Below, one piece after another: positions 1-38,485 of a DNA stretch of 38,485 nucleotides. How positions within the stretch are numbered: the first letter of the stretch is position 1; each line of letters begins with the position of its first letter. A program made the translations under genes and the position numbers. The DNA comes from a virus, in the UHGV virus genome UHGV-0171269; one strand, written 5' to 3'. The notes beneath the pieces are model-generated. The model worked only from the letters and a program-made list of their open reading frames with translations. It was not told where the DNA came from and searched no databases.

Positions 1-243
1 GCCGAGGCTCGCATGTCAAAGCTCTTAGGCGTGCCAGTGCATGTGATCTACTACCGCTCGGAAGAGATCACGGAGATAGACATGAGGGCGGCGACTGGAG
101 AAGGGAGCCTGTTCCCGGCTCGCGTGAGCGTCGAGGGAAGCGTGCCGTTGTACAAACTGGCGGCGCTTGTGAAGGATGCCTTGCCTACCTTAGCCGTTGG
201 AGTGGTGACCTACAACAACCACATGCAACCCTCTATCAACTAA
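1..243 (+). CDS. Hypothetical protein. The frame is open from nt 1 (first ATG at 13) and continues the ORF open at 38402..38485 if the molecule is circular.
   Basis: ORF track 13..243. Codons 1-12 (gcc gag gct cgc) are in the same frame with no stop. GAGG lies 5 nt upstream of the ATG at 13. Confidence 0.45.
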   Translation, partial: AEARMSKLLGVPVHVIYYRSEEITEIDMRAATGEGSLFPARVSVEGSVPLYKLAALVKDALPTLAVGVVTYNNHMQPSIN

Positions 244-279
244 TTATTAACAATCAACGAAACAAGGAGAAAAACGAAA

Positions 280-546
280 ATGAACAAGAAATATATCTAT
301 CGCTGGACGGCCAAAGCGGCCGACTGGTCAACGTACAAAATGTGCTACGAACTGGCAAAGACGGAACGAGGCGCTTTGGTTGCGGCTCATCGTTGGTGCG
401 ACGACAACCTGTTGCACGGCATGGGAGCGGATCACATTGCTATAGTTGAGTGCAAGATTGACGACGGCGACATATCTGGTCCGTGGCAAGAGGTGAGGGC
501 GCAAAGGCGTCGTCCTTACGGTGGACGGTGGATTGAAATCCTCTAA
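280..546 (+). CDS. Hypothetical early protein (88 aa)
   Basis: ORF track. Strong SD AAGGAG at ~263-268 upstream of the ATG at 280. Confidence 0.55.
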   Translation: MNKKYIYRWTAKAADWSTYKMCYELAKTERGALVAAHRWCDDNLLHGMGADHIAIVECKIDDGDISGPWQEVRAQRRRPYGGRWIEIL

Positions 547-560
547 CTTACGAAGGAGCT

Positions 561-752
561 ATGAAAACCGCCGCTATCATCGCGCTTGGAGTTGTAAGCC
601 TAGTAGGCTTTGCCGCTATCATCCGTAGCGTGTGGCTAGACTACACGTACAGACACGCACCGCTGGGCAGTGTGATAGTCATTGCCGTGTCATTGACAGT
701 CATGATCTGCATCACGCTGATGACACTAATCACGCTGGTTATCAACAATTAA
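561..752 (+). CDS. Small membrane protein (63 aa, two hydrophobic segments)
   Basis: ORF track. SD GAAGGAG at 550-556. Hydrophobic composition (AAIIALGVVSLVGFAAII.., VIVIAVSLTVMICITLMTLITLVI). Confidence 0.5.
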   Translation: MKTAAIIALGVVSLVGFAAIIRSVWLDYTYRHAPLGSVIVIAVSLTVMICITLMTLITLVINN

Positions 753-790
753 CAATCAAAAACATTAAACATTTAAAGGAGAAAAGAGAA

Positions 791-1138
791 ATGATGATAA
801 AACTCGTTAACCCCGATTGCGATGCCGCGACGACATGCCGCATCTATGAGTTGCAAGACGGGGAAATAATATTGTCCATTGAGTATGAGACAATTGATAG
901 TATCTCGTTTGTAGGCCTATCTGAGCCTATGAGCGTTGAGGCCGCCATAACCGCGATTAAAAACAACGCACTTGCCGAAATAAAAACAAGCGGAGAAGAG
1001 GGCGAAATCCACAACCTCCCGATGAAACGCTTTGTGGGGCACACCGAAATCGAAGAAGACGGCCTGGAAATCTGCTTGTATTTTCCGAATATGAGCGAGA
1101 AGACCCGCAAGAAGTTCGTGGAAGCATTTAACGATTAA
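791..1138 (+). CDS. Hypothetical protein (115 aa). The start is taken at ATG 791 rather than the track start at 632.
   Basis: AAAGGAGAAAAGAGAA followed by ATGATG at 791. The upstream part of ORF 632..1138 overlaps the membrane-protein gene in another frame. Confidence 0.5.
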   Translation: MMIKLVNPDCDAATTCRIYELQDGEIILSIEYETIDSISFVGLSEPMSVEAAITAIKNNALAEIKTSGEEGEIHNLPMKRFVGHTEIEEDGLEICLYFPNMSEKTRKKFVEAFND

Positions 1139-1150
1139 CAATATACGTAG

Positions 1151-1531
1151 ATGAATTTGGAAATAGATAGATGCGACTTTGAGCGAATCGTCAACGCCTT
1201 TCACTTGATAGACGCCAAAATCAGTGACCGTGAATTCGTCCTAGACACGATATGGAGCATGGTCGAAGGTTCAGACCTAACATTTAACAATTTGGAAGCA
1301 TGTGTCACCTTGTTAGACGTTTACGATGACGTAGAGGAGTTTGCCTATGACAGACTAAGCGACGAAGAAACTAACGAATTGTTAGAAGACGTCGGGTCTA
1401 ATACGCTCCTTAAGATAGCACTGGATAGACTCGTCGATAGGGGAACTATCATGTCTTACAATCTACGAAACGGTGACGCAACTATTATATGTGACCTAAA
1501 CGGTGACGCAACTATTATATGTGACCTCTAA
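1151..1531 (+). CDS. Hypothetical acidic protein (126 aa) ending in a duplicated decapeptide NGDATIICDL x2
   Basis: ORF track. The 3' end contains a perfect 30-bp tandem duplication (1468-1497 and 1498-1527). Confidence 0.5.
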   Translation: MNLEIDRCDFERIVNAFHLIDAKISDREFVLDTIWSMVEGSDLTFNNLEACVTLLDVYDDVEEFAYDRLSDEETNELLEDVGSNTLLKIALDRLVDRGTIMSYNLRNGDATIICDLNGDATIICDL

Positions 1532-1570
1532 CCTCTAACAATCAACAACAAACAACTATAACAAAACGTT

Positions 1571-2227
1571 ATGAATCAATCAACCAAATCAAAAGGAGAA
1601 AAAACCTACGACTACAAGGCAGTCATCATCAGGTCATACAACCCACTACAAACCGAAATCATCGAAGGAGAATCGAAGTCAAAAAACATTAAGTGGGCCG
1701 CAATCGTCGCCGCTAGAGCAATCGCCACGCATAACGACGTGGACGCCTTAATCCTCCTCTACGACGCGAAAACCGGAAAGCACGTACACTCATCACGCCT
1801 CAGAAAGGCATCATGCGCCTCATATCGTGAGCGGATCACTAACCAAGCAAAGTATGCCCGCAAATCGAGAACGCGCGAAATAGAGCGGCTTTATTGCTAT
1901 CTCCCTCGCCCCAAAATCATCACCAAAGCAAGCGGCCACAGAAGGCAAACATACTACGAGATTATCATCAAAGAAATCTACATTGCCAAGTCCGGGAGAC
2001 TGGCAACTAGGGGTATCCCACGCGAGAACCTACCGGAAGCACTAAGAACCGAAGGCAGGCTCGTCCGAGAATCAAATCTCCAGTCAGAACTCGACAGGAT
2101 CATGGCAAACCTCTATTCCCGTAGATCACTGCCCGACCTAGAACAAGCACAAAAGGTCGCAAGCAAATGGCCAAATTATGAACACATCATCAAACTCATC
2201 AAAAGATACTACAGGATAGATTCATAA
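1571..2227 (+). CDS. Hypothetical basic protein (218 aa)
   Basis: ORF track. AAAGGAG-like SD upstream (caaaaggagaaaaaacc is internal; ATG 1571 follows the A/C-rich leader). Confidence 0.5.
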   Translation: MNQSTKSKGEKTYDYKAVIIRSYNPLQTEIIEGESKSKNIKWAAIVAARAIATHNDVDALILLYDAKTGKHVHSSRLRKASCASYRERITNQAKYARKSRTREIERLYCYLPRPKIITKASGHRRQTYYEIIIKEIYIAKSGRLATRGIPRENLPEALRTEGRLVRESNLQSELDRIMANLYSRRSLPDLEQAQKVASKWPNYEHIIKLIKRYYRIDS

Positions 2228-2253
2228 CAGCCTAACAACAAGCATAATACGAA

Positions 2254-2295
2254 AGAGGGCCGCCCGTTCATAACTGGTGGCCCTCTTCTCTTTTC
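2254..2295 (+). terminator. Rho-independent terminator ending the first rightward operon
   Basis: Stem GAGGGCC (2255-2261) pairs with GGCCCTC (2278-2284), followed by TTCTCTTTTCC. Confidence 0.6.
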
Positions 2296-2327
2296 CACGT
2301 CATAATAAATTTTCTGCTTGCAATTCC

Positions 2328-2345
2328 ACAAAAAAAGCTTGACAC
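2328..2345 (+). promoter_or_regulatory. Candidate promoter element ACAAAAAAGCTTGACAC. Related ACAAAAAAGCTTG / TTGACAC boxes recur at 38303-38337.
   Basis: A TTGACA-like -35 box directly downstream of the terminator. No convincing -10 hexamer could be assigned. Confidence 0.25.
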
Positions 2346-2943
2346 TGATTGGCGTTCGGATGAACACGCAGTCTTACTTGAGGTGGGGGGGGTCTGGAGT
2401 CCCCCGAACTGGTCCCGGTCGAGGCTTGAGAGCTAATGAGAGGCAGTCTAGGGGAAATGAGAAGAAGAGTAAAGAAGAAAAAAAATCAGTATTATCTTTC
2501 CGGAGTTTGGATTTGATAGAAGAGGTTGGCGAAATTAAATGGGAATAGGGAAGAGCGAGAGGAATTAGGAATAATACCGATTTTTGGTGGAGGGAGTAGA
2601 GAGTAAGAGAGGCGTGGAAGTAGAGGAGAGGGAGAGGTCGAAGAATTGGTGGAGAGTGGTGGTAAGAGAGGTTGGATGAGGGCAGAAAAGGGAGGAGTAT
2701 GGTTTGGAGGTTTTGGTTGGGAATGACCTGCATGACAGTAGGTTATTTTGGGATTTTGGTGTGTGAAAGATGAGGGCTGTTGATTGGATTTGATGAATTG
2801 TTAGTTGGCTTGGAGGAGTTGAGGCGGCGCCCTTAGTTAAGGGTTTGATAAATGGGATGTTTGGTTGGTTTGAGGAGGGGAAATTGGATGAAACGGCGCC
2901 ATGTTTGATTTTGGAGTTGACGGCTTAGGGAAAAACGTTATAG

Positions 2944-3435
2944 TTGAAAGAAAACAAAGGAGAGCTAGAAATGAAGAAATATGAACTGAGCGCATTTGTA
3001 AACTTTGATAACTGTTTTGAATCCCAATTCCCGGTTGGGGGGGAAGTTGGGGCGTTAAATAGGGTTTATGGTCATTTAAAGGGGATGTGCGCTAGTGGGG
3101 ATGATGTTCTTTTGGGTGTTAGCTTGGTTGAGGGAGGGCATAGGAGGAGTATGGGTGCGACATGTTTCAAATGGGGGTGTGGGGATTGTTTTGATTTGTC
3201 GAGGGGTATTAGTCGGTGTGGTGTTTTGGTGGAAGATATGAGCTACTGCTTTTTAACGTATGTTGCTAATGGGACTAACCCGTTGATTTATGGGATGCAG
3301 TATGTATGGGTTTTTTATAGTGACCGGATTGAGAAGGTGAATAGGATTGTAGCGGATTATTCATTTTCTGATTACCGCTTGCAAGGCTTATGGTTTTTTG
3401 ATGAAGAGCATTGTTTTAAAGATGCTTGTAATTAG
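2944..3435 (+). CDS. Hypothetical Cys/Gly/Val-rich protein (163 aa) with a strongly C-depleted coding strand
   Basis: ORF track. SD AAAGGAGAG at 2957-2965, 6 nt before the ATG at 2971. Codon composition is G/T-rich. Confidence 0.5.
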   Translation: MKENKGELEMKKYELSAFVNFDNCFESQFPVGGEVGALNRVYGHLKGMCASGDDVLLGVSLVEGGHRRSMGATCFKWGCGDCFDLSRGISRCGVLVEDMSYCFLTYVANGTNPLIYGMQYVWVFYSDRIEKVNRIVADYSFSDYRLQGLWFFDEEHCFKDACN

Positions 3436-3467
3436 AAAAAAGAAAAGAAAGAAAGGAAACAATAACA

Positions 3468-4430
3468 ATGGATAAAAAAAGAACGATGCAAAGAAGAAAT
3501 AATAATAATAAAGTAACTTATAGGGTTTTTGTCCTTATAAAATATGAAGATAAGTTGGAAGACTTTTATAAAGAAGAGGCGCTTGCTAGTTATCCTGATG
3601 TTCGTGCATTAGAGGATATGATTAACCGGGTAAAAGAACATGCTATCGATGCTAAGAAAAGAGGTCTTGGCCTAGAGTTCCACATTAGCGAGGAATATGG
3701 TCAGGCGTTTAGAGATATTAAGTTTTCTAAGAACTATTCTGCTGATGAATTGTCGTTGTTGGACCTTGAAAAAGAGTTTGATGTTGGTTCGTATGTTTAT
3801 ATGCACGACATTATTAACCCTATTGGCAGGAGTCGTGGGATTTATTATTTTACATATTCAGGTTCGCTTGAGGGAGCTGAGGAATATATTGAGAGGTCAG
3901 GAATGGACAGCGATCTTACAATCACTATCTCCTATAATTGCGACGCCCTGAGAGGAATGGAGTTTGCCATTGATTCTTTTGCATACACTTTCAAGGATAG
4001 TAATGTAGTTGATTTGAGCAAGTCCGAAGAAAGCCGTGAGAAGGCTCCAGAAGGCCCTAGCGACGCTTTGGAGGACTTTGGTACCAAGGAAGACTTGGAA
4101 ACGCTTCTGGAGGTGATGAGAGGCCTTCGAGACGATGTTAACGGAGAGCTGAATGATTCTTGCGTAGCTGGGGTCCGTTTGGTGAGTGTGAGAGCAGTGG
4201 ATGCTCCGGGAGCGGCCAACTATTTTCGGCGGGCTAGGAAGGACATTGATGAGAGGACAGGATTGGTGAGATTGTCGGAGATAGAGACTAATGAGCTTTT
4301 CGATAAGGAAATAGGAGTTGTTGTTCCCTATCTGTCTTTGAGGGCTTATCTAAAGACCGGAGAAAAGGGGCTGTTCGCGCGTCAAATGGAAAAGGCCCAG
4401 CGCGAAGTGATGAAGGACTTCGAGAAATAA
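3468..4430 (+). CDS. Hypothetical protein (320 aa)
   Basis: ORF track. AAAGGAAACAATAACA ATG context. Coding strand is moderately C-poor. Confidence 0.5.
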   Translation: MDKKRTMQRRNNNNKVTYRVFVLIKYEDKLEDFYKEEALASYPDVRALEDMINRVKEHAIDAKKRGLGLEFHISEEYGQAFRDIKFSKNYSADELSLLDLEKEFDVGSYVYMHDIINPIGRSRGIYYFTYSGSLEGAEEYIERSGMDSDLTITISYNCDALRGMEFAIDSFAYTFKDSNVVDLSKSEESREKAPEGPSDALEDFGTKEDLETLLEVMRGLRDDVNGELNDSCVAGVRLVSVRAVDAPGAANYFRRARKDIDERTGLVRLSEIETNELFDKEIGVVVPYLSLRAYLKTGEKGLFARQMEKAQREVMKDFEK

Positions 4431-4451
4431 TTTCTGGCGGATAGCATATAG

Positions 4452-4503
4452 GCAAAAAAAATCCCCCCGGCAGTTTGTGGTTTTTCTGCCGGGGGGATTT
4501 ATT
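4452..4503. terminator. Bidirectional intrinsic terminator between convergent genes
   Basis: An A8 run, then the perfect stem TCCCCCCGGCAG (4462-4473) paired with CTGCCGGGGGGA (4486-4497) with a T-rich loop, then TTTATT. Confidence 0.7.
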
Positions 4504-5137
4504 ATGCGGTAATTAAGCGGTCCATTGATTCTGCAATGGATTTTATTAGGAGTGATGTTTCGGGGAATGTGGTTGAAATTGCTATGGTTCTTTGCCCGTT
4601 GTCATTTCTTTCTGATAATAGATGTGAAAGATTTGAAATGTTGATATCGTGCAAATTAACGTTTTGTAGGTTATCAATTACAAGGGCTTTTGCTTTGAAT
4701 GCTCTTCTCAGAATTGGTGATTTATTCCGGCTGTGAAAGTCAGTTGCTTCTTTCAACAGGTCAAAGGCTTTAATATAGAAAATGGAATCCCCTTTCTTGT
4801 ATCTGTGTGCAAGCCATGCGCATGCTGATAGAGTCTTGGGCTTGTTAGGCCCGCAAATGAGAATGGACTCTTCTTTCATCTCTTTCCTAATGCGTGAATA
4901 GAGATCAGGCATGGTTTTGACGGTCATTTCTTTGAGCAGGTTAAAATGCTTGAGAGGAATCTTGGCAAGCTGGAGATCAGCTAAAAAGATTTCTCGTTCC
5001 TTCTCCTGCTGGAATTTCCTTTCTTGCTCGATGTATTCCGGGCTAAGGTGATCTACAACGGGAATTCCTAGGGGTATGTTATTAAAATCAAACCCTAGTT
5101 CTTCGAGGATGTCGGAAGCTTTCTTTGGTTCGGACAT
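4502..5137 (-). CDS. Putative AAA+ helicase-loader ATPase (DnaC/DnaI-like)
   Basis: Walker-A-like ILICGPNKPKTLSA and Walker-B-like KALVIDNLQ. Size 211 aa. Sits beside a DnaD-like candidate. Confidence 0.4.
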   Translation of the reverse strand: MSEPKKASDILEELGFDFNNIPLGIPVVDHLSPEYIEQERKFQQEKEREIFLADLQLAKIPLKHFNLLKEMTVKTMPDLYSRIRKEMKEESILICGPNKPKTLSACAWLAHRYKKGDSIFYIKAFDLLKEATDFHSRNKSPILRRAFKAKALVIDNLQNVNLHDINISNLSHLLSERNDNGQRTIAISTTFPETSLLIKSIAESMDRLITA

Positions 5138-5141
5138 GGGA

Positions 5142-5504
5142 TTATAATGTTACCTTTTCATTATCAATATAATAAGCGGTCTCATGCCCGTTATTTTCAC
5201 ATAATATAGTCTTTCCTTCTTTCGAGGCGAGGGCGAACATCTGGTAGAAGTAGGCATTTAGAATTGATTCTGACGGAGATTTATCTTCTCCGAACAAGAA
5301 GGGGGCGACCTTGCGAAGTTCATTCATCTTGCTTACTGAGAGGATGCCAGCACGATATTTAGCCTTGTGCATCACACTTTTAGTCGGGATGATACCTACC
5401 AAGTGCAGAAAGATTTCAATTTTTTCTGGTTCTTCCCGTGCGATCAGCTGGAACTTCTCAATCTCTTCATCTGTATATAGTTTTGTAACTTTCTTCTGTG
5501 GCAT
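5142..5504 (-). CDS. Hypothetical protein, possibly a replisome organiser (DnaD-like). The ATG start at 5504 is preferred over the track's TTG start at 5543.
   Basis: The track ORF 5142..5543 begins at a TTG. The first ATG (MPQKKVTK..) gives 120 aa. A TTGTTT-N16-TATGCT box lies just upstream on the minus strand, suggesting a short leader. Confidence 0.35.
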   Translation of the reverse strand: MPQKKVTKLYTDEEIEKFQLIAREEPEKIEIFLHLVGIIPTKSVMHKAKYRAGILSVSKMNELRKVAPFLFGEDKSPSESILNAYFYQMFALASKEGKTILCENNGHETAYYIDNEKVTL

Positions 5505-5597
5505 GGGCGCACTATAGCATAGAGGCCATGTGAAAAAAAACAAAAATCTATTGACTGCGGCATGAAAAATGGCATAATAATCGCATCACTTAGGTGA
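5505..5597. promoter_or_regulatory. Divergent promoter region. The plus-strand promoter is TTGACT (5551-5556), a 17-nt spacer, then ATAATA (5574-5579). A candidate minus-strand promoter is TTGTTT-N16-TATGCT.
   Basis: A near-consensus sigma-70/sigma-A promoter precedes SD AGGTGA and the ATG at 5598. Confidence 0.55.
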
Positions 5598-6551
5598 ATG
5601 AACCAACACAAATTTGATATGACTACAGACAAAAAAGACGATGATGCGTTGTCACTGGCCGCCGTGGTGAATCCCGGGTCAGCTCTGGCGATTGCAATGT
5701 CAGACAAGGACGCAATGCAGACATTGAGTTCGATCTTCATTGCGAAACAAATGCCGCGAAACATAGTAGAAGTGGAAACTAAGATTAGGACGATGTGTTC
5801 TTATGAGAGTTTGGCTGAAAAGGCGTTCTTCTCTTATGATCGCGGACCGTCCAAAATCACGGGAGAAACAATTCATCTTGCAAATGCCTGCATGGCGGCT
5901 TATGGGAACATCGAGGCGGGATGGAGAAAGACAGGGGAAACTGTTAACGAAAAAGGCATTACATGTTCTTGTTGTGAAGCTTATTGCTTTGACAAGGAAA
6001 ACAATATAATTCGGAAGGCTTCATTTATCGTCCCACACTGGAGAGAAACCAAAAATAATAAAGAAGGCGGTTATGCTCTTAAATCGGACCGGGATATTTA
6101 TGAACTCTGCGCTAACATGGCTTCCCGGAGAATGAGGGCGTGCATCTTTGGAGTGATTCCTGAGTTTGTCAAGGAGCTGGCGGCTGAGCAATGCAAGAAT
6201 ACTTTGGAGAAAGACCATAATAGCATGGAAGAACGCATGGCCTCTCTTAAAGAGAAGTTCGAGCAGATGGGCGTGACAATCGAGATGCTGGAAAAGAAGG
6301 TAGGAGTTGCTTCTGACAAATGGACTAAGACTAATGTAATCTTCTTGAGGAATTTATTCAATGCCCTGAGAACGGGTGTTTGTTCTGTGGATGACCAATT
6401 CGGGGAGAAGAAAGAAGAACAGAAGGATAATAAAAAATCTTCCGAACCTGTTTTCAAGAAGAAGGAAGAAGAATCATCAATCATCGATACTGATGTAGTA
6501 GAAAATCCTAATGATCTATTCAACGAGAAAGAGGGGACTCCCTTTGACTAA
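5598..6551 (+). CDS. Putative RecT-like single-strand annealing protein (317 aa) with an acidic C-terminal tail
   Basis: Size, position in the early recombination module, the central GGYALKSDRDIYELCANMASRRMRACIFGVIPEFV block, and an acidic tail (..DTDVVENPNDLFNEKEGTPFD). Recognition is from memory only. Confidence 0.35.
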   Translation: MNQHKFDMTTDKKDDDALSLAAVVNPGSALAIAMSDKDAMQTLSSIFIAKQMPRNIVEVETKIRTMCSYESLAEKAFFSYDRGPSKITGETIHLANACMAAYGNIEAGWRKTGETVNEKGITCSCCEAYCFDKENNIIRKASFIVPHWRETKNNKEGGYALKSDRDIYELCANMASRRMRACIFGVIPEFVKELAAEQCKNTLEKDHNSMEERMASLKEKFEQMGVTIEMLEKKVGVASDKWTKTNVIFLRNLFNALRTGVCSVDDQFGEKKEEQKDNKKSSEPVFKKKEEESSIIDTDVVENPNDLFNEKEGTPFD

Positions 6552-6574
6552 AAATAGACAGGAGATAAAAAACA

Positions 6575-6751
6575 ATGAATGGATTATTAATAACCTCTGG
6601 GATTCTATTAGTTATATTAAAATGGTTTGGTGTAATTGATTGGCAATGGAATCATGTCTTAATCCCTTTCATAGTATTGGTTTTTAAAGTCACACTAACA
6701 TTACTCTTAATTGCTATTGTAGTAATCATCCAAGAAATAAGAAATAGATAG
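6575..6751 (+). CDS. Small membrane protein (58 aa), not in the ORF track
   Basis: SD AGGAGATAAAAAACA then ATG 6575. MNGLLITSGILLVILKWFGVIDWQWNHVLIPFIVLVFKVTLTLLLIAIVVIIQEIRNR, stop TAG at 6749-6751. Confidence 0.4.
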   Translation: MNGLLITSGILLVILKWFGVIDWQWNHVLIPFIVLVFKVTLTLLLIAIVVIIQEIRNR

Positions 6752-6761
6752 GATAAATACA

Positions 6762-7190
6762 ATGAAATACGACCCTGACAGAAGATATAAAAGAGGAGAC
6801 CTAGTTAGAATCACAGGATACCGAGGGCGACTATTCGGTTGTGGAAATAAGCGGGAAATAAATGATAAGTATAAATTAGGAGTAGAAGTAGTTCTCGAAG
6901 AAGGTGAAGATTACAGTGGAGATGTTGTTATTCCTGAAGGTATTCTCAAAGGAAATAAAATTTTGTTGTCTTGTGCTTGTATAGAACTTGTCGAACCAGT
7001 TGAAGAAATAAGAAAAAAATATACTTATAATGTCTTTGATGAAGGAATATGTTTTCAAATACGGGAAAATAAGTCCGTTGTTTATGAAATATATTGGAAA
7101 ACAGGTGTTTATCCAGGATCGCCTTACGATAGGGAAGAAGCACTAAGTAAGGCGAATGAGCTTTGCGCGGAACTAAACAATAAGAAATAA
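6762..7190 (+). CDS. Hypothetical protein (142 aa)
   Basis: ORF track. Low-GC codon usage typical of the accessory island. Confidence 0.5.
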   Translation: MKYDPDRRYKRGDLVRITGYRGRLFGCGNKREINDKYKLGVEVVLEEGEDYSGDVVIPEGILKGNKILLSCACIELVEPVEEIRKKYTYNVFDEGICFQIRENKSVVYEIYWKTGVYPGSPYDREEALSKANELCAELNNKK

Positions 7191-7191
7191 A

Positions 7192-7473
7192 ATGAACTAT
7201 ATAAATAATATATTTTGCGATAAACCGGGGCACGCAATACACGCGCTTAGAGCTTACGAGAAAGACGGCATAATCTATGTAGATACTCATTCATGCGACG
7301 AATGCCTTAATGAGGACAACGAAAAGAGTCCAGACAAAAAATCTCTTAAGGAGATCATATCAGGACTTAAGGAAATTCTTTATGATGTCTCATCTATAAA
7401 AGATGATGCAGATTCTCTTGAAGACAGTATTAATGATTTAATTGAAGAACTGGAAGAAGATGAAAAATATTAA
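7192..7473 (+). CDS. Hypothetical acidic protein (93 aa)
   Basis: ORF track. Starts 1 nt after the preceding stop. Confidence 0.45.
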   Translation: MNYINNIFCDKPGHAIHALRAYEKDGIIYVDTHSCDECLNEDNEKSPDKKSLKEIISGLKEILYDVSSIKDDADSLEDSINDLIEELEEDEKY

Positions 7474-7846
7474 ATGCCCGTTGTGCGGAGGAGTGCCCCA
7501 GCTTACTACAAAACAAATAGATGAAATAGAAGTGTGTCAAATACTGTGCGAATGCGGATTGGGGACAGAAGTCAATGAGTACTGGCTGGATCCCAAGGAT
7601 GACCCCGAAGAAGATGAACTTCGCGCATGGAAGGACTGGGAAAAGCTTGTCTCCAAGTTCCCACCTATCATGCGGGTGCAGGAAGGAGACTTGATTGCTG
7701 TCCATACTGGGAATGCAATCAAGATTCAAAAAATTAAAGCTATTAATAAAGAAAACTTCCTTCTTCAAACGAGTATCGGAATTGTATATATTGATGCTGT
7801 GTTGAAATGGCCGTGGGAACTTGAGCAGAAAGGAGAACAACAGTGA
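7442..7846 (+). CDS. Zinc-ribbon protein, possible Lar-family restriction-alleviation protein
   Basis: The N-terminal NIKCPLCGG..CECG zinc ribbon resembles the KPCPFCG signature of Lar-type proteins. Recalled from memory and unverified. Confidence 0.35.
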   Translation: MKNWKKMKNIKCPLCGGVPQLTTKQIDEIEVCQILCECGLGTEVNEYWLDPKDDPEEDELRAWKDWEKLVSKFPPIMRVQEGDLIAVHTGNAIKIQKIKAINKENFLLQTSIGIVYIDAVLKWPWELEQKGEQQ

Positions 7847-7983
7847 TGTATAATATTCTTCAACTTGTAATCCTCTTGGCCAACGTTTGTTGCATTGGCT
7901 ACTTTCTGTATCAGGCAGGGAAATTAAAAGGATTGAGTATGGCGACTTCTGCCGCTCTAAATCACAAGATGGATAAAAAATAA
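7846..7983 (+). CDS. Small hydrophobic protein (45 aa), not in the ORF track
   Basis: A TGATG stop/start overlap with the upstream gene. MYNILQLVILLANVCCIGYFLYQAGKLKGLSMATSAALNHKMDKK, TAA at 7981-7983. Confidence 0.3.
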   Translation: MYNILQLVILLANVCCIGYFLYQAGKLKGLSMATSAALNHKMDKK

Positions 7984-8119
7984 CGGAATTATGTAGAATA
8001 ATCTTGTTGGAATATTGCATTGCTGCTAACGCTGATATTCGGTAATAAATTGGCGGGAGAGGCAGCCAAAACGACTGATACAAGACTAAAGTAAATAGTT
8101 CCGATAGACTTTATATAAA

Positions 8120-8959
8120 ATGGCTAAGAATAAACTTGTAGTTCCTTTTTTGAAATGGGTTGGAGGAAAAAGACAACTTATTCCAGAAATTAGAAAGATG
8201 TTACCCAAAGGGGTAGCGAATCGTCCCTACTATGAGCCATTCATCGGAGGCGGAGCTTTATTTTTTGAACTCCAGCCAAAACAAGCAGTTATAAATGATT
8301 ATAACGAAGAGTTGATCAATGTTTATACGGTTATAAGGGACAACCACAATGAACTTATTGAGGATTTAAAGAAACATAAAAATACGTCAGAGTATTTTTA
8401 TGAAATTCGCTCTATGGATAGGCAACCTCTTTTTAAAAATCTTACCACTATCGAGCGAGCATCACGAATTATATATCTCAATAAAACTTGCTATAATGGA
8501 TTATATCGGGTTAATAATGCCGGGGAATTTAATTCTCCATTTGGAAAATATAAAAATCCAAATATTGTCAATGAGCCTGTGATTAAGGAGGTAAGTAAAT
8601 ATTTAAATTCTGGTCGGATTCAAATATCAAATGGTGATTATGAGGTAATTTTGAGAGATATACCAACAAACTCATTTGTGTATTTAGATCCTCCGTATCA
8701 TCCTATTTCAGAGAGTTCTAATTTTACAGGATACGTGCAGGGTGGATGGAGTGAGAGGGATCAGCTTAGGCTAAGAGATGTTTGTAATAGATTAAATAGC
8801 AATGGCATAAAATTTCTCCTATCAAATTCTGCATCTAATTTCATAAAAGAAATTTATGCGGAATACAATATTCATGTAGTACAGGCAAGTCGTGCTATAA
8901 ATTCAGATTCTTCTAAAAGAGGGCAAGTTGATGAATTTTTAATTAGCAATTATGAGTAA
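8120..8959 (+). CDS. dam: DNA N6-adenine methyltransferase (Dam/D12-class)
   Basis: LDPPYHP catalytic motif (DPPY) and the N-terminal FxGGG-like VGGKRQL / PFIGGGALFF SAM-binding region. 279 aa. Confidence 0.8.
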   Translation: MAKNKLVVPFLKWVGGKRQLIPEIRKMLPKGVANRPYYEPFIGGGALFFELQPKQAVINDYNEELINVYTVIRDNHNELIEDLKKHKNTSEYFYEIRSMDRQPLFKNLTTIERASRIIYLNKTCYNGLYRVNNAGEFNSPFGKYKNPNIVNEPVIKEVSKYLNSGRIQISNGDYEVILRDIPTNSFVYLDPPYHPISESSNFTGYVQGGWSERDQLRLRDVCNRLNSNGIKFLLSNSASNFIKEIYAEYNIHVVQASRAINSDSSKRGQVDEFLISNYE

Positions 8960-9083
8960 AATTACTTGCGAAGATTGTTCTGATTTATCCCAGATAGCCG
9001 AAGTTAGAGAAAAAGCAATCGCCATAGCTAAAGAATTGAGTGTAGGCTACTACATGGAAAACGGCGACGAGGATATGAGATGA
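8952..9083 (+). CDS. Possible small CxxC peptide (43 aa) overlapping the dam stop
   Basis: ATG 8952 overlaps the dam 3' end. MSKITCEDCSDLSQIAEVREKAIAIAKELSVGYYMENGDEDMR, TGA at 9081-9083. Weak evidence. Confidence 0.2.
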   Translation: MSKITCEDCSDLSQIAEVREKAIAIAKELSVGYYMENGDEDMR

Positions 9084-9107
9084 ACTACAAACAATAAGAA
9101 GATAATC

Positions 9108-10220
9108 ATGAAAGATGAAAGATTAGGGTTGCCGTCTTGTTCTTCTCTCGCACGTCTCCAGAAATGCCCTCATTCCTTGAGATATGATAGGGAAGAAGAA
9201 AAGAAGGTCGTTACAGAAATAGCTGAAAAAGGAACTAGGATTCACGCATATCTAGCTGGAGAACCTATTCTCTTGAACAAGCAGGAACTAGACCTAGCGA
9301 ATTCCTGCCAAGTCGTAGCGCAACGTGTGATTGAAGAATGGGCAGGAGAAGAAGGAACGCAAGAGCTTCTCAAAGAAGAAAGAGTTTTCTATGAGAGCGC
9401 CGGGAAGAAAATCTATTCGGGGAAACCAGACTTGGCAATTGCTAAGCGCGATGAAGAACTTAAGGGACATATCCTCATCCTAGACTACAAAACAGGGCCG
9501 AATGAATATGAGACAGCTAACCAGAATTTGCAGTTAAGAGGGCTTGCCGTGGCTATCCGGGACTTTATCAGGCGAGAGTATGACGAGGACGTAGAAACCA
9601 TATCCTGCGCCGTTATTCAGCCATTGGTGACGTGGGAGCCGAGCATCATCACTTACTCACGGGCACACCTAGATCAAGCCGAAGAAGAGATTGTTAGTAT
9701 CTGCACTGCCAAGGATCAAGGGCCAGTTGCTAACAGATATTGCAACTTCTGCCAAGGCTTTGTAGTCTGCGACGCTTGCCAAAAAGCAACGGGAGAGGTT
9801 TCCATTATGCGGCAAAACGTCTATGATCTTGTTAAAAGCAAAGACCCACGACAAAGAAGAGAATTATACAACACCGCATGCTTGGCTATAAAGACCGCAT
9901 CATCTATCATCAAAGCGTGTAAAGAAATGTTGCAATCAGGAGAAGAAATACCGGGGTTAGCCCTAAAGGATGGGAAAACTATGCGTCAAATCTCTCCGTT
10001 TGTAGCTAAAATGATAGCTTCACGCTTCATGCCAGAAGCAACTATAGATAACTGTACAAAAATAAGCGTTACAAAACTGTATGAAGAGTTTTACAGAATG
10101 AAGAACATGACCGCGAAGGTATCGCATAAAGAATGCAAGGAGATATTCAACAACATTTTCGGACCATACATCACCACAACAAAACAAGATCAAACAATAA
10201 ACATAGTAAGCAATGAATGA
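9108..10220 (+). CDS. PD-(D/E)xK family nuclease, Cas4/RecB-like, with a Cys4 cluster and an extra ~150-aa C-terminal domain
   Basis: Motifs GKPDLAI...ILILDYKTG (D...D/E-x-K) and CNFCQGFVVCDAC (CxxCx5CxxC), plus N-terminal Cys residues at positions 11 and 20. 370 aa. Confidence 0.55.
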   Translation: MKDERLGLPSCSSLARLQKCPHSLRYDREEEKKVVTEIAEKGTRIHAYLAGEPILLNKQELDLANSCQVVAQRVIEEWAGEEGTQELLKEERVFYESAGKKIYSGKPDLAIAKRDEELKGHILILDYKTGPNEYETANQNLQLRGLAVAIRDFIRREYDEDVETISCAVIQPLVTWEPSIITYSRAHLDQAEEEIVSICTAKDQGPVANRYCNFCQGFVVCDACQKATGEVSIMRQNVYDLVKSKDPRQRRELYNTACLAIKTASSIIKACKEMLQSGEEIPGLALKDGKTMRQISPFVAKMIASRFMPEATIDNCTKISVTKLYEEFYRMKNMTAKVSHKECKEIFNNIFGPYITTTKQDQTINIVSNE

Positions 10221-10383
10221 AGAGGAGATACTGTTATTGGCCAAAGCCGCAGGATATTTAATGCTGATATTTGGAACGTTATTTTACGAATCTCTCAAAG
10301 ACAAAAAAAGATTTAGGATAGCTCTGCTTGTAACAGGAATGCTCTGTCTTGTTATCGGCGGTCAAATCTCAGGAGAAGCATAA
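10213..10383 (+). CDS. Small membrane protein (56 aa), not in the ORF track
   Basis: ATG 10213 overlaps the nuclease stop. MNEEEILLLAKAAGYLMLIFGTLFYESLKDKKRFRIALLVTGMLCLVIGGQISGEA. Confidence 0.3.
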   Translation: MNEEEILLLAKAAGYLMLIFGTLFYESLKDKKRFRIALLVTGMLCLVIGGQISGEA

Positions 10384-10393
10384 AGAAAAGAAT

Positions 10394-10633
10394 ATGAGTA
10401 TAACCAAAGATAGAGTTTGGAAACTGAGTAAAAGGACATTCAGGAAAACAACCAATGAGATGCACCACTTATACAACAATAGAGGTATATATTGGATATC
10501 TCTAACGTTTGAATCCATTGATGATTTATCAGAACGCAGACGAATCAATCTTAAAACGGATAACAAAGAAGAAGCAATCAGGCTTAGGGATAAAATCTTA
10601 AACGATCTGAAAGGAAGATGGATAAAATTATGA
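10394..10633 (+). CDS. Hypothetical basic protein (79 aa). The start is taken at MSITKD rather than the track start at 10349.
   Basis: AAAGAAAAGAAT ATG context. The track's 10349 start would overlap the upstream small ORF. Confidence 0.4.
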   Translation: MSITKDRVWKLSKRTFRKTTNEMHHLYNNRGIYWISLTFESIDDLSERRRINLKTDNKEEAIRLRDKILNDLKGRWIKL

Positions 10634-11868
10634 ATACTCCAAAACGCAAGCCGGGAAGACCTCCAATGAGAAAGGTAACTCCACCAAATGGGAGGATGAC
10701 GAATATGACCCTGACGAAGTATGATACGTGGCGAATTCGAGCTTGTGATGTTGATGAATATGTATCTAATTCTCACCAAAACAAGCCAATGTGTAACAAT
10801 GCAGGCTCTTATGTCTTAGATCTTGAAATGCCAGAACGCCCTCGTCTCATTTCCTTGTTTTCCGGATGTGGTGGAATGGATTTAGGTTTCAAGAAGGCGG
10901 GATTTGATATTGTTTTTGCGAACGATTTTGATTCAGATGCTCAAGCGATATACTCGCTCAATTTGGGCAATATAGATCGGCGTGACATATTGTCAGTTGG
11001 CGAAGATGAAATTCCAGATGGAGATATTCTTACTGCGGGATTCCCGTGCCAGCCGTTCTCTAATGCCGGAAATCGTAAAGGTGTCCACGATTCTCGTGGC
11101 ATGCTATATAAAGAATGTTTACGTATTATTCGAAAGAAGATGCCGAAGGTAATTGTTTTTGAGAATGTTAAGGGATTGCTTTCAACGAAATATATTGATG
11201 GACGCAACTTAGCAGAAGTCATAGTAGAAGATCTGTCCAGCATGAATGGCATTGGATACAATGTTGTGCATCAACTTGTAAACGCATCAGACTATGGCGT
11301 TCCTCAGAATCGTCAGAGAGTTTTGTTTGTTGGTGTACGCAAGGATTTAGGAATCACATTTGAGTTTCCTAAAAAGCAATGTAAAGATAATTTGACATTA
11401 CGGCATATTCTAAACGTACCGTCTGAAGTAGCTAACAATGTAGACTGGTCCCTTTCTCCGCAGGCTTTGGATATGATTAAATATATTCCTGAGGGCGGCT
11501 CGTGGAAAGATGTTCCGTATGAGCATTTAGCCCCTCGTTTCCAAAGAATCAGAGATAATATGAAGAAGTATCATTCGCCTAACTTCTATCGGCGTTTTTC
11601 GAGAGATGAAATTTGCGGAACTATGACAGCATCTGCTCAGCCGGAGAATTGCGGTATTATACATCCCTATGAGGACAGAAGATTTACTGTTCGAGAAGTT
11701 GCACGTATTCAAACCTTCCCCGATGATTTTAACTTCTTAACGGATACAGCACGAAATATAACCGCAATGTATAAAGTCATAGGAAATGCTGTTCCGGTTA
11801 CATTAGCATATAATATTGCTTCTGCAATAATGGAGCAAGTGTTCAAGAAAAATGGAAGCGAAAAGTAA
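10618..11868 (+). CDS. dcm: DNA (cytosine-5)-methyltransferase with a basic N-terminal extension
   Basis: Motif I FSGCGGMDLGF, motif IV GFPCQPFS (PCQ), ENV motif (VFENVKG), C-terminal target-recognition and motif-X region. 416 aa. Confidence 0.85.
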   Translation: MDKIMNTPKRKPGRPPMRKVTPPNGRMTNMTLTKYDTWRIRACDVDEYVSNSHQNKPMCNNAGSYVLDLEMPERPRLISLFSGCGGMDLGFKKAGFDIVFANDFDSDAQAIYSLNLGNIDRRDILSVGEDEIPDGDILTAGFPCQPFSNAGNRKGVHDSRGMLYKECLRIIRKKMPKVIVFENVKGLLSTKYIDGRNLAEVIVEDLSSMNGIGYNVVHQLVNASDYGVPQNRQRVLFVGVRKDLGITFEFPKKQCKDNLTLRHILNVPSEVANNVDWSLSPQALDMIKYIPEGGSWKDVPYEHLAPRFQRIRDNMKKYHSPNFYRRFSRDEICGTMTASAQPENCGIIHPYEDRRFTVREVARIQTFPDDFNFLTDTARNITAMYKVIGNAVPVTLAYNIASAIMEQVFKKNGSEK

Positions 11869-11880
11869 GGGGATAGAATA

Positions 11881-12202
11881 ATGGATACAGATAAAGCATA
11901 CTTATTGGGGTTAATTATAGGTGGTGGCGTATTCGGAAATGCAGAAGATGTATTTAGTATTCGCTTACCATACAAAAAATGGGGTTCATACCTTGAAAAC
12001 CCACAGCGTGCGGGTGAAATTATATGAGGTGTTAAAAGAAACTGGTGAAAATAGAGATATAGAGCAGGCACTTTCTGTAAAAATTAATAAAGAAAAAACA
12101 GTGGGAGAGCTTGAAGAATTAATTCGAAAATGTTCTTCGCTTGAACCACACCAACTAGCTAGAGAGATCGTTAGTAGAATGTATATCACAAATCATGTTT
12201 AA
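11881..12202 (+). CDS. Hypothetical protein encoded in two overlapping frames (11881..12027 and 11921..12202). It may be a single gene interrupted at an A6 run.
   Basis: Frame 1 (48 aa, MDTDKAYLLGLIIGGG..) stops at 12025-12027. Frame 2 opens right after a TAG at 11918 and runs to 12202. Both frames pass the A6 run at 11974-11979. Confidence 0.35.
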
Positions 12203-12719
12203 CCACCAGATCAAAACTATTATAGGCCTTGATCTCTCCCTCACCAGAACAGGCGTTTGTCTGTTCTGCCCGGAAGATCAGGGGGTCTCAGCATCCCATA
12301 TCAAATCAGCTCAGAAAGGACTTCTCAGGCTAGCTGAATTGGAAAACAACCTGAAAAATATCATCTATCCGTTCAGTTCAAATTGTCTTGTGGTCATAGA
12401 GGATTACGCATTTAGCAGGAATGGGAGGAACCTTTTCGGGCTGATCGAGTGGGGAGGAGTCGCTAGGCTTGCTCTGCACAAGATGGGCGTCCAAGCAATC
12501 ACTATCTCGCCTACCGCGCTTAAGAAGTTCGTGACGGGAAAAGGGAACGCCCAAAAAGATATGATGATGCAACAGATACTCAAAAGGTGGGGCTTTGAAG
12601 CATCAAACAATGATGAAGCTGATGCCTATGCTCTGGCCCGTGTAGGAGATTCTATTATCAACCCTGACCGCTACACAAAGGAGCAAATGAAATCTGCATT
12701 GACGTTCAAAAACCTATGA
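12195..12719 (+). CDS. RuvC-like Holliday-junction resolvase
   Basis: N-terminal IIGLDLSLTRTGV (RuvC GIDPG.. motif), VIEDYAF, and C-terminal NNDEADAYALA. 174 aa. Confidence 0.7.
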   Translation: MFNHQIKTIIGLDLSLTRTGVCLFCPEDQGVSASHIKSAQKGLLRLAELENNLKNIIYPFSSNCLVVIEDYAFSRNGRNLFGLIEWGGVARLALHKMGVQAITISPTALKKFVTGKGNAQKDMMMQQILKRWGFEASNNDEADAYALARVGDSIINPDRYTKEQMKSALTFKNL

Positions 12720-13024
12720 TAGATAAGGATAAATTCTTCGTGATTTGCAGGCTCATGGCAGACGGGAATCCTGTTTCCGTCTCTGCCTTAAGAGTTAAAT
12801 CATCCAAAAAAGAATTTATAAGGTATGCGAAATCCTCGCGCAAAAACTATCGAATGTATTGCCGTGCTGTTTACCTGATGAACAAGGCGTACCAGATAGA
12901 AGGGAAACCTAGGAGAATGTTCTTCTATAATAACAGAAAGATTAGTATTCGGGAGAAGAGGGCAACGGAAATGTTTTTGAATCGACGAGGTGACCCTTAT
13001 CTAAGAAACACGCACAGTCATTAA
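12716..13024 (+). CDS. Hypothetical basic protein (102 aa), the last gene of the rightward arm
   Basis: An ATGA stop/start overlap with the RuvC-like gene. Overlaps the 3' end of the convergent minus-strand ORF. Confidence 0.4.
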   Translation: MIDKDKFFVICRLMADGNPVSVSALRVKSSKKEFIRYAKSSRKNYRMYCRAVYLMNKAYQIEGKPRRMFFYNNRKISIREKRATEMFLNRRGDPYLRNTHSH

Positions 13025-13529
13025 ATATCTCTCCGATGAGCCTACCGAATGCTATCCCATTTCCTATGCTCATCATGTGCCCTTCGTCCTTCATGTGGCC
13101 TAGATCAAAATCTATGAAGTCTAATCGCTTGGGAGGATAAACATTCACAAGGCCCTGCCAGTCCTCGCAACAGTAAACATAGTAATCTGTAATGCCTTCC
13201 GAGAAGAACTGATACTTCATCTTGTCCATGACATTGACGGCAAAAGGGCTTCTCCCGTTGGTAGCGATAGTCTTCTTGTAGTCGCTATCAGCCTTTTCAG
13301 TAAGGCGAAATCTAACCACCATTCCAACATTGCTATCGGCAAAGGTCTTGAACTTCTTCCGATTCTCATCCTCATCATAGCCCAGCCGGGAATATTTCGC
13401 CCTGAAATATCTAGGGTTGAGAGTCTTTAAGAATGTTTCGCAAGTGTTTTTAATCAGAACGTTAGAATGAACCATTGTGATTAGTCTAACGTCTTCCTCT
13501 GGATAACACCAACCAGCGATGACTCTCAT
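12942..13529 (-). CDS. Hypothetical protein (195 aa) at the end of the late/lysis arm
   Basis: ORF track. The start overlaps the amidase stop (ATGA). Confidence 0.45.
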   Translation of the reverse strand: MRVIAGWCYPEEDVRLITMVHSNVLIKNTCETFLKTLNPRYFRAKYSRLGYDEDENRKKFKTFADSNVGMVVRFRLTEKADSDYKKTIATNGRSPFAVNVMDKMKYQFFSEGITDYYVYCCEDWQGLVNVYPPKRLDFIDFDLGHMKDEGHMMSIGNGIAFGRLIGEIFNDCACFLDKGHLVDSKTFPLPSSPEY

Positions 13530-14110
13530 CCTTTACAGTAATCTTCCACTCCTAGAGCGATAGAATTAGCGATACTCTCCGGGTGGTGTTTCATCACGTC
13601 TGCATCTCCGGGATTAGTAATGAACCCGCACTCGCAAAGCACCCACACTGGTTTTGTCTTTTTCAGGATTGCAAGATTAGAGCGCTCCTGAATAGCATCA
13701 GCTCTCCCCGGTAAAATGCCAGTCAGATACTCCGCAATACATTGAGCGAGCTTGCGCCCACGGGAAGAGCTTGGGAAAAAGCACACATGGGCACCGTGTG
13801 GGACTGGATTAGGAATAGTGATAATCTCGATCAGCTTGTTTTCATCTACTTCTCTCCTTTTCTTCTGCGCGGAATCGCAATGGATACTGATGCCGAAGTC
13901 ATAGCCGCCAGAATTAGCCGCACGGATAGTAGCATTAAGGTCTCCCGTATTGCTCATGTCGGGGAAGTCAATAACATGGACGTCATGGCCTTTGTCCTTC
14001 AACTCAGTAAACAGGTGGTCCACGATTGAAGTGGCTATGGCATGCTCCTCAAATCCATTCCCACGCGCTCCAGTTCCGCGAGCGTGTCCAATATCAAGCG
14101 CTATTTTCAT
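13526..14110 (-). CDS. N-acetylmuramoyl-L-alanine amidase (Amidase_3-type endolysin)
   Basis: MKIALDIGHARGTGARGNG.. and ISIHCDSA motifs typical of the Zn-dependent Amidase_3 / CwlA family. Confidence 0.7.
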   Translation of the reverse strand: MKIALDIGHARGTGARGNGFEEHAIATSIVDHLFTELKDKGHDVHVIDFPDMSNTGDLNATIRAANSGGYDFGISIHCDSAQKKRREVDENKLIEIITIPNPVPHGAHVCFFPSSSRGRKLAQCIAEYLTGILPGRADAIQERSNLAILKKTKPVWVLCECGFITNPGDADVMKHHPESIANSIALGVEDYCKG

Positions 14111-14304
14111 AAACTATTCCTTTTTATGATGTCTTTTATAATATCTTTAGGGAGGATATCTTCTTCTTGATAGGTAGAGTTAAGATGCCATTCAGAATGT
14201 TGCGCCTTAAATGCAGACCTTTGTCTCTTAGAAGGAATATAATGGCACTCCTTTTTCCCGTTTGTAGTTATTATAAGCAAGCAAGGGATGCCGTCGTCTT
14301 TCAT
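14107..14304 (-). CDS. Small hypothetical protein (65 aa)
   Basis: ORF track. Overlaps the amidase start by 4 nt. Confidence 0.35.
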   Translation of the reverse strand: MKDDGIPCLLIITTNGKKECHYIPSKRQRSAFKAQHSEWHLNSTYQEEDILPKDIIKDIIKRNSL

Positions 14305-14350
14305 ATATTCTGAGAACTCATTAAAACTTCCTAAGATTACTCGGCCGTTG

Positions 14351-14375
14351 AACTGTTTCCAAAATGGAAACAGTT
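14351..14375. other. Perfect 10-bp stem-loop AACTGTTTCC-AAAAT-GGAAACAGTT inside the lysis cassette
   Basis: Inverted repeat read directly. It sits 4 nt downstream (minus sense) of the small membrane ORF stop. No flanking T-run, so it is not a classic terminator. Confidence 0.5.
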
Positions 14376-14379
14376 GGTG

Positions 14380-14532
14380 TTAGCTTTCCTGTAAATATAT
14401 AGCGAAACTTAAAAAAAGGGTACATATGAAAGCCGTCGCCGCCGAATTAGTATCACCGCATAGAACAATGATAATAGAAATGATAGCTCCTAATACTAGG
14501 GCCATTCTGGACAGATAGAGAAATTGTTTCAT
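14380..14532 (-). CDS. Small membrane peptide (50 aa), not in the ORF track
   Basis: A TGATG overlap with the upstream gene. MKQFLYLSRMALVLGAIISIIIVLCGDTNSAATAFICTLFLSFAIYLQES. Confidence 0.3.
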   Translation of the reverse strand: MKQFLYLSRMALVLGAIISIIIVLCGDTNSAATAFICTLFLSFAIYLQES

Positions 14533-14780
14533 CGGGTAATCTTCCTCTCAATAAGTTCCACGCGCACAGACAGAAGCTGGATAGCCTTGGCCGTGTCCAC
14601 TTGGGCCTGCGTCTGCATGGACATAAGGCTACATAAGCGGTCGTTGTAGTTGTTCATGACGTAGCCTATGTACCAGCAGGCGCCCCCACAAATCGCCATA
14701 GACAAAATCAGGCAAGCATACATGGGGGAAGCTTTAGCAAGCTCAAGGAATCTGGCAGGAACTTCTGATATCTTGCACAT
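14529..14780 (-). CDS. Single-pass membrane protein (83 aa), candidate holin or spanin
   Basis: Hydrophobic segment MYACLILSMAICGGACWYIGYVM and a C-terminal coiled-coil-like region. Adjacent to the endolysin. Confidence 0.4.
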   Translation of the reverse strand: MCKISEVPARFLELAKASPMYACLILSMAICGGACWYIGYVMNNYNDRLCSLMSMQTQAQVDTAKAIQLLSVRVELIERKITR

Positions 14781-14788
14781 GGCGAGAA

Positions 14789-15244
14789 CTATTTCTTCAT
14801 GGCTTGCACCACGGGAGGCTTCCCACTAATGATAAGATTGCCGTCTTTATCGACACTGTAGCTTATTTGGCCCCCCTGATCGCCGGAGAGAGTAAGGGAA
14901 GTATTGGCGCACCCGCTAGCCATGAAATAGCCAGCTACGGCAACGATAATTCCACCTATAAGATAGATCAGCTTCTTTGATACTCCACGATCAGAAGCCT
15001 TAACAGCCGCATGCGTCAGGGTAATAGACATGAAGCCGTCGCCAATCATCCAGTTCGCCAGCTCTTCGGCCTTCGCTTTGTCAGACTCAACAGACAAATC
15101 AAGACCAGTCTGCGTAGCAACCTCTTCAACTAGATTCTCAAATTCGTATGTGAGACTTTCCATACAAAACCTAATATACCTGCTCATATTCTTTGTAAAG
15201 GATAAAAGAAGAACAGCGCCGGAATATCCAGCGCTGTTCCACAA
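14789..15244 (-). CDS. Membrane-anchored protein (151 aa), lysis-associated candidate
   Basis: Transmembrane segment LIYLIGGIIVAVAGYFMA. Position in the lysis cassette. Confidence 0.35.
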   Translation of the reverse strand: MWNSAGYSGAVLLLSFTKNMSRYIRFCMESLTYEFENLVEEVATQTGLDLSVESDKAKAEELANWMIGDGFMSITLTHAAVKASDRGVSKKLIYLIGGIIVAVAGYFMASGCANTSLTLSGDQGGQISYSVDKDGNLIISGKPPVVQAMKK

Positions 15245-15297
15245 TTACCCATATGTCGCTATGCTTCCTCGTCGAAGGCGAGAACCTTTTACCATTT

Positions 15298-15690
15298 TTA
15301 CTTCTTCAACGCAACATAATATTGCTGGAGAAGCACAGTTTTTATCTCATCCACTTGAGAAATCAGGAAAGATTCTTCATCTGCAACATCATAGAGATAG
15401 TCACAAATATCATCAATCTTCTCCCGCAAGACCTTTCGCACCACGGAATCGGCCACAGGATCAGGTGTAGGGATGTCCGTCTTGATAACGTCTTCCATCT
15501 CCGTCAGCCCAGCAAACGATTCGCGGAACGTATCGAATAACTTCGATACCTTCTTGTACATGGCGTCCGTGGCCTCATGCACCCAGCCAAGCTCCGTGTA
15601 TTGGTGCGTGTTCTGGATGAAGTCTAGGAATACATTCAGTCTTGAAAGGTCTAGCTTTTTCATCATTCCGAGATTTGTTTTACGTACCAA
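15298..15690 (-). CDS. Hypothetical protein. The likely true start is M10 at 15663, which makes a TGATG overlap with the upstream stop.
   Basis: ORF track. The plus-strand sequence CATCA at 15661-15665 gives a coupled stop/start. Confidence 0.4.
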   Translation of the reverse strand: MVRKTNLGMMKKLDLSRLNVFLDFIQNTHQYTELGWVHEATDAMYKKVSKLFDTFRESFAGLTEMEDVIKTDIPTPDPVADSVVRKVLREKIDDICDYLYDVADEESFLISQVDEIKTVLLQQYYVALKK

Positions 15691-16112
15691 GATACATCGG
15701 CCGCTATAGTAACGGCTCCTGCCCCTCCGTTAAGTTCAACATTAAATACATCTTCTGCAAAATTCTTTGTATGTTTAACATAGAACTTACAGGAAATGAC
15801 TTGAGATGCTACTTTCTTAGTTAAGTGATAAAGCCCATAGGTTTGGCCTGCGTACAATTCAGGGGCCATAGGATAATATCCATTAAGAGTTGAAACGTAG
15901 GTCAAGGGAAAATTCGCCATATTGATCGCGGCAACAGGCAAATTAAATTTGCCGAAACTATCGCTAACTCCAAATGCAGTAACAATAGCTGTCATAGAAT
16001 TTCCAGTGACAACAACGCCTACTTCATAAATTCCAGAAGGTGCTTCTTCTGGGAACTTCATATTGTCGCTGGTGTAATCATACCCAGTGACAGCTAATTG
16101 CTTATAATACAT
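15663..16112 (-). CDS. Tail-fibre-associated protein (149 aa), a candidate receptor-binding or fibre-assembly protein
   Basis: Sits immediately distal to the tail-fibre gene. Beta-rich composition. A C10 tract lies 18 nt upstream of its ATG. Confidence 0.3.
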   Translation of the reverse strand: MYYKQLAVTGYDYTSDNMKFPEEAPSGIYEVGVVVTGNSMTAIVTAFGVSDSFGKFNLPVAAINMANFPLTYVSTLNGYYPMAPELYAGQTYGLYHLTKKVASQVISCKFYVKHTKNFAEDVFNVELNGGAGAVTIAADVSWYVKQISE

Positions 16113-16130
16113 ATCTTTTTTCTTTTTAGT

Positions 16131-16140
16131 GGGGGGGGGG
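16131..16140. repeat. G10 homopolymer (C10 on the transcribed minus strand)
   Basis: Read directly. Between the tail-fibre stop (16171) and the next start (16112). Confidence 0.9.
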
Positions 16141-16170
16141 TGGAATAACTTGCCGCTTCGGCTTCGGTAA

Positions 16171-17283
16171 CTAAGGGTTTACAGCCACGCTTCCTATGAA
16201 CACTTTTGCCGTGTCAGTTGTAACGTAGATCGTACGTGAGTCTTTAGTTGCAAGCCCTTCGTATTGCGCTTGGGTTAAGGAAATGTTTAACTTAGCGTAC
16301 GCCGCATCGCACATCGCCTTATTCATCAAGTCCGTATCTGCTGGGGTCGCTTTTGTCGTGCGGGTAGCTCCAGCAAGGAAATTAGCGGTGCCGTTGAAAG
16401 TAGAAGGCGCGTTAATTTCTACGGAGACTGTGAATCGGAGAACAGAATCTGGTCCCCCTCCTACAGTTGCAGTCGCATCATCGTTAGCCATGACGCCTAC
16501 TGAATACGAGTCTGTCCCAAACTGTAATATATGTCCGGGAGAAATTATAAGAGAGGACGCACAAGTCACGTCTTCTTGGAATTGGCTAGTGACGGCAACG
16601 TCTAAATGAGTGGAGTTGCCGCCCTCAATTACGTAAGCGCCATTAGCTCCTTCTCCATGAAGCTTTAATGCGTTATCCCCTGAGCCAATCACTAGGGGCG
16701 CTTCATTGCCCATCGTAATCCCACCAGTAAAGGTCTTAGTCCCAGCTATGCTCTGATTGCCGATAAGTTTTACTGTGCTGTTTAGCGCAGTGTTGACCAT
16801 CTCGGAGTTCATTACATCAGTAAGAGCAGGACTAGCTACTGTCTTCCGCTGGAGCGTACTCTGGAAAACCCATGCACCCGTAATTGTCTGCGAGGCAGAC
16901 GGGTCAAAAGAATCACCGCCTCCCCCGGACGACGCACCGAGCGAGGCAACCTTAAAATCCAACGGAGTTAATACATAATATGTATTTAAATCTACATTTA
17001 CAGTTGTATATGAGGAGATCGCTATGAAAATATATTGCCCTGCTTTACTAGCATTAAGCAATGTAATTCCATCTGGCGTATATTCCGGGGCGTCATGTCC
17101 TGCAACAGTTAGACTCCCAGTCGTTAAAGTCAGGCAGTACGATTTGCCAGCCATTGTGCGGAACGTTTGAGAAGTCTCATCTCCAGCATATGTAGCAGGT
17201 GGTTCAACACCACCATTGCCCCCCACCAATTCAATATTAGGGTCAAGCCCCGACGTAGTTGTTAATGTTTTCTTTGTTGCCAT
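16171..17283 (-). CDS. Tail fibre or tail-spike protein (370 aa)
   Basis: Gly/Thr/Ser/Ala/Val-rich beta-type composition. Position after the giant virion protein in T7-like order. Confidence 0.45.
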   Translation of the reverse strand: MATKKTLTTTSGLDPNIELVGGNGGVEPPATYAGDETSQTFRTMAGKSYCLTLTTGSLTVAGHDAPEYTPDGITLLNASKAGQYIFIAISSYTTVNVDLNTYYVLTPLDFKVASLGASSGGGGDSFDPSASQTITGAWVFQSTLQRKTVASPALTDVMNSEMVNTALNSTVKLIGNQSIAGTKTFTGGITMGNEAPLVIGSGDNALKLHGEGANGAYVIEGGNSTHLDVAVTSQFQEDVTCASSLIISPGHILQFGTDSYSVGVMANDDATATVGGGPDSVLRFTVSVEINAPSTFNGTANFLAGATRTTKATPADTDLMNKAMCDAAYAKLNISLTQAQYEGLATKDSRTIYVTTDTAKVFIGSVAVNP

Positions 17284-17303
17284 ATTTTGTTTAATGTTAA
17301 ACG

Positions 17304-20300
17304 TTATTTGGTCTGCCAGCCGTTATCTTTGAGCTTCTTGTTAACTCGCCTAAGTTCCCGGGAAAGCCTTCTGTATTCTACGCTACGTTCGCCATAGGCA
17401 CTCTTGGCCTCACGCTTCTCTTTACGCAATCTGCGTGCGCTTTGCAATAGTTTTTCTCTGGTGTCGTAGAAGGGGTTGAGGTCAGACCTCGTAGTCTTGG
17501 CCGCATTGTGCGCTTGGAGAGTGGCATTGGACAAGGAGCTGATGACTTCAAACACACGTCCCACAGTTTTCGCATTGGCGATATTAGCTCCAAGGCCAAT
17601 CGTATCTCCCAGCGTCCGGCTAAGACCTGCCCCAACTTCAATCCATTCGTTTAGAGTCACGGCGTCCATGTCTTCCGTACTCTTCAATATAACTTCGTAA
17701 GCTTGGGAAAGGCCTCGTGCGGTTCTGCTAAAGTCCGTTAGCGTGTTAGGACGGGAGAAGACGTGCCCGCCTCCGAACGCATAGTAATCCAGCGCTTGGA
17801 ACAAACCTGCAAATACAGGGGTGGCGACAAGCGGGCCAAGAGACATGTTGAAGAGAATCGTTTCTGCCGAGAATTCATCATCGTTATAGCTCGTGAAGAA
17901 GGAAGCCGCCATGCCCGAAATGGTATTAGCAAAGCCAACGATAGTCCACATGCGGATGAAGTTGGCAAGCTTCCTCATGGAGCTAATGTCGCCACGCTTG
18001 AACTGGCTGAAAAGAAGAGCTGACTTGTTCAGCATGTCGCTCATGAACAAGACTTGGTAAGATTCGTAAGCTGATCCTCCAAGTGTGCCAATAGCTCTAG
18101 TAGATTGATTCTCAGGCTGGGCCGACTTTAGAATGTTAAGATTCAACTGGTCTATGATCTGCTCTTTCTTCAAGCCCCTATCATGCAAGATTTGCGCGGC
18201 CATCATGTTGCCACGCTTTACGCACCATAGGTCAAAGTCAATCAATGCCGAGTTGCCGCACTCCTGCCAGTACATGACCTGAGCCTGCTTCGTCTTTGGG
18301 GCGTCCATAGCGGCTTTGATTACCACCCTATCCTGATACGACAACGGGTTGCGAGCCTTCACGCCTTCCAGCTGGGCCATCTCTTGGAGAGAAATAGGCT
18401 GAGGGTTGAATAGCCAGCTACCCATGCTCTTTATAATCTCAAGACTGCTAAAGTCCGATCCTACCAACGGATTGAAGAACGCCGCACCGCTCCGGCAAAT
18501 GGAAGCCATAGAGTTAAAAATCTTCGTGCGGGCAAGAGTTCCAATCGCTTTGACGAAAAGCTCCCCGAATAATCCCTGCTGTGCGCGGATGCGTCCTTCA
18601 TTCAGGAAATTATAAAGGCCCTTGCTTGCCTGCTGGTAGTTCTCCTTGCCGATGACAAGCTGTATTTGTGCGGCCGTCTTCGTGTTCAGCCAAACTTTGT
18701 TGAAGTACTCATTCAATTCAAGGGAAGACATCCAGCCTTCCGCTATCTGAGCGTACCTTTCAAACTCCTGCACCGGATTTACCAGCATAGTTATTTCCGC
18801 AGAAGCCGGGGTGCTTCGCTTCTTCATGAAGGCGGGCTTGCCGGAATAAGTTATCTGCCCGGGAGTGTACCCTTGAGAATCATAGAACCCGTCCCCTAAT
18901 TGCCCCTCATGGGCCGTGGTGCGTGGAGTATAGAAGTCTTCCATCGTAGAGACCTGACCGAAGAAAGACTCTTCGATACTGGCCACCCTCTGGCCTAGTT
19001 CACGATACGCCGTCTGAATGGAGCGTGCCAAGAACAACCCGTCCGGACCAAGCGCATTAATAAGCGCCTCCTGATCTTTAGCGAGCCTATCCTGAAACGC
19101 TTCTTCTGCATTATCTACTTCTGCCTCATACTCATCTTGAGTTATCTCCTTATTGGAGAGCTGTTCGTCTAGCTGGGATGTGCGGCGCTCCAGAAGAGCA
19201 TAGTTCCCAAGATCAAGCTTGTAGTTGTTACGCAAGACTTTCACGCCATCAGACTCTTGCATGGTCTGATAAATCTTAATAAGCTGAGTCTTAACGTATT
19301 CTTCGCCCTTGAACTTAACAGGGGCGTTATTCATCTGATAGAAATGGCGCGCGATCTGAGTTGTCGAATCAGTGTTCTTGATCCCTGCCAGTTTTGCCGC
19401 ACCCTTAAGCCATGAAGAGATCATCGCATGCCGCTTCACCCGGGCATTGTCTCTCTGCATGGTTGCCCTCACTACCTCATTCAGCATGAAGTCACCGTTC
19501 CTTTTAAAGCCGGGCAGTGTTCCGAGGATTTCGGACAACTGAACAGTGGAAAGCATTCCTGTAAAGAAACTCTTTAACGAATTGTATTCTCCAGCTTCCT
19601 TGAGAAGATTTCTCAGATCATCCAGTTTCTTCTCTGTACCTACGGCCTTAGCTACTTCATCCTTAAACAGGTTAAGCTTCTGTTCGCGTCTCTCCAGCTC
19701 CTTCCTCCAGCGGAGCCGCCCCTCATCTTGAAGTTGCTTCAATGCGTCAAAAGCATTCTCCTGCTCTGCCAAGCTACGGACGAAGCTGTTCCCATCTTTG
19801 TAGAGAACAGAACCGAATGTATCAAGCAAGGAAATAGATTGCTGAATTTCTATTACTTGAGGATCATTCGGGTTTTGAGTCTTATTAACAGTTCTCTCAA
19901 GAAGGGCCTGCAATGCGTCTTGCTGGGCCTCTACCTTCTCTGGAGACATCTTCATCAGCTCCTCAACGGCAAGCGTGTTATAACGGCTCTGTGCGTCCAG
20001 CGTGGAGCTTACGCCCTTCCTATCTTTATAGGCTCTCTTTGCCAACCGCTCCAGCCCCTCGGTAGTCTTGACTTGTTGGGCCGCCTCAGCACGGAGCGCC
20101 GCCGCTTCTTCCTTGGAAGATTCTTTCAAGACCCTATCAACAATCTTCCTAACCTCACGTTGCGTACGGTTGAATTCGGCAGTTTGTATCTGGTTGTTGA
20201 TAGCTTTAACTCCACGGTCTAGCGCCGTTTGAAGGGCATTCTCAAATTGTAGTTGGCTCTTCGGGTTAGCTAGTGTTTCAGCTAATGGCCTTGGTATAAA

Positions 20301-23300
20301 TGATTTACCATAACGGCTAATAGCATTCTCAAGAGTAAGGACGCTGTTAAACAATGCCTTCTGCTGGCGCGCCTGAGAGAACTTCCCAGCTACTGCTTGC
20401 TCGGCAAGGCCCATGAAAGACTTGCGTATTGCCTTGAGACTGTTAATGGCCTGAGAAGAATTGCTCTCAAAGATATCTGCGATTGCCTTTTCAACGGTCT
20501 GGATGCCCGGACCTACACGCAAAGCGCTTGTTCTCTCCTGAACGGAAGGAAGGATCGCCGCCCCTGCCGCCTCATTAATCATGGACGCGATATCTCTGGC
20601 CTGCGTCTGGTCTGCCACATTAGCTAGAGACTGGGACCATTTAACAAAGTCTGCATCAAGAACTCCATCCTCAATGGCCTGCTTGATGCGCTGGCCTTCC
20701 TTAAAGATGTTGCCTACTTCCGCGATGTTGTCCTTCTGCCATTCAAGAATGCTCTGCACATCCCCGGGAAGAGTACCGAACAGTTCCGGGTTAGTGGCAA
20801 GCGCTTTCCCCATCGTGGCTAAGGCTTCTTGCAAGATAACATCGTCAGACAAGTTCCCAAAATCCCGGCCAGTGTACTCTCCATACTTGCGAATGGCGTT
20901 CTCAATATACTCCCGGGTGACTGCACCCGTGGCAAGATCATACGTCGCATTGGCATGGATGACTTCTTCCAGAATGTCTAGGGGATTGGCTCTCCCTTCG
21001 ATGACCGCTATTTGCCCAGCACGATACGCCGAAACAACCTCCAAATTATTAGCAACGTCCTCAACGGTAATTTCACCTGCATTGTATTGTTCTCGAAGTT
21101 CAGGGTTAGATTGAATGTAGGCTAGCGCCCTAGCCCTTGCCGTGGACTGGTTGATTCCTTCCGCATTCTGAATTGAGGAAAGAAGCTCGTCTTTGCTTAT
21201 CTCAATGCCTTGACTCTCAATGGCAGGTTCAAGCTGTCTCTGAGCAAATAGATTCAGGGCTTGCACAAAAGAAGGATTGGACGCCAGCGTCTCGGAAAGA
21301 TAAGTACCAGCTACTTCATCGGTGAGCGTCATAGTAGATTGCTGGCCGCTTTCAGGAGACGTCGTGGTGACGTCCCAAGTACCATCCCCGTTATCCTTGA
21401 ACGTGGGCATCAATTCCACATTCTTGAAAAGGTCGGCATTCTTCGCAACGAAATTCAGCATCGCGGCTGAACTGCTACCTACTGTTTCTGGCGACTGGTT
21501 TACATTGGTAGTATTAAAGAGCGCCTCCTGAATTAGGTTGGAGCGCTCCTTGCCGTCAGGCATAGTAGCAATCTGGTGGGCTACATCACTTTCAATGCCT
21601 AGGGCTATAAGAGCTTGAGGGCTTCTGCCTACCTTGTTAACCAAATGATTGGCTTGTACACCACCGAGCGCGCCCATAGAACCGCCAAGAACAACAGTAG
21701 GAATAAAGAATGCAGGGTCCAAAGGATTGTAATTCTCCCACCAGTCCCTAAGGGTATTCTGTTGAGTTAAATCTGCACCTAGGCTCCGGTAAAGATTTTC
21801 AACTCCAACATATACTGGGTCCGCAATACTTTCTTGTACGGTTTCCGTTAAAGCACCTGCCGCCCCAGCACGACCTATACGTGCCAATGTCGATCTTTCT
21901 GCTATAGCCTCAACTCCTCTTATCGCAGTAGAACCAAGTCCAGTAGCTCGTACTCCTTTAACTGCTAGACCACCAGTAGACATTGTGAGAGAATCAAGAG
22001 CGCCTTCTAGTGAGCCTACCGTTAATCCATACGCGATTGAACCTTCTCTACTAGAGTTTGATCTATAAGCATCGAGTCCGGCACTCGAGCCATAGACCAA
22101 TGAACCCATAGCTGTTGCTACGCTGTAAGTTGCAACTGGGTTCCTTGTTACAATTCCTGTAGATAAAGAAGACAAGCCGACGGCGGCAATTTTAGGAACA
22201 TTATCAACTAAGTTCCTGACCCCCATACCCCAATTGCTCTCAGGCATGTCTCGCATGGAGCGATATTCTTTCTGGATAGCTAGAGCAAGACGTTGAAATC
22301 TTTCTTCATCTTCGTCTTTCTCAGGAAGCATTCTTAAGAATGACCATATATCTTCATAGGTGTCGTTCAATGCTTGGACCAGCCATGCTCTATCGTCTTT
22401 GGGCAGAAATTCAGGAAGCATCTGAATAGCAATCTTGAACGAACCCGTATTCTCCCCAAGAGCTAGCAACCTGTCAGCCATCTTGTCCCAATCAAGGGAA
22501 CCCTCTTTTATATACTCATCCTTAATCCATGAAGTAGCTTCATATGCCGCTTGATATTGCGTCCGCAAATAAGGGGAATTGTTGAAAATGGAGCGTCCAT
22601 AAACTGAGTTAGGACCGAGAGAGTCAATGGCTTTCTCAAAGTCTCCTCCATTTTCCAAGAAGGCCGGAAGGAAATCTGCCTCTGCCTTGTAATATCCTTC
22701 CTTTACTTCATTTGCCCTCTTTAAATCTTGAGAGTACTTATTAATGACGCCATTGATGCTGTCCGTCTTATATTCCCTCATGAGAATAGCGGCGGCCATC
22801 TCATCAGAAATACTCATGTTAGGGAACTTCACTTCCTTGATAGCTCCGAAAAGCTCTCTCTCTTTCGTAGCTCGGTCAGCGCTATTCCAAGATGCTATCT
22901 GGTCAGCATTCAAAAGTTTCCCTAACTTATTATCGACAACTTCATCTGTATCAATATAACCGTAAAGTCCTTTTTCCGGTTGTATGTTTTGAGTTAATGC
23001 GGAGAATATAGCGTTGGTCCTCTCTACCTTCTCTCTCCTTAGCTCAAATGTAGGGTCAATCCCTCTCTTCTTCAAGGAATCATTAAGCCGAAGGATTTCA
23101 TCCATCATCGAGCTATCGAGAACATTGCTTTGCCTAAACTCCCGTTGAAGCTTTTTATAGGATTCCAAATCTTCGAGAGTTTCCCTACGCAAAGCATTTG
23201 CCCGACTCCCTAAGTAGTTAGCTCTTTCAGTTTCGCTAAGTTCTGCGTATCCCACTCCCTGCGCCCTGCGCTGTTCACGGGCGATAGCTTCTTGGTCGCC

Positions 23301-23393
23301 AGATATTCCAAGCGAAGGAATAACTGATTCATCCAAAGGAGGAGGAGTCACTCCTTCGTCATCAGGCAATACGGGTTCGATAGGCTCGTCCAT
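17304..23393 (-). CDS. Giant virion protein (2029 aa), a candidate internal-core / DNA-ejection protein comparable to T7 gp16
   Basis: One uninterrupted 6.09-kb ORF. Long coiled-coil-rich central region (E/K/Q/A/L). Position between the gp15-like protein and the fibre. Confidence 0.45.
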   Translation of the reverse strand: MDEPIEPVLPDDEGVTPPPLDESVIPSLGISGDQEAIAREQRRAQGVGYAELSETERANYLGSRANALRRETLEDLESYKKLQREFRQSNVLDSSMMDEILRLNDSLKKRGIDPTFELRREKVERTNAIFSALTQNIQPEKGLYGYIDTDEVVDNKLGKLLNADQIASWNSADRATKERELFGAIKEVKFPNMSISDEMAAAILMREYKTDSINGVINKYSQDLKRANEVKEGYYKAEADFLPAFLENGGDFEKAIDSLGPNSVYGRSIFNNSPYLRTQYQAAYEATSWIKDEYIKEGSLDWDKMADRLLALGENTGSFKIAIQMLPEFLPKDDRAWLVQALNDTYEDIWSFLRMLPEKDEDEERFQRLALAIQKEYRSMRDMPESNWGMGVRNLVDNVPKIAAVGLSSLSTGIVTRNPVATYSVATAMGSLVYGSSAGLDAYRSNSSREGSIAYGLTVGSLEGALDSLTMSTGGLAVKGVRATGLGSTAIRGVEAIAERSTLARIGRAGAAGALTETVQESIADPVYVGVENLYRSLGADLTQQNTLRDWWENYNPLDPAFFIPTVVLGGSMGALGGVQANHLVNKVGRSPQALIALGIESDVAHQIATMPDGKERSNLIQEALFNTTNVNQSPETVGSSSAAMLNFVAKNADLFKNVELMPTFKDNGDGTWDVTTTSPESGQQSTMTLTDEVAGTYLSETLASNPSFVQALNLFAQRQLEPAIESQGIEISKDELLSSIQNAEGINQSTARARALAYIQSNPELREQYNAGEITVEDVANNLEVVSAYRAGQIAVIEGRANPLDILEEVIHANATYDLATGAVTREYIENAIRKYGEYTGRDFGNLSDDVILQEALATMGKALATNPELFGTLPGDVQSILEWQKDNIAEVGNIFKEGQRIKQAIEDGVLDADFVKWSQSLANVADQTQARDIASMINEAAGAAILPSVQERTSALRVGPGIQTVEKAIADIFESNSSQAINSLKAIRKSFMGLAEQAVAGKFSQARQQKALFNSVLTLENAISRYGKSFIPRPLAETLANPKSQLQFENALQTALDRGVKAINNQIQTAEFNRTQREVRKIVDRVLKESSKEEAAALRAEAAQQVKTTEGLERLAKRAYKDRKGVSSTLDAQSRYNTLAVEELMKMSPEKVEAQQDALQALLERTVNKTQNPNDPQVIEIQQSISLLDTFGSVLYKDGNSFVRSLAEQENAFDALKQLQDEGRLRWRKELERREQKLNLFKDEVAKAVGTEKKLDDLRNLLKEAGEYNSLKSFFTGMLSTVQLSEILGTLPGFKRNGDFMLNEVVRATMQRDNARVKRHAMISSWLKGAAKLAGIKNTDSTTQIARHFYQMNNAPVKFKGEEYVKTQLIKIYQTMQESDGVKVLRNNYKLDLGNYALLERRTSQLDEQLSNKEITQDEYEAEVDNAEEAFQDRLAKDQEALINALGPDGLFLARSIQTAYRELGQRVASIEESFFGQVSTMEDFYTPRTTAHEGQLGDGFYDSQGYTPGQITYSGKPAFMKKRSTPASAEITMLVNPVQEFERYAQIAEGWMSSLELNEYFNKVWLNTKTAAQIQLVIGKENYQQASKGLYNFLNEGRIRAQQGLFGELFVKAIGTLARTKIFNSMASICRSGAAFFNPLVGSDFSSLEIIKSMGSWLFNPQPISLQEMAQLEGVKARNPLSYQDRVVIKAAMDAPKTKQAQVMYWQECGNSALIDFDLWCVKRGNMMAAQILHDRGLKKEQIIDQLNLNILKSAQPENQSTRAIGTLGGSAYESYQVLFMSDMLNKSALLFSQFKRGDISSMRKLANFIRMWTIVGFANTISGMAASFFTSYNDDEFSAETILFNMSLGPLVATPVFAGLFQALDYYAFGGGHVFSRPNTLTDFSRTARGLSQAYEVILKSTEDMDAVTLNEWIEVGAGLSRTLGDTIGLGANIANAKTVGRVFEVISSLSNATLQAHNAAKTTRSDLNPFYDTREKLLQSARRLRKEKREAKSAYGERSVEYRRLSRELRRVNKKLKDNGWQTK

Positions 23394-23394
23394 T

Positions 23395-25386
23395 TTATCT
23401 ATTCCAATAAGAGATCAAAGCTGAATATATAGCTTGTTCATCCTCGTCGCTCAAGCCGTTATTTACCCGGAGAATCCTAGCCCTTCTTTCCGCTTCATTA
23501 TCCATCGCGTCAGCAGAAGGCTTCTGCAAATAGAATTGACCTATTTCCAATAACTTTCTCGAACCTCCAGAAGATTTATACATATCCTTTGACAAGAGAG
23601 GCGTTTTAATAGGCTCTCCTGATGAAGAAGAAACTTCATAAATTGAACTGTTGGGAGTCCCAAGAGTCACGACAAAACCACCATTAGGCATCTCAGGAAG
23701 TTCCGTTTTATCTCCAAGGGTAAAGTTCTGATCTAATGCGATTACTCTGGTAGCGCTTTGCATAGGACCAACGACATCTTCTTCTTGCTGAAACGCCGAG
23801 AAGTAAGAAGTGACCCCCCTAGTGGGAATGCCTAATTCCTTTGAGACTTGAGAAATGGTATCAGCAAGAATCTTGTAACGCTCCTGTTCGGTCGGGGTCT
23901 TGCCGCCGTTCTGCCCCATGAAATCGTACACTTGCTGGGTCGCCTGTGCCCTGACTTGGCCGATGAAGTTCTTAAAGTTTGCATCGTTTTGAAGGTTAGG
24001 AATTTTCTCTCTAACTACATACCTCTTCGCCAAAGTTTCCGGGTCTTCATAGGCACGGCTTTCTGTCTTATCCAGATAATATTGCTTGTTCTTCCCAACA
24101 AAGCTATTATTAAACTCCGCCTCTGTCATGTAGATTGGGGTACCGTTCTTATCTACATAATCTTTCCCAGTATAAAGTGGATATTTGCCTGTGTCCCATA
24201 CCCGCTCAACCCACGTTTTCGCATCATCCAGATAGGAAGGCGGCGTGTGCGTCTTCATCAGGTTAATCAAAGACGTCTGATCGTTGGAAGAAAAGTTGGC
24301 TTGCTTTAACGTGGTTCTCAACTGGTTCTCCAAGTTGGCCCTTTGTTCTGGCGTGGCATTCTGGTAAGAAGGGATCATGCTCGCCGCATATTTACTAGCT
24401 CTAGCAAACTCGGCAGAAGTCGGAGGGATGTTCGCGGTATTCTGCTTGTACATCCTCCAAAGCGTAGCAAACTGCTGGGTATTAATGCCATTAACTTCCA
24501 ATGACTGCTTTGCCTGTTCAATGGAAAATCCTTCTGGAGCCAGCATGAACTGTTCAACAAGAGAGTTGTAGTTCTTCTTCTGGTCTTCATTGATAAAGGA
24601 CCGCGCCTGATTGATCCCGTATTGCTGTTGTTCGTAGGAAAGCGCTCTACCTCGAACAGACCCTTTCGTCTGGATTTCCTCGAGCAATCCATATGGGTTG
24701 GTCAAAGCCATTTGCTGGACCTCATCAGTAGTCCTCGCTTGGTCAATTGTGAAGTTAAGCTTCATCTTCTGAGCATCGCTAAGATAAGGAGTCTCTTCCG
24801 TGATGCGTGAAGCTTCATCAAACTGCCCGCTTTTAATCGCAATATCAATAGCGGCATTAGTTTCGTCAGCCGCCATCTGTGAGACACGTAGCGCCGCAGT
24901 CCTAGCAACCTGCACCGCCTCTTTAGCTTTGATCTGATTCAAGGCTTCATCGGTCAGCAATCTGTTCTTGCCGACCAAGAAAGCGCCGTCAAACCTAGTA
25001 TTAATATCTTCTTGAGCTAAGGCCATCCTCTCCTGATAAACCTGAGTCCACATGCTCGGCTTGTTCATGTATTCAGGATCGGTAGATAAAGACGAAATGA
25101 TCTTAGCAGAAGCATTTGTAAGCTCAGCCTGCATGCGCCTAGACATGATACTGTCGTTAACCGTCTCAACTTCTGCCTTGGCTTTCCCGATTAAGGAGAG
25201 ACCTTCTGTTAAATTCCTCGCCGCACGATTGCTTGTCTCCGCATTAAATTCACTGCCGATCGGAACAAAGCGCGACACATCGCTTTGCCCCGTAGAAGCA
25301 TAACGATTGTCCGGTGACCCCGGCATCGTTGCGTTTCTCGCCTGACTCGGAACTCCAAGACGAATGTTTCTTGTATCTTCTGCCAT
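23395..25386 (-). CDS. Internal virion protein (663 aa), gp15-like by position
   Basis: ORF track. Tightly coupled to neighbours with a 1-nt gap on each side. Confidence 0.4.
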   Translation of the reverse strand: MAEDTRNIRLGVPSQARNATMPGSPDNRYASTGQSDVSRFVPIGSEFNAETSNRAARNLTEGLSLIGKAKAEVETVNDSIMSRRMQAELTNASAKIISSLSTDPEYMNKPSMWTQVYQERMALAQEDINTRFDGAFLVGKNRLLTDEALNQIKAKEAVQVARTAALRVSQMAADETNAAIDIAIKSGQFDEASRITEETPYLSDAQKMKLNFTIDQARTTDEVQQMALTNPYGLLEEIQTKGSVRGRALSYEQQQYGINQARSFINEDQKKNYNSLVEQFMLAPEGFSIEQAKQSLEVNGINTQQFATLWRMYKQNTANIPPTSAEFARASKYAASMIPSYQNATPEQRANLENQLRTTLKQANFSSNDQTSLINLMKTHTPPSYLDDAKTWVERVWDTGKYPLYTGKDYVDKNGTPIYMTEAEFNNSFVGKNKQYYLDKTESRAYEDPETLAKRYVVREKIPNLQNDANFKNFIGQVRAQATQQVYDFMGQNGGKTPTEQERYKILADTISQVSKELGIPTRGVTSYFSAFQQEEDVVGPMQSATRVIALDQNFTLGDKTELPEMPNGGFVVTLGTPNSSIYEVSSSSGEPIKTPLLSKDMYKSSGGSRKLLEIGQFYLQKPSADAMDNEAERRARILRVNNGLSDEDEQAIYSALISYWNR

Positions 25387-25387
25387 A

Positions 25388-26317
25388 TTAAGAGAACCCT
25401 CCGATTGATGAACCTATCTTGGAACCTGCTCGCATTCCTACAGGGCCGCCTACAACGGCTCCTATGGTGCTTCCTATGATAGAACCCCACATTGAAGTGC
25501 GAGCTTGCTTAGCGGCCTTCCTAGCCTGTCCTGCACGCCATGACATGACGCGCGATCGGTACATGGTATCTTGCCTCCTCTGTTCTGCCTCTCTTTCGGA
25601 GTCTGCGATCTGTTGCTCGAACTTGCTCATCGTGCCACGTTGCACGGCCTCAATGGAACCCGAGGTAGGGGCAAAGCCCGTACGCACTGCCGCCACGCGC
25701 TGTTGCGTTAAATACCTTTCCTGATTGCCACGGAGACGCATCATGTTTGTCCCGGCGATCTTGTAAGCGGACTCCGACCTTTCAGCTAATGCCTGCGCCT
25801 GAATATTGTACCCACGTTCGGCAATTTGATACTGGTGTTCTTTGTTAAGATTATCTAGTACATCTCCAAGAACATTGCTAGCCGCACTCCACGTCTGAGA
25901 ATTATTGCCGAACTCCGGCTGAACTTGGTTGTATGTAAGCGGCTGGTTGCTAATAGGTACCGTGCTTGCAGTAGTATTAATGGACGCCACACGAGGTTGC
26001 ATCTCAACGCCATATGTCGAAGACGTCGGCGCAGGTTGGGGCATCTCCGGGTAACCTAATTCGGGAAGAGGAGCATAAGAAGCGGATACTGCCGTTTCTC
26101 CGCTGTCATAATAACCCGGCAACAATCCATCCCCGTATGTAAGATTCGGCACAACTGAATTTTCAATCCAGCTAGGCCAGCTTATCAAAGAGTCATCTGC
26201 CCACCCAAGGTTATCATACGAGGTTGGAATCATAAATGATATATGCTGATAAGACGTCCGTGTTCTTTGCGTCCGTAAACGCGAAATACAATCTGGTATC
26301 GGTGGATGAAGGGCCAC
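25388..26317 (-). CDS. Virion protein with a Gly-rich hydrophobic C-terminus (309 aa), gp13/14-like by position
   Basis: ORF track. GAGG SD 5 nt upstream of M1. C-terminus GSIIGSTIGAVVGGPVGMRAGSKIGSSIGG. Confidence 0.35.
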   Translation of the reverse strand: MALHPPIPDCISRLRTQRTRTSYQHISFMIPTSYDNLGWADDSLISWPSWIENSVVPNLTYGDGLLPGYYDSGETAVSASYAPLPELGYPEMPQPAPTSSTYGVEMQPRVASINTTASTVPISNQPLTYNQVQPEFGNNSQTWSAASNVLGDVLDNLNKEHQYQIAERGYNIQAQALAERSESAYKIAGTNMMRLRGNQERYLTQQRVAAVRTGFAPTSGSIEAVQRGTMSKFEQQIADSEREAEQRRQDTMYRSRVMSWRAGQARKAAKQARTSMWGSIIGSTIGAVVGGPVGMRAGSKIGSSIGGFS

Positions 26318-29249
26318 TTAATACCTCATGTCCTCGTCCGTTATTAAGATACAACCTTATCCCTAACGTGTCATTCTTTTTCATCCCCAAAGGAGCGGAA
26401 TAATCTAATGCTTCTACCTGCGCTTGGATTCGAGGGTATCCATAAGTCGATGCATAATCCCCCATGACGACACCATTAGGAGCTATGTCATCAGACGTGT
26501 CCCGCGAGACCTGATACCTTAGCTGGTTGATTTTGGTCGTCATCGCGGGGATGATGTAGTTGGCAGTATTCCCCATAGGCATCGATATGAACTCGGACTC
26601 AATGTGCAAGCCCCATAAGAAGGAAGAAAACGAACCAGTCATTGAATAGCCAACTAAAGCATTATTCCCGGCTTCAAATGTGGGAGAGAATCTAATTCTT
26701 CCTCCGGTAAGAGCGCCATTGCTGAAAGAATAATATCCCTCAGGGTTAAGCTCTCCTGTAAACGTCCAGCAATAACCCGTAGTCTTACCATCATTAAAAC
26801 CAGAATTGCCTTGAGTTATAATATCTATCTTTGGATAGATGCCTGAATAAGGGACTAATTGCCCCGGCTCTCCTCCTTGCCAGCATAAACTAGAGGCTAA
26901 ATAATAATCTAGGGGGTCTGTATTGCCTGTAACTACTTCCTTTGAGGCAAACGAAGTCCATTCTCCCAAAAATCCTGCTCCACTGAGCAAAGAAGGGCCA
27001 CACTCCGCTATCGTTGGGAAGTCAATACACGGGTGGTCAAAGTCCATGTACGCTAAATAATACTCAGCATTGTCCAAAGGAATAGTTGAACCATCCGGAG
27101 GAACGCATTGAATGCAGGCGAATATGCCTTCTTGACGCTTCACCGGATTGTGATAGCAAACAACCTGCTTGAACTTCCCTCCTTGAATATCATGCCAATG
27201 CCAGCCTTGGATTTCCTGCGTGCGGTTGAATAAGAATCCAAGCATCTTCCCATCTTCTGACGTCCCCCACCAAATAGGGTCAGGGTCTTTCATAATGCTC
27301 TGTGACGTGATGCCGGATTCAAGAAGATCAGAAGCAACAATGGAAACGTCTTCGGACTGGTAGCCGTCAATCTGGAAAGAATAAAGGGAATGGATAAGAC
27401 CTTTCCTGTCCTTCGGGACAAAGAACAAGCTTTCCGTCATCAACTCTCCCTGAAAAGTAGATGAACCCCAGCGGCTCTGTTCTTTAATAGTAGGGACCGG
27501 ACTATTAAGATCATCATCATTAATAACCCATTCGCCAATGTCCGTCCCAACAATCAAATCCTTGGAAGAAGAAAGCCACTGAATGACCTGTGCCTGATTC
27601 GCGCCTATCGTAAGGTTCCATCCGGAATCCGATTGGTCATCAACGGAAAAGTCTTCATATCTGTCCACGCGCGACGCCCATATCGTTTGGGGCTGGGCCT
27701 TAGTTCCAGCGAAGATAAGACGGCCTCGCCTGATAGTAACGGCAGAAGGATATCCCTTCTGAACATTAAAGGCGCTTTTTACTAGAGTGTTGAACCTGTA
27801 AACAATAGCGCCATTTGGTTGTCTCGTAGCAAAATAGTTTAGTCTGGAAAAATTCGTGGAGATATCATTAAAGAATGAACTGCGATCTGGCGCATAGGCC
27901 ATCGGCAAAATGTTAATGTTCCTGAATACTACCCCATTATTTACGGAACCATCATAATTCTTCTGGTTGATGTAAGTAGCAAATGGATAGGAATTAATCG
28001 AAACCGTATCGGCACATGTCAGCTCAACGGGAAGATTTCTAATAGTTTCAGCCGTATGAATGCCATTTGTAACTGAATTTGTAAAAGCGAATCCAAGAAA
28101 ATATCCATGCGGGGCGCTTCCTGTGATAGTAACTCGCCTATTAGCTGGTTGGGTAGCGTTCGACACATTGGCAATGGATATGCCTTTATTCATGCCTTTG
28201 AACGTCTCCCGGATACTCATCCCCGAAACATAAAAGGCATAGCTATTATCAAGCTCTTTTCCTACATCAATCTTCCATTCCCCCTGAACATAAGCAAACA
28301 TGATGTTGACCGCATTGAAATATTGAGGCCATTTAGTTATCTCAGTCCAATTATATAATTGACCACTATAATAGGCATCAGTCGCTCTGGTGCGGACGTT
28401 GCAGTTTATAATATCTCCCTGTTCCCATCCTTCCAGCCATTCATTAACTATTTGTCCATAAACGGAAATATCCCAAGAAGGGTCATACAGGAAGGGGATA
28501 TCGCAAAACATATTGGCCATGACGTTGGAAGTAGTTACTTTCGCATTGTATGATATGTCAGGATAATCGGATTGCTTCTTTACGAACATCGCAATATCCA
28601 CAAACTCTGAGCCAATCGTGTCGCTCATGGAGTCAAGGTAATCATCCGAAGACGGAAAGATTAGGAAAGTAAATTCCGTTAACTTGAAAGTGATATTCCC
28701 CGAATCATCACGAGTTCTTGTTAGAACAATAGGGGAGTGATTCTTGTGGACAATCCAAAGCTTGTCGTTCTGCGAGACGCATTTGACTTCCTTTAACTCA
28801 TCTTCCGTGAAGCCGGAAGTCCATCCGTTCTTGGCATACTCCTGTTTAAGATCAAGAGGGATATTCCAAATAGGGCGCGGATATTCATCAAGATGCCCGC
28901 ATTGATAGATTGTAGCGAAACCAGAAAGGCCCGGCTTCACACCAGCATGCAGGCATACGATGTAAATGTCCTCCGAAGTACAGGGAAAGTAAAGCATACG
29001 GAAAGGGCCATTCATCCGATCTACCAGCTTGAATCCCGGTCGTCGTTGAAGCTTCCCATATTGGCGTGGAATAAAGTTACGCATGCGAGAACACGACGTA
29101 AGATAACGTTGCATGTCCACGCGAGGCGTGAAAGATTCTGAGACTTGCCCTCCATTGAAGTTAAGTTGAAGCTGTGTTTGCCTGTTGTCTGCCATGTTAT
29201 AAAAGCTTGTTATGGCCGCCAAAGGGGAAAGTCGTTCCATAGGGAACAC
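26214..29249 (-). CDS. Large tail protein (1011 aa), tail-tubular-B / nozzle-like by position. The start may instead be M19 at 29195.
   Basis: ORF track. The ATG at 29193-29195 would lie 1 nt from the upstream gene's stop (29197-29199). Confidence 0.4.
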   Translation of the reverse strand: MFPMERLSPLAAITSFYNMADNRQTQLQLNFNGGQVSESFTPRVDMQRYLTSCSRMRNFIPRQYGKLQRRPGFKLVDRMNGPFRMLYFPCTSEDIYIVCLHAGVKPGLSGFATIYQCGHLDEYPRPIWNIPLDLKQEYAKNGWTSGFTEDELKEVKCVSQNDKLWIVHKNHSPIVLTRTRDDSGNITFKLTEFTFLIFPSSDDYLDSMSDTIGSEFVDIAMFVKKQSDYPDISYNAKVTTSNVMANMFCDIPFLYDPSWDISVYGQIVNEWLEGWEQGDIINCNVRTRATDAYYSGQLYNWTEITKWPQYFNAVNIMFAYVQGEWKIDVGKELDNSYAFYVSGMSIRETFKGMNKGISIANVSNATQPANRRVTITGSAPHGYFLGFAFTNSVTNGIHTAETIRNLPVELTCADTVSINSYPFATYINQKNYDGSVNNGVVFRNINILPMAYAPDRSSFFNDISTNFSRLNYFATRQPNGAIVYRFNTLVKSAFNVQKGYPSAVTIRRGRLIFAGTKAQPQTIWASRVDRYEDFSVDDQSDSGWNLTIGANQAQVIQWLSSSKDLIVGTDIGEWVINDDDLNSPVPTIKEQSRWGSSTFQGELMTESLFFVPKDRKGLIHSLYSFQIDGYQSEDVSIVASDLLESGITSQSIMKDPDPIWWGTSEDGKMLGFLFNRTQEIQGWHWHDIQGGKFKQVVCYHNPVKRQEGIFACIQCVPPDGSTIPLDNAEYYLAYMDFDHPCIDFPTIAECGPSLLSGAGFLGEWTSFASKEVVTGNTDPLDYYLASSLCWQGGEPGQLVPYSGIYPKIDIITQGNSGFNDGKTTGYCWTFTGELNPEGYYSFSNGALTGGRIRFSPTFEAGNNALVGYSMTGSFSSFLWGLHIESEFISMPMGNTANYIIPAMTTKINQLRYQVSRDTSDDIAPNGVVMGDYASTYGYPRIQAQVEALDYSAPLGMKKNDTLGIRLYLNNGRGHEVLSGPSSTDTRLYFAFTDAKNTDVLSAYIIYDSNLV

Positions 29250-29850
29250 GGTTCCAGCCAGACTGCCGCATTAACCTGTTGTAGTAGTTGTATCTGCCTC
29301 CAGTATTATTGACGTAATCATTCTCACGGAGACGAGAAAGCTCCCTCATGTACATATCGGAAAGGAGCCTGTACAGATCAAGGTTGTTCGTAATCCGTAC
29401 ACAAGATAGTTGTGCCCAGCGAATGCCTAGAAGGGGCTGTAAAATGGTCGGGAATTCCTGAGTGCTTTTCTTGTTCTGGATATCGCCAAGATAGACAAGC
29501 CGCATCACATCGGTGTTGGCGTACAGATAGTTCCCTTCAATCTGCACAAATTGGAGCTGGTTCTCCCAAGGCTCGCCATTCACGGAGATAATAGTCACCA
29601 AATCAGAAGGCAACGTAAACGCATTGGAGAAGCCGAAGAGTGGCTTCTCATCATCCACAGGGAGAAGTTCTACCCTTTTACGGGCAAAGTTCCAATTGCC
29701 ATCAATCATCAAATCATTAATGGCAAAAGGAAGATAAGCGGCCAATGCCTGACCATAGACAGTAGGAGTGTTCTCTAAATCAGGATAGGCGGAGACTTTG
29801 TATTGTCCCAGTAATCCCAACGCGAAGTTTGCTACTTCAAGATCAGTCAT
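29197..29850 (-). CDS. Tail-tubular-A / adaptor-like protein (217 aa) by position
   Basis: ORF track. Follows the capsid genes in T7-like order. Confidence 0.35.
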   Translation of the reverse strand: MTDLEVANFALGLLGQYKVSAYPDLENTPTVYGQALAAYLPFAINDLMIDGNWNFARKRVELLPVDDEKPLFGFSNAFTLPSDLVTIISVNGEPWENQLQFVQIEGNYLYANTDVMRLVYLGDIQNKKSTQEFPTILQPLLGIRWAQLSCVRITNNLDLYRLLSDMYMRELSRLRENDYVNNTGGRYNYYNRLMRQSGWNRVPYGTTFPFGGHNKLL

Positions 29851-29868
29851 TGGCCGCTTCGGTTCAGG

Positions 29869-30423
29869 TTATGGAATGATACAATCCATCACAATAGTGA
29901 AGGTCTTGTTAGCCGCAACTTCCGCCGAGTTCTGAACAACAATGCAGAAATGATATCTTTCTTTCAGCACGCTGTTCTTGTTTTGCACATCGGGCATTTC
30001 ATCTGCGCTAATAATAGCGGTCAGAATTTTTTCGTAGGGGTCAACCATCAACAACCCCGGCTTATTGCCATTGGAAGTAACGCCCAACCTCACGATTTCA
30101 TTAGCCATGGCCGTAGCCGCGAGAACACCAATAGGAGCAATCATATTGTTCACGATGTTCCCATTCTTGTCAGTCAGGGCAATGGCGACAGTATAATTGC
30201 CAGCGCCTACGCCATTGTGGGAAAAGGCAATCGAGCTAAGATCAATGATGCACCCTTCCGGGAGATCAATATCTTGAATGGTTGACGATGCCGCAGTAGC
30301 GGCTCCCTCGGCCGTATAGGAGATTACCTTTTTAAGGGTAGCTCCTCTAGACATTTGAGCGTTCAGGAACGGAGGAACTCCACCGTCAATCTCCGCCTTA
30401 GCCATGCTTGGAAAAGTAGCCAT
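29869..30423 (-). CDS. Minor capsid or decoration candidate (184 aa)
   Basis: ORF track. Immediately downstream of the major capsid gene. Confidence 0.3.
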   Translation of the reverse strand: MATFPSMAKAEIDGGVPPFLNAQMSRGATLKKVISYTAEGAATAASSTIQDIDLPEGCIIDLSSIAFSHNGVGAGNYTVAIALTDKNGNIVNNMIAPIGVLAATAMANEIVRLGVTSNGNKPGLLMVDPYEKILTAIISADEMPDVQNKNSVLKERYHFCIVVQNSAEVAANKTFTIVMDCIIP

Positions 30424-30440
30424 GATTTTTTATCCTTTCT

Positions 30441-31433
30441 TTAGTAAACCATTTGAGTTCCGGTCACATCAACCTTGAGGACGCCCTTGTCTTCAATGCG
30501 GGTGCAACCCATAGCAAGCTCCGTGTAGGTCTGCCACACGTACTGCTTGTCGCGGCGCTCATCAATGCGTACGAACAGTTCTTCCAGTACGCCAAAGGCC
30601 ACGGAGTTCATGCTGAACGCAATACAGGTGCGAACGTTTGGCGTGGAAGCGCCTTTCGTCGGATCAGTAGACGTTCCCAGCGGACGAGAGCCGAACGGAA
30701 GCATTCCCGGAGACATGGCAACGAACCTAATGCCGAGGTAATCAAAGATGTTACCAGACACCAGCGGGCGGTCCACGTTGTACAAGATGCTTGCAACCTT
30801 TTCCTGAGAAAGCAAGTCCTTAAGCTCTTCATGAGAGATGAGCATGATGATTTCCGGGCCGCCCAAGTCCTGACGGTCCACGTCCTGACCAAGCACGTTC
30901 CGGGAACCGAAGATGTTACGAACTTGAAGAAGCTTCTCAAGCGTCAAGCCGGAAGCGGTGTACGTCCCGGAAGGATTGTACCCAACAGGAATCGTATTCA
31001 AAGTTTCGTTGAAAGGAACGGCAACGTCCCCATTCTCCCCAGTCCATGCAGTACCGATCAAGCCGTTAACTGCGATGTGGTCACGACGACGTGCCATTTC
31101 CATGCGTTCAGCCTGAACGATGCGAGGAATCGGAGATTCAATCGTTCCCGCCTGCATCATTTCAATGCGGCTGATTTCATGCGTGGTCTTGAACGGCGTG
31201 GTCTTCAACCAGCGAACGTTGAAGTTAGCCTGCTGAGGGTTGGTATCGCCGTACAGGTCGGTAATCTCCTGAGAGTTCACCGGATCAATGATCTGGAACC
31301 TGCGCTGGCGCGAAGCAAGCGGATACACACGCAGATAACGTTCAGTTCGTGAAGTCATCTGCTGGACACCCGCATAGATTGAAGGCGTGTATTCATTTAC
31401 CGCCAAATCATAAAAGTTTCCGTAATTAGCCAT
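30441..31433 (-). CDS. Major capsid protein (330 aa)
   Basis: Size, MANYGNF.. N-terminus, and position after the scaffold gene. No SD-like sequence within 20 nt of the start. Confidence 0.55.
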   Translation of the reverse strand: MANYGNFYDLAVNEYTPSIYAGVQQMTSRTERYLRVYPLASRQRRFQIIDPVNSQEITDLYGDTNPQQANFNVRWLKTTPFKTTHEISRIEMMQAGTIESPIPRIVQAERMEMARRRDHIAVNGLIGTAWTGENGDVAVPFNETLNTIPVGYNPSGTYTASGLTLEKLLQVRNIFGSRNVLGQDVDRQDLGGPEIIMLISHEELKDLLSQEKVASILYNVDRPLVSGNIFDYLGIRFVAMSPGMLPFGSRPLGTSTDPTKGASTPNVRTCIAFSMNSVAFGVLEELFVRIDERRDKQYVWQTYTELAMGCTRIEDKGVLKVDVTGTQMVY

Positions 31434-31602
31434 GATTTTAATTCTTGATTAAACGTACCGCCTCGAAGAAGATTTGCGTCTTGCATCAGGCAGGTATCCT
31501 AATCAGGGCTGTCTGTGTGAACGGCGGTGGTTCACGAAACTGTTTGAACAAGTGTCCGTCCGGGTTGTTCAAGCCAAAACAAGCACACATCACATAACAT
31601 TG

Positions 31603-31641
31603 CAACAAAAAACCCCGCACTAATAAAAATATTAGTGCGGG
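31603..31641 (-). terminator. Minus-strand intrinsic terminator-like hairpin in the capsid leader
   Basis: Stem CCCGCACTAATA / TATTAGTGCGGG with an AAAA loop. On the minus strand it is followed by TTTTTTGTTG. Confidence 0.55.
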
Positions 31642-31730
31642 TAAAACAAAGAAGAAATAACAATGAACTATAGAATGGCGCGTCCTTTCACAAGGAGACC
31701 CACATGTGTTACTACGTATTGCTTAATATT

Positions 31731-31776
31731 TCAATAAAGAAACCTTCCTCCGCATCAATTAAAACACGGAGGAAGG
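31731..31776 (-). terminator. Second minus-strand hairpin, a terminator or RNA-processing candidate
   Basis: Stem CCTTCCTCCG / CGGAGGAAGG (10 bp) with a 14-nt loop. On the minus strand it is followed by TTTCTTTATTG. Confidence 0.45.
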
Positions 31777-31836
31777 AGAACATACACGTAGTTAAGCCAC
31801 TAACTCATGTGGTAATGTAACGACGACTGAGAAACA

Positions 31837-32760
31837 TTACCATTGAACGTGCGTAGATGCAAGCCGATTATATTCCTCCCTCGCATCTTTTGGCATCCGG
31901 TCCAAACTTCCGTATTTGGAAATCATGTCAATCATGCGTTGCTGGGCACTCGTCCCTGATTGGGACCTCATCACTCCCGGAGTAGGCATCGTCCCTTCCT
32001 GATACCTTGCCGCCTTTTCGTACAAGGCTTCCAAGATATATGGGTTATTGAGGGCCATCGCAAAAGAGCTATCATCAACGTCAATCCCCGCATCGATCAA
32101 GCTCTGCCGAAGGATTGTTGCGTTGCGTTCATACTGCGGCCCCCATTCCTTCCTGAAATGCTCCTGAGCCTGCTTGGAAGCTTCTTCCACTCTCCTTACA
32201 AACTCTTCATTGTTCTTGCGGTAAAGCGTATCTTGATAGCGCAGAAGCTCCTGTGCCGTCTCAGCCGGGATGTTGTGCTTATGGGCAAACGCCGCAAACT
32301 CTTTAAAGCTCGCCTCGTCATAATTGTCCTTATACTCATCAGGAATCTGGTACCCATCAACATTGTCAGGAACGCCAATGTAGGAGCGCCATGCTTTAAT
32401 CTCTTCCTCACTGGCCCCTTCTCCCGGCTTCTTCACGCCGTCGAACTTCTTGCCAATTAACTGGTTGGCATTCACAAAGCCTTTCACCAGTTCATCAACA
32501 TTCTTGTACTTCCCTAGAGAGTCGGCACCTTCAAACTTGGAAGTCCACCCTTCCTTGAAAGAGCCATCCTCGCCGATAATATCAGCCACCTTAAATGCCT
32601 GCTGTTGCGTATCAGTCGGGGCCGGGCTTGTATCGAGCTTCATCGTACCCGGCATCTGCATCTGCTGTGCAGGCTGGGTAGTTTGCGTGGCGGGGGCGGC
32701 GCTCCCTGTCGTGGTGGTAGGGGCCTGACCCCCTGCATTATTTGGATTGCTATCAATCAT
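31837..32760 (-). CDS. Scaffolding protein (307 aa)
   Basis: Acidic, Q/T/A-rich low-complexity N-terminus. Sits between portal and capsid. Same length as T7 gp9. Confidence 0.5.
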   Translation of the reverse strand: MIDSNPNNAGGQAPTTTTGSAAPATQTTQPAQQMQMPGTMKLDTSPAPTDTQQQAFKVADIIGEDGSFKEGWTSKFEGADSLGKYKNVDELVKGFVNANQLIGKKFDGVKKPGEGASEEEIKAWRSYIGVPDNVDGYQIPDEYKDNYDEASFKEFAAFAHKHNIPAETAQELLRYQDTLYRKNNEEFVRRVEEASKQAQEHFRKEWGPQYERNATILRQSLIDAGIDVDDSSFAMALNNPYILEALYEKAARYQEGTMPTPGVMRSQSGTSAQQRMIDMISKYGSLDRMPKDAREEYNRLASTHVQW

Positions 32761-33056
32761 TTTCCTGCTAGGTATTTTATTAATTCAAGCACTTGGCGCG
32801 CTCCTGATATGAACATTGCTCTGTTCGCATCAAAGTCTGCAAGCAAGGGGGCTTCCTTCTTCACATGTTCTTTATCACACAAAGAAAGGTCAACCATTGT
32901 AGTAAGATAAAAGAGCAAGCGATTGGTTAATTCGGACCCCTTAAATTCTTCCCGGAACCGGATAAAATCTTCCTCCGGCACTTTGCTTACATTTCCGAAG
33001 AAGTCATAAACCTTTAATGCCTTCTTCTTGTTTTTATCATCAGTAGTTATTTCCAT
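32757..33056 (-). CDS. Hypothetical protein (99 aa) between portal and scaffold
   Basis: ORF track. ATGA overlap with the scaffold gene. Confidence 0.4.
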   Translation of the reverse strand: MEITTDDKNKKKALKVYDFFGNVSKVPEEDFIRFREEFKGSELTNRLLFYLTTMVDLSLCDKEHVKKEAPLLADFDANRAMFISGARQVLELIKYLAGK

Positions 33057-33059
33057 AAA

Positions 33060-34679
33060 TCATCGCATGTTCCCTATAGCGCTTCCAATGTTCTTCTGGA
33101 TTTCAGAAGCTTCAAGAGCATTAGCCATCTGATTGGCCCCCTGTTGCGCCGCTTCTCTTTCTTTAATAAGACGGTCAACCTTCGCTTTATCCTTGAGTAT
33201 CTTGGTCGGCATCCCAATAGATTTAATCCCTGACCTCATGATAAAATCAGTATCAAAGCTAATCATCACATCAGGATCAATCTGAGCCAAAGGAATCGCA
33301 ATCGTCTGCATGAACTCGGAGAATAGCGTCGGCTGGTGACGGTCCAAAAGCATTTGGAAAGGAGTCGTAAACTTGATGCTAAAATCATCCAGCGCAGGAA
33401 CAAGCTTCTCATCTCGAAGAAGCTCATAGCAACGCATCACTACAGGCTGTAGGAACTCTTCCGTCAACCTAGTGTAGGCAGGGGAAGCAATCCTCGCAGA
33501 ATACGCTTCGATCATCTGCGCCACCGTCGCCTTCATGTATTGAGGGTCTTTGACCTGCAACAACGGCGCAAACAAATCCATGTCGCATGTCTTCTGAATG
33601 TTGTTCTCAAGCCTCTGCACCTGCCATTGCATCTCATTAGCCTGCATCATGTTCTGGAACAAGGGCGTCGGCTTGGCCTGAACGTTCATCGGGTTGAAGG
33701 TTGTCACCCCGCCAAACCCCCAGTCAATGTTCCCATCAAATCCTTCCGGCACCAGCATCGGCGGGAATATCTTCTGCATGGCCGATTCGCTCAACGCCTT
33801 AACGGAGTTGGTCAATTCGGTCTGGTCCCCTAATGCCCTCAAACCAGCACCAACTCCATAAGGAGAGTTGGCAATATCAAAATAGTTTGAGACGCTCACA
33901 GGGCTTGTCCAAAAATACTGCGTCGCCAGAACATCTCCTGACTGGTCAAACACGCTACGCATCACCCACGGCCTGCCATTAGCCTCTTTAATCAGCTTCT
34001 CGTCTCCCGTCCTCTCCACCTTCTCCAGCAAATGGAACACAAGATAGTTGTCAGGATTTACACTGCTCGCCTGATATTTCTCCTTCACCATGTCAGGCAG
34101 TACATTCTCCGGGAACGTCGCGACAATGTCCTGTATCCTCAACCACTCATCCCAGCAAAACGTATGGACATTCCCAAACTTGTCCCTGTCCACCATGAAA
34201 TCCCCTACAGGAATATGCGCAAATTTCAGCATCCCTCGCACCTTGTCCCATTCGGACCAGAAGGCCGCCTGACCGTAAGCCGCACGATCAAAGTAAAAAA
34301 GCTCGGAAGCCGTGTGGAAGTTGCTGTTGCGCATAAACCACGCAACCTGCCTCCCTGTCTCATAATAAATGTTCTCAATCGTGCTATCAATCTGGCTCTG
34401 ATCGTCGATCTTGGCCAATGGCTCAAAGCTAAACCATCCCTGACTCTTGGGCGTTATAAGCTCATGCTGGCCAGCCGCATTTACCCTCAAAGCCCTTTCA
34501 AGCGTCTGGTCCAAATAGCCAAGGTCCGTCCCAGTAGATTGATAAACCGCACCGTTAATGTTGAACTTCTTCTCAGGATCAACGTATTGCGCGATCCTCT
34601 GCCAGTTGCTCACGTACCGCTGGCGGAAAGCATACAAATCCGCATGCTTCTGCTTGGCATCTTGTTTGTTGGTAACCAT
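33060..34679 (-). CDS. Portal protein (539 aa)
   Basis: Size and its position downstream of the large terminase and upstream of scaffold/capsid. AGGT SD-like element upstream. Confidence 0.6.
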   Translation of the reverse strand: MVTNKQDAKQKHADLYAFRQRYVSNWQRIAQYVDPEKKFNINGAVYQSTGTDLGYLDQTLERALRVNAAGQHELITPKSQGWFSFEPLAKIDDQSQIDSTIENIYYETGRQVAWFMRNSNFHTASELFYFDRAAYGQAAFWSEWDKVRGMLKFAHIPVGDFMVDRDKFGNVHTFCWDEWLRIQDIVATFPENVLPDMVKEKYQASSVNPDNYLVFHLLEKVERTGDEKLIKEANGRPWVMRSVFDQSGDVLATQYFWTSPVSVSNYFDIANSPYGVGAGLRALGDQTELTNSVKALSESAMQKIFPPMLVPEGFDGNIDWGFGGVTTFNPMNVQAKPTPLFQNMMQANEMQWQVQRLENNIQKTCDMDLFAPLLQVKDPQYMKATVAQMIEAYSARIASPAYTRLTEEFLQPVVMRCYELLRDEKLVPALDDFSIKFTTPFQMLLDRHQPTLFSEFMQTIAIPLAQIDPDVMISFDTDFIMRSGIKSIGMPTKILKDKAKVDRLIKEREAAQQGANQMANALEASEIQKNIGSAIGNMR

Positions 34680-34680
34680 C

Positions 34681-34965
34681 TTATTGACCTAATGCGCTTT
34701 TGCCACTTACCCCGCTACCTGCCCCCAAGGCGTTCTTGCTCGCAACAAAGGTTCCTCCAAAGGAACTACGGCGCCTGTTCTCACGTATCTTGTTCTCCGT
34801 GCCAGACGTATCGACTGTTACCTCATTCACTGGCTTCTCAGGAGCAGGAGCATCCATCCCCTCCTTGTTCTGCTTCAAGCCTAATACGCCTCCAACGATA
34901 TTAGTAACACCTTTGAACACGCCGCTAATAGCGTTGCCTATCTCTTTAAACGGATTGCCGCCCAT
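34681..34965 (-). CDS. Small Gly-rich protein (94 aa)
   Basis: ORF track. Stop 1 nt before the portal start. Confidence 0.4.
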   Translation of the reverse strand: MGGNPFKEIGNAISGVFKGVTNIVGGVLGLKQNKEGMDAPAPEKPVNEVTVDTSGTENKIRENRRRSSFGGTFVASKNALGAGSGVSGKSALGQ

Positions 34966-35380
34966 GATTTTTTCCCTTTCCTAATAATTTAATTAGCAAT
35001 TCAACTTCTTTTCTCCCGTACAGATACACATTCCCCGCACGAAAGCCAATAAAATATTTCATCCTCTCCTCTTTTATCATCCATCTTAACAACACTCTAA
35101 AATCTCCAACCCCTAAATAAAAGAAGAACCCATTCGCATCATGACGGCTACATGATAACGAAGGAACGCACGCCTGCTTCACCCTAGACCAGCATTCCTC
35201 CACATCAGCCCACCCATCTTCCATCCTAAAGAAATGCCCCATCACAAGGCATCTATCATCCCATCGCCGATATAAATAACGATGCTCCTCCCAAGACGCA
35301 TCAAAATCCGCGCCTAAAGCTTTCAGGACCGCGCGCCCCTCCTCTCCTAGACATGAGGCCTTCATAGTTGTTTCTATCAA
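34946..35380 (-). CDS. Hypothetical protein (144 aa) overlapping the 3' end of the terminase gene. Start uncertain.
   Basis: ORF track. Overlaps the TerL C-terminus by 80 nt, so an internal start may be the true one. Confidence 0.3.
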   Translation of the reverse strand: MIETTMKASCLGEEGRAVLKALGADFDASWEEHRYLYRRWDDRCLVMGHFFRMEDGWADVEECWSRVKQACVPSLSCSRHDANGFFFYLGVGDFRVLLRWMIKEERMKYFIGFRAGNVYLYGRKEVELLIKLLGKGKNHGRQSV

Positions 35381-36920
35381 TATTTAAATTGCTAAAGTTC
35401 CGGCCAAAGCTCTTCTTTACATGCGTCTCTCCTCCTCCACTTACATTCCCAAGCAAACCAGCCATCCGAGCCTCAGCTATGTATCTCAACGAATCACTCC
35501 AATGCGACGAACTATCATGCACGATCTCGTTCTTATAGGCCCCATTCTCTCCAAGCGCTGGCTTCATCCTGTAGCTTAACCAATACGGATAAGCCTTCTC
35601 CGTCCCCCCTATATCAAATCTCAATAAAGGGAACATCCCTAGCAAGTAATTGATACTTATCCATTTATCTCTTATTCTAGGCAAGCATACTATCCCCGGC
35701 AACCCAGCCTGTTGCCACATGTACGCCTGACTTAAACCCGTATCCGTCGTGTACCCAGCATCATGCGGAAATATGTTCCGCATCAAGGTAGGAAATCTAC
35801 TCAACAACCGAGCCGTCCTCTGCGCCGGACCCTCACTGCTATATTGGCCGCAATCGCTATCAACTATCCATATCAACCCCTCCTTCAACTGGAACACCGT
35901 CGAAACCGTATTCAACGGATTCCCCAAGTCCCATGTCGCATAACACGGCAATGTCGGATCATATGGCGCATGCAAAAAATGACCATCCCTCATCGACGCC
36001 TCAAGAACTTCCTCCAATATCGCACCTTCCATCGGCACCTCAAACGCCTCGTCAAGCGTAGAAGGGTATTCCTCGTTCATCGATAAGCCATGTTGCCTCT
36101 TCGCCTTCTGCCACCAAACCTTCTGCCTGTCTTCCAAGTCGATCCCATATTTCGCCTTCAACGTCGTAAAGTAACTCTTCGTACTCTCCGTCAACGGCTC
36201 ATCATCATCACTAACATTGCTCTCATCTTCCCACCACGGCAAAAATACAACGTTAAAGTCCTTCTCCCCCCTATGCCCCTCTTCTATCGATAACGCATTC
36301 ATCACGTTCTCATAGAATATCCCCTTCTTCCCCCCTCTTACTGTCGTCTCAACAAAAATAAATCCATCCTTCGCCGCAGGAAACGTCGCATTCACTATCT
36401 CCGCCGCCCTCTTCGGCTCCGTCGCACTTATCGTTCCCAACTCCGATATGTGCGCAAACCCCAAACCACTGCCCCTAAAGTATTTACCACCAACTATACG
36501 GCTCGACTTCCTACCAACCATCTCCACCGTAATCATCTTGTTGTTAAATTCCATCTTAAACAACCAAGGCAATTTCCTCCTCAAACTCTCCAACGCAACC
36601 CTCACTATCTCCCTCAACTTCTCCTCAGCATCAGGTTGCGTCCTGTCAACCAACGCCAATAACCACCCCTCATTAAACGCCGCCATGTCCGCCATCATCA
36701 CACCAATACACGTACTACACCCCTGACGACGCGACTTCGGCACCAAAAACCTCTTCTTCCCCCTCAAATAACACTCCTCATGCAACCTACGCTGGAATTC
36801 CCTAGGCTCATATCTAATCACTCGACCATCCGTCAACTTGATCTCATACAAGTTGCTCAGCCTCCACATAGGGTCTTTCAACCTTTCCAATAACAATCTC
36901 TTCTCTTCCGAACTTAACAT
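35301..36920 (-). CDS. Terminase large subunit (539 aa)
   Basis: Walker-A-like VPKSRRQGCST, acidic FLPWWEDE, a C-terminal nuclease-like region. Sits before the portal. Confidence 0.7.
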   Translation of the reverse strand: MLSSEEKRLLLERLKDPMWRLSNLYEIKLTDGRVIRYEPREFQRRLHEECYLRGKKRFLVPKSRRQGCSTCIGVMMADMAAFNEGWLLALVDRTQPDAEEKLREIVRVALESLRRKLPWLFKMEFNNKMITVEMVGRKSSRIVGGKYFRGSGLGFAHISELGTISATEPKRAAEIVNATFPAAKDGFIFVETTVRGGKKGIFYENVMNALSIEEGHRGEKDFNVVFLPWWEDESNVSDDDEPLTESTKSYFTTLKAKYGIDLEDRQKVWWQKAKRQHGLSMNEEYPSTLDEAFEVPMEGAILEEVLEASMRDGHFLHAPYDPTLPCYATWDLGNPLNTVSTVFQLKEGLIWIVDSDCGQYSSEGPAQRTARLLSRFPTLMRNIFPHDAGYTTDTGLSQAYMWQQAGLPGIVCLPRIRDKWISINYLLGMFPLLRFDIGGTEKAYPYWLSYRMKPALGENGAYKNEIVHDSSSHWSDSLRYIAEARMAGLLGNVSGGGETHVKKSFGRNFSNLNIDRNNYEGLMSRRGGARGPESFRRGF

Positions 36921-36939
36921 ATCAACCCCTAATCCTTTA

Positions 36940-37437
36940 CTATCTAACTATCTCTCTCATCTCAAACTCAACCGCCTGCCAGTCAACATTAACGTGCGGA
37001 CCAATCGCCTCTTTGCTCATAAATTTCCACGCAAACAACACCAAATCTGTACTATCCCTACCTCCATACTTCTTATACAACCACCTAGCCTTCCCCTTAA
37101 TCCGGTACTTCGTCCTGCTCCGCAATACATAAAACTTACACGTCTCCTCTCCATCAACCACATCATCCCCAGCAGAAACCCCAGCAGGCCTAATCCCATT
37201 CAGGTTCTCAACTCCCCTCAGCTTAGAACCCTCATAAACCAATTTATATTTCTTACTCAAATACCTCTTCTTCTCTTCCAATTTCCCGTCCCTCTCGTAT
37301 ATGTCATACGCCCTCCTAACATTCAAACTACATCTCCCGTACTTCTTCCACCCCATCAGCAAGTAATACAACTCCTGCTCAAATTTCCTAACTCCCTTCC
37401 CCTCTACCTCCAACCGCGCCTCATTACTTATCCCCAT
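36940..37437 (-). CDS. Candidate terminase small subunit (165 aa)
   Basis: Lies directly upstream of TerL. K/R/G/E/Y-rich with almost no CCN or CAN codons, giving a G-free plus strand. Confidence 0.35.
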   Translation of the reverse strand: MGISNEARLEVEGKGVRKFEQELYYLLMGWKKYGRCSLNVRRAYDIYERDGKLEEKKRYLSKKYKLVYEGSKLRGVENLNGIRPAGVSAGDDVVDGEETCKFYVLRSRTKYRIKGKARWLYKKYGGRDSTDLVLFAWKFMSKEAIGPHVNVDWQAVEFEMREIVR

Positions 37438-37924
37438 AATTCCCCCCTTTCAACAATTCACTAAGCTCACTCCCCATCTCCTCTTCACTACCCCCTCCAT
37501 TCCCAAGCCATCCCTTCATCCTTATAAACATGCTCAACGCCTGCAACTGGTCCTTCCCACTCACTCCTTCCCCCCTACCCATCTTACTCAACAACCGCTC
37601 CACCTCTCCCCTACTCAACACACCAACTTCTCCATCATCCACTAAATCCATACCCAGCTCCTCCTTCAACATCTCTAACAACTCCCCCTCATTCCTCCTC
37701 ATACCATCCTCAAAATATTCATCTCTCTCCCCTAACAAATCTGTACTAATCTCACCATAGCTCTTCCTCCCCAACAACACCAACAACATTCCTCTCAACT
37801 CCACCATCCCTACCTTCAACCCATAACCAAGCCTCTCTAACTCCTTCTCCCTCTCTTCACTCTCATCACACTCCAACAACCAGACAATATGCCTCTCAAG
37901 CTCTTCCGATAATTCTTCTCTCAT
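37424..37924 (-). CDS. Glu/Leu/Gly-rich low-complexity protein (166 aa), the first gene of the leftward arm
   Basis: ORF track. Extremely C-depleted coding strand. Confidence 0.35.
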   Translation of the reverse strand: MREELSEELERHIVWLLECDESEEREKELERLGYGLKVGMVELRGMLLVLLGRKSYGEISTDLLGERDEYFEDGMRRNEGELLEMLKEELGMDLVDDGEVGVLSRGEVERLLSKMGRGEGVSGKDQLQALSMFIRMKGWLGNGGGSEEEMGSELSELLKGGNYGDK

Positions 37925-38211
37925 CTCAAAAACATATATAAATCATCCTCTCATCATTGTCTATGCTTTTTTCCCATAAAGCCCCAACACAACAAAACTA
38001 CAAATCCTCTCCTATACTCTACATATACTATACTCCATCTCTTTTCTCAGATTTTTCTTACACGAGGTACCCTTCTTCGTGCGCTTGACGCCGCCGCCGC
38101 TTTTCTCCCGCCGGCCCCCTCGAGACCCCCTCCAGTGGTCCCCCTAGGGGTGGGGTTATCGTCTCGGCTACGCTAAGAGGGGTGAGCTGGAGAGGTCGAG
38201 CGTCAGGCATT

Positions 38212-38240
38212 GCGGTGCGTGGTGCGTGGTGTTGCGTGGT
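38212..38240. repeat. Iteron-like tandem heptamers GCGGT-GCGTGGT-GCGTGGT-GTT-GCGTGGT
   Basis: Read directly. Confidence 0.8.
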
Positions 38241-38264
38241 CTATCATGTTGTTGGCGTCACCAA

Positions 38265-38279
38265 GATGATGATGATGAT
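38265..38279. repeat. (GAT)5 trinucleotide repeat
   Basis: Read directly. Confidence 0.9.
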
Positions 38280-38401
38280 TTGAAAAAAATGTGACGAGTT
38301 GACAAAAAAGCTTGCAATGGTGAGAGAAAATTGACACAAAGAGTGCATCAAGTGAGGGGCACGACGCCTCGAACGACGACAACCGACAACCAAAAACAAA
38401 C

Positions 38402-38485
38402 ATGAAAGTGACCATTAACAAACTAGCATCAAAGCGCCTCTTAGAGGCATTTGCCAAAGTCGGAGCTTGCAGGACCGAGGAGCAA
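38402..38485 (+). CDS. 5' part of an ORF that runs off the window end and matches the frame of 1..243
   Basis: ATG 38402 followed by 28 sense codons to the window end with no stop. No SD upstream, so the start is uncertain. Confidence 0.3.
   Translation, partial: MKVTINKLASKRLLEAFAKVGACRTEEQ

Follow-up and report, generated by a model that had tools for sequence, protein, structure and literature searches.

What is a nearly cytosine-free, purine-rich stretch of apparently non-coding DNA doing at the head of a set of phage genes? The stretch lies in the virus genome UHGV-0171269, and "the window" below means the whole 38,485 nt analysed, numbered along one strand. A first-pass annotation had placed the tract at 2296–2943 and proposed a transcription-primed, R-loop or G-quadruplex origin, with a structured non-coding RNA as the alternative.

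The cytosine depletion is indeed exceptional. Positions 2445–2943 comprise A147 C30 G189 T133 (499 nt), that is, 30 C against approximately 118 expected (binomial), and equally few C occur in just 0.08% of 499-nt plus-strand windows, each of which overlaps the tract. GC skew over the tract is +0.64 to +0.76 in 300-nt windows; across nine control phage loci, unrelated or remote, |skew| was ≤0.31 in every 500-nt window. A recount gave the claimed 2 C within 2581–2640, and the positions reported for TTGACAC (2339–2345), the G8 run (2385–2392) and CCCCC (2401–2405) were correct. The boundaries required revision, as 2296–2444 has ordinary composition and the C-poor zone begins at ~2445. Nor does it end at 2943: the bias ascribed to the next gene is real, and the depletion runs on into two downstream ORFs, decaying across 2971–4430. 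The described density of GG/GGG runs did not survive counting, with 14 runs of three or more G against 15.5 expected from composition, and two of four or more against 5.6 (as few in 4% of shuffles); long G runs in the leader are thus at chance level or slightly below.

The tract follows a terminator and promoter-like elements, as had been proposed. The upstream early operon (genes 13..2227) is closed on the plus strand at 2251..2295 by a plausible intrinsic terminator, a hairpin at 2251–2290 (−25.6 kcal/mol) followed by TTCTCTTTTCC, which is invariant across six related genomes. Next comes a conserved plus-strand control region (2296..2444), nearly invariant in the six genomes, containing the TTGACAC box, a G8-N8-C5 hairpin (2385–2405), a promoter-like pair CTGGTC-N17-GCTAAT (2409–2437), and a TAATGAGAGG box (2434–2443). 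The TAATGAGAGG box recurs at the equivalent tract start in one distant relative, L015, and TAATGAGAG is found in another, L019. A simple consensus scan of 2296..2444 called no sigma-70 promoter, though the conserved promoter-like boxes are present, and we infer that transcription starts next to ~2445 and, for a second tract described below, next to ~38063.

The purine-/G-rich sequence at 2445..2970 on the plus strand (~6% C) is non-coding, and the annotation was right that it holds no credible ORF. The only frames of at least 60 aa, one of 76 aa (+) and one of 119 aa (−), are shortened in L002 and missing from L006. Indels among the relatives (of 1 nt and 2 nt, plus one deletion of 103 nt in L006) are not multiples of three and break the frames, and the suggested comparison with relatives accordingly turned up no conserved ORF. 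The idea that the leader is a decayed paralogue of the downstream ORF was considered and rejected, since its best local match, at 30 bits, is not significant when the top-scoring shuffle reaches 28.4. Likewise, the leader only appears more conserved than flanks encoding proteins of 58–75% identity, as those values are lowered by indels and the genomes are 94–98% identical throughout. We read the segment as the ~525-nt untranslated leader of the phage's middle operon, and it forms the steepest part of a compositional ramp.

The first ORF of this unit (2971..3435, +; 154 aa, with AGGAG before the ATG) is C-poor at all codon positions (C1/C2/C3 = 0.08/0.10/0.10) and carries an in-frame 174-nt deletion in L006. 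A search for a family match found none. The ORF is probably protein-coding, a status short of proof because its substitutions by codon position (7/10/9) show no third-position excess. The second ORF (3468..4430, +; 320 aa) occupies the tail of the gradient and is more weakly depleted (C3 = 0.16; GC skew +0.24 to +0.36). Its 35 homologues are all unannotated and come from 34–37 kb phage contigs, and it has large indel variants among the 94–98% identical genomes. Arms and predicted fold point to a bidirectional terminator hairpin at 4452..4507 (22-nt arms, 91% complementary; −34.2 kcal/mol; flanked by an A-run and a T-run) separating the unit from a convergent dnaC-like unit. Plus-strand G-richness persists past this terminator and over the oppositely oriented dnaC-like gene.

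The tract is not the only one of its kind. A mirror tract on the minus strand, from 38063 to ~32000, is still more C-poor (minimum 12 C per 499 nt) and is protein-coding. Its first part is the untranslated leader, itself C-poor, of the packaging (late) operon (37925..38063, −); this leader begins at GTGTAAGAAA, where the skew jump is located. Four intact minus-strand genes with extreme sense-strand C-depletion follow (34946..37924): 37424..37924, 36940..37437, TerL at 35301..36920, confirmed by tblastn against known terminases, and 34946..35380. In 600-nt windows the plus-strand skew is −0.82 at 37201–37800, then −0.60, −0.51 and approximately −0.4 at 34801–36000. Over the first three of these genes C3 climbs from 0.02 through 0.07 to 0.11, while G3 is 0.57, 0.51 and 0.48. 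Cytosine is depleted at all three codon positions, C2 falling to 0.02, and the C-poor genes use AGR over CGN and TTR over CTN; because of this, the depletion is a nucleotide-level pressure.

Upstream of the late operon lies a conserved GC-rich control element (38064..38200, −), alignable across all clades, with a palindrome CCCCTAGGGG (38141–38150) whose CCTAGG core is invariant. A structured RNA in this element was rejected, as the consensus fold reaches only −5.2 kcal/mol with little covariation and no Rfam match. The first late unit ends on the minus strand at two tandem intrinsic terminators (31614..31776; 14-bp and 12-bp stems followed by T-runs), 6.3–6.45 kb from the unit start and shortly before the major head gene (30441–31433). 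The bulk of the 25-kb late region is without C-depletion, and so are the genes with the highest expression.

Relatives show the same arrangement. All 14 whose fetched DNA spans the late start (TerL 63–100% identical) have a sense-strand skew that rises from ~0 to +0.8–0.9 beside a conserved promoter-like element, a few nucleotides from a conserved −10-like box, and then falls near-linearly to baseline ~5.7–6 kb downstream. Genome-wide, the baseline sense-strand skew is ~+0.05 to +0.2. The gradient tracks distance from the start and not gene identity: the GC3 skew of TerL orthologues is 0.63 for genes starting 1.0–1.2 kb from the onset but 0.36 for those starting 2.4–2.7 kb away (r = −0.98). 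Over the first 500 nt the family means are 0.04 for C, 0.15–0.17 for T, 0.32–0.43 for A and 0.37–0.46 for G, with ~0.25 each downstream, so that on the sense strand C is down ~6-fold and T ~1.6-fold, while A and G are up. The first 250 nt are A-rich in most relatives' leaders (50–55% A, 31% G), and leader lengths in distant relatives are ~115 nt (L015) and 100 nt (L019).

Both tracts follow the direction of transcription as they diverge from a shared control region, rightward from ~2445 into the middle genes and leftward from ~38063 into the packaging genes. Since a stronger version covers the terS-like genes, terL and their neighbours in every assessable relative, the C-poor composition reads as a property of operon starts and not of a non-coding origin. 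The tract first noticed is thus not an isolated non-coding oddity but one end of a genome-wide design rule that this phage family follows.

Which pressure could produce such a ramp? The explanation we prefer, and advance tentatively, is that leader and ramp constitute a distributed anti-rut composition that would deny naked promoter-proximal RNA to Rho and to pyrimidine-dependent pausing. Pausing by RNA polymerase is favoured when the RNA 3' end is a pyrimidine. The ramp would act on the nascent RNA, of which the long untranslated leader and whatever is made before the leading ribosome catches the polymerase would be naked and open to Rho. Rho loading needs unstructured, C-rich, G-poor RNA with YC dinucleotides, to which Rho binds, and removal of C, and less so of U, would hide the naked RNA from it. 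The outcome would be a protection encoded in cis, independent of any factor, from polarity and from termination that comes too early. With distance from the promoter a termination event costs less and less RNA is naked, which would generate the gradient.

Several properties of the sequence are those expected of an anti-rut leader, which is untranslated and weakly structured, has C<G throughout, and contains few YC. Windows of 80 nt in which C outnumbers G are absent from the leader and from the opening 3 kb of the late unit, compared to a share of ~0.2–0.45 elsewhere on sense strands and 0.70 in the dnaC-like unit. YC dinucleotides number 0.7–1.5 per 80 nt in the C-poor zones (1.5 in the leader) and 6–10 outside. 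The leader folds less stably than 99–100% of dinucleotide shuffles (z = +1.9 for the whole leader, and +2.1), with a minimum free energy of −0.087 kcal/mol per nt over its first 250 nt, and in the first kb the free energy per nt is approximately half the downstream value. Such a weakly structured RNA would be an ideal Rho substrate if C were present.

Published descriptions of Rho binding include a preference for C>G-biased, cytidine-rich RNA, bound via YC-binding clefts (PMC12360218; PMC13650167, PMC6797219). In favour of Rho, the order of depletion, C far more than T, matches that preference. It also counts for this explanation that the alternative of a repeated protein-binding or polar motif is absent: a search for a polar DNA motif array (Chi, KOPS/SRS type) found no 7-mer standing out over four diverged tracts beyond coding-type enrichments, and the leader has no over-represented 5-mer or 6-mer. 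Worded for the group, uncultured T7-like gut podoviruses without their own RNA polymerase might guard host-transcribed operons by keeping the first ~6 kb nearly C-free, genes for conserved enzymes like the large terminase among them, such that Rho or another cytosine-dependent host factor would be blocked until ribosomes cover the RNA; this would amount to antitermination or immune evasion without a dedicated factor, and we offer it as a conjecture.

Several points weigh against Rho evasion. The gradient ends at ~5.7–6 kb both in this phage, with a first late unit of 6.3 kb, and in the clade of L015, where the unit's terminators lie at 8.0 kb; equal lengths are not predicted by a pure polarity-cost model, and a cost scaled to unit length is rejected. 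The G-rich plus strand over the antisense dnaC-like gene could be a DNA-strand effect. G is enriched and not just C removed, a pattern that follows more directly from an R-loop or hybrid-stability model. The proposal also asks much of selection, which would have to act on thousands of sites, each of small effect. Finally, the early operon upstream has C>G in 45% of windows, so that rut-like RNA is not avoided everywhere.

Precedent is a further point against it: the published literature searched yielded none for Rho evasion by bulk composition, and work on phage GC skew, C-poor transcripts and Rho, purine loading and ddhCTP contained no description of a C-poor ramp. Processive antitermination covering the first late unit is probably not the answer, because that unit stops at tandem intrinsic terminators.

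R-loop formation, close to what was proposed for the tract originally, is in our view unlikely but deserves the fullest hearing among the alternatives. Here the purine-/G-rich nascent RNA would hybridise to its template and prime or license replication or recombination at both tracts, with the phage exonuclease and annealing protein carrying out recombination and the DnaC-like loader delivering the helicase of the host to the displaced strand. Of the classes of hybrid, the most stable is that between purine-rich RNA and a pyrimidine-rich DNA template. The bulk composition of the tract supports the R-loop context: sense skew of +0.6 to +0.9 with 38–49% G falls within the known range for elongation zones, and by a nearest-neighbour estimate 2401–2700 (+) and 37201–37800 (−) are the most hybrid-favourable windows of the genome. 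The other half of the claim is not supported, as a search for a QmRLFS-type, G-cluster initiation zone in the leader found none and only the bulk G density of an elongation zone is present. G-quadruplexes fare no better, with no canonical motif in 2445–2943 and a G4Hunter maximum of 1.32. By the same nearest-neighbour estimate, the actual base order of the leader favours a hybrid less than shuffles of its bases do (z = +2.3).

A gradient that fades from the 5' end would fit a promoter-near structure of variable extent, and divergence of both tracts from one control region and the continuation of G-enrichment through the antisense gene also suit R-loops. Hybrid energetics, though, predict that U should be the most avoided base and C approximately neutral, whereas the observed loss of C far exceeds that of T. 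The A-rich first 250 nt of most relatives would be poor initiation material, leader length is not conserved, and the late tract would lay a kilobase-scale R-loop over terS, terL and their neighbours.

The genome yielded no recognisable dedicated initiator of replication, polymerase or primase, a point in favour of R-loop priming. As an argument for an origin, the missing polymerase and primase together with the DnaC-like gene are circumstantial, and the transcription-primed origin is not supported; a search for origin signatures such as iterons or tandem repeats found none here or elsewhere. The two ideas are compatible, as RNA that Rho cannot bind would also be RNA that Rho cannot strip from R-loops, and Rho-proof purine-rich RNA might additionally form functional R-loops.

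Evasion of some other C- or pyrimidine-dependent threat seems a still weaker candidate. The threat might be endoribonucleases of toxin or abortive-infection systems with C-containing sites (MazF-type at ACA, MqsR at GCU), the chain terminators ddhCTP and ddhUTP produced by prokaryotic viperins, or scarcity of CTP and UTP late in infection, with 5'-proximal damage costing the whole downstream operon. This would account for C loss much greater than U loss, on the sense strand only, with onset at the operon start and dependence on position, and the polarity logic suits chain terminators and 5'-end-triggered decay. Against it, C-containing motifs are not missing beyond the general C depletion, the greater part of the late region is unprotected, highest-expressed genes included, and G-enrichment is left unexplained. 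The viperin and ddhCTP papers found made no link to transcript composition.

A mutational footprint, left on a sense strand that is single-stranded either when displaced by replication from the central region or as the non-template strand under heavy transcription, and fading with distance as in vertebrate mitochondrial DNA or around mammalian promoters, is improbable. The gradient is smooth, gene-independent, distance-dependent and equally long in all clades; the signs of the skew are those of a bidirectional origin between 38063 and 2445; and the skew persists across the antisense dnaC-like gene. Deamination, however, predicts more T and lower G+C, while T is 0.15–0.17, G is doubled and G+C is not reduced, and C has been lost from first and second codon positions. 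C-to-T singletons affect 2 of 299 C in the tract (0.007) and 31 of 1512 C in the control region (0.021), and per-site C loss is no higher in the tract (0.020) than in the control region (0.030). To our knowledge, no polymerase or repair bias replaces pyrimidine with purine on one strand, as would be needed.

Hypermutation from C to T or a bisulfite-like artefact was rejected on related grounds, with T depleted, G+C not lowered, ORFs intact and singletons showing no C-to-T excess; the C-poor pattern recurs in contigs of no fewer than five independent samples or assemblies. Also rejected were genome ends at the tract starts, of the kind that would allow phi29- or adenovirus-like strand displacement or exonuclease resection, as other contigs read through the control region; resection is further disfavoured because it would expose the opposite strand. 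Several relatives' contigs do stop near the control region, at G/C homopolymer runs.

A discrete RNA or DNA element within 2296–2943 (structured non-coding RNA, G-quadruplex, or CsrA- or ribosome-binding-type sponge) is very improbable despite a nearly invariant 5' part (2385–2585) in the six genomes, a G8-N8-C5 hairpin exceeding 1.5 by G4Hunter and mild GAGG enrichment (z = 2.1), as that conservation is not above the 94–98% background, the RNA alternative raised in the annotation has no Rfam match even at E = 1 and folds more weakly than shuffles, the only G4Hunter score above 1.5 (1.6 at 2373–2400) belongs to the G8 run, which precedes the C-poor zone and whose equivalents occupy the opposite strand in distant relatives, canonical G-quadruplexes are absent inside the tract, and Shine-Dalgarno sponge, CsrA GGA sponge and YC-context variants were each rejected, GGA, A.GGA and SD-like motifs being at shuffle expectation.

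Compared to known systems, the leader most resembles the surroundings of rut sites and Rho-sensitive leaders (lambda tR1, mgtA, corA, rpoS), where unstructured, untranslated promoter-proximal RNA is likewise involved and the C:G balance is decisive for Rho loading; long untranslated leaders are where Rho classically acts. The sign is inverted in the phage, with no C>G window and YC nearly absent, and in place of ~80 nt its zone is graded over 2–6 kb and runs through coding genes. Processive antitermination (lambda N/nut and Q, the HK022 put RNA, P4 Psu) shares the proposed purpose of expressing long operons without premature Rho termination. There a discrete factor, RNA or protein, alters RNA polymerase or blocks Rho, whereas protection in the phage would be spread over composition. 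No discrete antitermination element was found in the phage, whose late unit stops at intrinsic terminators of the usual type.

GC-skewed R-loop zones (CpG-island promoters, immunoglobulin switch regions) and transcription-primed origins (ColE1 RNA II, T4 oriF/oriG, mitochondrial CSB II) share with the phage a promoter followed by a G-rich non-template strand. At GC-skewed promoters the skew reportedly peaks shortly after the start and then declines over kilobases, as it does in the phage. The phage differs from both in lacking G clusters and G-quadruplexes, in the A-rich leaders of most relatives, in losing more C than U, and in covering essential genes. Vertebrate mitochondrial DNA offers another monotonic, gene-independent gradient on one strand from a fixed point, ascribed to deamination that scales with the time a strand stays single, but there the changes are C-to-T and A-to-G and the strand is G+T-rich, whereas the phage strand is rich in G+A, is poor in T and has no loss of G+C. 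Sense-strand purine excess along the direction of transcription is also familiar from Szybalski's rule and purine loading. Ordinary purine loading is mild and uniform; the phage skew reaches +0.8 to +0.9 with an abrupt onset and is graded with distance.

If the ramp does serve Rho evasion, these phages would bypass host surveillance of foreign transcripts without an antiterminator gene, by the spelling of their genes, under pressure strong enough to alter the amino-acid content of conserved proteins. The skew jump and linear decay would then provide a sequence-only marker of transcription starts, and of the extent of Rho-exposed RNA, in uncultured phages. Should the tracts instead form R-loops, they would be the longest natural R-loop zones described in bacteria or phages, and might be the means by which phages lacking an initiator replicate. 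Concerning the host, no prophage copy of this phage was found in 185,579 species genomes, and the lysis genes hint at an Akkermansia-like organism.

The C-poor tract flagged at 2296-2943 is the untranslated leader of a family-wide, distance-graded and almost cytosine-free ramp at operon starts. Such a ramp is undescribed; that base composition governs where Rho acts and where R-loops form is a principle already known. The underlying observation of the first-pass annotation is confirmed, with agreement in coordinates and composition for the terminator hairpin (2251-2290, -25.6 kcal/mol fold, T-rich run directly 3'), the TTGACAC box (2339-2345), the G8-N8-C5 element (2385-2405) and the near-C-free strand. 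The zone is real, but it begins at about 2445 and not at 2296, as 2296-2444 is a control region that is conserved and unremarkable in composition. On the plus strand, 2445-2943 contains 147 A, 30 C, 189 G and 133 T; C is as scarce in only 0.08% of plus-strand 499-nt windows, every one overlapping the tract, and 300-nt windows give a GC skew of +0.64 to +0.76. As previously proposed, no credible ORF is present, and the tract reads as non-coding: its two ORFs of at least 60 aa are both truncated in one relative (L002) and both missing from another (L006), and indels of 1 nt and 2 nt plus a 103-nt deletion interrupt frames across six related genomes. The 525-nt leader (2445-2970, plus strand) is retained in close relatives, but its conservation is not above background because those genomes are 94-98% identical over their whole length.

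The tract is not, however, an isolated non-coding element. The whole-window profile reveals a second, stronger C-poor zone of opposite sign on the minus strand (34946-38063, fading to about 32000), where plus-strand skew reaches a minimum of -0.82 at 37201-37800 and decays toward 32 kb. This zone holds two intact small ORFs (37424..37924 and 36940..37437), the large terminase TerL (35301..36920, confirmed against known terminases) and then the portal, all on the minus strand. Since it bears long intact genes, sense-strand C-depletion is fully compatible with coding and cannot be read as flagging a non-coding origin. The window closes into a circle (38485 is joined to 1 in contig L002), and between the two zones lies a 2.9-kb central region with early genes (13..2227), from which they run outward in opposite directions. 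Two tandem intrinsic terminators on the minus strand (31614-31776; 14-bp and 12-bp stems, then T-runs), just upstream of the major head gene, end the first late unit and divide the late region into a packaging and a structural unit. On the rightward side, C-depletion continues past the tract into the next genes, as had been noted, fading through ORFs 2971-3435 and 3468-4430 to a bidirectional terminator at 4452-4507. Among the 94-98% identical genomes, these two ORFs (2971-4430) differ by large in-frame deletions and insertions (L006, L034, L035, L036), and their substitutions lack a third-position excess; they may be accessory genes of great plasticity, or else be under only weak constraint.

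Relatives were drawn from 19 IMG/VR contigs with TerL 63-100% identical. In all 14 with fetched DNA across the late start, skew climbs abruptly from about 0 to +0.8-0.9 and is back at baseline about 6 kb downstream; the start itself is 1.0-2.7 kb upstream of terL, the distance varying by clade. The jump lies only a few nucleotides from a conserved GTGTAAT/GTGTAAG box, which is preceded by a GC-rich element (38064-38200 in the window) that includes the perfect palindrome CCCCTAGGGG at 38141-38150. As its CCTAGG core is unchanged in every clade, the palindrome region is probably a regulator-binding site; support for RNA structure in the element is weak. Some relatives have a like arrangement of shorter range on the rightward side (clear in L015, weak in L019), with C-run or G-run elements followed by TAATGAGAGG (TAATGAGAG in L019) and a purine-rich leader. 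C content follows one curve of distance from the start across clades with differing genes at those distances. GC3 skew of TerL orthologues is 0.63 when the gene starts 1.0-1.2 kb from the onset and 0.36 at 2.4-2.7 kb (r = -0.98, representing only two or three phylogenetically independent lineages). Comparable skew was absent from nine other loci (maximum absolute skew 0.31): Ralstonia phage Cimandef, the closest cultured phage by TerL, plus an Akkermansia phage and seven remote loci.

The feature is confined to the sense strand, begins at promoter-like elements and runs with the direction of transcription. In the first 500 nt the bases average A 0.32-0.43, C 0.04, G 0.37-0.46 and T 0.15-0.17 across the family, compared to about 0.25 each downstream. 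Genes in the ramp are C-depleted at all three codon positions (C1/C2/C3 of 0.05/0.02/0.02 in the first late gene), with G3 up to 0.48-0.57, AGR in place of CGN and TTR in place of CTN. The change is from pyrimidine to purine with G+C not lowered, unlike the T-enriching signature of cytosine deamination.

Several structures proposed for the tract are not supported as stated. G runs are no denser than composition predicts (two of at least 4 nt vs. 5.6 expected, with 4% of shuffles equally few), no canonical G-quadruplex motif occurs in the tract, and G4Hunter peaks there at 1.32, with only the upstream G8 run reaching 1.6. A structured non-coding RNA is disfavored, as Rfam gave no match even at E = 1 and the leader folds more weakly than 99-100% of shuffles, at about half the per-nucleotide stability of downstream RNA. 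Iterons and tandem repeats were not found as origin signatures, and together with the extension of the ramp over coding genes this leaves the replication-origin reading unsupported as stated. Shine-Dalgarno-like, GGA and YC-context (pyrimidine-C) motifs and polar 7-mers were all at expectation.

Rho uses YC-binding clefts to load on RNA that is unstructured, rich in C and poor in G (PMC12360218). In the ramp C is removed far more than U, and the RNA is left weakly structured. We scored 80-nt sense windows for the fraction with C>G and for YC per 80 nt: the leader (2445-2970) has a fraction of 0 and 1.5 YC, the opening 3 kb of the late unit has 0 and 0.7-4.9, and sense regions elsewhere, beyond the C-poor zones, have about 0.2-0.45 (0.70 in the dnaC-like unit) and 6-10. 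Because the RNA is sense-strand, promoter-proximal, C-poor and weakly structured, and given these preferences of Rho, we tentatively read the ramp as an anti-rut composition spread along the transcript (rut, Rho utilisation site); this is the likeliest of the mechanisms considered, though the whole path from composition to Rho is inferred. The ramp would keep Rho, and likewise pyrimidine-dependent pausing, off naked promoter-proximal RNA, and its gradient would reflect two quantities that fall with promoter distance, the cost of termination and the amount of RNA not yet covered by ribosomes. Since two ordinary intrinsic terminators close the first late unit, we infer that no processive antitermination system covers it.

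Three observations sit poorly with anti-rut selection and keep alive an R-loop explanation, which we consider unlikely: the gradient has the same absolute length in 6.3-kb and 8.0-kb units, G is actively enriched beyond mere C removal, and the plus strand is G-rich through the oppositely oriented dnaC-like gene. That unit (4502-5543, minus strand) lies beyond the terminator of the rightward unit, and its sense strand has C>G in 70% of 80-nt windows, so the plus strand stays G-rich there. By a nearest-neighbour estimate, 2401-2700 is the plus-strand window most favourable for hybrid over duplex, which upholds part of the suggested R-loop propensity; but the rank stems from composition only, random orders of the bases favour the hybrid more than the real one does (z = +2.3), and the tract has no G-cluster R-loop initiation zone. 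Both readings could hold together, since Rho would be no more able to clear such RNA from the template than to bind it. Other cytosine-dependent threats (toxin RNases, ddhCTP, CTP scarcity) are a still more improbable cause of the ramp. A mutational footprint, suggested by the smooth distance dependence, is rejected as the main cause because purines replace pyrimidines without G+C loss or T enrichment and because polarised singletons among six genomes 96-98% identical show neither C-to-T changes (2 per 299 C in the tract, 31 per 1512 C in the control region) nor per-site loss of C (0.020 vs. 0.030) to be raised.

The early operon between the ramps (13-2227, plus strand) is the reverse in composition, with A and C abundant: 45% of its 80-nt windows have C>G, and C3 reaches 0.39. 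No other plus-strand RNA is as rut-like in composition, although the minus-strand dnaC-like unit, at 70%, exceeds it. Within the early operon, ORF 1151-1531 contains a perfect 30-nt tandem duplication (1468-1527) that repeats the peptide NGDATIICDL.

The structural genes form a T7-like module (portal, tubular tail proteins A and B, major head protein, large internal proteins). The scanned ORFs included no recognisable RNA polymerase, DNA polymerase or primase. None of 185,579 species genomes contained a prophage copy. The lysis genes are like those of an Akkermansia phage: the Amidase_3 endolysin and a gene beside it (13526-14110, 14529-14780) share 57-65% aa identity with Akkermansia phage DTMo-2021a, the rest of which is unrelated to the window and has no skew ramp; this likeness is the sole hint of a host. 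Dam-like N6-adenine and C5-cytosine methyltransferases are both encoded (8120-8959 and 10618-11868). Long G homopolymers occur in the window at 2385-2392 (G8) and 16131-16140 (G10), and paired G7-G10 runs, 4-17 nt apart, lie about 850 nt upstream of the late start in eight distant relatives (L007, L008, L010-L012, L014, L015, L019). Run lengths vary between near-identical genomes, so these could be slippage-prone promoter elements. Several relatives' contigs stop at these runs, mimicking genome termini.

Follow-up and report, generated by a model that had tools for sequence, protein, structure and literature searches.

The tail-fibre locus and its homopolymer tract

On the minus strand of the phage genome analysed here, a 370-aa ORF is followed by a short untranslated spacer, TTACCGAAGCCGAAGCGGCAAGTTATTCCA-C10-ACTAAAAAGAAAAAAGAT, and then by the ATG of a 149-aa ORF. 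The window, as we call the whole stretch of DNA that was analysed, is 38,485 nt long. The following features are found in the spacer and the two genes:

16171-17283, minus strand: tail-fibre / receptor-binding protein gene, 370 aa, ending in ...YVTTDTAKVFIGSVAVNP-TAG
17219-17224, minus strand: G6 run in codons 20-22 of the fibre gene, in the ON state in the window
16922-16926, minus strand: G5 run in the Gly hinge SSGGGG of the fibre gene
16113-16170, minus strand: untranslated spacer of 58 nt, from the fibre TAG (16171-16173) to the ATG (16110-16112) of the 149-aa gene
16131-16140, plus strand: homopolymer GGGGGGGGGG (G10), which is C10 on the minus (transcribed) strand; untranslated and length-polymorphic
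16155-16167, plus strand: direct repeat GCTTCGGCTTCGG, a hexamer twice plus G, overlapping the mini-hairpin
16152-16162, minus strand: mini-hairpin GCCG-AAG-CGGC from the mRNA fold, 11 nt upstream of the tract
16113-16130, minus strand: A-rich leader ACTAAAAAGAAAAAAGAT without a Shine-Dalgarno sequence, immediately 5' of the ATG
15663-16112, minus strand: gene for a 149-aa all-beta protein, of a family that is free-standing or fused to the fibre

The original prediction had placed a G10 run at 16131-16140, 18 nt (16113-16130) before the ATG at 16112 and within a 58-nt gap, and all these coordinates are correct. The direct repeat that it described next to the run was also located, and is unchanged in every contig of the window's lineage that spans it. 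On the plus strand, the tract stands in the context TTTTTAGT GGGGGGGGGG TGGAATAACTTGCCGCTTCGGCTTCGGTAACTAAGGG. No other homopolymer in the window is as long (G8, A8 and G7 come next), and a G10/C10 run is expected only 0.02 times per window in dinucleotide-preserving shuffles (present in 2 of 100). The spacer contains 19 C and 9 G on the mRNA, and direct reading of its minus strand found no ATG, GTG or TTG. The mini-hairpin motif CCGAAGCGG is seen in two late-gene spacers on the minus strand, at 16152-16162 and, in similar form, at 29853-29863 upstream of the gene at 29850; with one mismatch allowed, the window holds 3 matches (0.35 expected). The motifs GAATAACT and AACTCTTTTATAATCA do not recur within the window.

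Genome context

The window is probably a complete genome, of about 38.5 kb, from an uncultured podovirus-like phage of the human gut. It corresponds to ENA contig ERZ1026977 NODE_159 (38,540 nt, coverage 182) minus an apparent terminal overlap of 55 nt; this overlap, deduced from the two lengths (38,540 and 38,485 nt), suggests that the assembly is probably complete and circular. Other contigs of the same phage carry the label human gut metagenome.

The minus strand encodes, in order, terminase, portal, major head protein and tail-tube-like proteins, then virion proteins of 309, 663 and 2029 aa, the 370-aa fibre and the 149-aa ORF, and after these a DUF5856 protein, small ORFs and an Amidase_3 endolysin. 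Methyltransferases, an exonuclease and RuvC are encoded on the plus strand. The portal is about 25% identical to those of T7- and HTVC010P-type podoviruses, and no cultured or annotated relative was detected among 50,697 phage records, either by megablast with the 4-kb fibre region or by tblastn with the fibre protein. A full-text literature search brought up neither this phage group nor any intergenic poly-C tract beside a fibre gene. The start regions of the window's genes are A-rich and mostly without Shine-Dalgarno sequences. No tRNA genes were found in the genome, and Rfam gave no match at gathering thresholds anywhere in the window.

Several other regions of the window are unusual in composition or repeat content. 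About 700 nt at 2230-2940 lack a convincing ORF and are purine- and G-rich and nearly free of C (GC skew +0.34 to +0.41); this region contains a G8 run at 2385 (G9 in contig L022) and an A8 run at 2478 (A7 in L019 and L022). Over the terminase and neighbouring small minus-strand genes (35000-38000), the GC skew is -0.40 to -0.79, the coding strand of these genes being very G-rich and C-poor. A perfect 30-nt tandem duplication at 1468-1527, within a 126-aa ORF (1151-1531), is present as a single copy in L020. Between convergent genes lies a 22-nt inverted repeat (GCAAAAAAAATCCCCCCGGCAG / CTGCCGGGGGGATTTATTATGC, 4452-4507) with C6 and G6 runs, resembling a bidirectional terminator. A related phage genome (GCA_024181985.1; L015/L016) carries an insertion at 5735-7063, a 442-aa OrfB_IS605 / Cas12f-like (TnpB) gene that separates the small late genes from the amidase.

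Length variation of the tract

More than 25 contigs were gathered by exact-protein look-ups and by a DNA pattern from the conserved fibre 3' end. Across the 1.8-kb fibre region, 11 full-length sequences were aligned (95-100% identical to the window), and the only indels among them are at this tract and at the G6 run of the fibre gene. The window's own lineage, here called type A, is represented by 15 near-identical unique metagenome contigs, whose tract lengths are distributed as follows:

C9: 9 contigs
C10: 4 contigs
C11: 1 contig
C13: 1 contig

In one of the nine C9 contigs, a CCA>CCC substitution extends the run to C12. Each of the six length changes in type A is an expansion from C9, with no contraction, an outcome of about 1.6% chance if +1 and -1 steps were equally likely. 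Neighbour-joining trees of either flank show the C10 states dispersed among C9; the length changes were therefore repeated, or moved by recombination. Among the control runs, G8 at 2385 varies in one of 11 contigs, A8 at 2478 in two of 11 and the coding G7 at 3037 in none. Six contigs end at the tract, several of them running into Nextera adapter sequence. The tract is a true indel hotspot, and also an assembly breaker; its length changes presumably arise by slippage.

These observations bear out the proposal that a G:C tract at this position is a slipped-strand hotspot, with C9 to C13 in its own lineage and C8 to C33 in sister lineages. Compared among isolates, as had been suggested as a check, tract length varies from contig to contig instead of being invariant, and the relatives retain a G:C homopolymer at the junction instead of lacking one. 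Two properties of contingency loci are present: C10 is a run capable of slipping (about 7 nt or more for G:C), and its length is recurrently polymorphic (C9, C10, C11, C13) among near-identical genomes.

A separate contig, L071, ends in G40 (3484-3523), probably an artefact of two-colour sequencing chemistry, and calls for caution with very long G:C runs in these assemblies.

What a change of tract length can alter

Changes in tract length alter neither protein, because the fibre TAG lies upstream, the ATG lies downstream and the spacer has no start codon. At C10, the fibre and 149-aa ORFs are in different frames, which the original prediction took as the bar to their fusion. No fusion is possible, but the reason is the upstream stop, since at C9 both ORFs share one frame and are split solely by the TAG. 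A C8 homologue (type A', described below) is also in frame across the TAG, and another lineage with a 128-aa downstream gene (type B) is out of frame at every length observed.

The same prediction held that length variation would change spacing in a promoter or ribosome-binding region. A consensus scan for sigma-70-type signals, which may not be those of the host, revealed no sigma-70-like promoter or terminator-like site overlapping 16113-16170, the spacer leader has no Shine-Dalgarno sequence in a genome where such sequences are scarce, and the predicted mRNA fold leaves the tract unpaired, all of which speaks against a spacing effect. Nor do the data support a heritable ON/OFF switch: genomes with C9, C10, C11 and C13 all assemble, as contigs of 25-38 kb except for one 5-kb C10 contig, and the tract carries no promoter or Shine-Dalgarno element. 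As far as the scanned sigma-70-type signals go, the tract is neither inside an ORF nor between promoter or ribosome-binding elements, where a contingency locus would be expected. The evidence supports a hypermutable tract and does not support a switch, and a small dosage effect of tract length on the downstream gene may still exist.

Three further candidates were considered and rejected. An intrinsic terminator is contradicted by the lack of any terminator-like site in 16113-16170, which forms just the 4-bp mini-hairpin and leaves the tract unpaired. A diversity-generating retroelement was discarded as no repeat matching the fibre 3' end was found, and the Pfam and PHROGs scans gave no reverse-transcriptase hit for any of the proteins searched. 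Programmed read-through was dismissed in view of the out-of-frame C10 in the window, the lack of a tRNA gene and the double stops of distant relatives. As regards a rut site, which would be untranslated, unstructured, C-rich and G-poor RNA of about 60-90 nt, the spacer has 19 C against 9 G and is unstructured, measures 58 nt and is A-rich in its second half.

The fibre gene, its in-gene tracts and the detachable distal domain

The 370-aa ORF matches Pfam Phage_tail_C above the cutoff (2.7e-07) and, weakly, BppL_N, and it lies after the tail-tube and internal virion genes. Its G6 run (17219-17224) is G7 in four independent contigs (L004, L006, L008 and L014) and G8 in two (L015 and L016). G7 at this site leads to a stop at codon 27 and a truncated fibre. 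The hinge run (16922-16926) differs in a related allele, in which L018 has G6 and L001 has G5; no other indel separates the two over 1.8 kb, and this one breaks the fibre gene of L018 into ORFs of 130 and 259 aa. Altogether, the fibre gene is frameshifted in about 7 of about 22 contigs (about 30%). The in-gene G6 is a true frameshift site and a clearer on/off site than the intergenic tract, and it would behave like a classical phase-variation site.

No significant match to the 149-aa protein was obtained in Pfam or PHROGs, and its relatives amount to 2 clusters in 5.8 billion proteins and 5 hits in 1.84 billion representatives. It is clearly homologous to the 140-160-aa proteins encoded after the fibre gene in a distant clade, with which it shares the MY start, the motif P..AP.G.Y, conserved N67 and H114, and a C-terminal QI. 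A profile search recovered 36 family members, and about ten of these are 256-277 aa long, with the fibre N-terminal anchor (...VPGVSSGGG) joined directly to the distal domain; in one member, the fibre C-terminal motif is joined to it (...WAIGDKPLQ-MYLT...). The 128-aa protein of type B is likewise found as the C-terminal domain of a 362-aa fibre. Since both free-standing and fused forms occur, sequence comparison shows the 149-aa and 128-aa genes to encode detachable distal fibre domains. The earlier suggestion of a probable receptor-binding or fibre-assembly protein downstream of the tract is in line with this, as the family occurs fused to fibre proteins and is hence fibre-related.

An AF2 model of the 149-aa protein reached pLDDT 53 with 3 sequences and pLDDT 65, as a beta-sandwich, with 26. 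Foldseek searches of PDB and BFVD with this moderate model (pLDDT 65) gave only generic jelly-roll or beta-sandwich matches (TM <=0.49), the weak matches including C1q-like proteins, BclA and the receptor-binding protein of lactococcal phage 1358.

The distant clade has, between its G run and the ATG, the spacer sequence GGGHNSFIIIAM. This is homologous to the coding linker GGGSIIITAM of a fused allele, and part of the spacer in that clade is therefore former or alternative coding sequence. A fibre allele lacking a 105-aa central segment, with a 128-aa-type domain fused in frame, was observed in L041 and L042 (IMG/VR 3300045988_156860 and _122851), and its fusion junction contains neither a stop codon nor a homopolymer. 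In-frame stops are present in the distal-domain gene of L057 (MYLYNTTI*) and the fibre gene of L074 (DYNI*), which may be pseudogenes or sequencing variants.

The junction in other lineages

Other lineages place different sequences at the same junction. In type B, the conserved fibre end (...VFIGSVAVNP TAG) is followed by TT-C(n)-GACCCGGAAC, with n = 8, 11, 20 and 33, and then by the 128-aa gene, which is unrelated to the 149-aa gene. In type A', the TAG is followed by A-C8-GCGCTAGAAGC and then by a gene homologous to the 149-aa gene (54% identity). Two further contexts, reached via remote homologues, show a hairpin, TATAACA and then C8 or CCCAC7.

The distant clade, whose DUF5856 neighbour is 56% identical, carries poly-G on the coding strand in two arrangements. 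In one of these, the fibre end ...TSDMPA TGA TAG is followed by TCCCCTCTCCC-GATTTC-G(8-11)-CATAACTCTTTTATAATCATAGCA-ATG; the same arrangement can be written TGA-TAG-T-CCCCTCTCCC-GATTTC-G(8-11), with a predicted stem of 10 bp. A variant with twin C8 and G8 homopolymers, TAG-T-C8-GATTTC-G8, has a folding energy of -32 kcal/mol over a 100-nt stretch. The second arrangement, TAG-TTGGT-G(8,10)-TGAATAACT-CTCTCTCCACC, forms a 16-bp stem with the G arm on its 5' side. In L045, both arms are replaced in a compensatory way (GTCCCATCCCCAGA / TCTGGGGATGGGGC), giving a 13-bp stem without a homopolymer (z = -4.7). Hence the conserved feature in the distant clade is the hairpin, and the homopolymer is incidental. 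The G:C hairpins of these distant relatives have 8-16 bp and directly follow the fibre stop, and none of the relatives' hairpins has an adjacent U-run.

A partner arm is missing in the window, type A' and type B, where the C-run is predicted to stay unpaired; the fold z-scores of the window (-0.1 and -0.9) are not significant. The near-clade form TAG-N-C(n)-GA... aligns with the 5' arm of the distant hairpin. At the same time, the reverse complement of the window element, TTAGT-G10-TGGAATAACT, matches the distant TTAGTTGGT-G8-TGAATAACT on both sides of the run, which suggests a rearrangement at the site. As both kinds of match are seen, the tract may descend from either hairpin arm.

Origin and possible roles of the tract

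Our preferred reading, to which we give about an even chance, is that the tract is what remains of a junction hairpin in a split tail fibre, a hypermutable relic resembling a microsatellite, and that any effect it has is graded at most. It would be a slippage-prone poly(dC.dG) run, untranslated, with the fibre gene on its upstream side and, downstream, a separately encoded domain of about 150 aa, putatively a beta-sandwich, that is fibre-fused in other genomes. The ancestor of the run would have been one arm of the G:C hairpin that stands right after the fibre stop in related phages. With the partner arm lost in the window's lineage, the C-run would be left single-stranded in the late mRNA, and its length would drift through slippage while both proteins stay unaltered. 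The consequence would be limited to the length of an unstructured C-rich stretch before the A-rich leader without a Shine-Dalgarno sequence, so that ribosomes or transcripts reaching the distal-domain gene might be affected in a graded manner at most, and an ON/OFF switch would not be formed. The tract itself, its polymorphism, its constant place at the junction, its homology to hairpin arms and the fibre-domain character of the downstream gene are shown by the data; that the tract is a relic, and that its influence on regulation is small if there is any, is what we infer from these comparisons. Three observations count against a relic. In type A the tract has only expanded, six times out of six. 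A pure homopolymer of at least 8 nt is present in at least seven contexts with otherwise unalignable flanks, a persistence that hints at selection or a strong expansion bias. Moreover, the unpaired run is C on the mRNA in five of five contexts, and the G run is paired in two of two; such polarity would suggest a role at the RNA level, for example Rho loading.

A contingency switch, in which tract length would set promoter or translation-initiation spacing and leave the distal-domain gene heritably ON, OFF or dosed, seems doubtful. The hypermutable tract does lie close to the ATG, a G:C run is retained upstream of the 149-aa gene family in every lineage examined, a -35-like TTGACT occurs in a conserved 20-mer upstream of the tract in two related contexts, TATAAT stands just 3' of it in one other context, and intergenic homopolymer switches are known (PMC1891110 and PMC7098570). 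However, the tract of the window is not flanked by a -35/-10 pair, the genome hardly uses Shine-Dalgarno sequences, the gene belongs to a co-directional late block with short gaps, and the genomes with C9-C13 and the sister genomes with C8-C33 are mostly long contigs in which no preferred ON length is seen. The compensatory arms of L045, where the hairpin is conserved and the homopolymer is not, also argue against it. Poly(C) is a classical activator of Rho, and the naked C-run after the fibre stop could load Rho, with the hairpin as its equivalent in distant relatives; transcription into the distal-domain and lysis genes would then be reduced, with a strength tuned by tract length. This fits the polarity of the runs, the C-rich, G-poor, untranslated and unstructured spacer and the position of the lysis genes downstream of the tract. 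We nevertheless consider such an attenuator unlikely, because the C-rich stretch, at about 30 nt, falls short of the typical Rho-utilisation site, starvation of the lysis genes would be expected with C20 and C33 and yet these occur on contigs of 28 and 36.5 kb, and the hairpins of the relatives lack the U-run.

It is quite unlikely that the homopolymer or hairpin serves as a boundary for swapping, splitting or fusing distal-domain cassettes by template switching or illegitimate recombination, even though the same fibre 3' end and tract precede three downstream genes that are unrelated or diverged, and fused alleles exist. The distant spacer GGG GGG GGG CAT AAC TCT TTT ATA ATC A.A GCA ATG does match the coding linker of a fused allele, GGC GGC GGC TCA ATT ATA ATC ACA GCA ATG, and the reverse-complement match described above would be in keeping with exchange at the site. 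The fusion junctions, however, are at many positions and mostly without a homopolymer, and the distant clade conserves both tract flanks while the gene varies, which places the breakpoints downstream of the tract. A frame-setting function, in which TAG read-through or re-initiation would yield a fibre-distal-domain fusion or an N-terminally extended domain, toggled by length, is very unlikely. C9 puts fibre, spacer and 149-aa ORF in a single TAG-interrupted frame, as does the C8 homologue; two other contexts have an ATG at the fibre stop from which an ORF runs across the tract and into the small gene, and with G9 a GTG overlapping the stop does likewise. But C10 is out of frame in a spacer without a start codon, no length seen in the 128-aa lineage is in frame, the fibre gene of distant relatives ends in two successive stops (TGA TAG or TAA TAG), and the genome, having no tRNA gene, supplies no suppressor; as all three frames are open across so short a spacer, their openness says little. 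Finally, that the length differences are short-read homopolymer errors appears extremely unlikely. Contigs do break at the tract, several running into adapter, an unrelated contig ends in an artefactual G40, and the exact sizes of C20 and C33 are uncertain. Against this, C9 to C13 is within the range of reliable consensus, the differences appear on high-coverage contigs (182 for that of the window) from samples and assemblers independent of one another (ENA, JGI, Logan), all 11 contigs agree on the coding G7 at 3037, and the tract is present in every contig spanning the site.

Besides the hairpin relic, we tentatively regard as possible a wider reading of the locus, in which the G:C run or hairpin would be a dedicated junction element of the split fibre and part of a multi-site slippage system together with the in-gene G tracts. 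The G6/G7 site at codon 20 and the hinge tract would frameshift the fibre shaft ON or OFF, and the junction tract would either set the output of the distal-domain and lysis genes, by Rho loading or attenuation, or act as a domain-swap joint. If so, each population would be a standing mix of adsorption types, and phase-variable host recognition would extend from Campylobacter phages to podovirus-like phages of the gut.

Several slippage tracts are present in the fibre module of an uncultured human-gut phage lineage. If any of them affects adsorption, gut phage populations would have a built-in heterogeneity of host range, which would matter for phage-bacterium dynamics and for the design of phage therapy. 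In practice, the tract breaks short-read assemblies (six contigs here), and near such runs gene callers give spurious N-terminal extensions or truncated fibre genes. The intergenic tract alone may do little; the whole locus, with its G switches, junction element and split or fused domains, is worth following up.

Comparison with known systems

To our knowledge, Campylobacter phages are so far the main documented case of hypermutable homopolymers in phage receptor-recognition genes. The polyG tracts of these phages are described as hypermutable by Sorensen et al. (2021, Cell Rep 35:109214), as cited in PMC10579305. As in those phages, slipping G:C homopolymers are found here in the receptor-recognition module and would create subpopulations. 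The likeness is closest for the G6/G7 site at 17219-17224, which, like the hinge tract of L018, lies within the coding sequence of the receptor-binding protein and frameshifts it. The junction tract, in contrast, is intergenic and frameshifts nothing, and the phage belongs to an uncultured podovirus-like lineage of the human gut known here from sequence, unlike the Campylobacter myovirus.

Phase variation by a poly-C promoter tract or an intergenic homopolymer is also a feature of opc and porA in Neisseria. Further cases are a poly-C promoter tract at fim of Bordetella pertussis (PMC1891110) and an intergenic homopolymer tract at Spy1336/1337 of S. pyogenes (PMC7098570). In common with all of these, the window has an intergenic homopolymer (~9-15 nt) upstream of a surface- or adhesin-type gene, with a tract length that is polymorphic between isolates. 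Those tracts, however, sit between promoter elements or activator sites, none of which was found at the tract of the window, and the 149-aa gene appears to be co-transcribed with the fibre gene.

In phages of the T2/S16 type, gp38 is a separate tip adhesin of the tail fibre. The 149-aa protein resembles it as a small protein encoded right after the fibre gene that would form the distal, receptor-contacting part, and it is fused to the fibre in related phages; it differs in having no sequence similarity or confident fold similarity to gp38, in the confinement of its family to this phage group and in its putative attachment to the fibre. The homopolymer of the relatives, as an arm of an 8-16-bp hairpin after the fibre stop, resembles intercistronic G:C stem-loops and terminators. 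Unlike in intrinsic terminators, no U-tract follows the element in either the window or its relatives, and the C-run of the window is unpaired, having no partner arm. The tract belongs to a known kind, homopolymer hypermutability in phage receptor modules, here in the form of an intergenic tract.

Follow-up and report, generated by a model that had tools for sequence, protein, structure and literature searches.

The window, by which we mean the whole stretch of 38,485 nt analysed from the virus genome UHGV-0171269, that of a human-gut phage, carries two oppositely oriented operons whose sense strands are poor in cytosine and rich in guanine behind their predicted starts. The minus-strand operon, L1, is bounded by terminators and runs from 38050, a start predicted from sequence, to 31610. 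The plus-strand operon, R1, is likewise terminator-bounded and runs from about 2450 to 4500, with a predicted start that is ambiguous. The following features are referred to below, by coordinates and strand:

1–2287, plus strand: most of operon E, which starts at 38404 and crosses the window junction; terminator at 2253–2287
2339–2471, plus strand: R1 control region, with a TTGACA box (2339–2344), a G8 run, GGGGGTCTGGAG (2385–2399) and the box GAAGAAGAGTA (2461–2471)
2449–2970, plus strand: R1 leader of about 500 nt, G-rich and C-poor, with skew up to +0.83
2971–4430, plus strand: R1 genes of 154 aa and 320 aa, without assigned function; skew 0.6, falling to 0.2–0.35
4452–4507, bidirectional: intrinsic terminator closing R1 and the converging IstB-like operon
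31614–31776, minus strand: two tandem intrinsic terminators (31776–31743 and 31641–31614) closing L1 ahead of the capsid gene
31610–35549, minus strand: L1 gradient tail, with small ORFs, the portal gene and a scaffold-like gene; skew from about 0.45 to baseline
33060–34679, minus strand: portal, T7-type Head-tail_con; 4-fold sites C 15%, G 41%
35301–36920, minus strand: large terminase subunit (TerL); 4-fold sites C 5%, G 56%
35550–38049, minus strand: L1 core zone, about 2.5 kb from the predicted start, sense strand nearly C-free; 4-fold sites C 0–3%, G 50–63%
36940–37437, minus strand: L1 gene 2, 165 aa, a TerS candidate by position alone
37424–37924, minus strand: L1 gene 1, 166 aa, acidic, kept in relatives (L012 7501–7935, L005 8463–9032)
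38057–38078, minus strand: L1 promoter-like segment, with the box GAAGAAGGGTA (38078–38068) and a −10-like TGTAAG (38062–38057)
38079–38160, minus strand: conserved GC-rich upstream element of L1 with G clusters, containing the palindrome CCCCTAGGGG (38150–38141)

A box of the form GAAGAAGRGTA is common to both zones, each of which begins at a promoter-like site; GGGGGTCTGGAG of the R1 control region is also present upstream of L1. At the place of the L1 promoter-like segment, relatives carry TGGACA-17-CATAAT or TGGACA-17-TGTAAT, and the core of the upstream element, GGGAGAAAA...GGGTA, is still recognisable in relatives with 50% TerL identity. The final sense-strand C of the L1 start region lies at 38050 and is followed by a C-free run of 68 nt; the G-rich stretch extends partly upstream of the −10-like hexamer. 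No conserved ORF was found in the R1 leader. Shine-Dalgarno sites are strong, the sole hint of a Bacillota host; the host search gave no prophage or lysin match among GTDB representatives.

The cytosine-poor zones are real and far beyond chance. Sense-strand C amounts to 3% over 37424–38052, with 20 plus-strand G in total in 37424–38060, and GC skew peaks at 0.93. In 200-nt windows the plus-strand skew is −0.81, −0.93 and −0.81 across 37401–38000 and has relaxed to about −0.2 by 34000. The background between 7000 and 33000 has a mean of −0.02, an sd of 0.13 and a range of −0.39 to +0.41 (521 windows), so the peak lies about 7 sd out and the zones fall far outside the range of the remaining genome. 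The counts given in the sequence-only reading were reproduced: one G in 60 nt at 37441–37500, and 13.1% G against 39.3% C at 36000–36060. The weaker rightward mirror on the opposite strand, from about 2450, was confirmed as well, with a skew of +0.61 over 2380–3440, +0.31 over 3468–4430 and a peak of +0.83 at 2601–2800.

At synonymous 4-fold sites of L1, the C content stays at a plateau of 0–3% over 2.5 kb, then declines in bias to about 13–25% C out to 5 kb and reaches baseline past 7 kb. The bias had been described as mild by the portal and capsid genes; this is correct for the capsid gene, which lies past the L1 terminators at baseline composition, but the portal gene is still skewed. Sense-strand G in the zones is 33–47%, and GC content inside them, 44–51%, matches the remaining genome. 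TC is the most depleted dinucleotide.

No such zone is present in operons L2 (18.5 kb, from capsid to lysis), R2 and E, where C content is normal and the purine bias no more than ordinary. The sense strand is purine-rich in every operon (52–57%), and reaches 60–64% in the zones. The two biased units had been taken to diverge from one control region, which is not the case, as a 2.7-kb operon with ordinary G/C balance (38404 to 2227) lies between them. In this operon E, G and C are balanced, sense-strand purine richness is achieved via A, and C exceeds G in the distal genes; the operon provides an internal control without a C-free zone.

The encoded proteins are reshaped by the bias, as had been proposed. 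L1 gene 1 consists to 64% of E/L/G/R/K, and its P0, H1, Q2, T1 and A1 together make up 3% of residues. L1 gene 2 contains P2, H1 and Q2. No match to gene 2 was found in Pfam, PHROG or NCBIfam, and a full HMMER search gave seven matches, none of them in a named family; its homologues are few, and the four full-length ones that were aligned are each equally biased in composition.

For comparative analysis, relatives were drawn from IMG/VR. The skew bias is present with a sharp onset in 19/19 of them (TerL identity 63–100%), and its decay against distance, window by window, looks closely similar in both lineages. In this window the endolysin gene lies 24 kb from the start and has 4-fold composition A21 C21 G25 T33; in the relative L012 it lies 1.7–2.2 kb from the start and has A34 C7 G53 T6, with 54% identity between the two proteins. 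TerL skew is lower where 1.55 kb of extra genes put TerL farther from the start. Because the orthologous endolysin and TerL genes change with distance from the start, composition is set by position and not by gene, which bears out the proposed tie to transcription-unit starts. A horizontally acquired island was considered and rejected, as it had been in the sequence-only reading: GC content is normal, and composition follows position in these two orthologues.

The alphabet of the zone differs between lineages. L012 and L008 are without T as well (A 30–45, G 53–67, C 0–7, T 0–10), and the zone sense strand of L012 is 80% purine. Only the rise in G and the fall in C are constant across three lineages; A and T vary. 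In co-linear relatives with 50% TerL identity, skew is about 0.5 over at least 19 kb, and just 0.1–2.5% of windows genome-wide have C>G; judged from composition, these phages are predicted to be Rho-blind throughout their genomes.

Deamination had been offered as one possible driver. The non-template strand, single-stranded during transcription, in an R-loop or during replication, would suffer C→U and A→I deamination. In the window lineage, L036 and L039, both transition biases do run in the expected direction, and G/(A+G) of 0.76–1.0 with C/(C+T) of 0.04–0.3 leaves third codon positions mostly G or T. In mitochondrial DNA, a deamination gradient likewise extends from a fixed point. However, T is not gained in the zone and GC content is not lowered, while purines at 4-fold sites increase from about 42% to 60–77% and G/(A+G) climbs to 0.76–0.84. 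In the same zone the sister lineage has T at 0–10% and A at 30–45%, the reverse of the deamination product. Polymorphisms point the same way: C>T per C site is alike in zone and distal sequence (4.8% and 4.9%), T>C is depleted (1.4% of T sites in the zone vs 3.9% distally, p=0.027), and the C<->T share of SNPs is 12% in the zone vs 43% distally (p=5e-6). The constant GC content, the gain of purines, the exclusion of T in one lineage and the depletion of T→C argue for selection over deamination, and we regard mutational decay as quite improbable.

Selection could act on the DNA itself. A C-free strand holds no recognition site containing both G and C, so the zones might provide generic restriction avoidance for the DNA that enters first, or else Chi-like protection of virion ends near the packaging start. 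In the L1 core, palindromes containing G/C fall from 37–38 to 23 per kb for 4-mers and from 8.0 to 4.4 per kb for 6-mers, the terminase genes lie inside the zone, and several IMG/VR contigs end 50–300 nt upstream of the L1 start. The 4-mer count is nevertheless what composition predicts (58 observed vs 60.4 expected), which gives no support to the earlier suggestion that C-containing target motifs in double-stranded DNA are avoided. For 6-mers, 11 were observed against 16.3 expected, but the observed/expected ratio is 0.61 in L2 and 6-bp palindromes are avoided genome-wide to that degree, a cheaper route to the same end. In addition, the control region adjoining the L1 zone is rich in palindromes, a Chi-type over-represented oligomer was not found, and R1 has no link to packaging. 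A DNA-level device of this kind is very unlikely.

Another of the earlier suggestions, that G-quadruplexes are selected for in the RNA or the non-template strand, would suit the high sense-strand G content. The canonical motif (G3+N1-7 x4) occurs on neither strand of the whole window, though, while shuffles expect 1.5 in the L1 core; G3+ runs are below those of one shuffled copy, with 31 vs 50 runs of exactly three G. This reading is close to refuted and we give it almost no weight.

R-loop promotion was weighed at greater length. G-rich, C-free transcripts would form persistent RNA:DNA hybrids with the C-rich template, priming or opening the DNA for forks that leave the region between L1 and R1, or serving some other function. 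As in R-loop-forming CpG-island promoters and immunoglobulin switch regions, the skew begins at promoters and runs for kilobases. A QmRLFS-like scan placed a G-cluster initiation zone at 38144, with G making up 40% or more of the next 800 nt, a fit that requires transcription to start upstream of 38144; in R1 the elongation zone is 100 nt. The difference between hybrid and duplex energy (hybrid minus duplex), estimated with nearest-neighbour parameters, comes to −0.14 to −0.17 kcal/mol/bp for the zone vs about −0.03 distally. The zone is confined to two outward-pointing operons, and the skew changes sign at the palindrome 38150–38141 (switch at 38146), with the cumulative GC-skew minimum near 38000; both of the latter follow from divergent transcription alone as well. 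An iteron-type origin was not found elsewhere, and the phage encodes an IstB/DnaC-like loader without a polymerase or primase. Near the switch, the only repeats are short GGTGCGT copies at 38214–38240, which are not conserved in L006, and the composition profile showed no conspicuous AT-rich unwinding element. Against R-loops, free sites in the window lineage and in L036 carry T in preference to A, although rU:dA forms the weakest of the hybrid pairs; G runs cluster less than they do in shuffled sequence; and L1 is translated densely from +128 on. Priming takes tens to hundreds of nt, not 2.5–6 kb, and the skew of co-linear relatives spans at least 19 kb. We hold R-loop promotion to be unlikely.

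The pressure may instead come from an attack on cytosine or from CTP limitation, in which each C in early RNA or exposed non-template DNA would be a liability. Chain terminators of the ddhCTP type, a cytidine deaminase or a C-specific RNase might be responsible, and the liability would end once a counter-measure encoded by the first genes acts. C is purged almost completely at synonymous sites (0–3% over 2.5 kb), which suggests a cost per site and not a threshold, and the decay appears to track distance, hence time, from the start. Both operons open with small, fast-evolving genes without assigned function, gene 1 being very acidic, and TC depletion would also fit. However, C content is normal in operons E, R2 and L2, the capsid gene included, T is purged in the L012 lineage to the same extent as C, the trinucleotide ACA is not avoided, and the first genes showed no homology to defence or anti-defence genes in searches. 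A pressure of this type is rated as distinctly improbable.

The reading we favour, tentatively and at slightly short of an even chance, is that the zones are an extreme, position-graded form of the purine/G bias by which transcripts avoid Rho, kept by selection on the non-template strand. The zones would be a composition programme anchored at two promoters of one type: from the L1 and R1 starts C is excluded and G loaded, and in the sister lineage all pyrimidines are excluded, which would keep the nascent RNA from use by the termination factor Rho. Rho requires long stretches that are C-rich, G-poor and pyrimidine-rich. Since termination near the 5′ end would cost the entire operon, the pressure ought to peak there and weaken on the way to the terminator of that operon; the antisense RNA, being its complement, would turn into an ideal Rho substrate. 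The layout of the zones, their conservation, their tie to position and the marks of selection are shown, whereas a role for Rho, the points where transcription starts and a host of Bacillota type that uses runaway transcription are inferred.

In B. subtilis, RNA with excess C and high T is terminated by Rho, a purine bias lets genes avoid Rho, and recoding genes with synonymous codons gives rise to Rho termination; phages are mentioned by the authors as facing the Rho barrier (Dierksheide, Taggart, Johnson & Li, Nat Microbiol 2026, PMC13323073). Rho avoidance was absent from the causes listed in the sequence-only reading, although this direct experimental precedent exists. A rut site, by published definition, is a C>G bubble containing YC repeats (PMC9160355). 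Over the initial 3.5 kb of L1 and the initial 1.5 kb of R1, C exceeds G in none of the 78-nt windows, and YC dinucleotides number 0.6–1.2 per 100 nt in the zones vs 11–13 at baseline. The antisense strand has C>G in every window of the zones. The sign of the bias goes with transcriptional direction and is mirrored between the two operons. The lineage comparison, with high G and low C as its constants, corresponds to what determines a Rho target, namely 'excess C' and T-richness.

Several points speak against Rho. The model gives no reason why only L1 and R1 need extra protection, and a purge of C to 0–3% at 4-fold sites exceeds what a threshold trait like Rho loading should need. The start sites on which it relies are predicted from sequence, R1's is ambiguous, and the G-rich stretch of L1 begins partly upstream of the −10-like hexamer. 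The decay, moreover, seems to track absolute distance from the start and not the remaining operon length, which a simple polarity-cost model does not predict. A dedicated device would account better than a threshold trait for the near-total purge at synonymous sites, for the confinement to two operons with one type of promoter and for a distance profile that is fixed. It is conceivable, though unlikely, that Rho avoidance is not the whole story and that the clade's near three-letter alphabet (A, G, U) is such a device for counter-defence or R-loop replication. It may cover the first kilobases of selected operons and, in co-linear relatives, whole genomes (skew about 0.5). Possible forms are an answer to an attack aimed at cytosine in nascent RNA or exposed non-template DNA, and R-loops of kilobase length from which replication starts.

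Should the Rho reading hold, transcription termination would have set a 'hidden' nucleotide code of which the zones are the strongest natural example, and which phages tune locally, per operon, by promoter distance. Sense-strand composition would then be a readable marker of phage operon structure and might aid in predicting the host type of uncultured phages (Rho-positive, runaway transcription). Were the agent something other than Rho, an undiscovered cytosine-directed pressure on phage transcription or replication would be at work. Natural experiments are ready, with the same endolysin and terminase genes at differing distances from the start, and the three lineages with different alphabets ({G,T}, {G,A} and genome-wide skew) offer a quantitative test of how RNA is read by Rho or another agent.

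Several known systems resemble the zones in part. Szybalski's transcription-direction rule, or 'purine loading', describes a purine and G excess on the mRNA-like strand, first noticed in phages, with dC-rich clusters on the template strand and classical skews of about 0.05–0.2 that are roughly uniform along genes. The phage zones load purine and G on the same strand, but the classical skews have neither a start-site gradient nor the near-loss of one base. As in R-loop regions (CpG-island promoters, switch regions) and R-loop-primed origins (ColE1 RNA II, T4 oriF/oriG, mtDNA CSB II, herpesvirus oriLyt), the non-template strand is G-rich from the promoter on a kilobase scale and transcription diverges around a skew switch; unlike these, the phage zones are translated coding sequence with dispersed G and with U over A at free sites. 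Replication asymmetry and the mitochondrial deamination gradient share the mirror sign change, the gradient from a fixed point and, in two of three lineages, G+T-rich third positions. They differ in that the phage skew has a far larger amplitude and comes with a gain of purines, that T is excluded in one lineage, that the onset is at promoters and that the extent matches operons.

Anti-termination devices (lambda N and Q, HK022 put RNA, P4 Psu) also carry polymerase through a long operon, as the zones would if the Rho reading is right. These are dedicated proteins or RNA acting on RNA polymerase or Rho, whereas the phage device would be bulk composition; homologues of such factors were not found. 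The zones also resemble the Rho-avoidance bias of the B. subtilis type (PMC13323073), in which the sense strand has C below G and is pyrimidine-poor, the antisense mirror is Rho-prone, the bias is written mainly in synonymous sites and amino-acid choice (E over D), and its direction follows transcription. Compared with B. subtilis genes at about 54% purine (PMC13323073), the phage zones reach 64–80% purine with GC skew of 0.6–0.9, and their bias is local to two promoters and graded over 2–6 kb, or genome-wide at about 0.5 in the co-linear relatives.

The window spans the complete genome (about 38.5 kb, circularly permuted) of an uncultured human-gut phage that is podovirus-like. Its gene content includes TerL, a T7-type portal (PF12236), a capsid protein (PF19821), tail proteins and an Amidase_3 lysin, as well as RuvC, an exonuclease, an IstB/DnaC-like loader, a Dam-like methylase (8120-8959) and a dcm-type C5 methylase (10618-11868). 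A 108-aa ORF crosses the junction (38404-38485 joined to 1-243) and the same gene is called in relatives, so the window is a circular assembly cut at an arbitrary point. Public assemblies contain the identical TerL in 283 indexed blocks, for the most part on contigs of 37-38.5 kb; ERZ1026977 and SAMEA2338722 are examples of gut samples with this phage. Among 50,697 phage records no close isolated phage was found (best TerL match 31% identity), the GTDB representative genomes gave no host match with the TerL profile or the endolysin, and Rfam and tRNA scans detected no RNA genes in the window. The strong AGGAG ribosome-binding sites would fit a Bacillota-like host.

Within the tail/ejection module lie a 2029-aa ORF (17304-23393, minus strand) and a neighbouring 663-aa ORF (23395-25386, minus strand). 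The former had no significant Pfam, PHROG or PDB sequence match, with a SHOCT match only below threshold, and the latter no match in Pfam or PHROGs. By position both resemble the ejected internal-core proteins of T7-like phages, and an enzymatic role, for example as a virion RNA polymerase, is conceivable. Gene 1151-1531 carries at its 3' end a perfect 30-nt tandem duplication (1468-1527), so that the peptide NGDATIICDL occurs twice. Among the relatives, the assembly of locus L020 (18062-21605) fuses phage structural genes to bacterial ornithine/lysine decarboxylase and amino-acid permease genes, and in L021 the phage is located within a 235.8-kb contig; these are either chimeric assemblies or integrated copies.

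Two cytosine-poor, G-loaded zones had been described by the sequence-only reading as a single divergent pair. They are in fact kept apart by a G/C-balanced operon (E), and the transcription units were delimited as follows.

38404 to 2227, plus strand: operon E
2253-2287: hairpin terminator, closing E
about 2450 to 4500, plus strand: operon R1, a leader of about 500 nt without conserved ORF, then two genes without assigned function
4452-4507: bidirectional terminator, closing R1
38050 to 31610, minus strand: operon L1, with gene 1 (37424-37924), gene 2 (36940-37437), TerL (35301-36920), two small ORFs, portal (33060-34679), a 99-aa ORF and a 307-aa scaffold-like gene
31776-31743 and 31641-31614: strong tandem pair of L1 terminators, directly ahead of the capsid gene

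The left zone corresponds to the 5' portion of L1, the right zone to operon R1. The skew itself was confirmed, and the spot-check numbers of the earlier reading were reproduced exactly. Plus-strand GC skew per 200 nt over 37401-38000 was -0.81, -0.93 and -0.81, against a mean of -0.02 (sd 0.13) elsewhere in the genome, and only 20 G were counted on the plus strand in 37424-38060. The mirror zone peaked at +0.83 (2601-2800) and averaged +0.61 (2380-3440). In both zones GC content was constant at 44-51% and AT skew near zero. The gene 1 protein has P, H, Q, T or A at 5 of its 166 residues. At 4-fold sites (synonymous codon positions free for any base), C was 0-3% and G 50-63% within 2.5 kb of the L1 start; C rose to 13-25% between 2.5 and 5 kb, and to the baseline of 22-28% beyond 7 kb. 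Decay over all sites was fitted by 0.93 exp(-d/2170 nt) in L1 and 0.80 exp(-d/1026 nt) in R1, and the 18.5-kb capsid-to-lysis operon (L2) was at baseline composition.

The exact box GAAGAAGRGTA has two copies in the whole window, at 2461 (plus) and 38078 (minus), each slightly upstream of a zone; GGGGGTCTSGAG is likewise shared by the two. In relatives, the L1 box is part of a good promoter (TGGACA-17-CATAAT or TGGACA-17-TGTAAT), and the -10-like hexamer in the window is TGTAAG (38062-38057). The final sense-strand C is at 38050 and is followed by 68 nt without C, so that the C-free stretch would begin at the predicted start site. Another 100 nt upstream, the sign of the skew flips at the palindrome CCCCTAGGGG (38150-38141), which is conserved. 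Since the consensus RNA fold of the conserved upstream element reached only -4 kcal/mol, the element does not resemble a structured RNA and was treated as a DNA signal. Direct alignment of the L1 and R1 leaders was uninformative, yielding just short shared boxes. Short direct repeats at 38214-38240 (GGTGCGT x2.6 and GTGGTGCGTG x2.2) lie in the interval from the skew switch to the E promoter boxes. These repeats, not conserved in the relative L006, may be of an operator or iteron type. Four IMG/VR contigs (L001, L003, L004 and L013) stop 50-300 nt upstream of the L1 start, inside the GC-rich control element; this may mean either that assembly broke off where composition is extreme or that the DNA really ends there.

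Opposite 4-fold usage (C 24-40%, G 9-18%, A 34-39%) was observed in the distal E genes (1151-2227, plus) and in the IstB-like operon (4502-5543, minus). The excess of C over G on the sense strand of the latter had been taken to mean that the skew ignores gene orientation; this was withdrawn because the bidirectional terminator at 4452-4507 stops R1 before that operon, and because the plus-strand distal E genes share its C-rich, A-rich usage. In the 180 nt from the L1 terminators to the capsid start codon (31434-31613, minus), neither a recognisable sigma-70-type promoter nor a clear Shine-Dalgarno sequence was found, although the capsid gene encodes the virion's most abundant protein. For gene 2, structure modelling gave a poor result (pLDDT 61.6).

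A sharp onset (skew 0.8-0.9) followed by decay was present in 19 of the 19 IMG/VR loci (TerL identity 63-100%). In the lineage at 65% TerL identity, 1.55 kb of additional L1 genes lie upstream of TerL, and window by window the profile of skew against distance reads closely similar to that of the window. Averaged over its windows, TerL skew is about 0.28 in the 65% lineage versus about 0.47 in the window lineage, matching the greater distance. In the same lineage the Amidase_3 endolysin sits inside L1, 1.7-2.2 kb from the start, with 4-fold composition A34 C7 G53 T6. The window's orthologue, 54% identical and at a distance of 24 kb, reads A21 C21 G25 T33; the share of C-dependent amino acids is equal in the two. 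The gene has changed place between the lineages: in L012 (8948-9577) it is at the head of the packaging operon, and in the window (13526-14110) at the remote end of the late region. As the composition of both genes shifts with distance, it follows position and not the gene. Orthologues identical in protein but normal in composition had been named by the sequence-only reading as what would count against it, and the endolysin comparison came out in its favour. The TerL amino-acid shift between lineages was in the expected direction (41 vs 27) but not significant (p=0.11). The divergent unit of the 65% lineage relatives is purine-rich at its start too.

Deamination of the exposed strand, one of the causes suggested earlier, predicts a gain of T, a fall in GC and a fixed purine:pyrimidine balance, and all three predictions fail. 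GC content holds steady; at 4-fold sites T shows no change (25-40% vs 34-38%) and purines climb from about 42% to 60-71%. For the two-fold codons of the zone, G/(A+G) reaches 0.76-0.84. In the 65% lineage both pyrimidines are excluded from 4-fold sites (A 30-45, G 53-67, C 0-7, T 0-10), and among obligatory pyrimidines C/(C+T) is roughly normal from about 1.5 kb on (0.20-0.28 in the first two genes of L012), which together lie beyond the reach of any transition bias. Polymorphism was assessed in 11 genomes of 94-98% identity, a small set polarised by allele frequency only. In the first 1.6 kb, T>C affected 1.4% of T sites versus 3.9% distally (p=0.027), T>purine 7% versus 1% (p=1e-5), and C<->T made up 12% of SNPs versus 43% (p=5e-6); C>T per C site was equal (4.8% vs 4.9%), contrary to deamination. 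The comparison of minor with major alleles was balanced (X>C 11, C>X 12), and the per-site rates alone were informative. These data favour purifying selection against C. A mutational contribution to the skew is improbable.

A protein search recovered TerL homologues at 50-52% identity in two further genomes, L036 (NCBI GCA_964448375.1, contig CAYVAI010000001.1, 243.8 kb) and L039. Both (1-21530 and 1-14632, respectively) are co-linear, with a single-strand gene layout, and their sense strand is skewed at about +0.5 for 19 kb or more in L036 and for 12 kb or more in L039. Third codon positions in L036 are nearly all G or T, with G/(A+G) of 0.9-1.0 and 4-fold ranges, once the two initial genes and two less-biased ones close to DnaB are set aside, of G 55-81, T 11-34, A 1-8 and C 2-12. 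L039 shows a weaker form (G 29-56, T 26-43, A 9-16, C 3-18; G/(A+G) 0.85-0.98). The DnaB gene is much less biased in both, as if recently acquired. Lying within a 243.8-kb contig, L036 may be a prophage and could then point to the host. The clade thus has three free-site alphabets, {G,T}, {G,A} and genome-wide {G,T}, and the sole constant across the three lineages is that G is up and C down.

Other candidate functions were examined as well. The earlier proposal of G4 formation found no basis, with zero canonical motifs in the whole window and G runs less clustered than in shuffles. Avoidance of C-containing motifs fared no better: palindromes in the zones occur at the frequency expected from composition, and the neighbouring control region abounds in them. 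Genome-wide, 6-bp palindromes with G/C are under-represented (148 observed vs 243 expected in L2), an avoidance achieved through other means. No Chi-like motif was found, the k-mer search gave no dominant oligomer, SD-like and GGA-like regulatory RNA motifs were just slightly above expectation, and MazF-type ACA avoidance was absent. A cytosine-directed pressure behind the zones is improbable. Sense RNA near the start folds weakly: per 150 nt the window gives -17.5 kcal/mol, L012 and L008 give -7 to -9, and the baseline is about -38. The genome-wide-skew relatives do not show this. Promotion of R-loops by the zones is unlikely, if a little less so than a cytosine-directed pressure. The RNA:DNA hybrid is predicted to be modestly favoured (-0.14 to -0.17 kcal/mol/bp), the predictor fires for L1 only with a transcription start upstream of 38144, and U exceeds A at free sites in two lineages, contrary to optimisation of hybrid stability.

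The feature is real, conserved and position-dependent, and is best read as being under selection. Avoidance of the termination factor Rho is its likeliest function, a reading held tentatively and preferred because it alone fits the three-lineage constant (G up, C down, A/T free) and has experimental precedent. Rut sites have been described as 'C>G bubbles', rich in C and poor in G, that carry YC repeats (PMC9160355). Across the initial 3.5 kb of L1 and the initial 1.5 kb of R1, not one 78-nt window has C>G. YC dinucleotides in the zones are 10-20 times below baseline, and TC is the most depleted dinucleotide; the antisense RNA of the zones is C-rich in every window and almost unstructured. Three points are unexplained by Rho avoidance, namely the restriction of hyper-protection to L1 and R1, the purge of C to 0-3%, past a merely safe level, and a profile that seems to track absolute distance from the start. 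Owing to these gaps, R-loop promotion, cytosine-directed pressure and a mutational contribution stay alive as rivals.

No description of promoter-anchored, near-complete C exclusion in a phage was found in the literature search. The closest precedent for Rho avoidance is a 2026 study of B. subtilis, in which Rho terminates nascent RNA having a long C-over-G excess and high T, and, since RNA polymerase runs ahead of the ribosomes, genes rely on purine bias to escape (PMC13323073). That bias is lost in lineages without rho, Rho termination arises upon synonymous recoding, and according to the authors the barrier applies to foreign elements such as phages (PMC13323073). The zones are an extreme new form of this transcription-direction purine loading, or Rho-avoidance bias: B. 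subtilis genes are 54% purine and every operon of this phage is alike at 52-57% of the sense strand, whereas the zones are higher at 60-64%, and reach 80% in the 65% lineage.

Follow-up and report, generated by a model that had tools for sequence, protein, structure and literature searches.

A conserved single-copy DNA element upstream of the late packaging and structural genes in an uncultured podophage family

The region between the two diverging gene arms of the virus genome UHGV-0171269 contains a GC-rich block, which raises the question of whether this DNA acts through its structure or through its sequence, and in what process. The stretch of DNA analyzed (hereafter the window, 38,485 nt) is a complete, circularly assembled podophage genome of 38.5 kb from an uncultured family of short-tailed phages. 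The frame that opens at 38402 stays open over the 38485/1 junction to a stop at 243, which places the assembly break point inside a gene (ORF 38402–243). The junction is also spanned by an independent contig (L002). From position 37924, the minus-strand arm encodes two small proteins, TerL, a T7-type portal (33060–34679), a capsid protein, tail proteins, and a 2029-aa protein. The plus arm codes for Dam (8120–8959) and C5 (10618–11868) methyltransferases, a DUF2800 nuclease, RuvC, and a DnaC/IstB-like ATPase. Genes for a DNA polymerase, an RNA polymerase, or an integrase were not found in the window.

An initial annotation had read the block at 38080–38200 as an imperfect palindrome and proposed that it could be a cos or pac site, a terminal-repeat boundary collapsed by assembly, a cruciform origin element, or a strong bidirectional structure. 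We find that a conserved DNA signal of ~100 bases lies before the packaging and structural genes and that the block makes up its upstream half. The features of this locus are listed below.

35301–36920, minus strand: terminase large subunit (TerL), identified by phrog_2 and tblastn
37424–37924, minus strand: first gene of the leftward late arm from gene calls (ORF1, 166 aa), terS-like by position and weak similarity to SPP1 G1P
37925–38057, minus strand: putative late-operon leader, almost C-free, assigned from composition; AT-rich 11-nt repeats at 37998–38033
38055–38162, minus strand: conserved element, delimited by the model R1 match, family alignments, and the limit set by the L064 deletion
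38066–38078, minus strand: M4 motif GAAGAAGGGTACC (GGTAYC in relatives), candidate late-promoter −10/start region, marked by the C change point and an 11-mer
38090–38098, plus strand: (GCC)3, located between M1 and M4 as part of their spacer; conservation limited to scattered G and C positions
38101–38109, minus strand: M1 motif GGGAGAAAA, the core of the element, invariant as GGG..AAA in all relatives
38121–38126 and 38161–38166, no strand assigned: 6-nt inverted repeat CGAGAC/GTCTCG with arms 34 nt apart, not conserved
38141–38150, no strand assigned: palindrome CCCCTAGGGG, with family-wide conservation limited to the CTAGG core
38280–38340, plus strand: candidate early promoter/operator, three TTGA(A/C)A(A/C)AAA boxes ahead of the early gene at 38402
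From 38402, over the junction to 243, plus strand: first gene of the rightward early arm, from gene calls

The compositional part of the earlier description is accurate. The string quoted for 38080–38200 is present, and it lies in the control region from which the late arm runs leftward and the early arm rightward. At 68.6% GC, compared with 45.3% for the genome, the block has a higher GC content than any other 121-nt window (top 0.05% of windows). The second GC-richest 121-nt window (0.678) is at 32615–32735, at the start of gene 31837–32760. The sub-motifs are also present, but their coordinates had been shifted by 2–3 nt: CGAGAC had been placed at 38124–38129 and GTCTCG at 38163–38168. The flip in composition reported at the block is real and sharp. 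The biggest fall in plus-strand C occurs at 38145 (from 77 to 27 per 200 nt), so that CCCCTAGGGG sits at the center of the plus-strand skew flip, and the biggest fall in minus-strand C occurs at 38058 (from 69 to 8). GC skew is −0.93 at 37600–37799, versus about +0.2 to the right of the block.

The palindrome, which had been singled out as a special feature, is ordinary and incidental to the conserved element. The genome has 19 perfect 10-nt palindromes, compared with 35.7 ± 6.1 in local shuffles. This genome-wide under-representation fits restriction avoidance. Likewise, the suggestion of a cruciform or a strong bidirectional structure does not hold up, because the block folds no better than shuffled sequences, whether as minus-strand RNA (201 nt; z = +0.40), as DNA (121 nt; z = +0.73), or as RNA of the 61-nt core (z = +0.72 and −0.83). 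RNAalifold applied to 10 family sequences found 0 conserved base pairs on both strands. Moreover, the arms are broken in ~97%-identical strains (CTAGGC in L006, GGCTCG in L065, and GTGTCG plus a 71-nt deletion in L064), and the CGAGAC/GTCTCG repeat is broken in L003 too. The palindrome reads CCCCTAGTGG in L003 and L006, CCCCTAGGTG in the 65% TerL clade, and ACTAGGG in L005 and L108. Thus, palindrome and arms vary freely among ~97%-identical strains, an outcome that the initial annotation had itself named as speaking against the palindrome as a structure. A minus-strand G-quadruplex (three GGGGG runs and one GGG run) was considered and dropped, since other clades have only three G-runs.

What is conserved in this region is a set of short motifs. 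On the minus strand, the consensus consists of C(C/A)CTAGG(G/T)G, a spacer of 34–36 nt, GGGRGAAAA, a spacer of 28–29 nt, and (G)AAGG(G)TAYC. A model built solely from sequence (R1) scores 59.6 bits at 38055–38148 on the minus strand, and the runner-up in the genome scores 5.6 bits, which makes the element single copy. R1 also finds one copy in relatives outside model building (64.7 bits in L110, 50.7 in L109, and 22 in L108). The element is conserved in clades at 85%, ~65%, and ~40–50% protein identity, and down to ~50% TerL identity. Two collinear relatives, L099 and L102, have just the last two motifs. In all clades, and in divergent and collinear genomes alike, the element lies 45–190 nt upstream of the first late, terS-like gene. 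Its upstream limit is set by strain L064, which lacks 38163–38233 and keeps the remainder.

Both spacings are held while the sequence of the spacers varies. Fixed spacing with changing spacer sequence is typical of protein sites on DNA, and we infer that the motifs bind proteins. The conservation of motifs and geometry, together with the lack of conserved pairs, indicates that the element is a DNA-sequence signal rather than a hairpin. Many strains (L003, L004, L006, L064, L069, L070, and L073) carry a 47-nt indel at 38071 that is a tandem second copy of the GGTNCCTCG(A/T)G..AGAAA unit bearing the M4 motif; the window has the single-copy form. In the 65% TerL clade (L007–L019; for example, L010 2200–3230), the element is preceded, at a distance of ~1 kb, by a long conserved noncoding region. 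This region has no convincing ORF and no Rfam match at E ≤ 1, and includes a hairpin of the GC(UUCG)GC type.

The gene that follows the element, ORF1, is conserved throughout the family as the gene that opens the late arm. The motif G.S.KD...A..L....GW in its C-terminal part aligns weakly with its counterpart in SPP1 G1P, a small terminase (hhalign E 0.016). Searches of ORF1 against Pfam, PHROG, NCBIfam, and PDB, and of ORF2 against Pfam, PHROG, and NCBIfam, gave no match. From its position and this weak similarity, ORF1 can tentatively be called terS-like.

The downstream edge of the element coincides with an abrupt loss of cytosine from the sense strand. Maximum-likelihood change points in C frequency fall 2–11 nt past GGTAYC at 11 loci from five clades, and sense-strand C drops there from 0.19–0.33 upstream to 0.03–0.06 downstream. 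The exceptions are the collinear L099 and L102, in which the C-poor zone starts 100–240 nt upstream of the element. In the first late gene, the C frequencies at codon positions 1, 2, and 3 are 0.05, 0.02, and 0.02. These values are 0.07, 0.09, and 0.07 in the second late gene, 0.12, 0.18, and 0.11 in TerL, and roughly 0.2, 0.24, and 0.24 beyond ~3.4–6.6 kb. Over that distance, Pro, His, Gln, Thr, and Ala together rise from 3% of first-gene residues to ~25%. The C depletion of the late operon therefore fades over ~5 kb, a trend seen at each of the three codon positions and in the amino acids used. Because AT skew is near 0, the depletion is not simple purine loading. C-specific depletion covers 33000–38057 of the window (minus sense) and is also seen in L005–L019, L099, L102, and L108. 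The highest GC skew is 0.93 in the window and 1.00 in relatives.

We favor, at about even probability, a reading drawn from sequence in which the element would be the upstream control region and promoter of the late packaging and structural operon. The block would then be upstream, nontranscribed control DNA of the late terS–terL–portal–capsid–tail operon, and the working units would be the short motifs at fixed spacing, with CTAGG near −90, GGGRGAAAA near −50, and AAGG(G)TAYC between about −10 and −20. Leftward transcription of this ~25-kb operon would most likely start at ~38050–38060. A change confined to one strand that sets in at a motif and weakens farther along is consistent with a transcript 5′ end just after GGTAYC, and the cytosine boundary is presumably the transcription start. 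The element precedes the first late gene in all relatives, as would be expected at the 5′ boundary of a late unit. In addition, promoters often vary by tandem duplication of the kind seen for the GGTNCCTCG..AGAAA unit in many strains, which supports a promoter.

If the element is a promoter, it may not act alone. The 65% TerL clade has TGGACA, 17 nt, and TGTAAT or CATAAT in this region, near the sigma-70 layout, but the −35-like TGGACA is missing in the window's own clade. A sigma-70 scan of 37400–38485 returned nothing; the host may be Akkermansia-like, and its promoter rules may differ. A poor −35 combined with conserved upstream sites suggests a factor-dependent promoter, which could depend on a phage or host factor such as an activator or an antiterminator-type loader. 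Some observations count against a promoter. In L099 and L102, where the C-poor zone begins upstream of the element, the element could lie inside a leader. Also, the whole element is single copy and only an 11-mer within it recurs, so it is not a repeated promoter class.

This 11-mer recurs at a second boundary in the early arm, where the following features are found.

2253–2287, plus strand: intrinsic-terminator hairpin that ends the first early unit (−25.6 kcal/mol; z = −5.98), followed by UCUCUUUU
2380–2471, plus strand: second GC-rich patch (2380–2435), then CTAGGGGAAA and GAAGAAGAGTA (2461–2471), from composition and motif match
2440–2970, plus strand: C-poor tract of ~530 nt ahead of the gene at 2972, with no plus-frame ORF >33 aa

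Read rightward from 2253 to 2970, the order is terminator, AAAAAGCTTGACA box, GC-rich patch, GAAGAAGAGTA, and C-poor tract. The second sharpest C drop of the genome, at 2427 on the plus strand, marks the start of the tract, which could be a very long leader or a noncoding RNA. The exact pattern GAAGAAGRGTA occurs twice in the genome, at M4 and at 2461–2471 on the plus strand, both in sense orientation, whereas 0.06 occurrences are expected for this pattern, which was picked after one of its two sites had been seen. In strain L020, the 11-mer reads GAAGAAGAGTC, with GTC replacing GTA. The 2461–2471 copy lies at a C drop past a strong terminator, a point at which transcription has to start afresh, and this location supports the promoter reading. 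The initial annotation had related the block to a patch at 2385–2430 through a shared core and homopolymers. This kinship stands at the level of architecture and of the exact 11-mer, which lies just outside the coordinates given then, but sequence similarity is at the level of chance (best local score 22; shuffles 18.3 ± 2.6, maximum 26). Homology of the two blocks was dropped, since the similarity is not significant and R1 misses the second one. The second patch also folds no better than shuffles (z = +0.98). TTGA(C/A)A boxes with AAAAAGCTTG just before them occur at 38280–38340 and again at 2331–2344, upstream of the second patch; neither set has a sigma-70-like −10 at 16–18 nt.

A position next to terS is equally expected of a pac site, which counts against the promoter reading. 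The main rival explanation, a pac site for headful packaging bound by the terS-like protein, could coexist with a promoter; we regard it as rather doubtful. It would account for the single copy, for the location beside the terS-like gene whatever the genome order (the terS assignment itself being weak), for DNA sequence that is conserved without structure and includes G-runs and an A-tract, and for a circular assembly broken in a gene, as expected for permuted DNA. The nearest characterized TerL relatives (Lessievirus CSP3, ~29% identity) are predicted to package by the headful mechanism, and no fixed termini were found for CSP3 (PMC10269572). About 8 of 20 IMG/VR family contigs end <1 kb from the element. 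However, these ends scatter (38081, 38127, and 38173, and several hundred nucleotides to the left or right in other clades) and fall at indels and at purine tracts of low complexity, and their enrichment was dropped as evidence for termini. Contig 158356 has both of its ends ~350–450 nt downstream of the element, without overlap, and most long contigs run straight across the element. Known pac sites are more often inside terS. A pac site also leaves unexplained both the loss of C 2–11 nt after GGTAYC and the matching 11-mer at the second boundary. The pacL-pacC-pacR region of SPP1 offers a comparison, since both it and the element are nonpalindromic with A-tracts, sit at the start of terS, and overlap its promoter region, which is putative in the case of the element; SPP1 is a headful phage whose record begins at the pac cut inside gene 1. 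Unlike SPP1 pac, to which it has no sequence similarity, the element lies wholly upstream of the gene.

Fixed ends, either a cos site or a direct-terminal-repeat boundary collapsed by assembly, are unlikely. Like the cos sites of P2 and 186, the block is GC rich, has GGCGGGGAAAG-like sequence, and adjoins terminase genes. The element of L007 (1775–1800) includes GAGGCGGGGAAA, which is 12 nt of the 19-nt P2 cohesive end GGCGAGGCGGGGAAAGCAC, but this match was noted after the motif had been seen and is a lead rather than a test. GCGCTG(G)AC follows GAGGCGGGGAAA both in L007 and in P2 cosL (L103 1–19). The window TerL has no similarity to P2 gpP, and its nearest characterized relatives, which are Bcep22/CSP3-like, lack fixed ends; the resemblance to P2 cos was dropped because the terminases are unrelated. 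Three close contigs do terminate inside the block, but their ends are 46 and 92 nt apart, no fixed ends are seen among the contigs, and several other contigs span the site, as does the window, whose circular assembly is broken elsewhere, inside a gene.

A replication origin, with or without cruciform extrusion, is very unlikely, and we reject it together with the cruciform, structured RNA, and terminator readings. Both the lowest point of cumulative GC skew and the point where the arms diverge do lie at 38.1 kb, and the AT-rich 11-nt repeats at 37998–38033 adjoin the block. In opposition, the skew of the plus arm tracks transcription units (−0.2 at 1400–2300, +0.8 past the terminator), and, in contrast to replication skew, the skew declines with distance and is as high as 0.9. 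L099 and L102 keep the element beside terS, even though nothing diverges there and the skew keeps its sign. The AT-rich repeats are missing in other clades, the palindrome arms are not conserved and folding is unexceptional, as described above, and the helicase-loader gene and a perfect 30-nt tandem repeat are located elsewhere. There is no DnaA-box cluster (12 matches genome-wide versus 8.7 expected, 0 in the block), and there are no iterons in the block. We consider it just as improbable that the element is a structured RNA or nucleic-acid signal (a put-like RNA, riboswitch, bidirectional terminator, or RfaH ops-like site). Such a signal could be expected at the head of a very long operon, and in L099 and L102 the element may sit inside the leader. 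The window M1, as GGCGGGAG, matches the ops core GGCGGTAG at 7/8 positions, but the critical T is G in all members (CGCCGGGG in L010 and GTGGGGAG in L102), and the RfaH ops/JUMPstart sequence GGCGGTAGnnTG is not found in the non-template leader strand. The 0 conserved pairs on either strand and the shuffle-like folding also argue against an RNA. Rfam gave no match even at E ≤ 1, a tRNA search found nothing, and 37400–38485 has no terminator-like site, in contrast to the terminator at 2253–2287.

Whether it serves the late-gene switch or packaging, the element is a defined ~100-bp target in an abundant uncultured phage family. The block is the version, in an uncharacterized family, of a familiar cis-element, and the unusual part is the cytosine-free gradient that starts at it. 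For the favored promoter reading, the closest parallels are activator-dependent late promoters such as those of P2/P4 (Ogr-Delta) and Mu (C), which likewise lie at the 5′ end of a morphogenetic operon and have a weak or absent −35. A further similarity is that the element has a small dyad (CCTAGG) and other conserved sites at fixed upstream distances; the P2/P4 type has an upstream dyad site, and the P2 record annotates an activator site between the divergent late promoters pO and pP. Unlike these promoters, the element has no TGT-N12-ACA motif, no activator gene was identified, and the dyad lies at about −90, not at −55. P2 has four late promoters, but a genome of this family has a single full element, whose start site is placed from composition only.

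The gradient leads to a tentative proposal, which we regard as possible though not probable, that RNA of the transcription units starting at the element is purged of cytosine. If this is true, then processivity would be encoded in the base composition of the operon rather than by an antiterminator protein, and the GC-rich block would be the promoter or loader. Since an early stop is costly for all the genes beyond it, a 5′-to-3′ gradient would result from selection against C-dependent termination. Candidate selective causes could be Rho termination and chain terminators of the ddhCTP type made by viperins, since such chain-terminating CTP analogues would select against C likewise. The late sense strand is the opposite of the C-rich, G-poor RNA that Rho requires at rut sites ("C>G bubbles") (PMC6144790). 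As in Szybalski's rule, the sense strand is G rich and C poor, and the asymmetry tracks the direction of transcription. Unlike that rule, the magnitude here is far greater (skew up to 0.93–1.0, C about 2–5%), and the effect is cytosine specific (AT skew about 0), sets in sharply at a conserved motif, and declines over about 5 kb. A literature search returned no description of such a cytosine-depletion gradient in phages. The sharp C boundary offers a natural system for asking whether base composition alone can shield a long operon from Rho or from nucleotide-analogue defenses.

The phage is abundant, with its exact TerL in 283 blocks and its exact RuvC in 511 of a public-assembly index. Its TerL is ~30% identical to the TerL proteins of Ralstonia and Bcep22-like podophages by tblastn. 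GenBank phages gave no blastn match for 36500–38485, and a scan of GTDB representative genomes with the window TerL found nothing. A PDB sequence search with TerL, ORF1, and the 2029-aa protein gave no match. The 2029-aa protein (17304–23393, minus strand) occupies the position of an internal virion protein and is also without a Pfam or PHROG match. In IMG/VR, a TerL-profile scan gave the same 19 family loci as an earlier scan; a loose three-part DNA pattern returned mostly chance matches, with family members only from samples 3300045988 and 3300008523.

A collinear relative (L099/L105; TerL 50% identical) lies mid-contig in CAYVAI010000001.1 (243,838 nt), which is labeled as an Akkermansia sp. 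MAG. This context suggests a temperate family member and a Verrucomicrobial host, and the window phage family may infect Akkermansia-like hosts. A 235-kb contig (L076; ENA ERZ1673735 NODE_20, 235,788 nt) fuses the phage, at about window 5.6–6.7 kb, to T4_baseplate and Phage_TTP_2 genes. It was dropped as prophage context, since it is probably a chimera with a T4-baseplate phage. Finally, a perfect 2 × 30-nt tandem repeat, AAACGGTGACGCAACTATTATATGTGACCT, is present at 1468–1527, at the end of ORF 1151–1531. This repeat may be iteron-like, and three near-full-length Logan contigs break at about this position.
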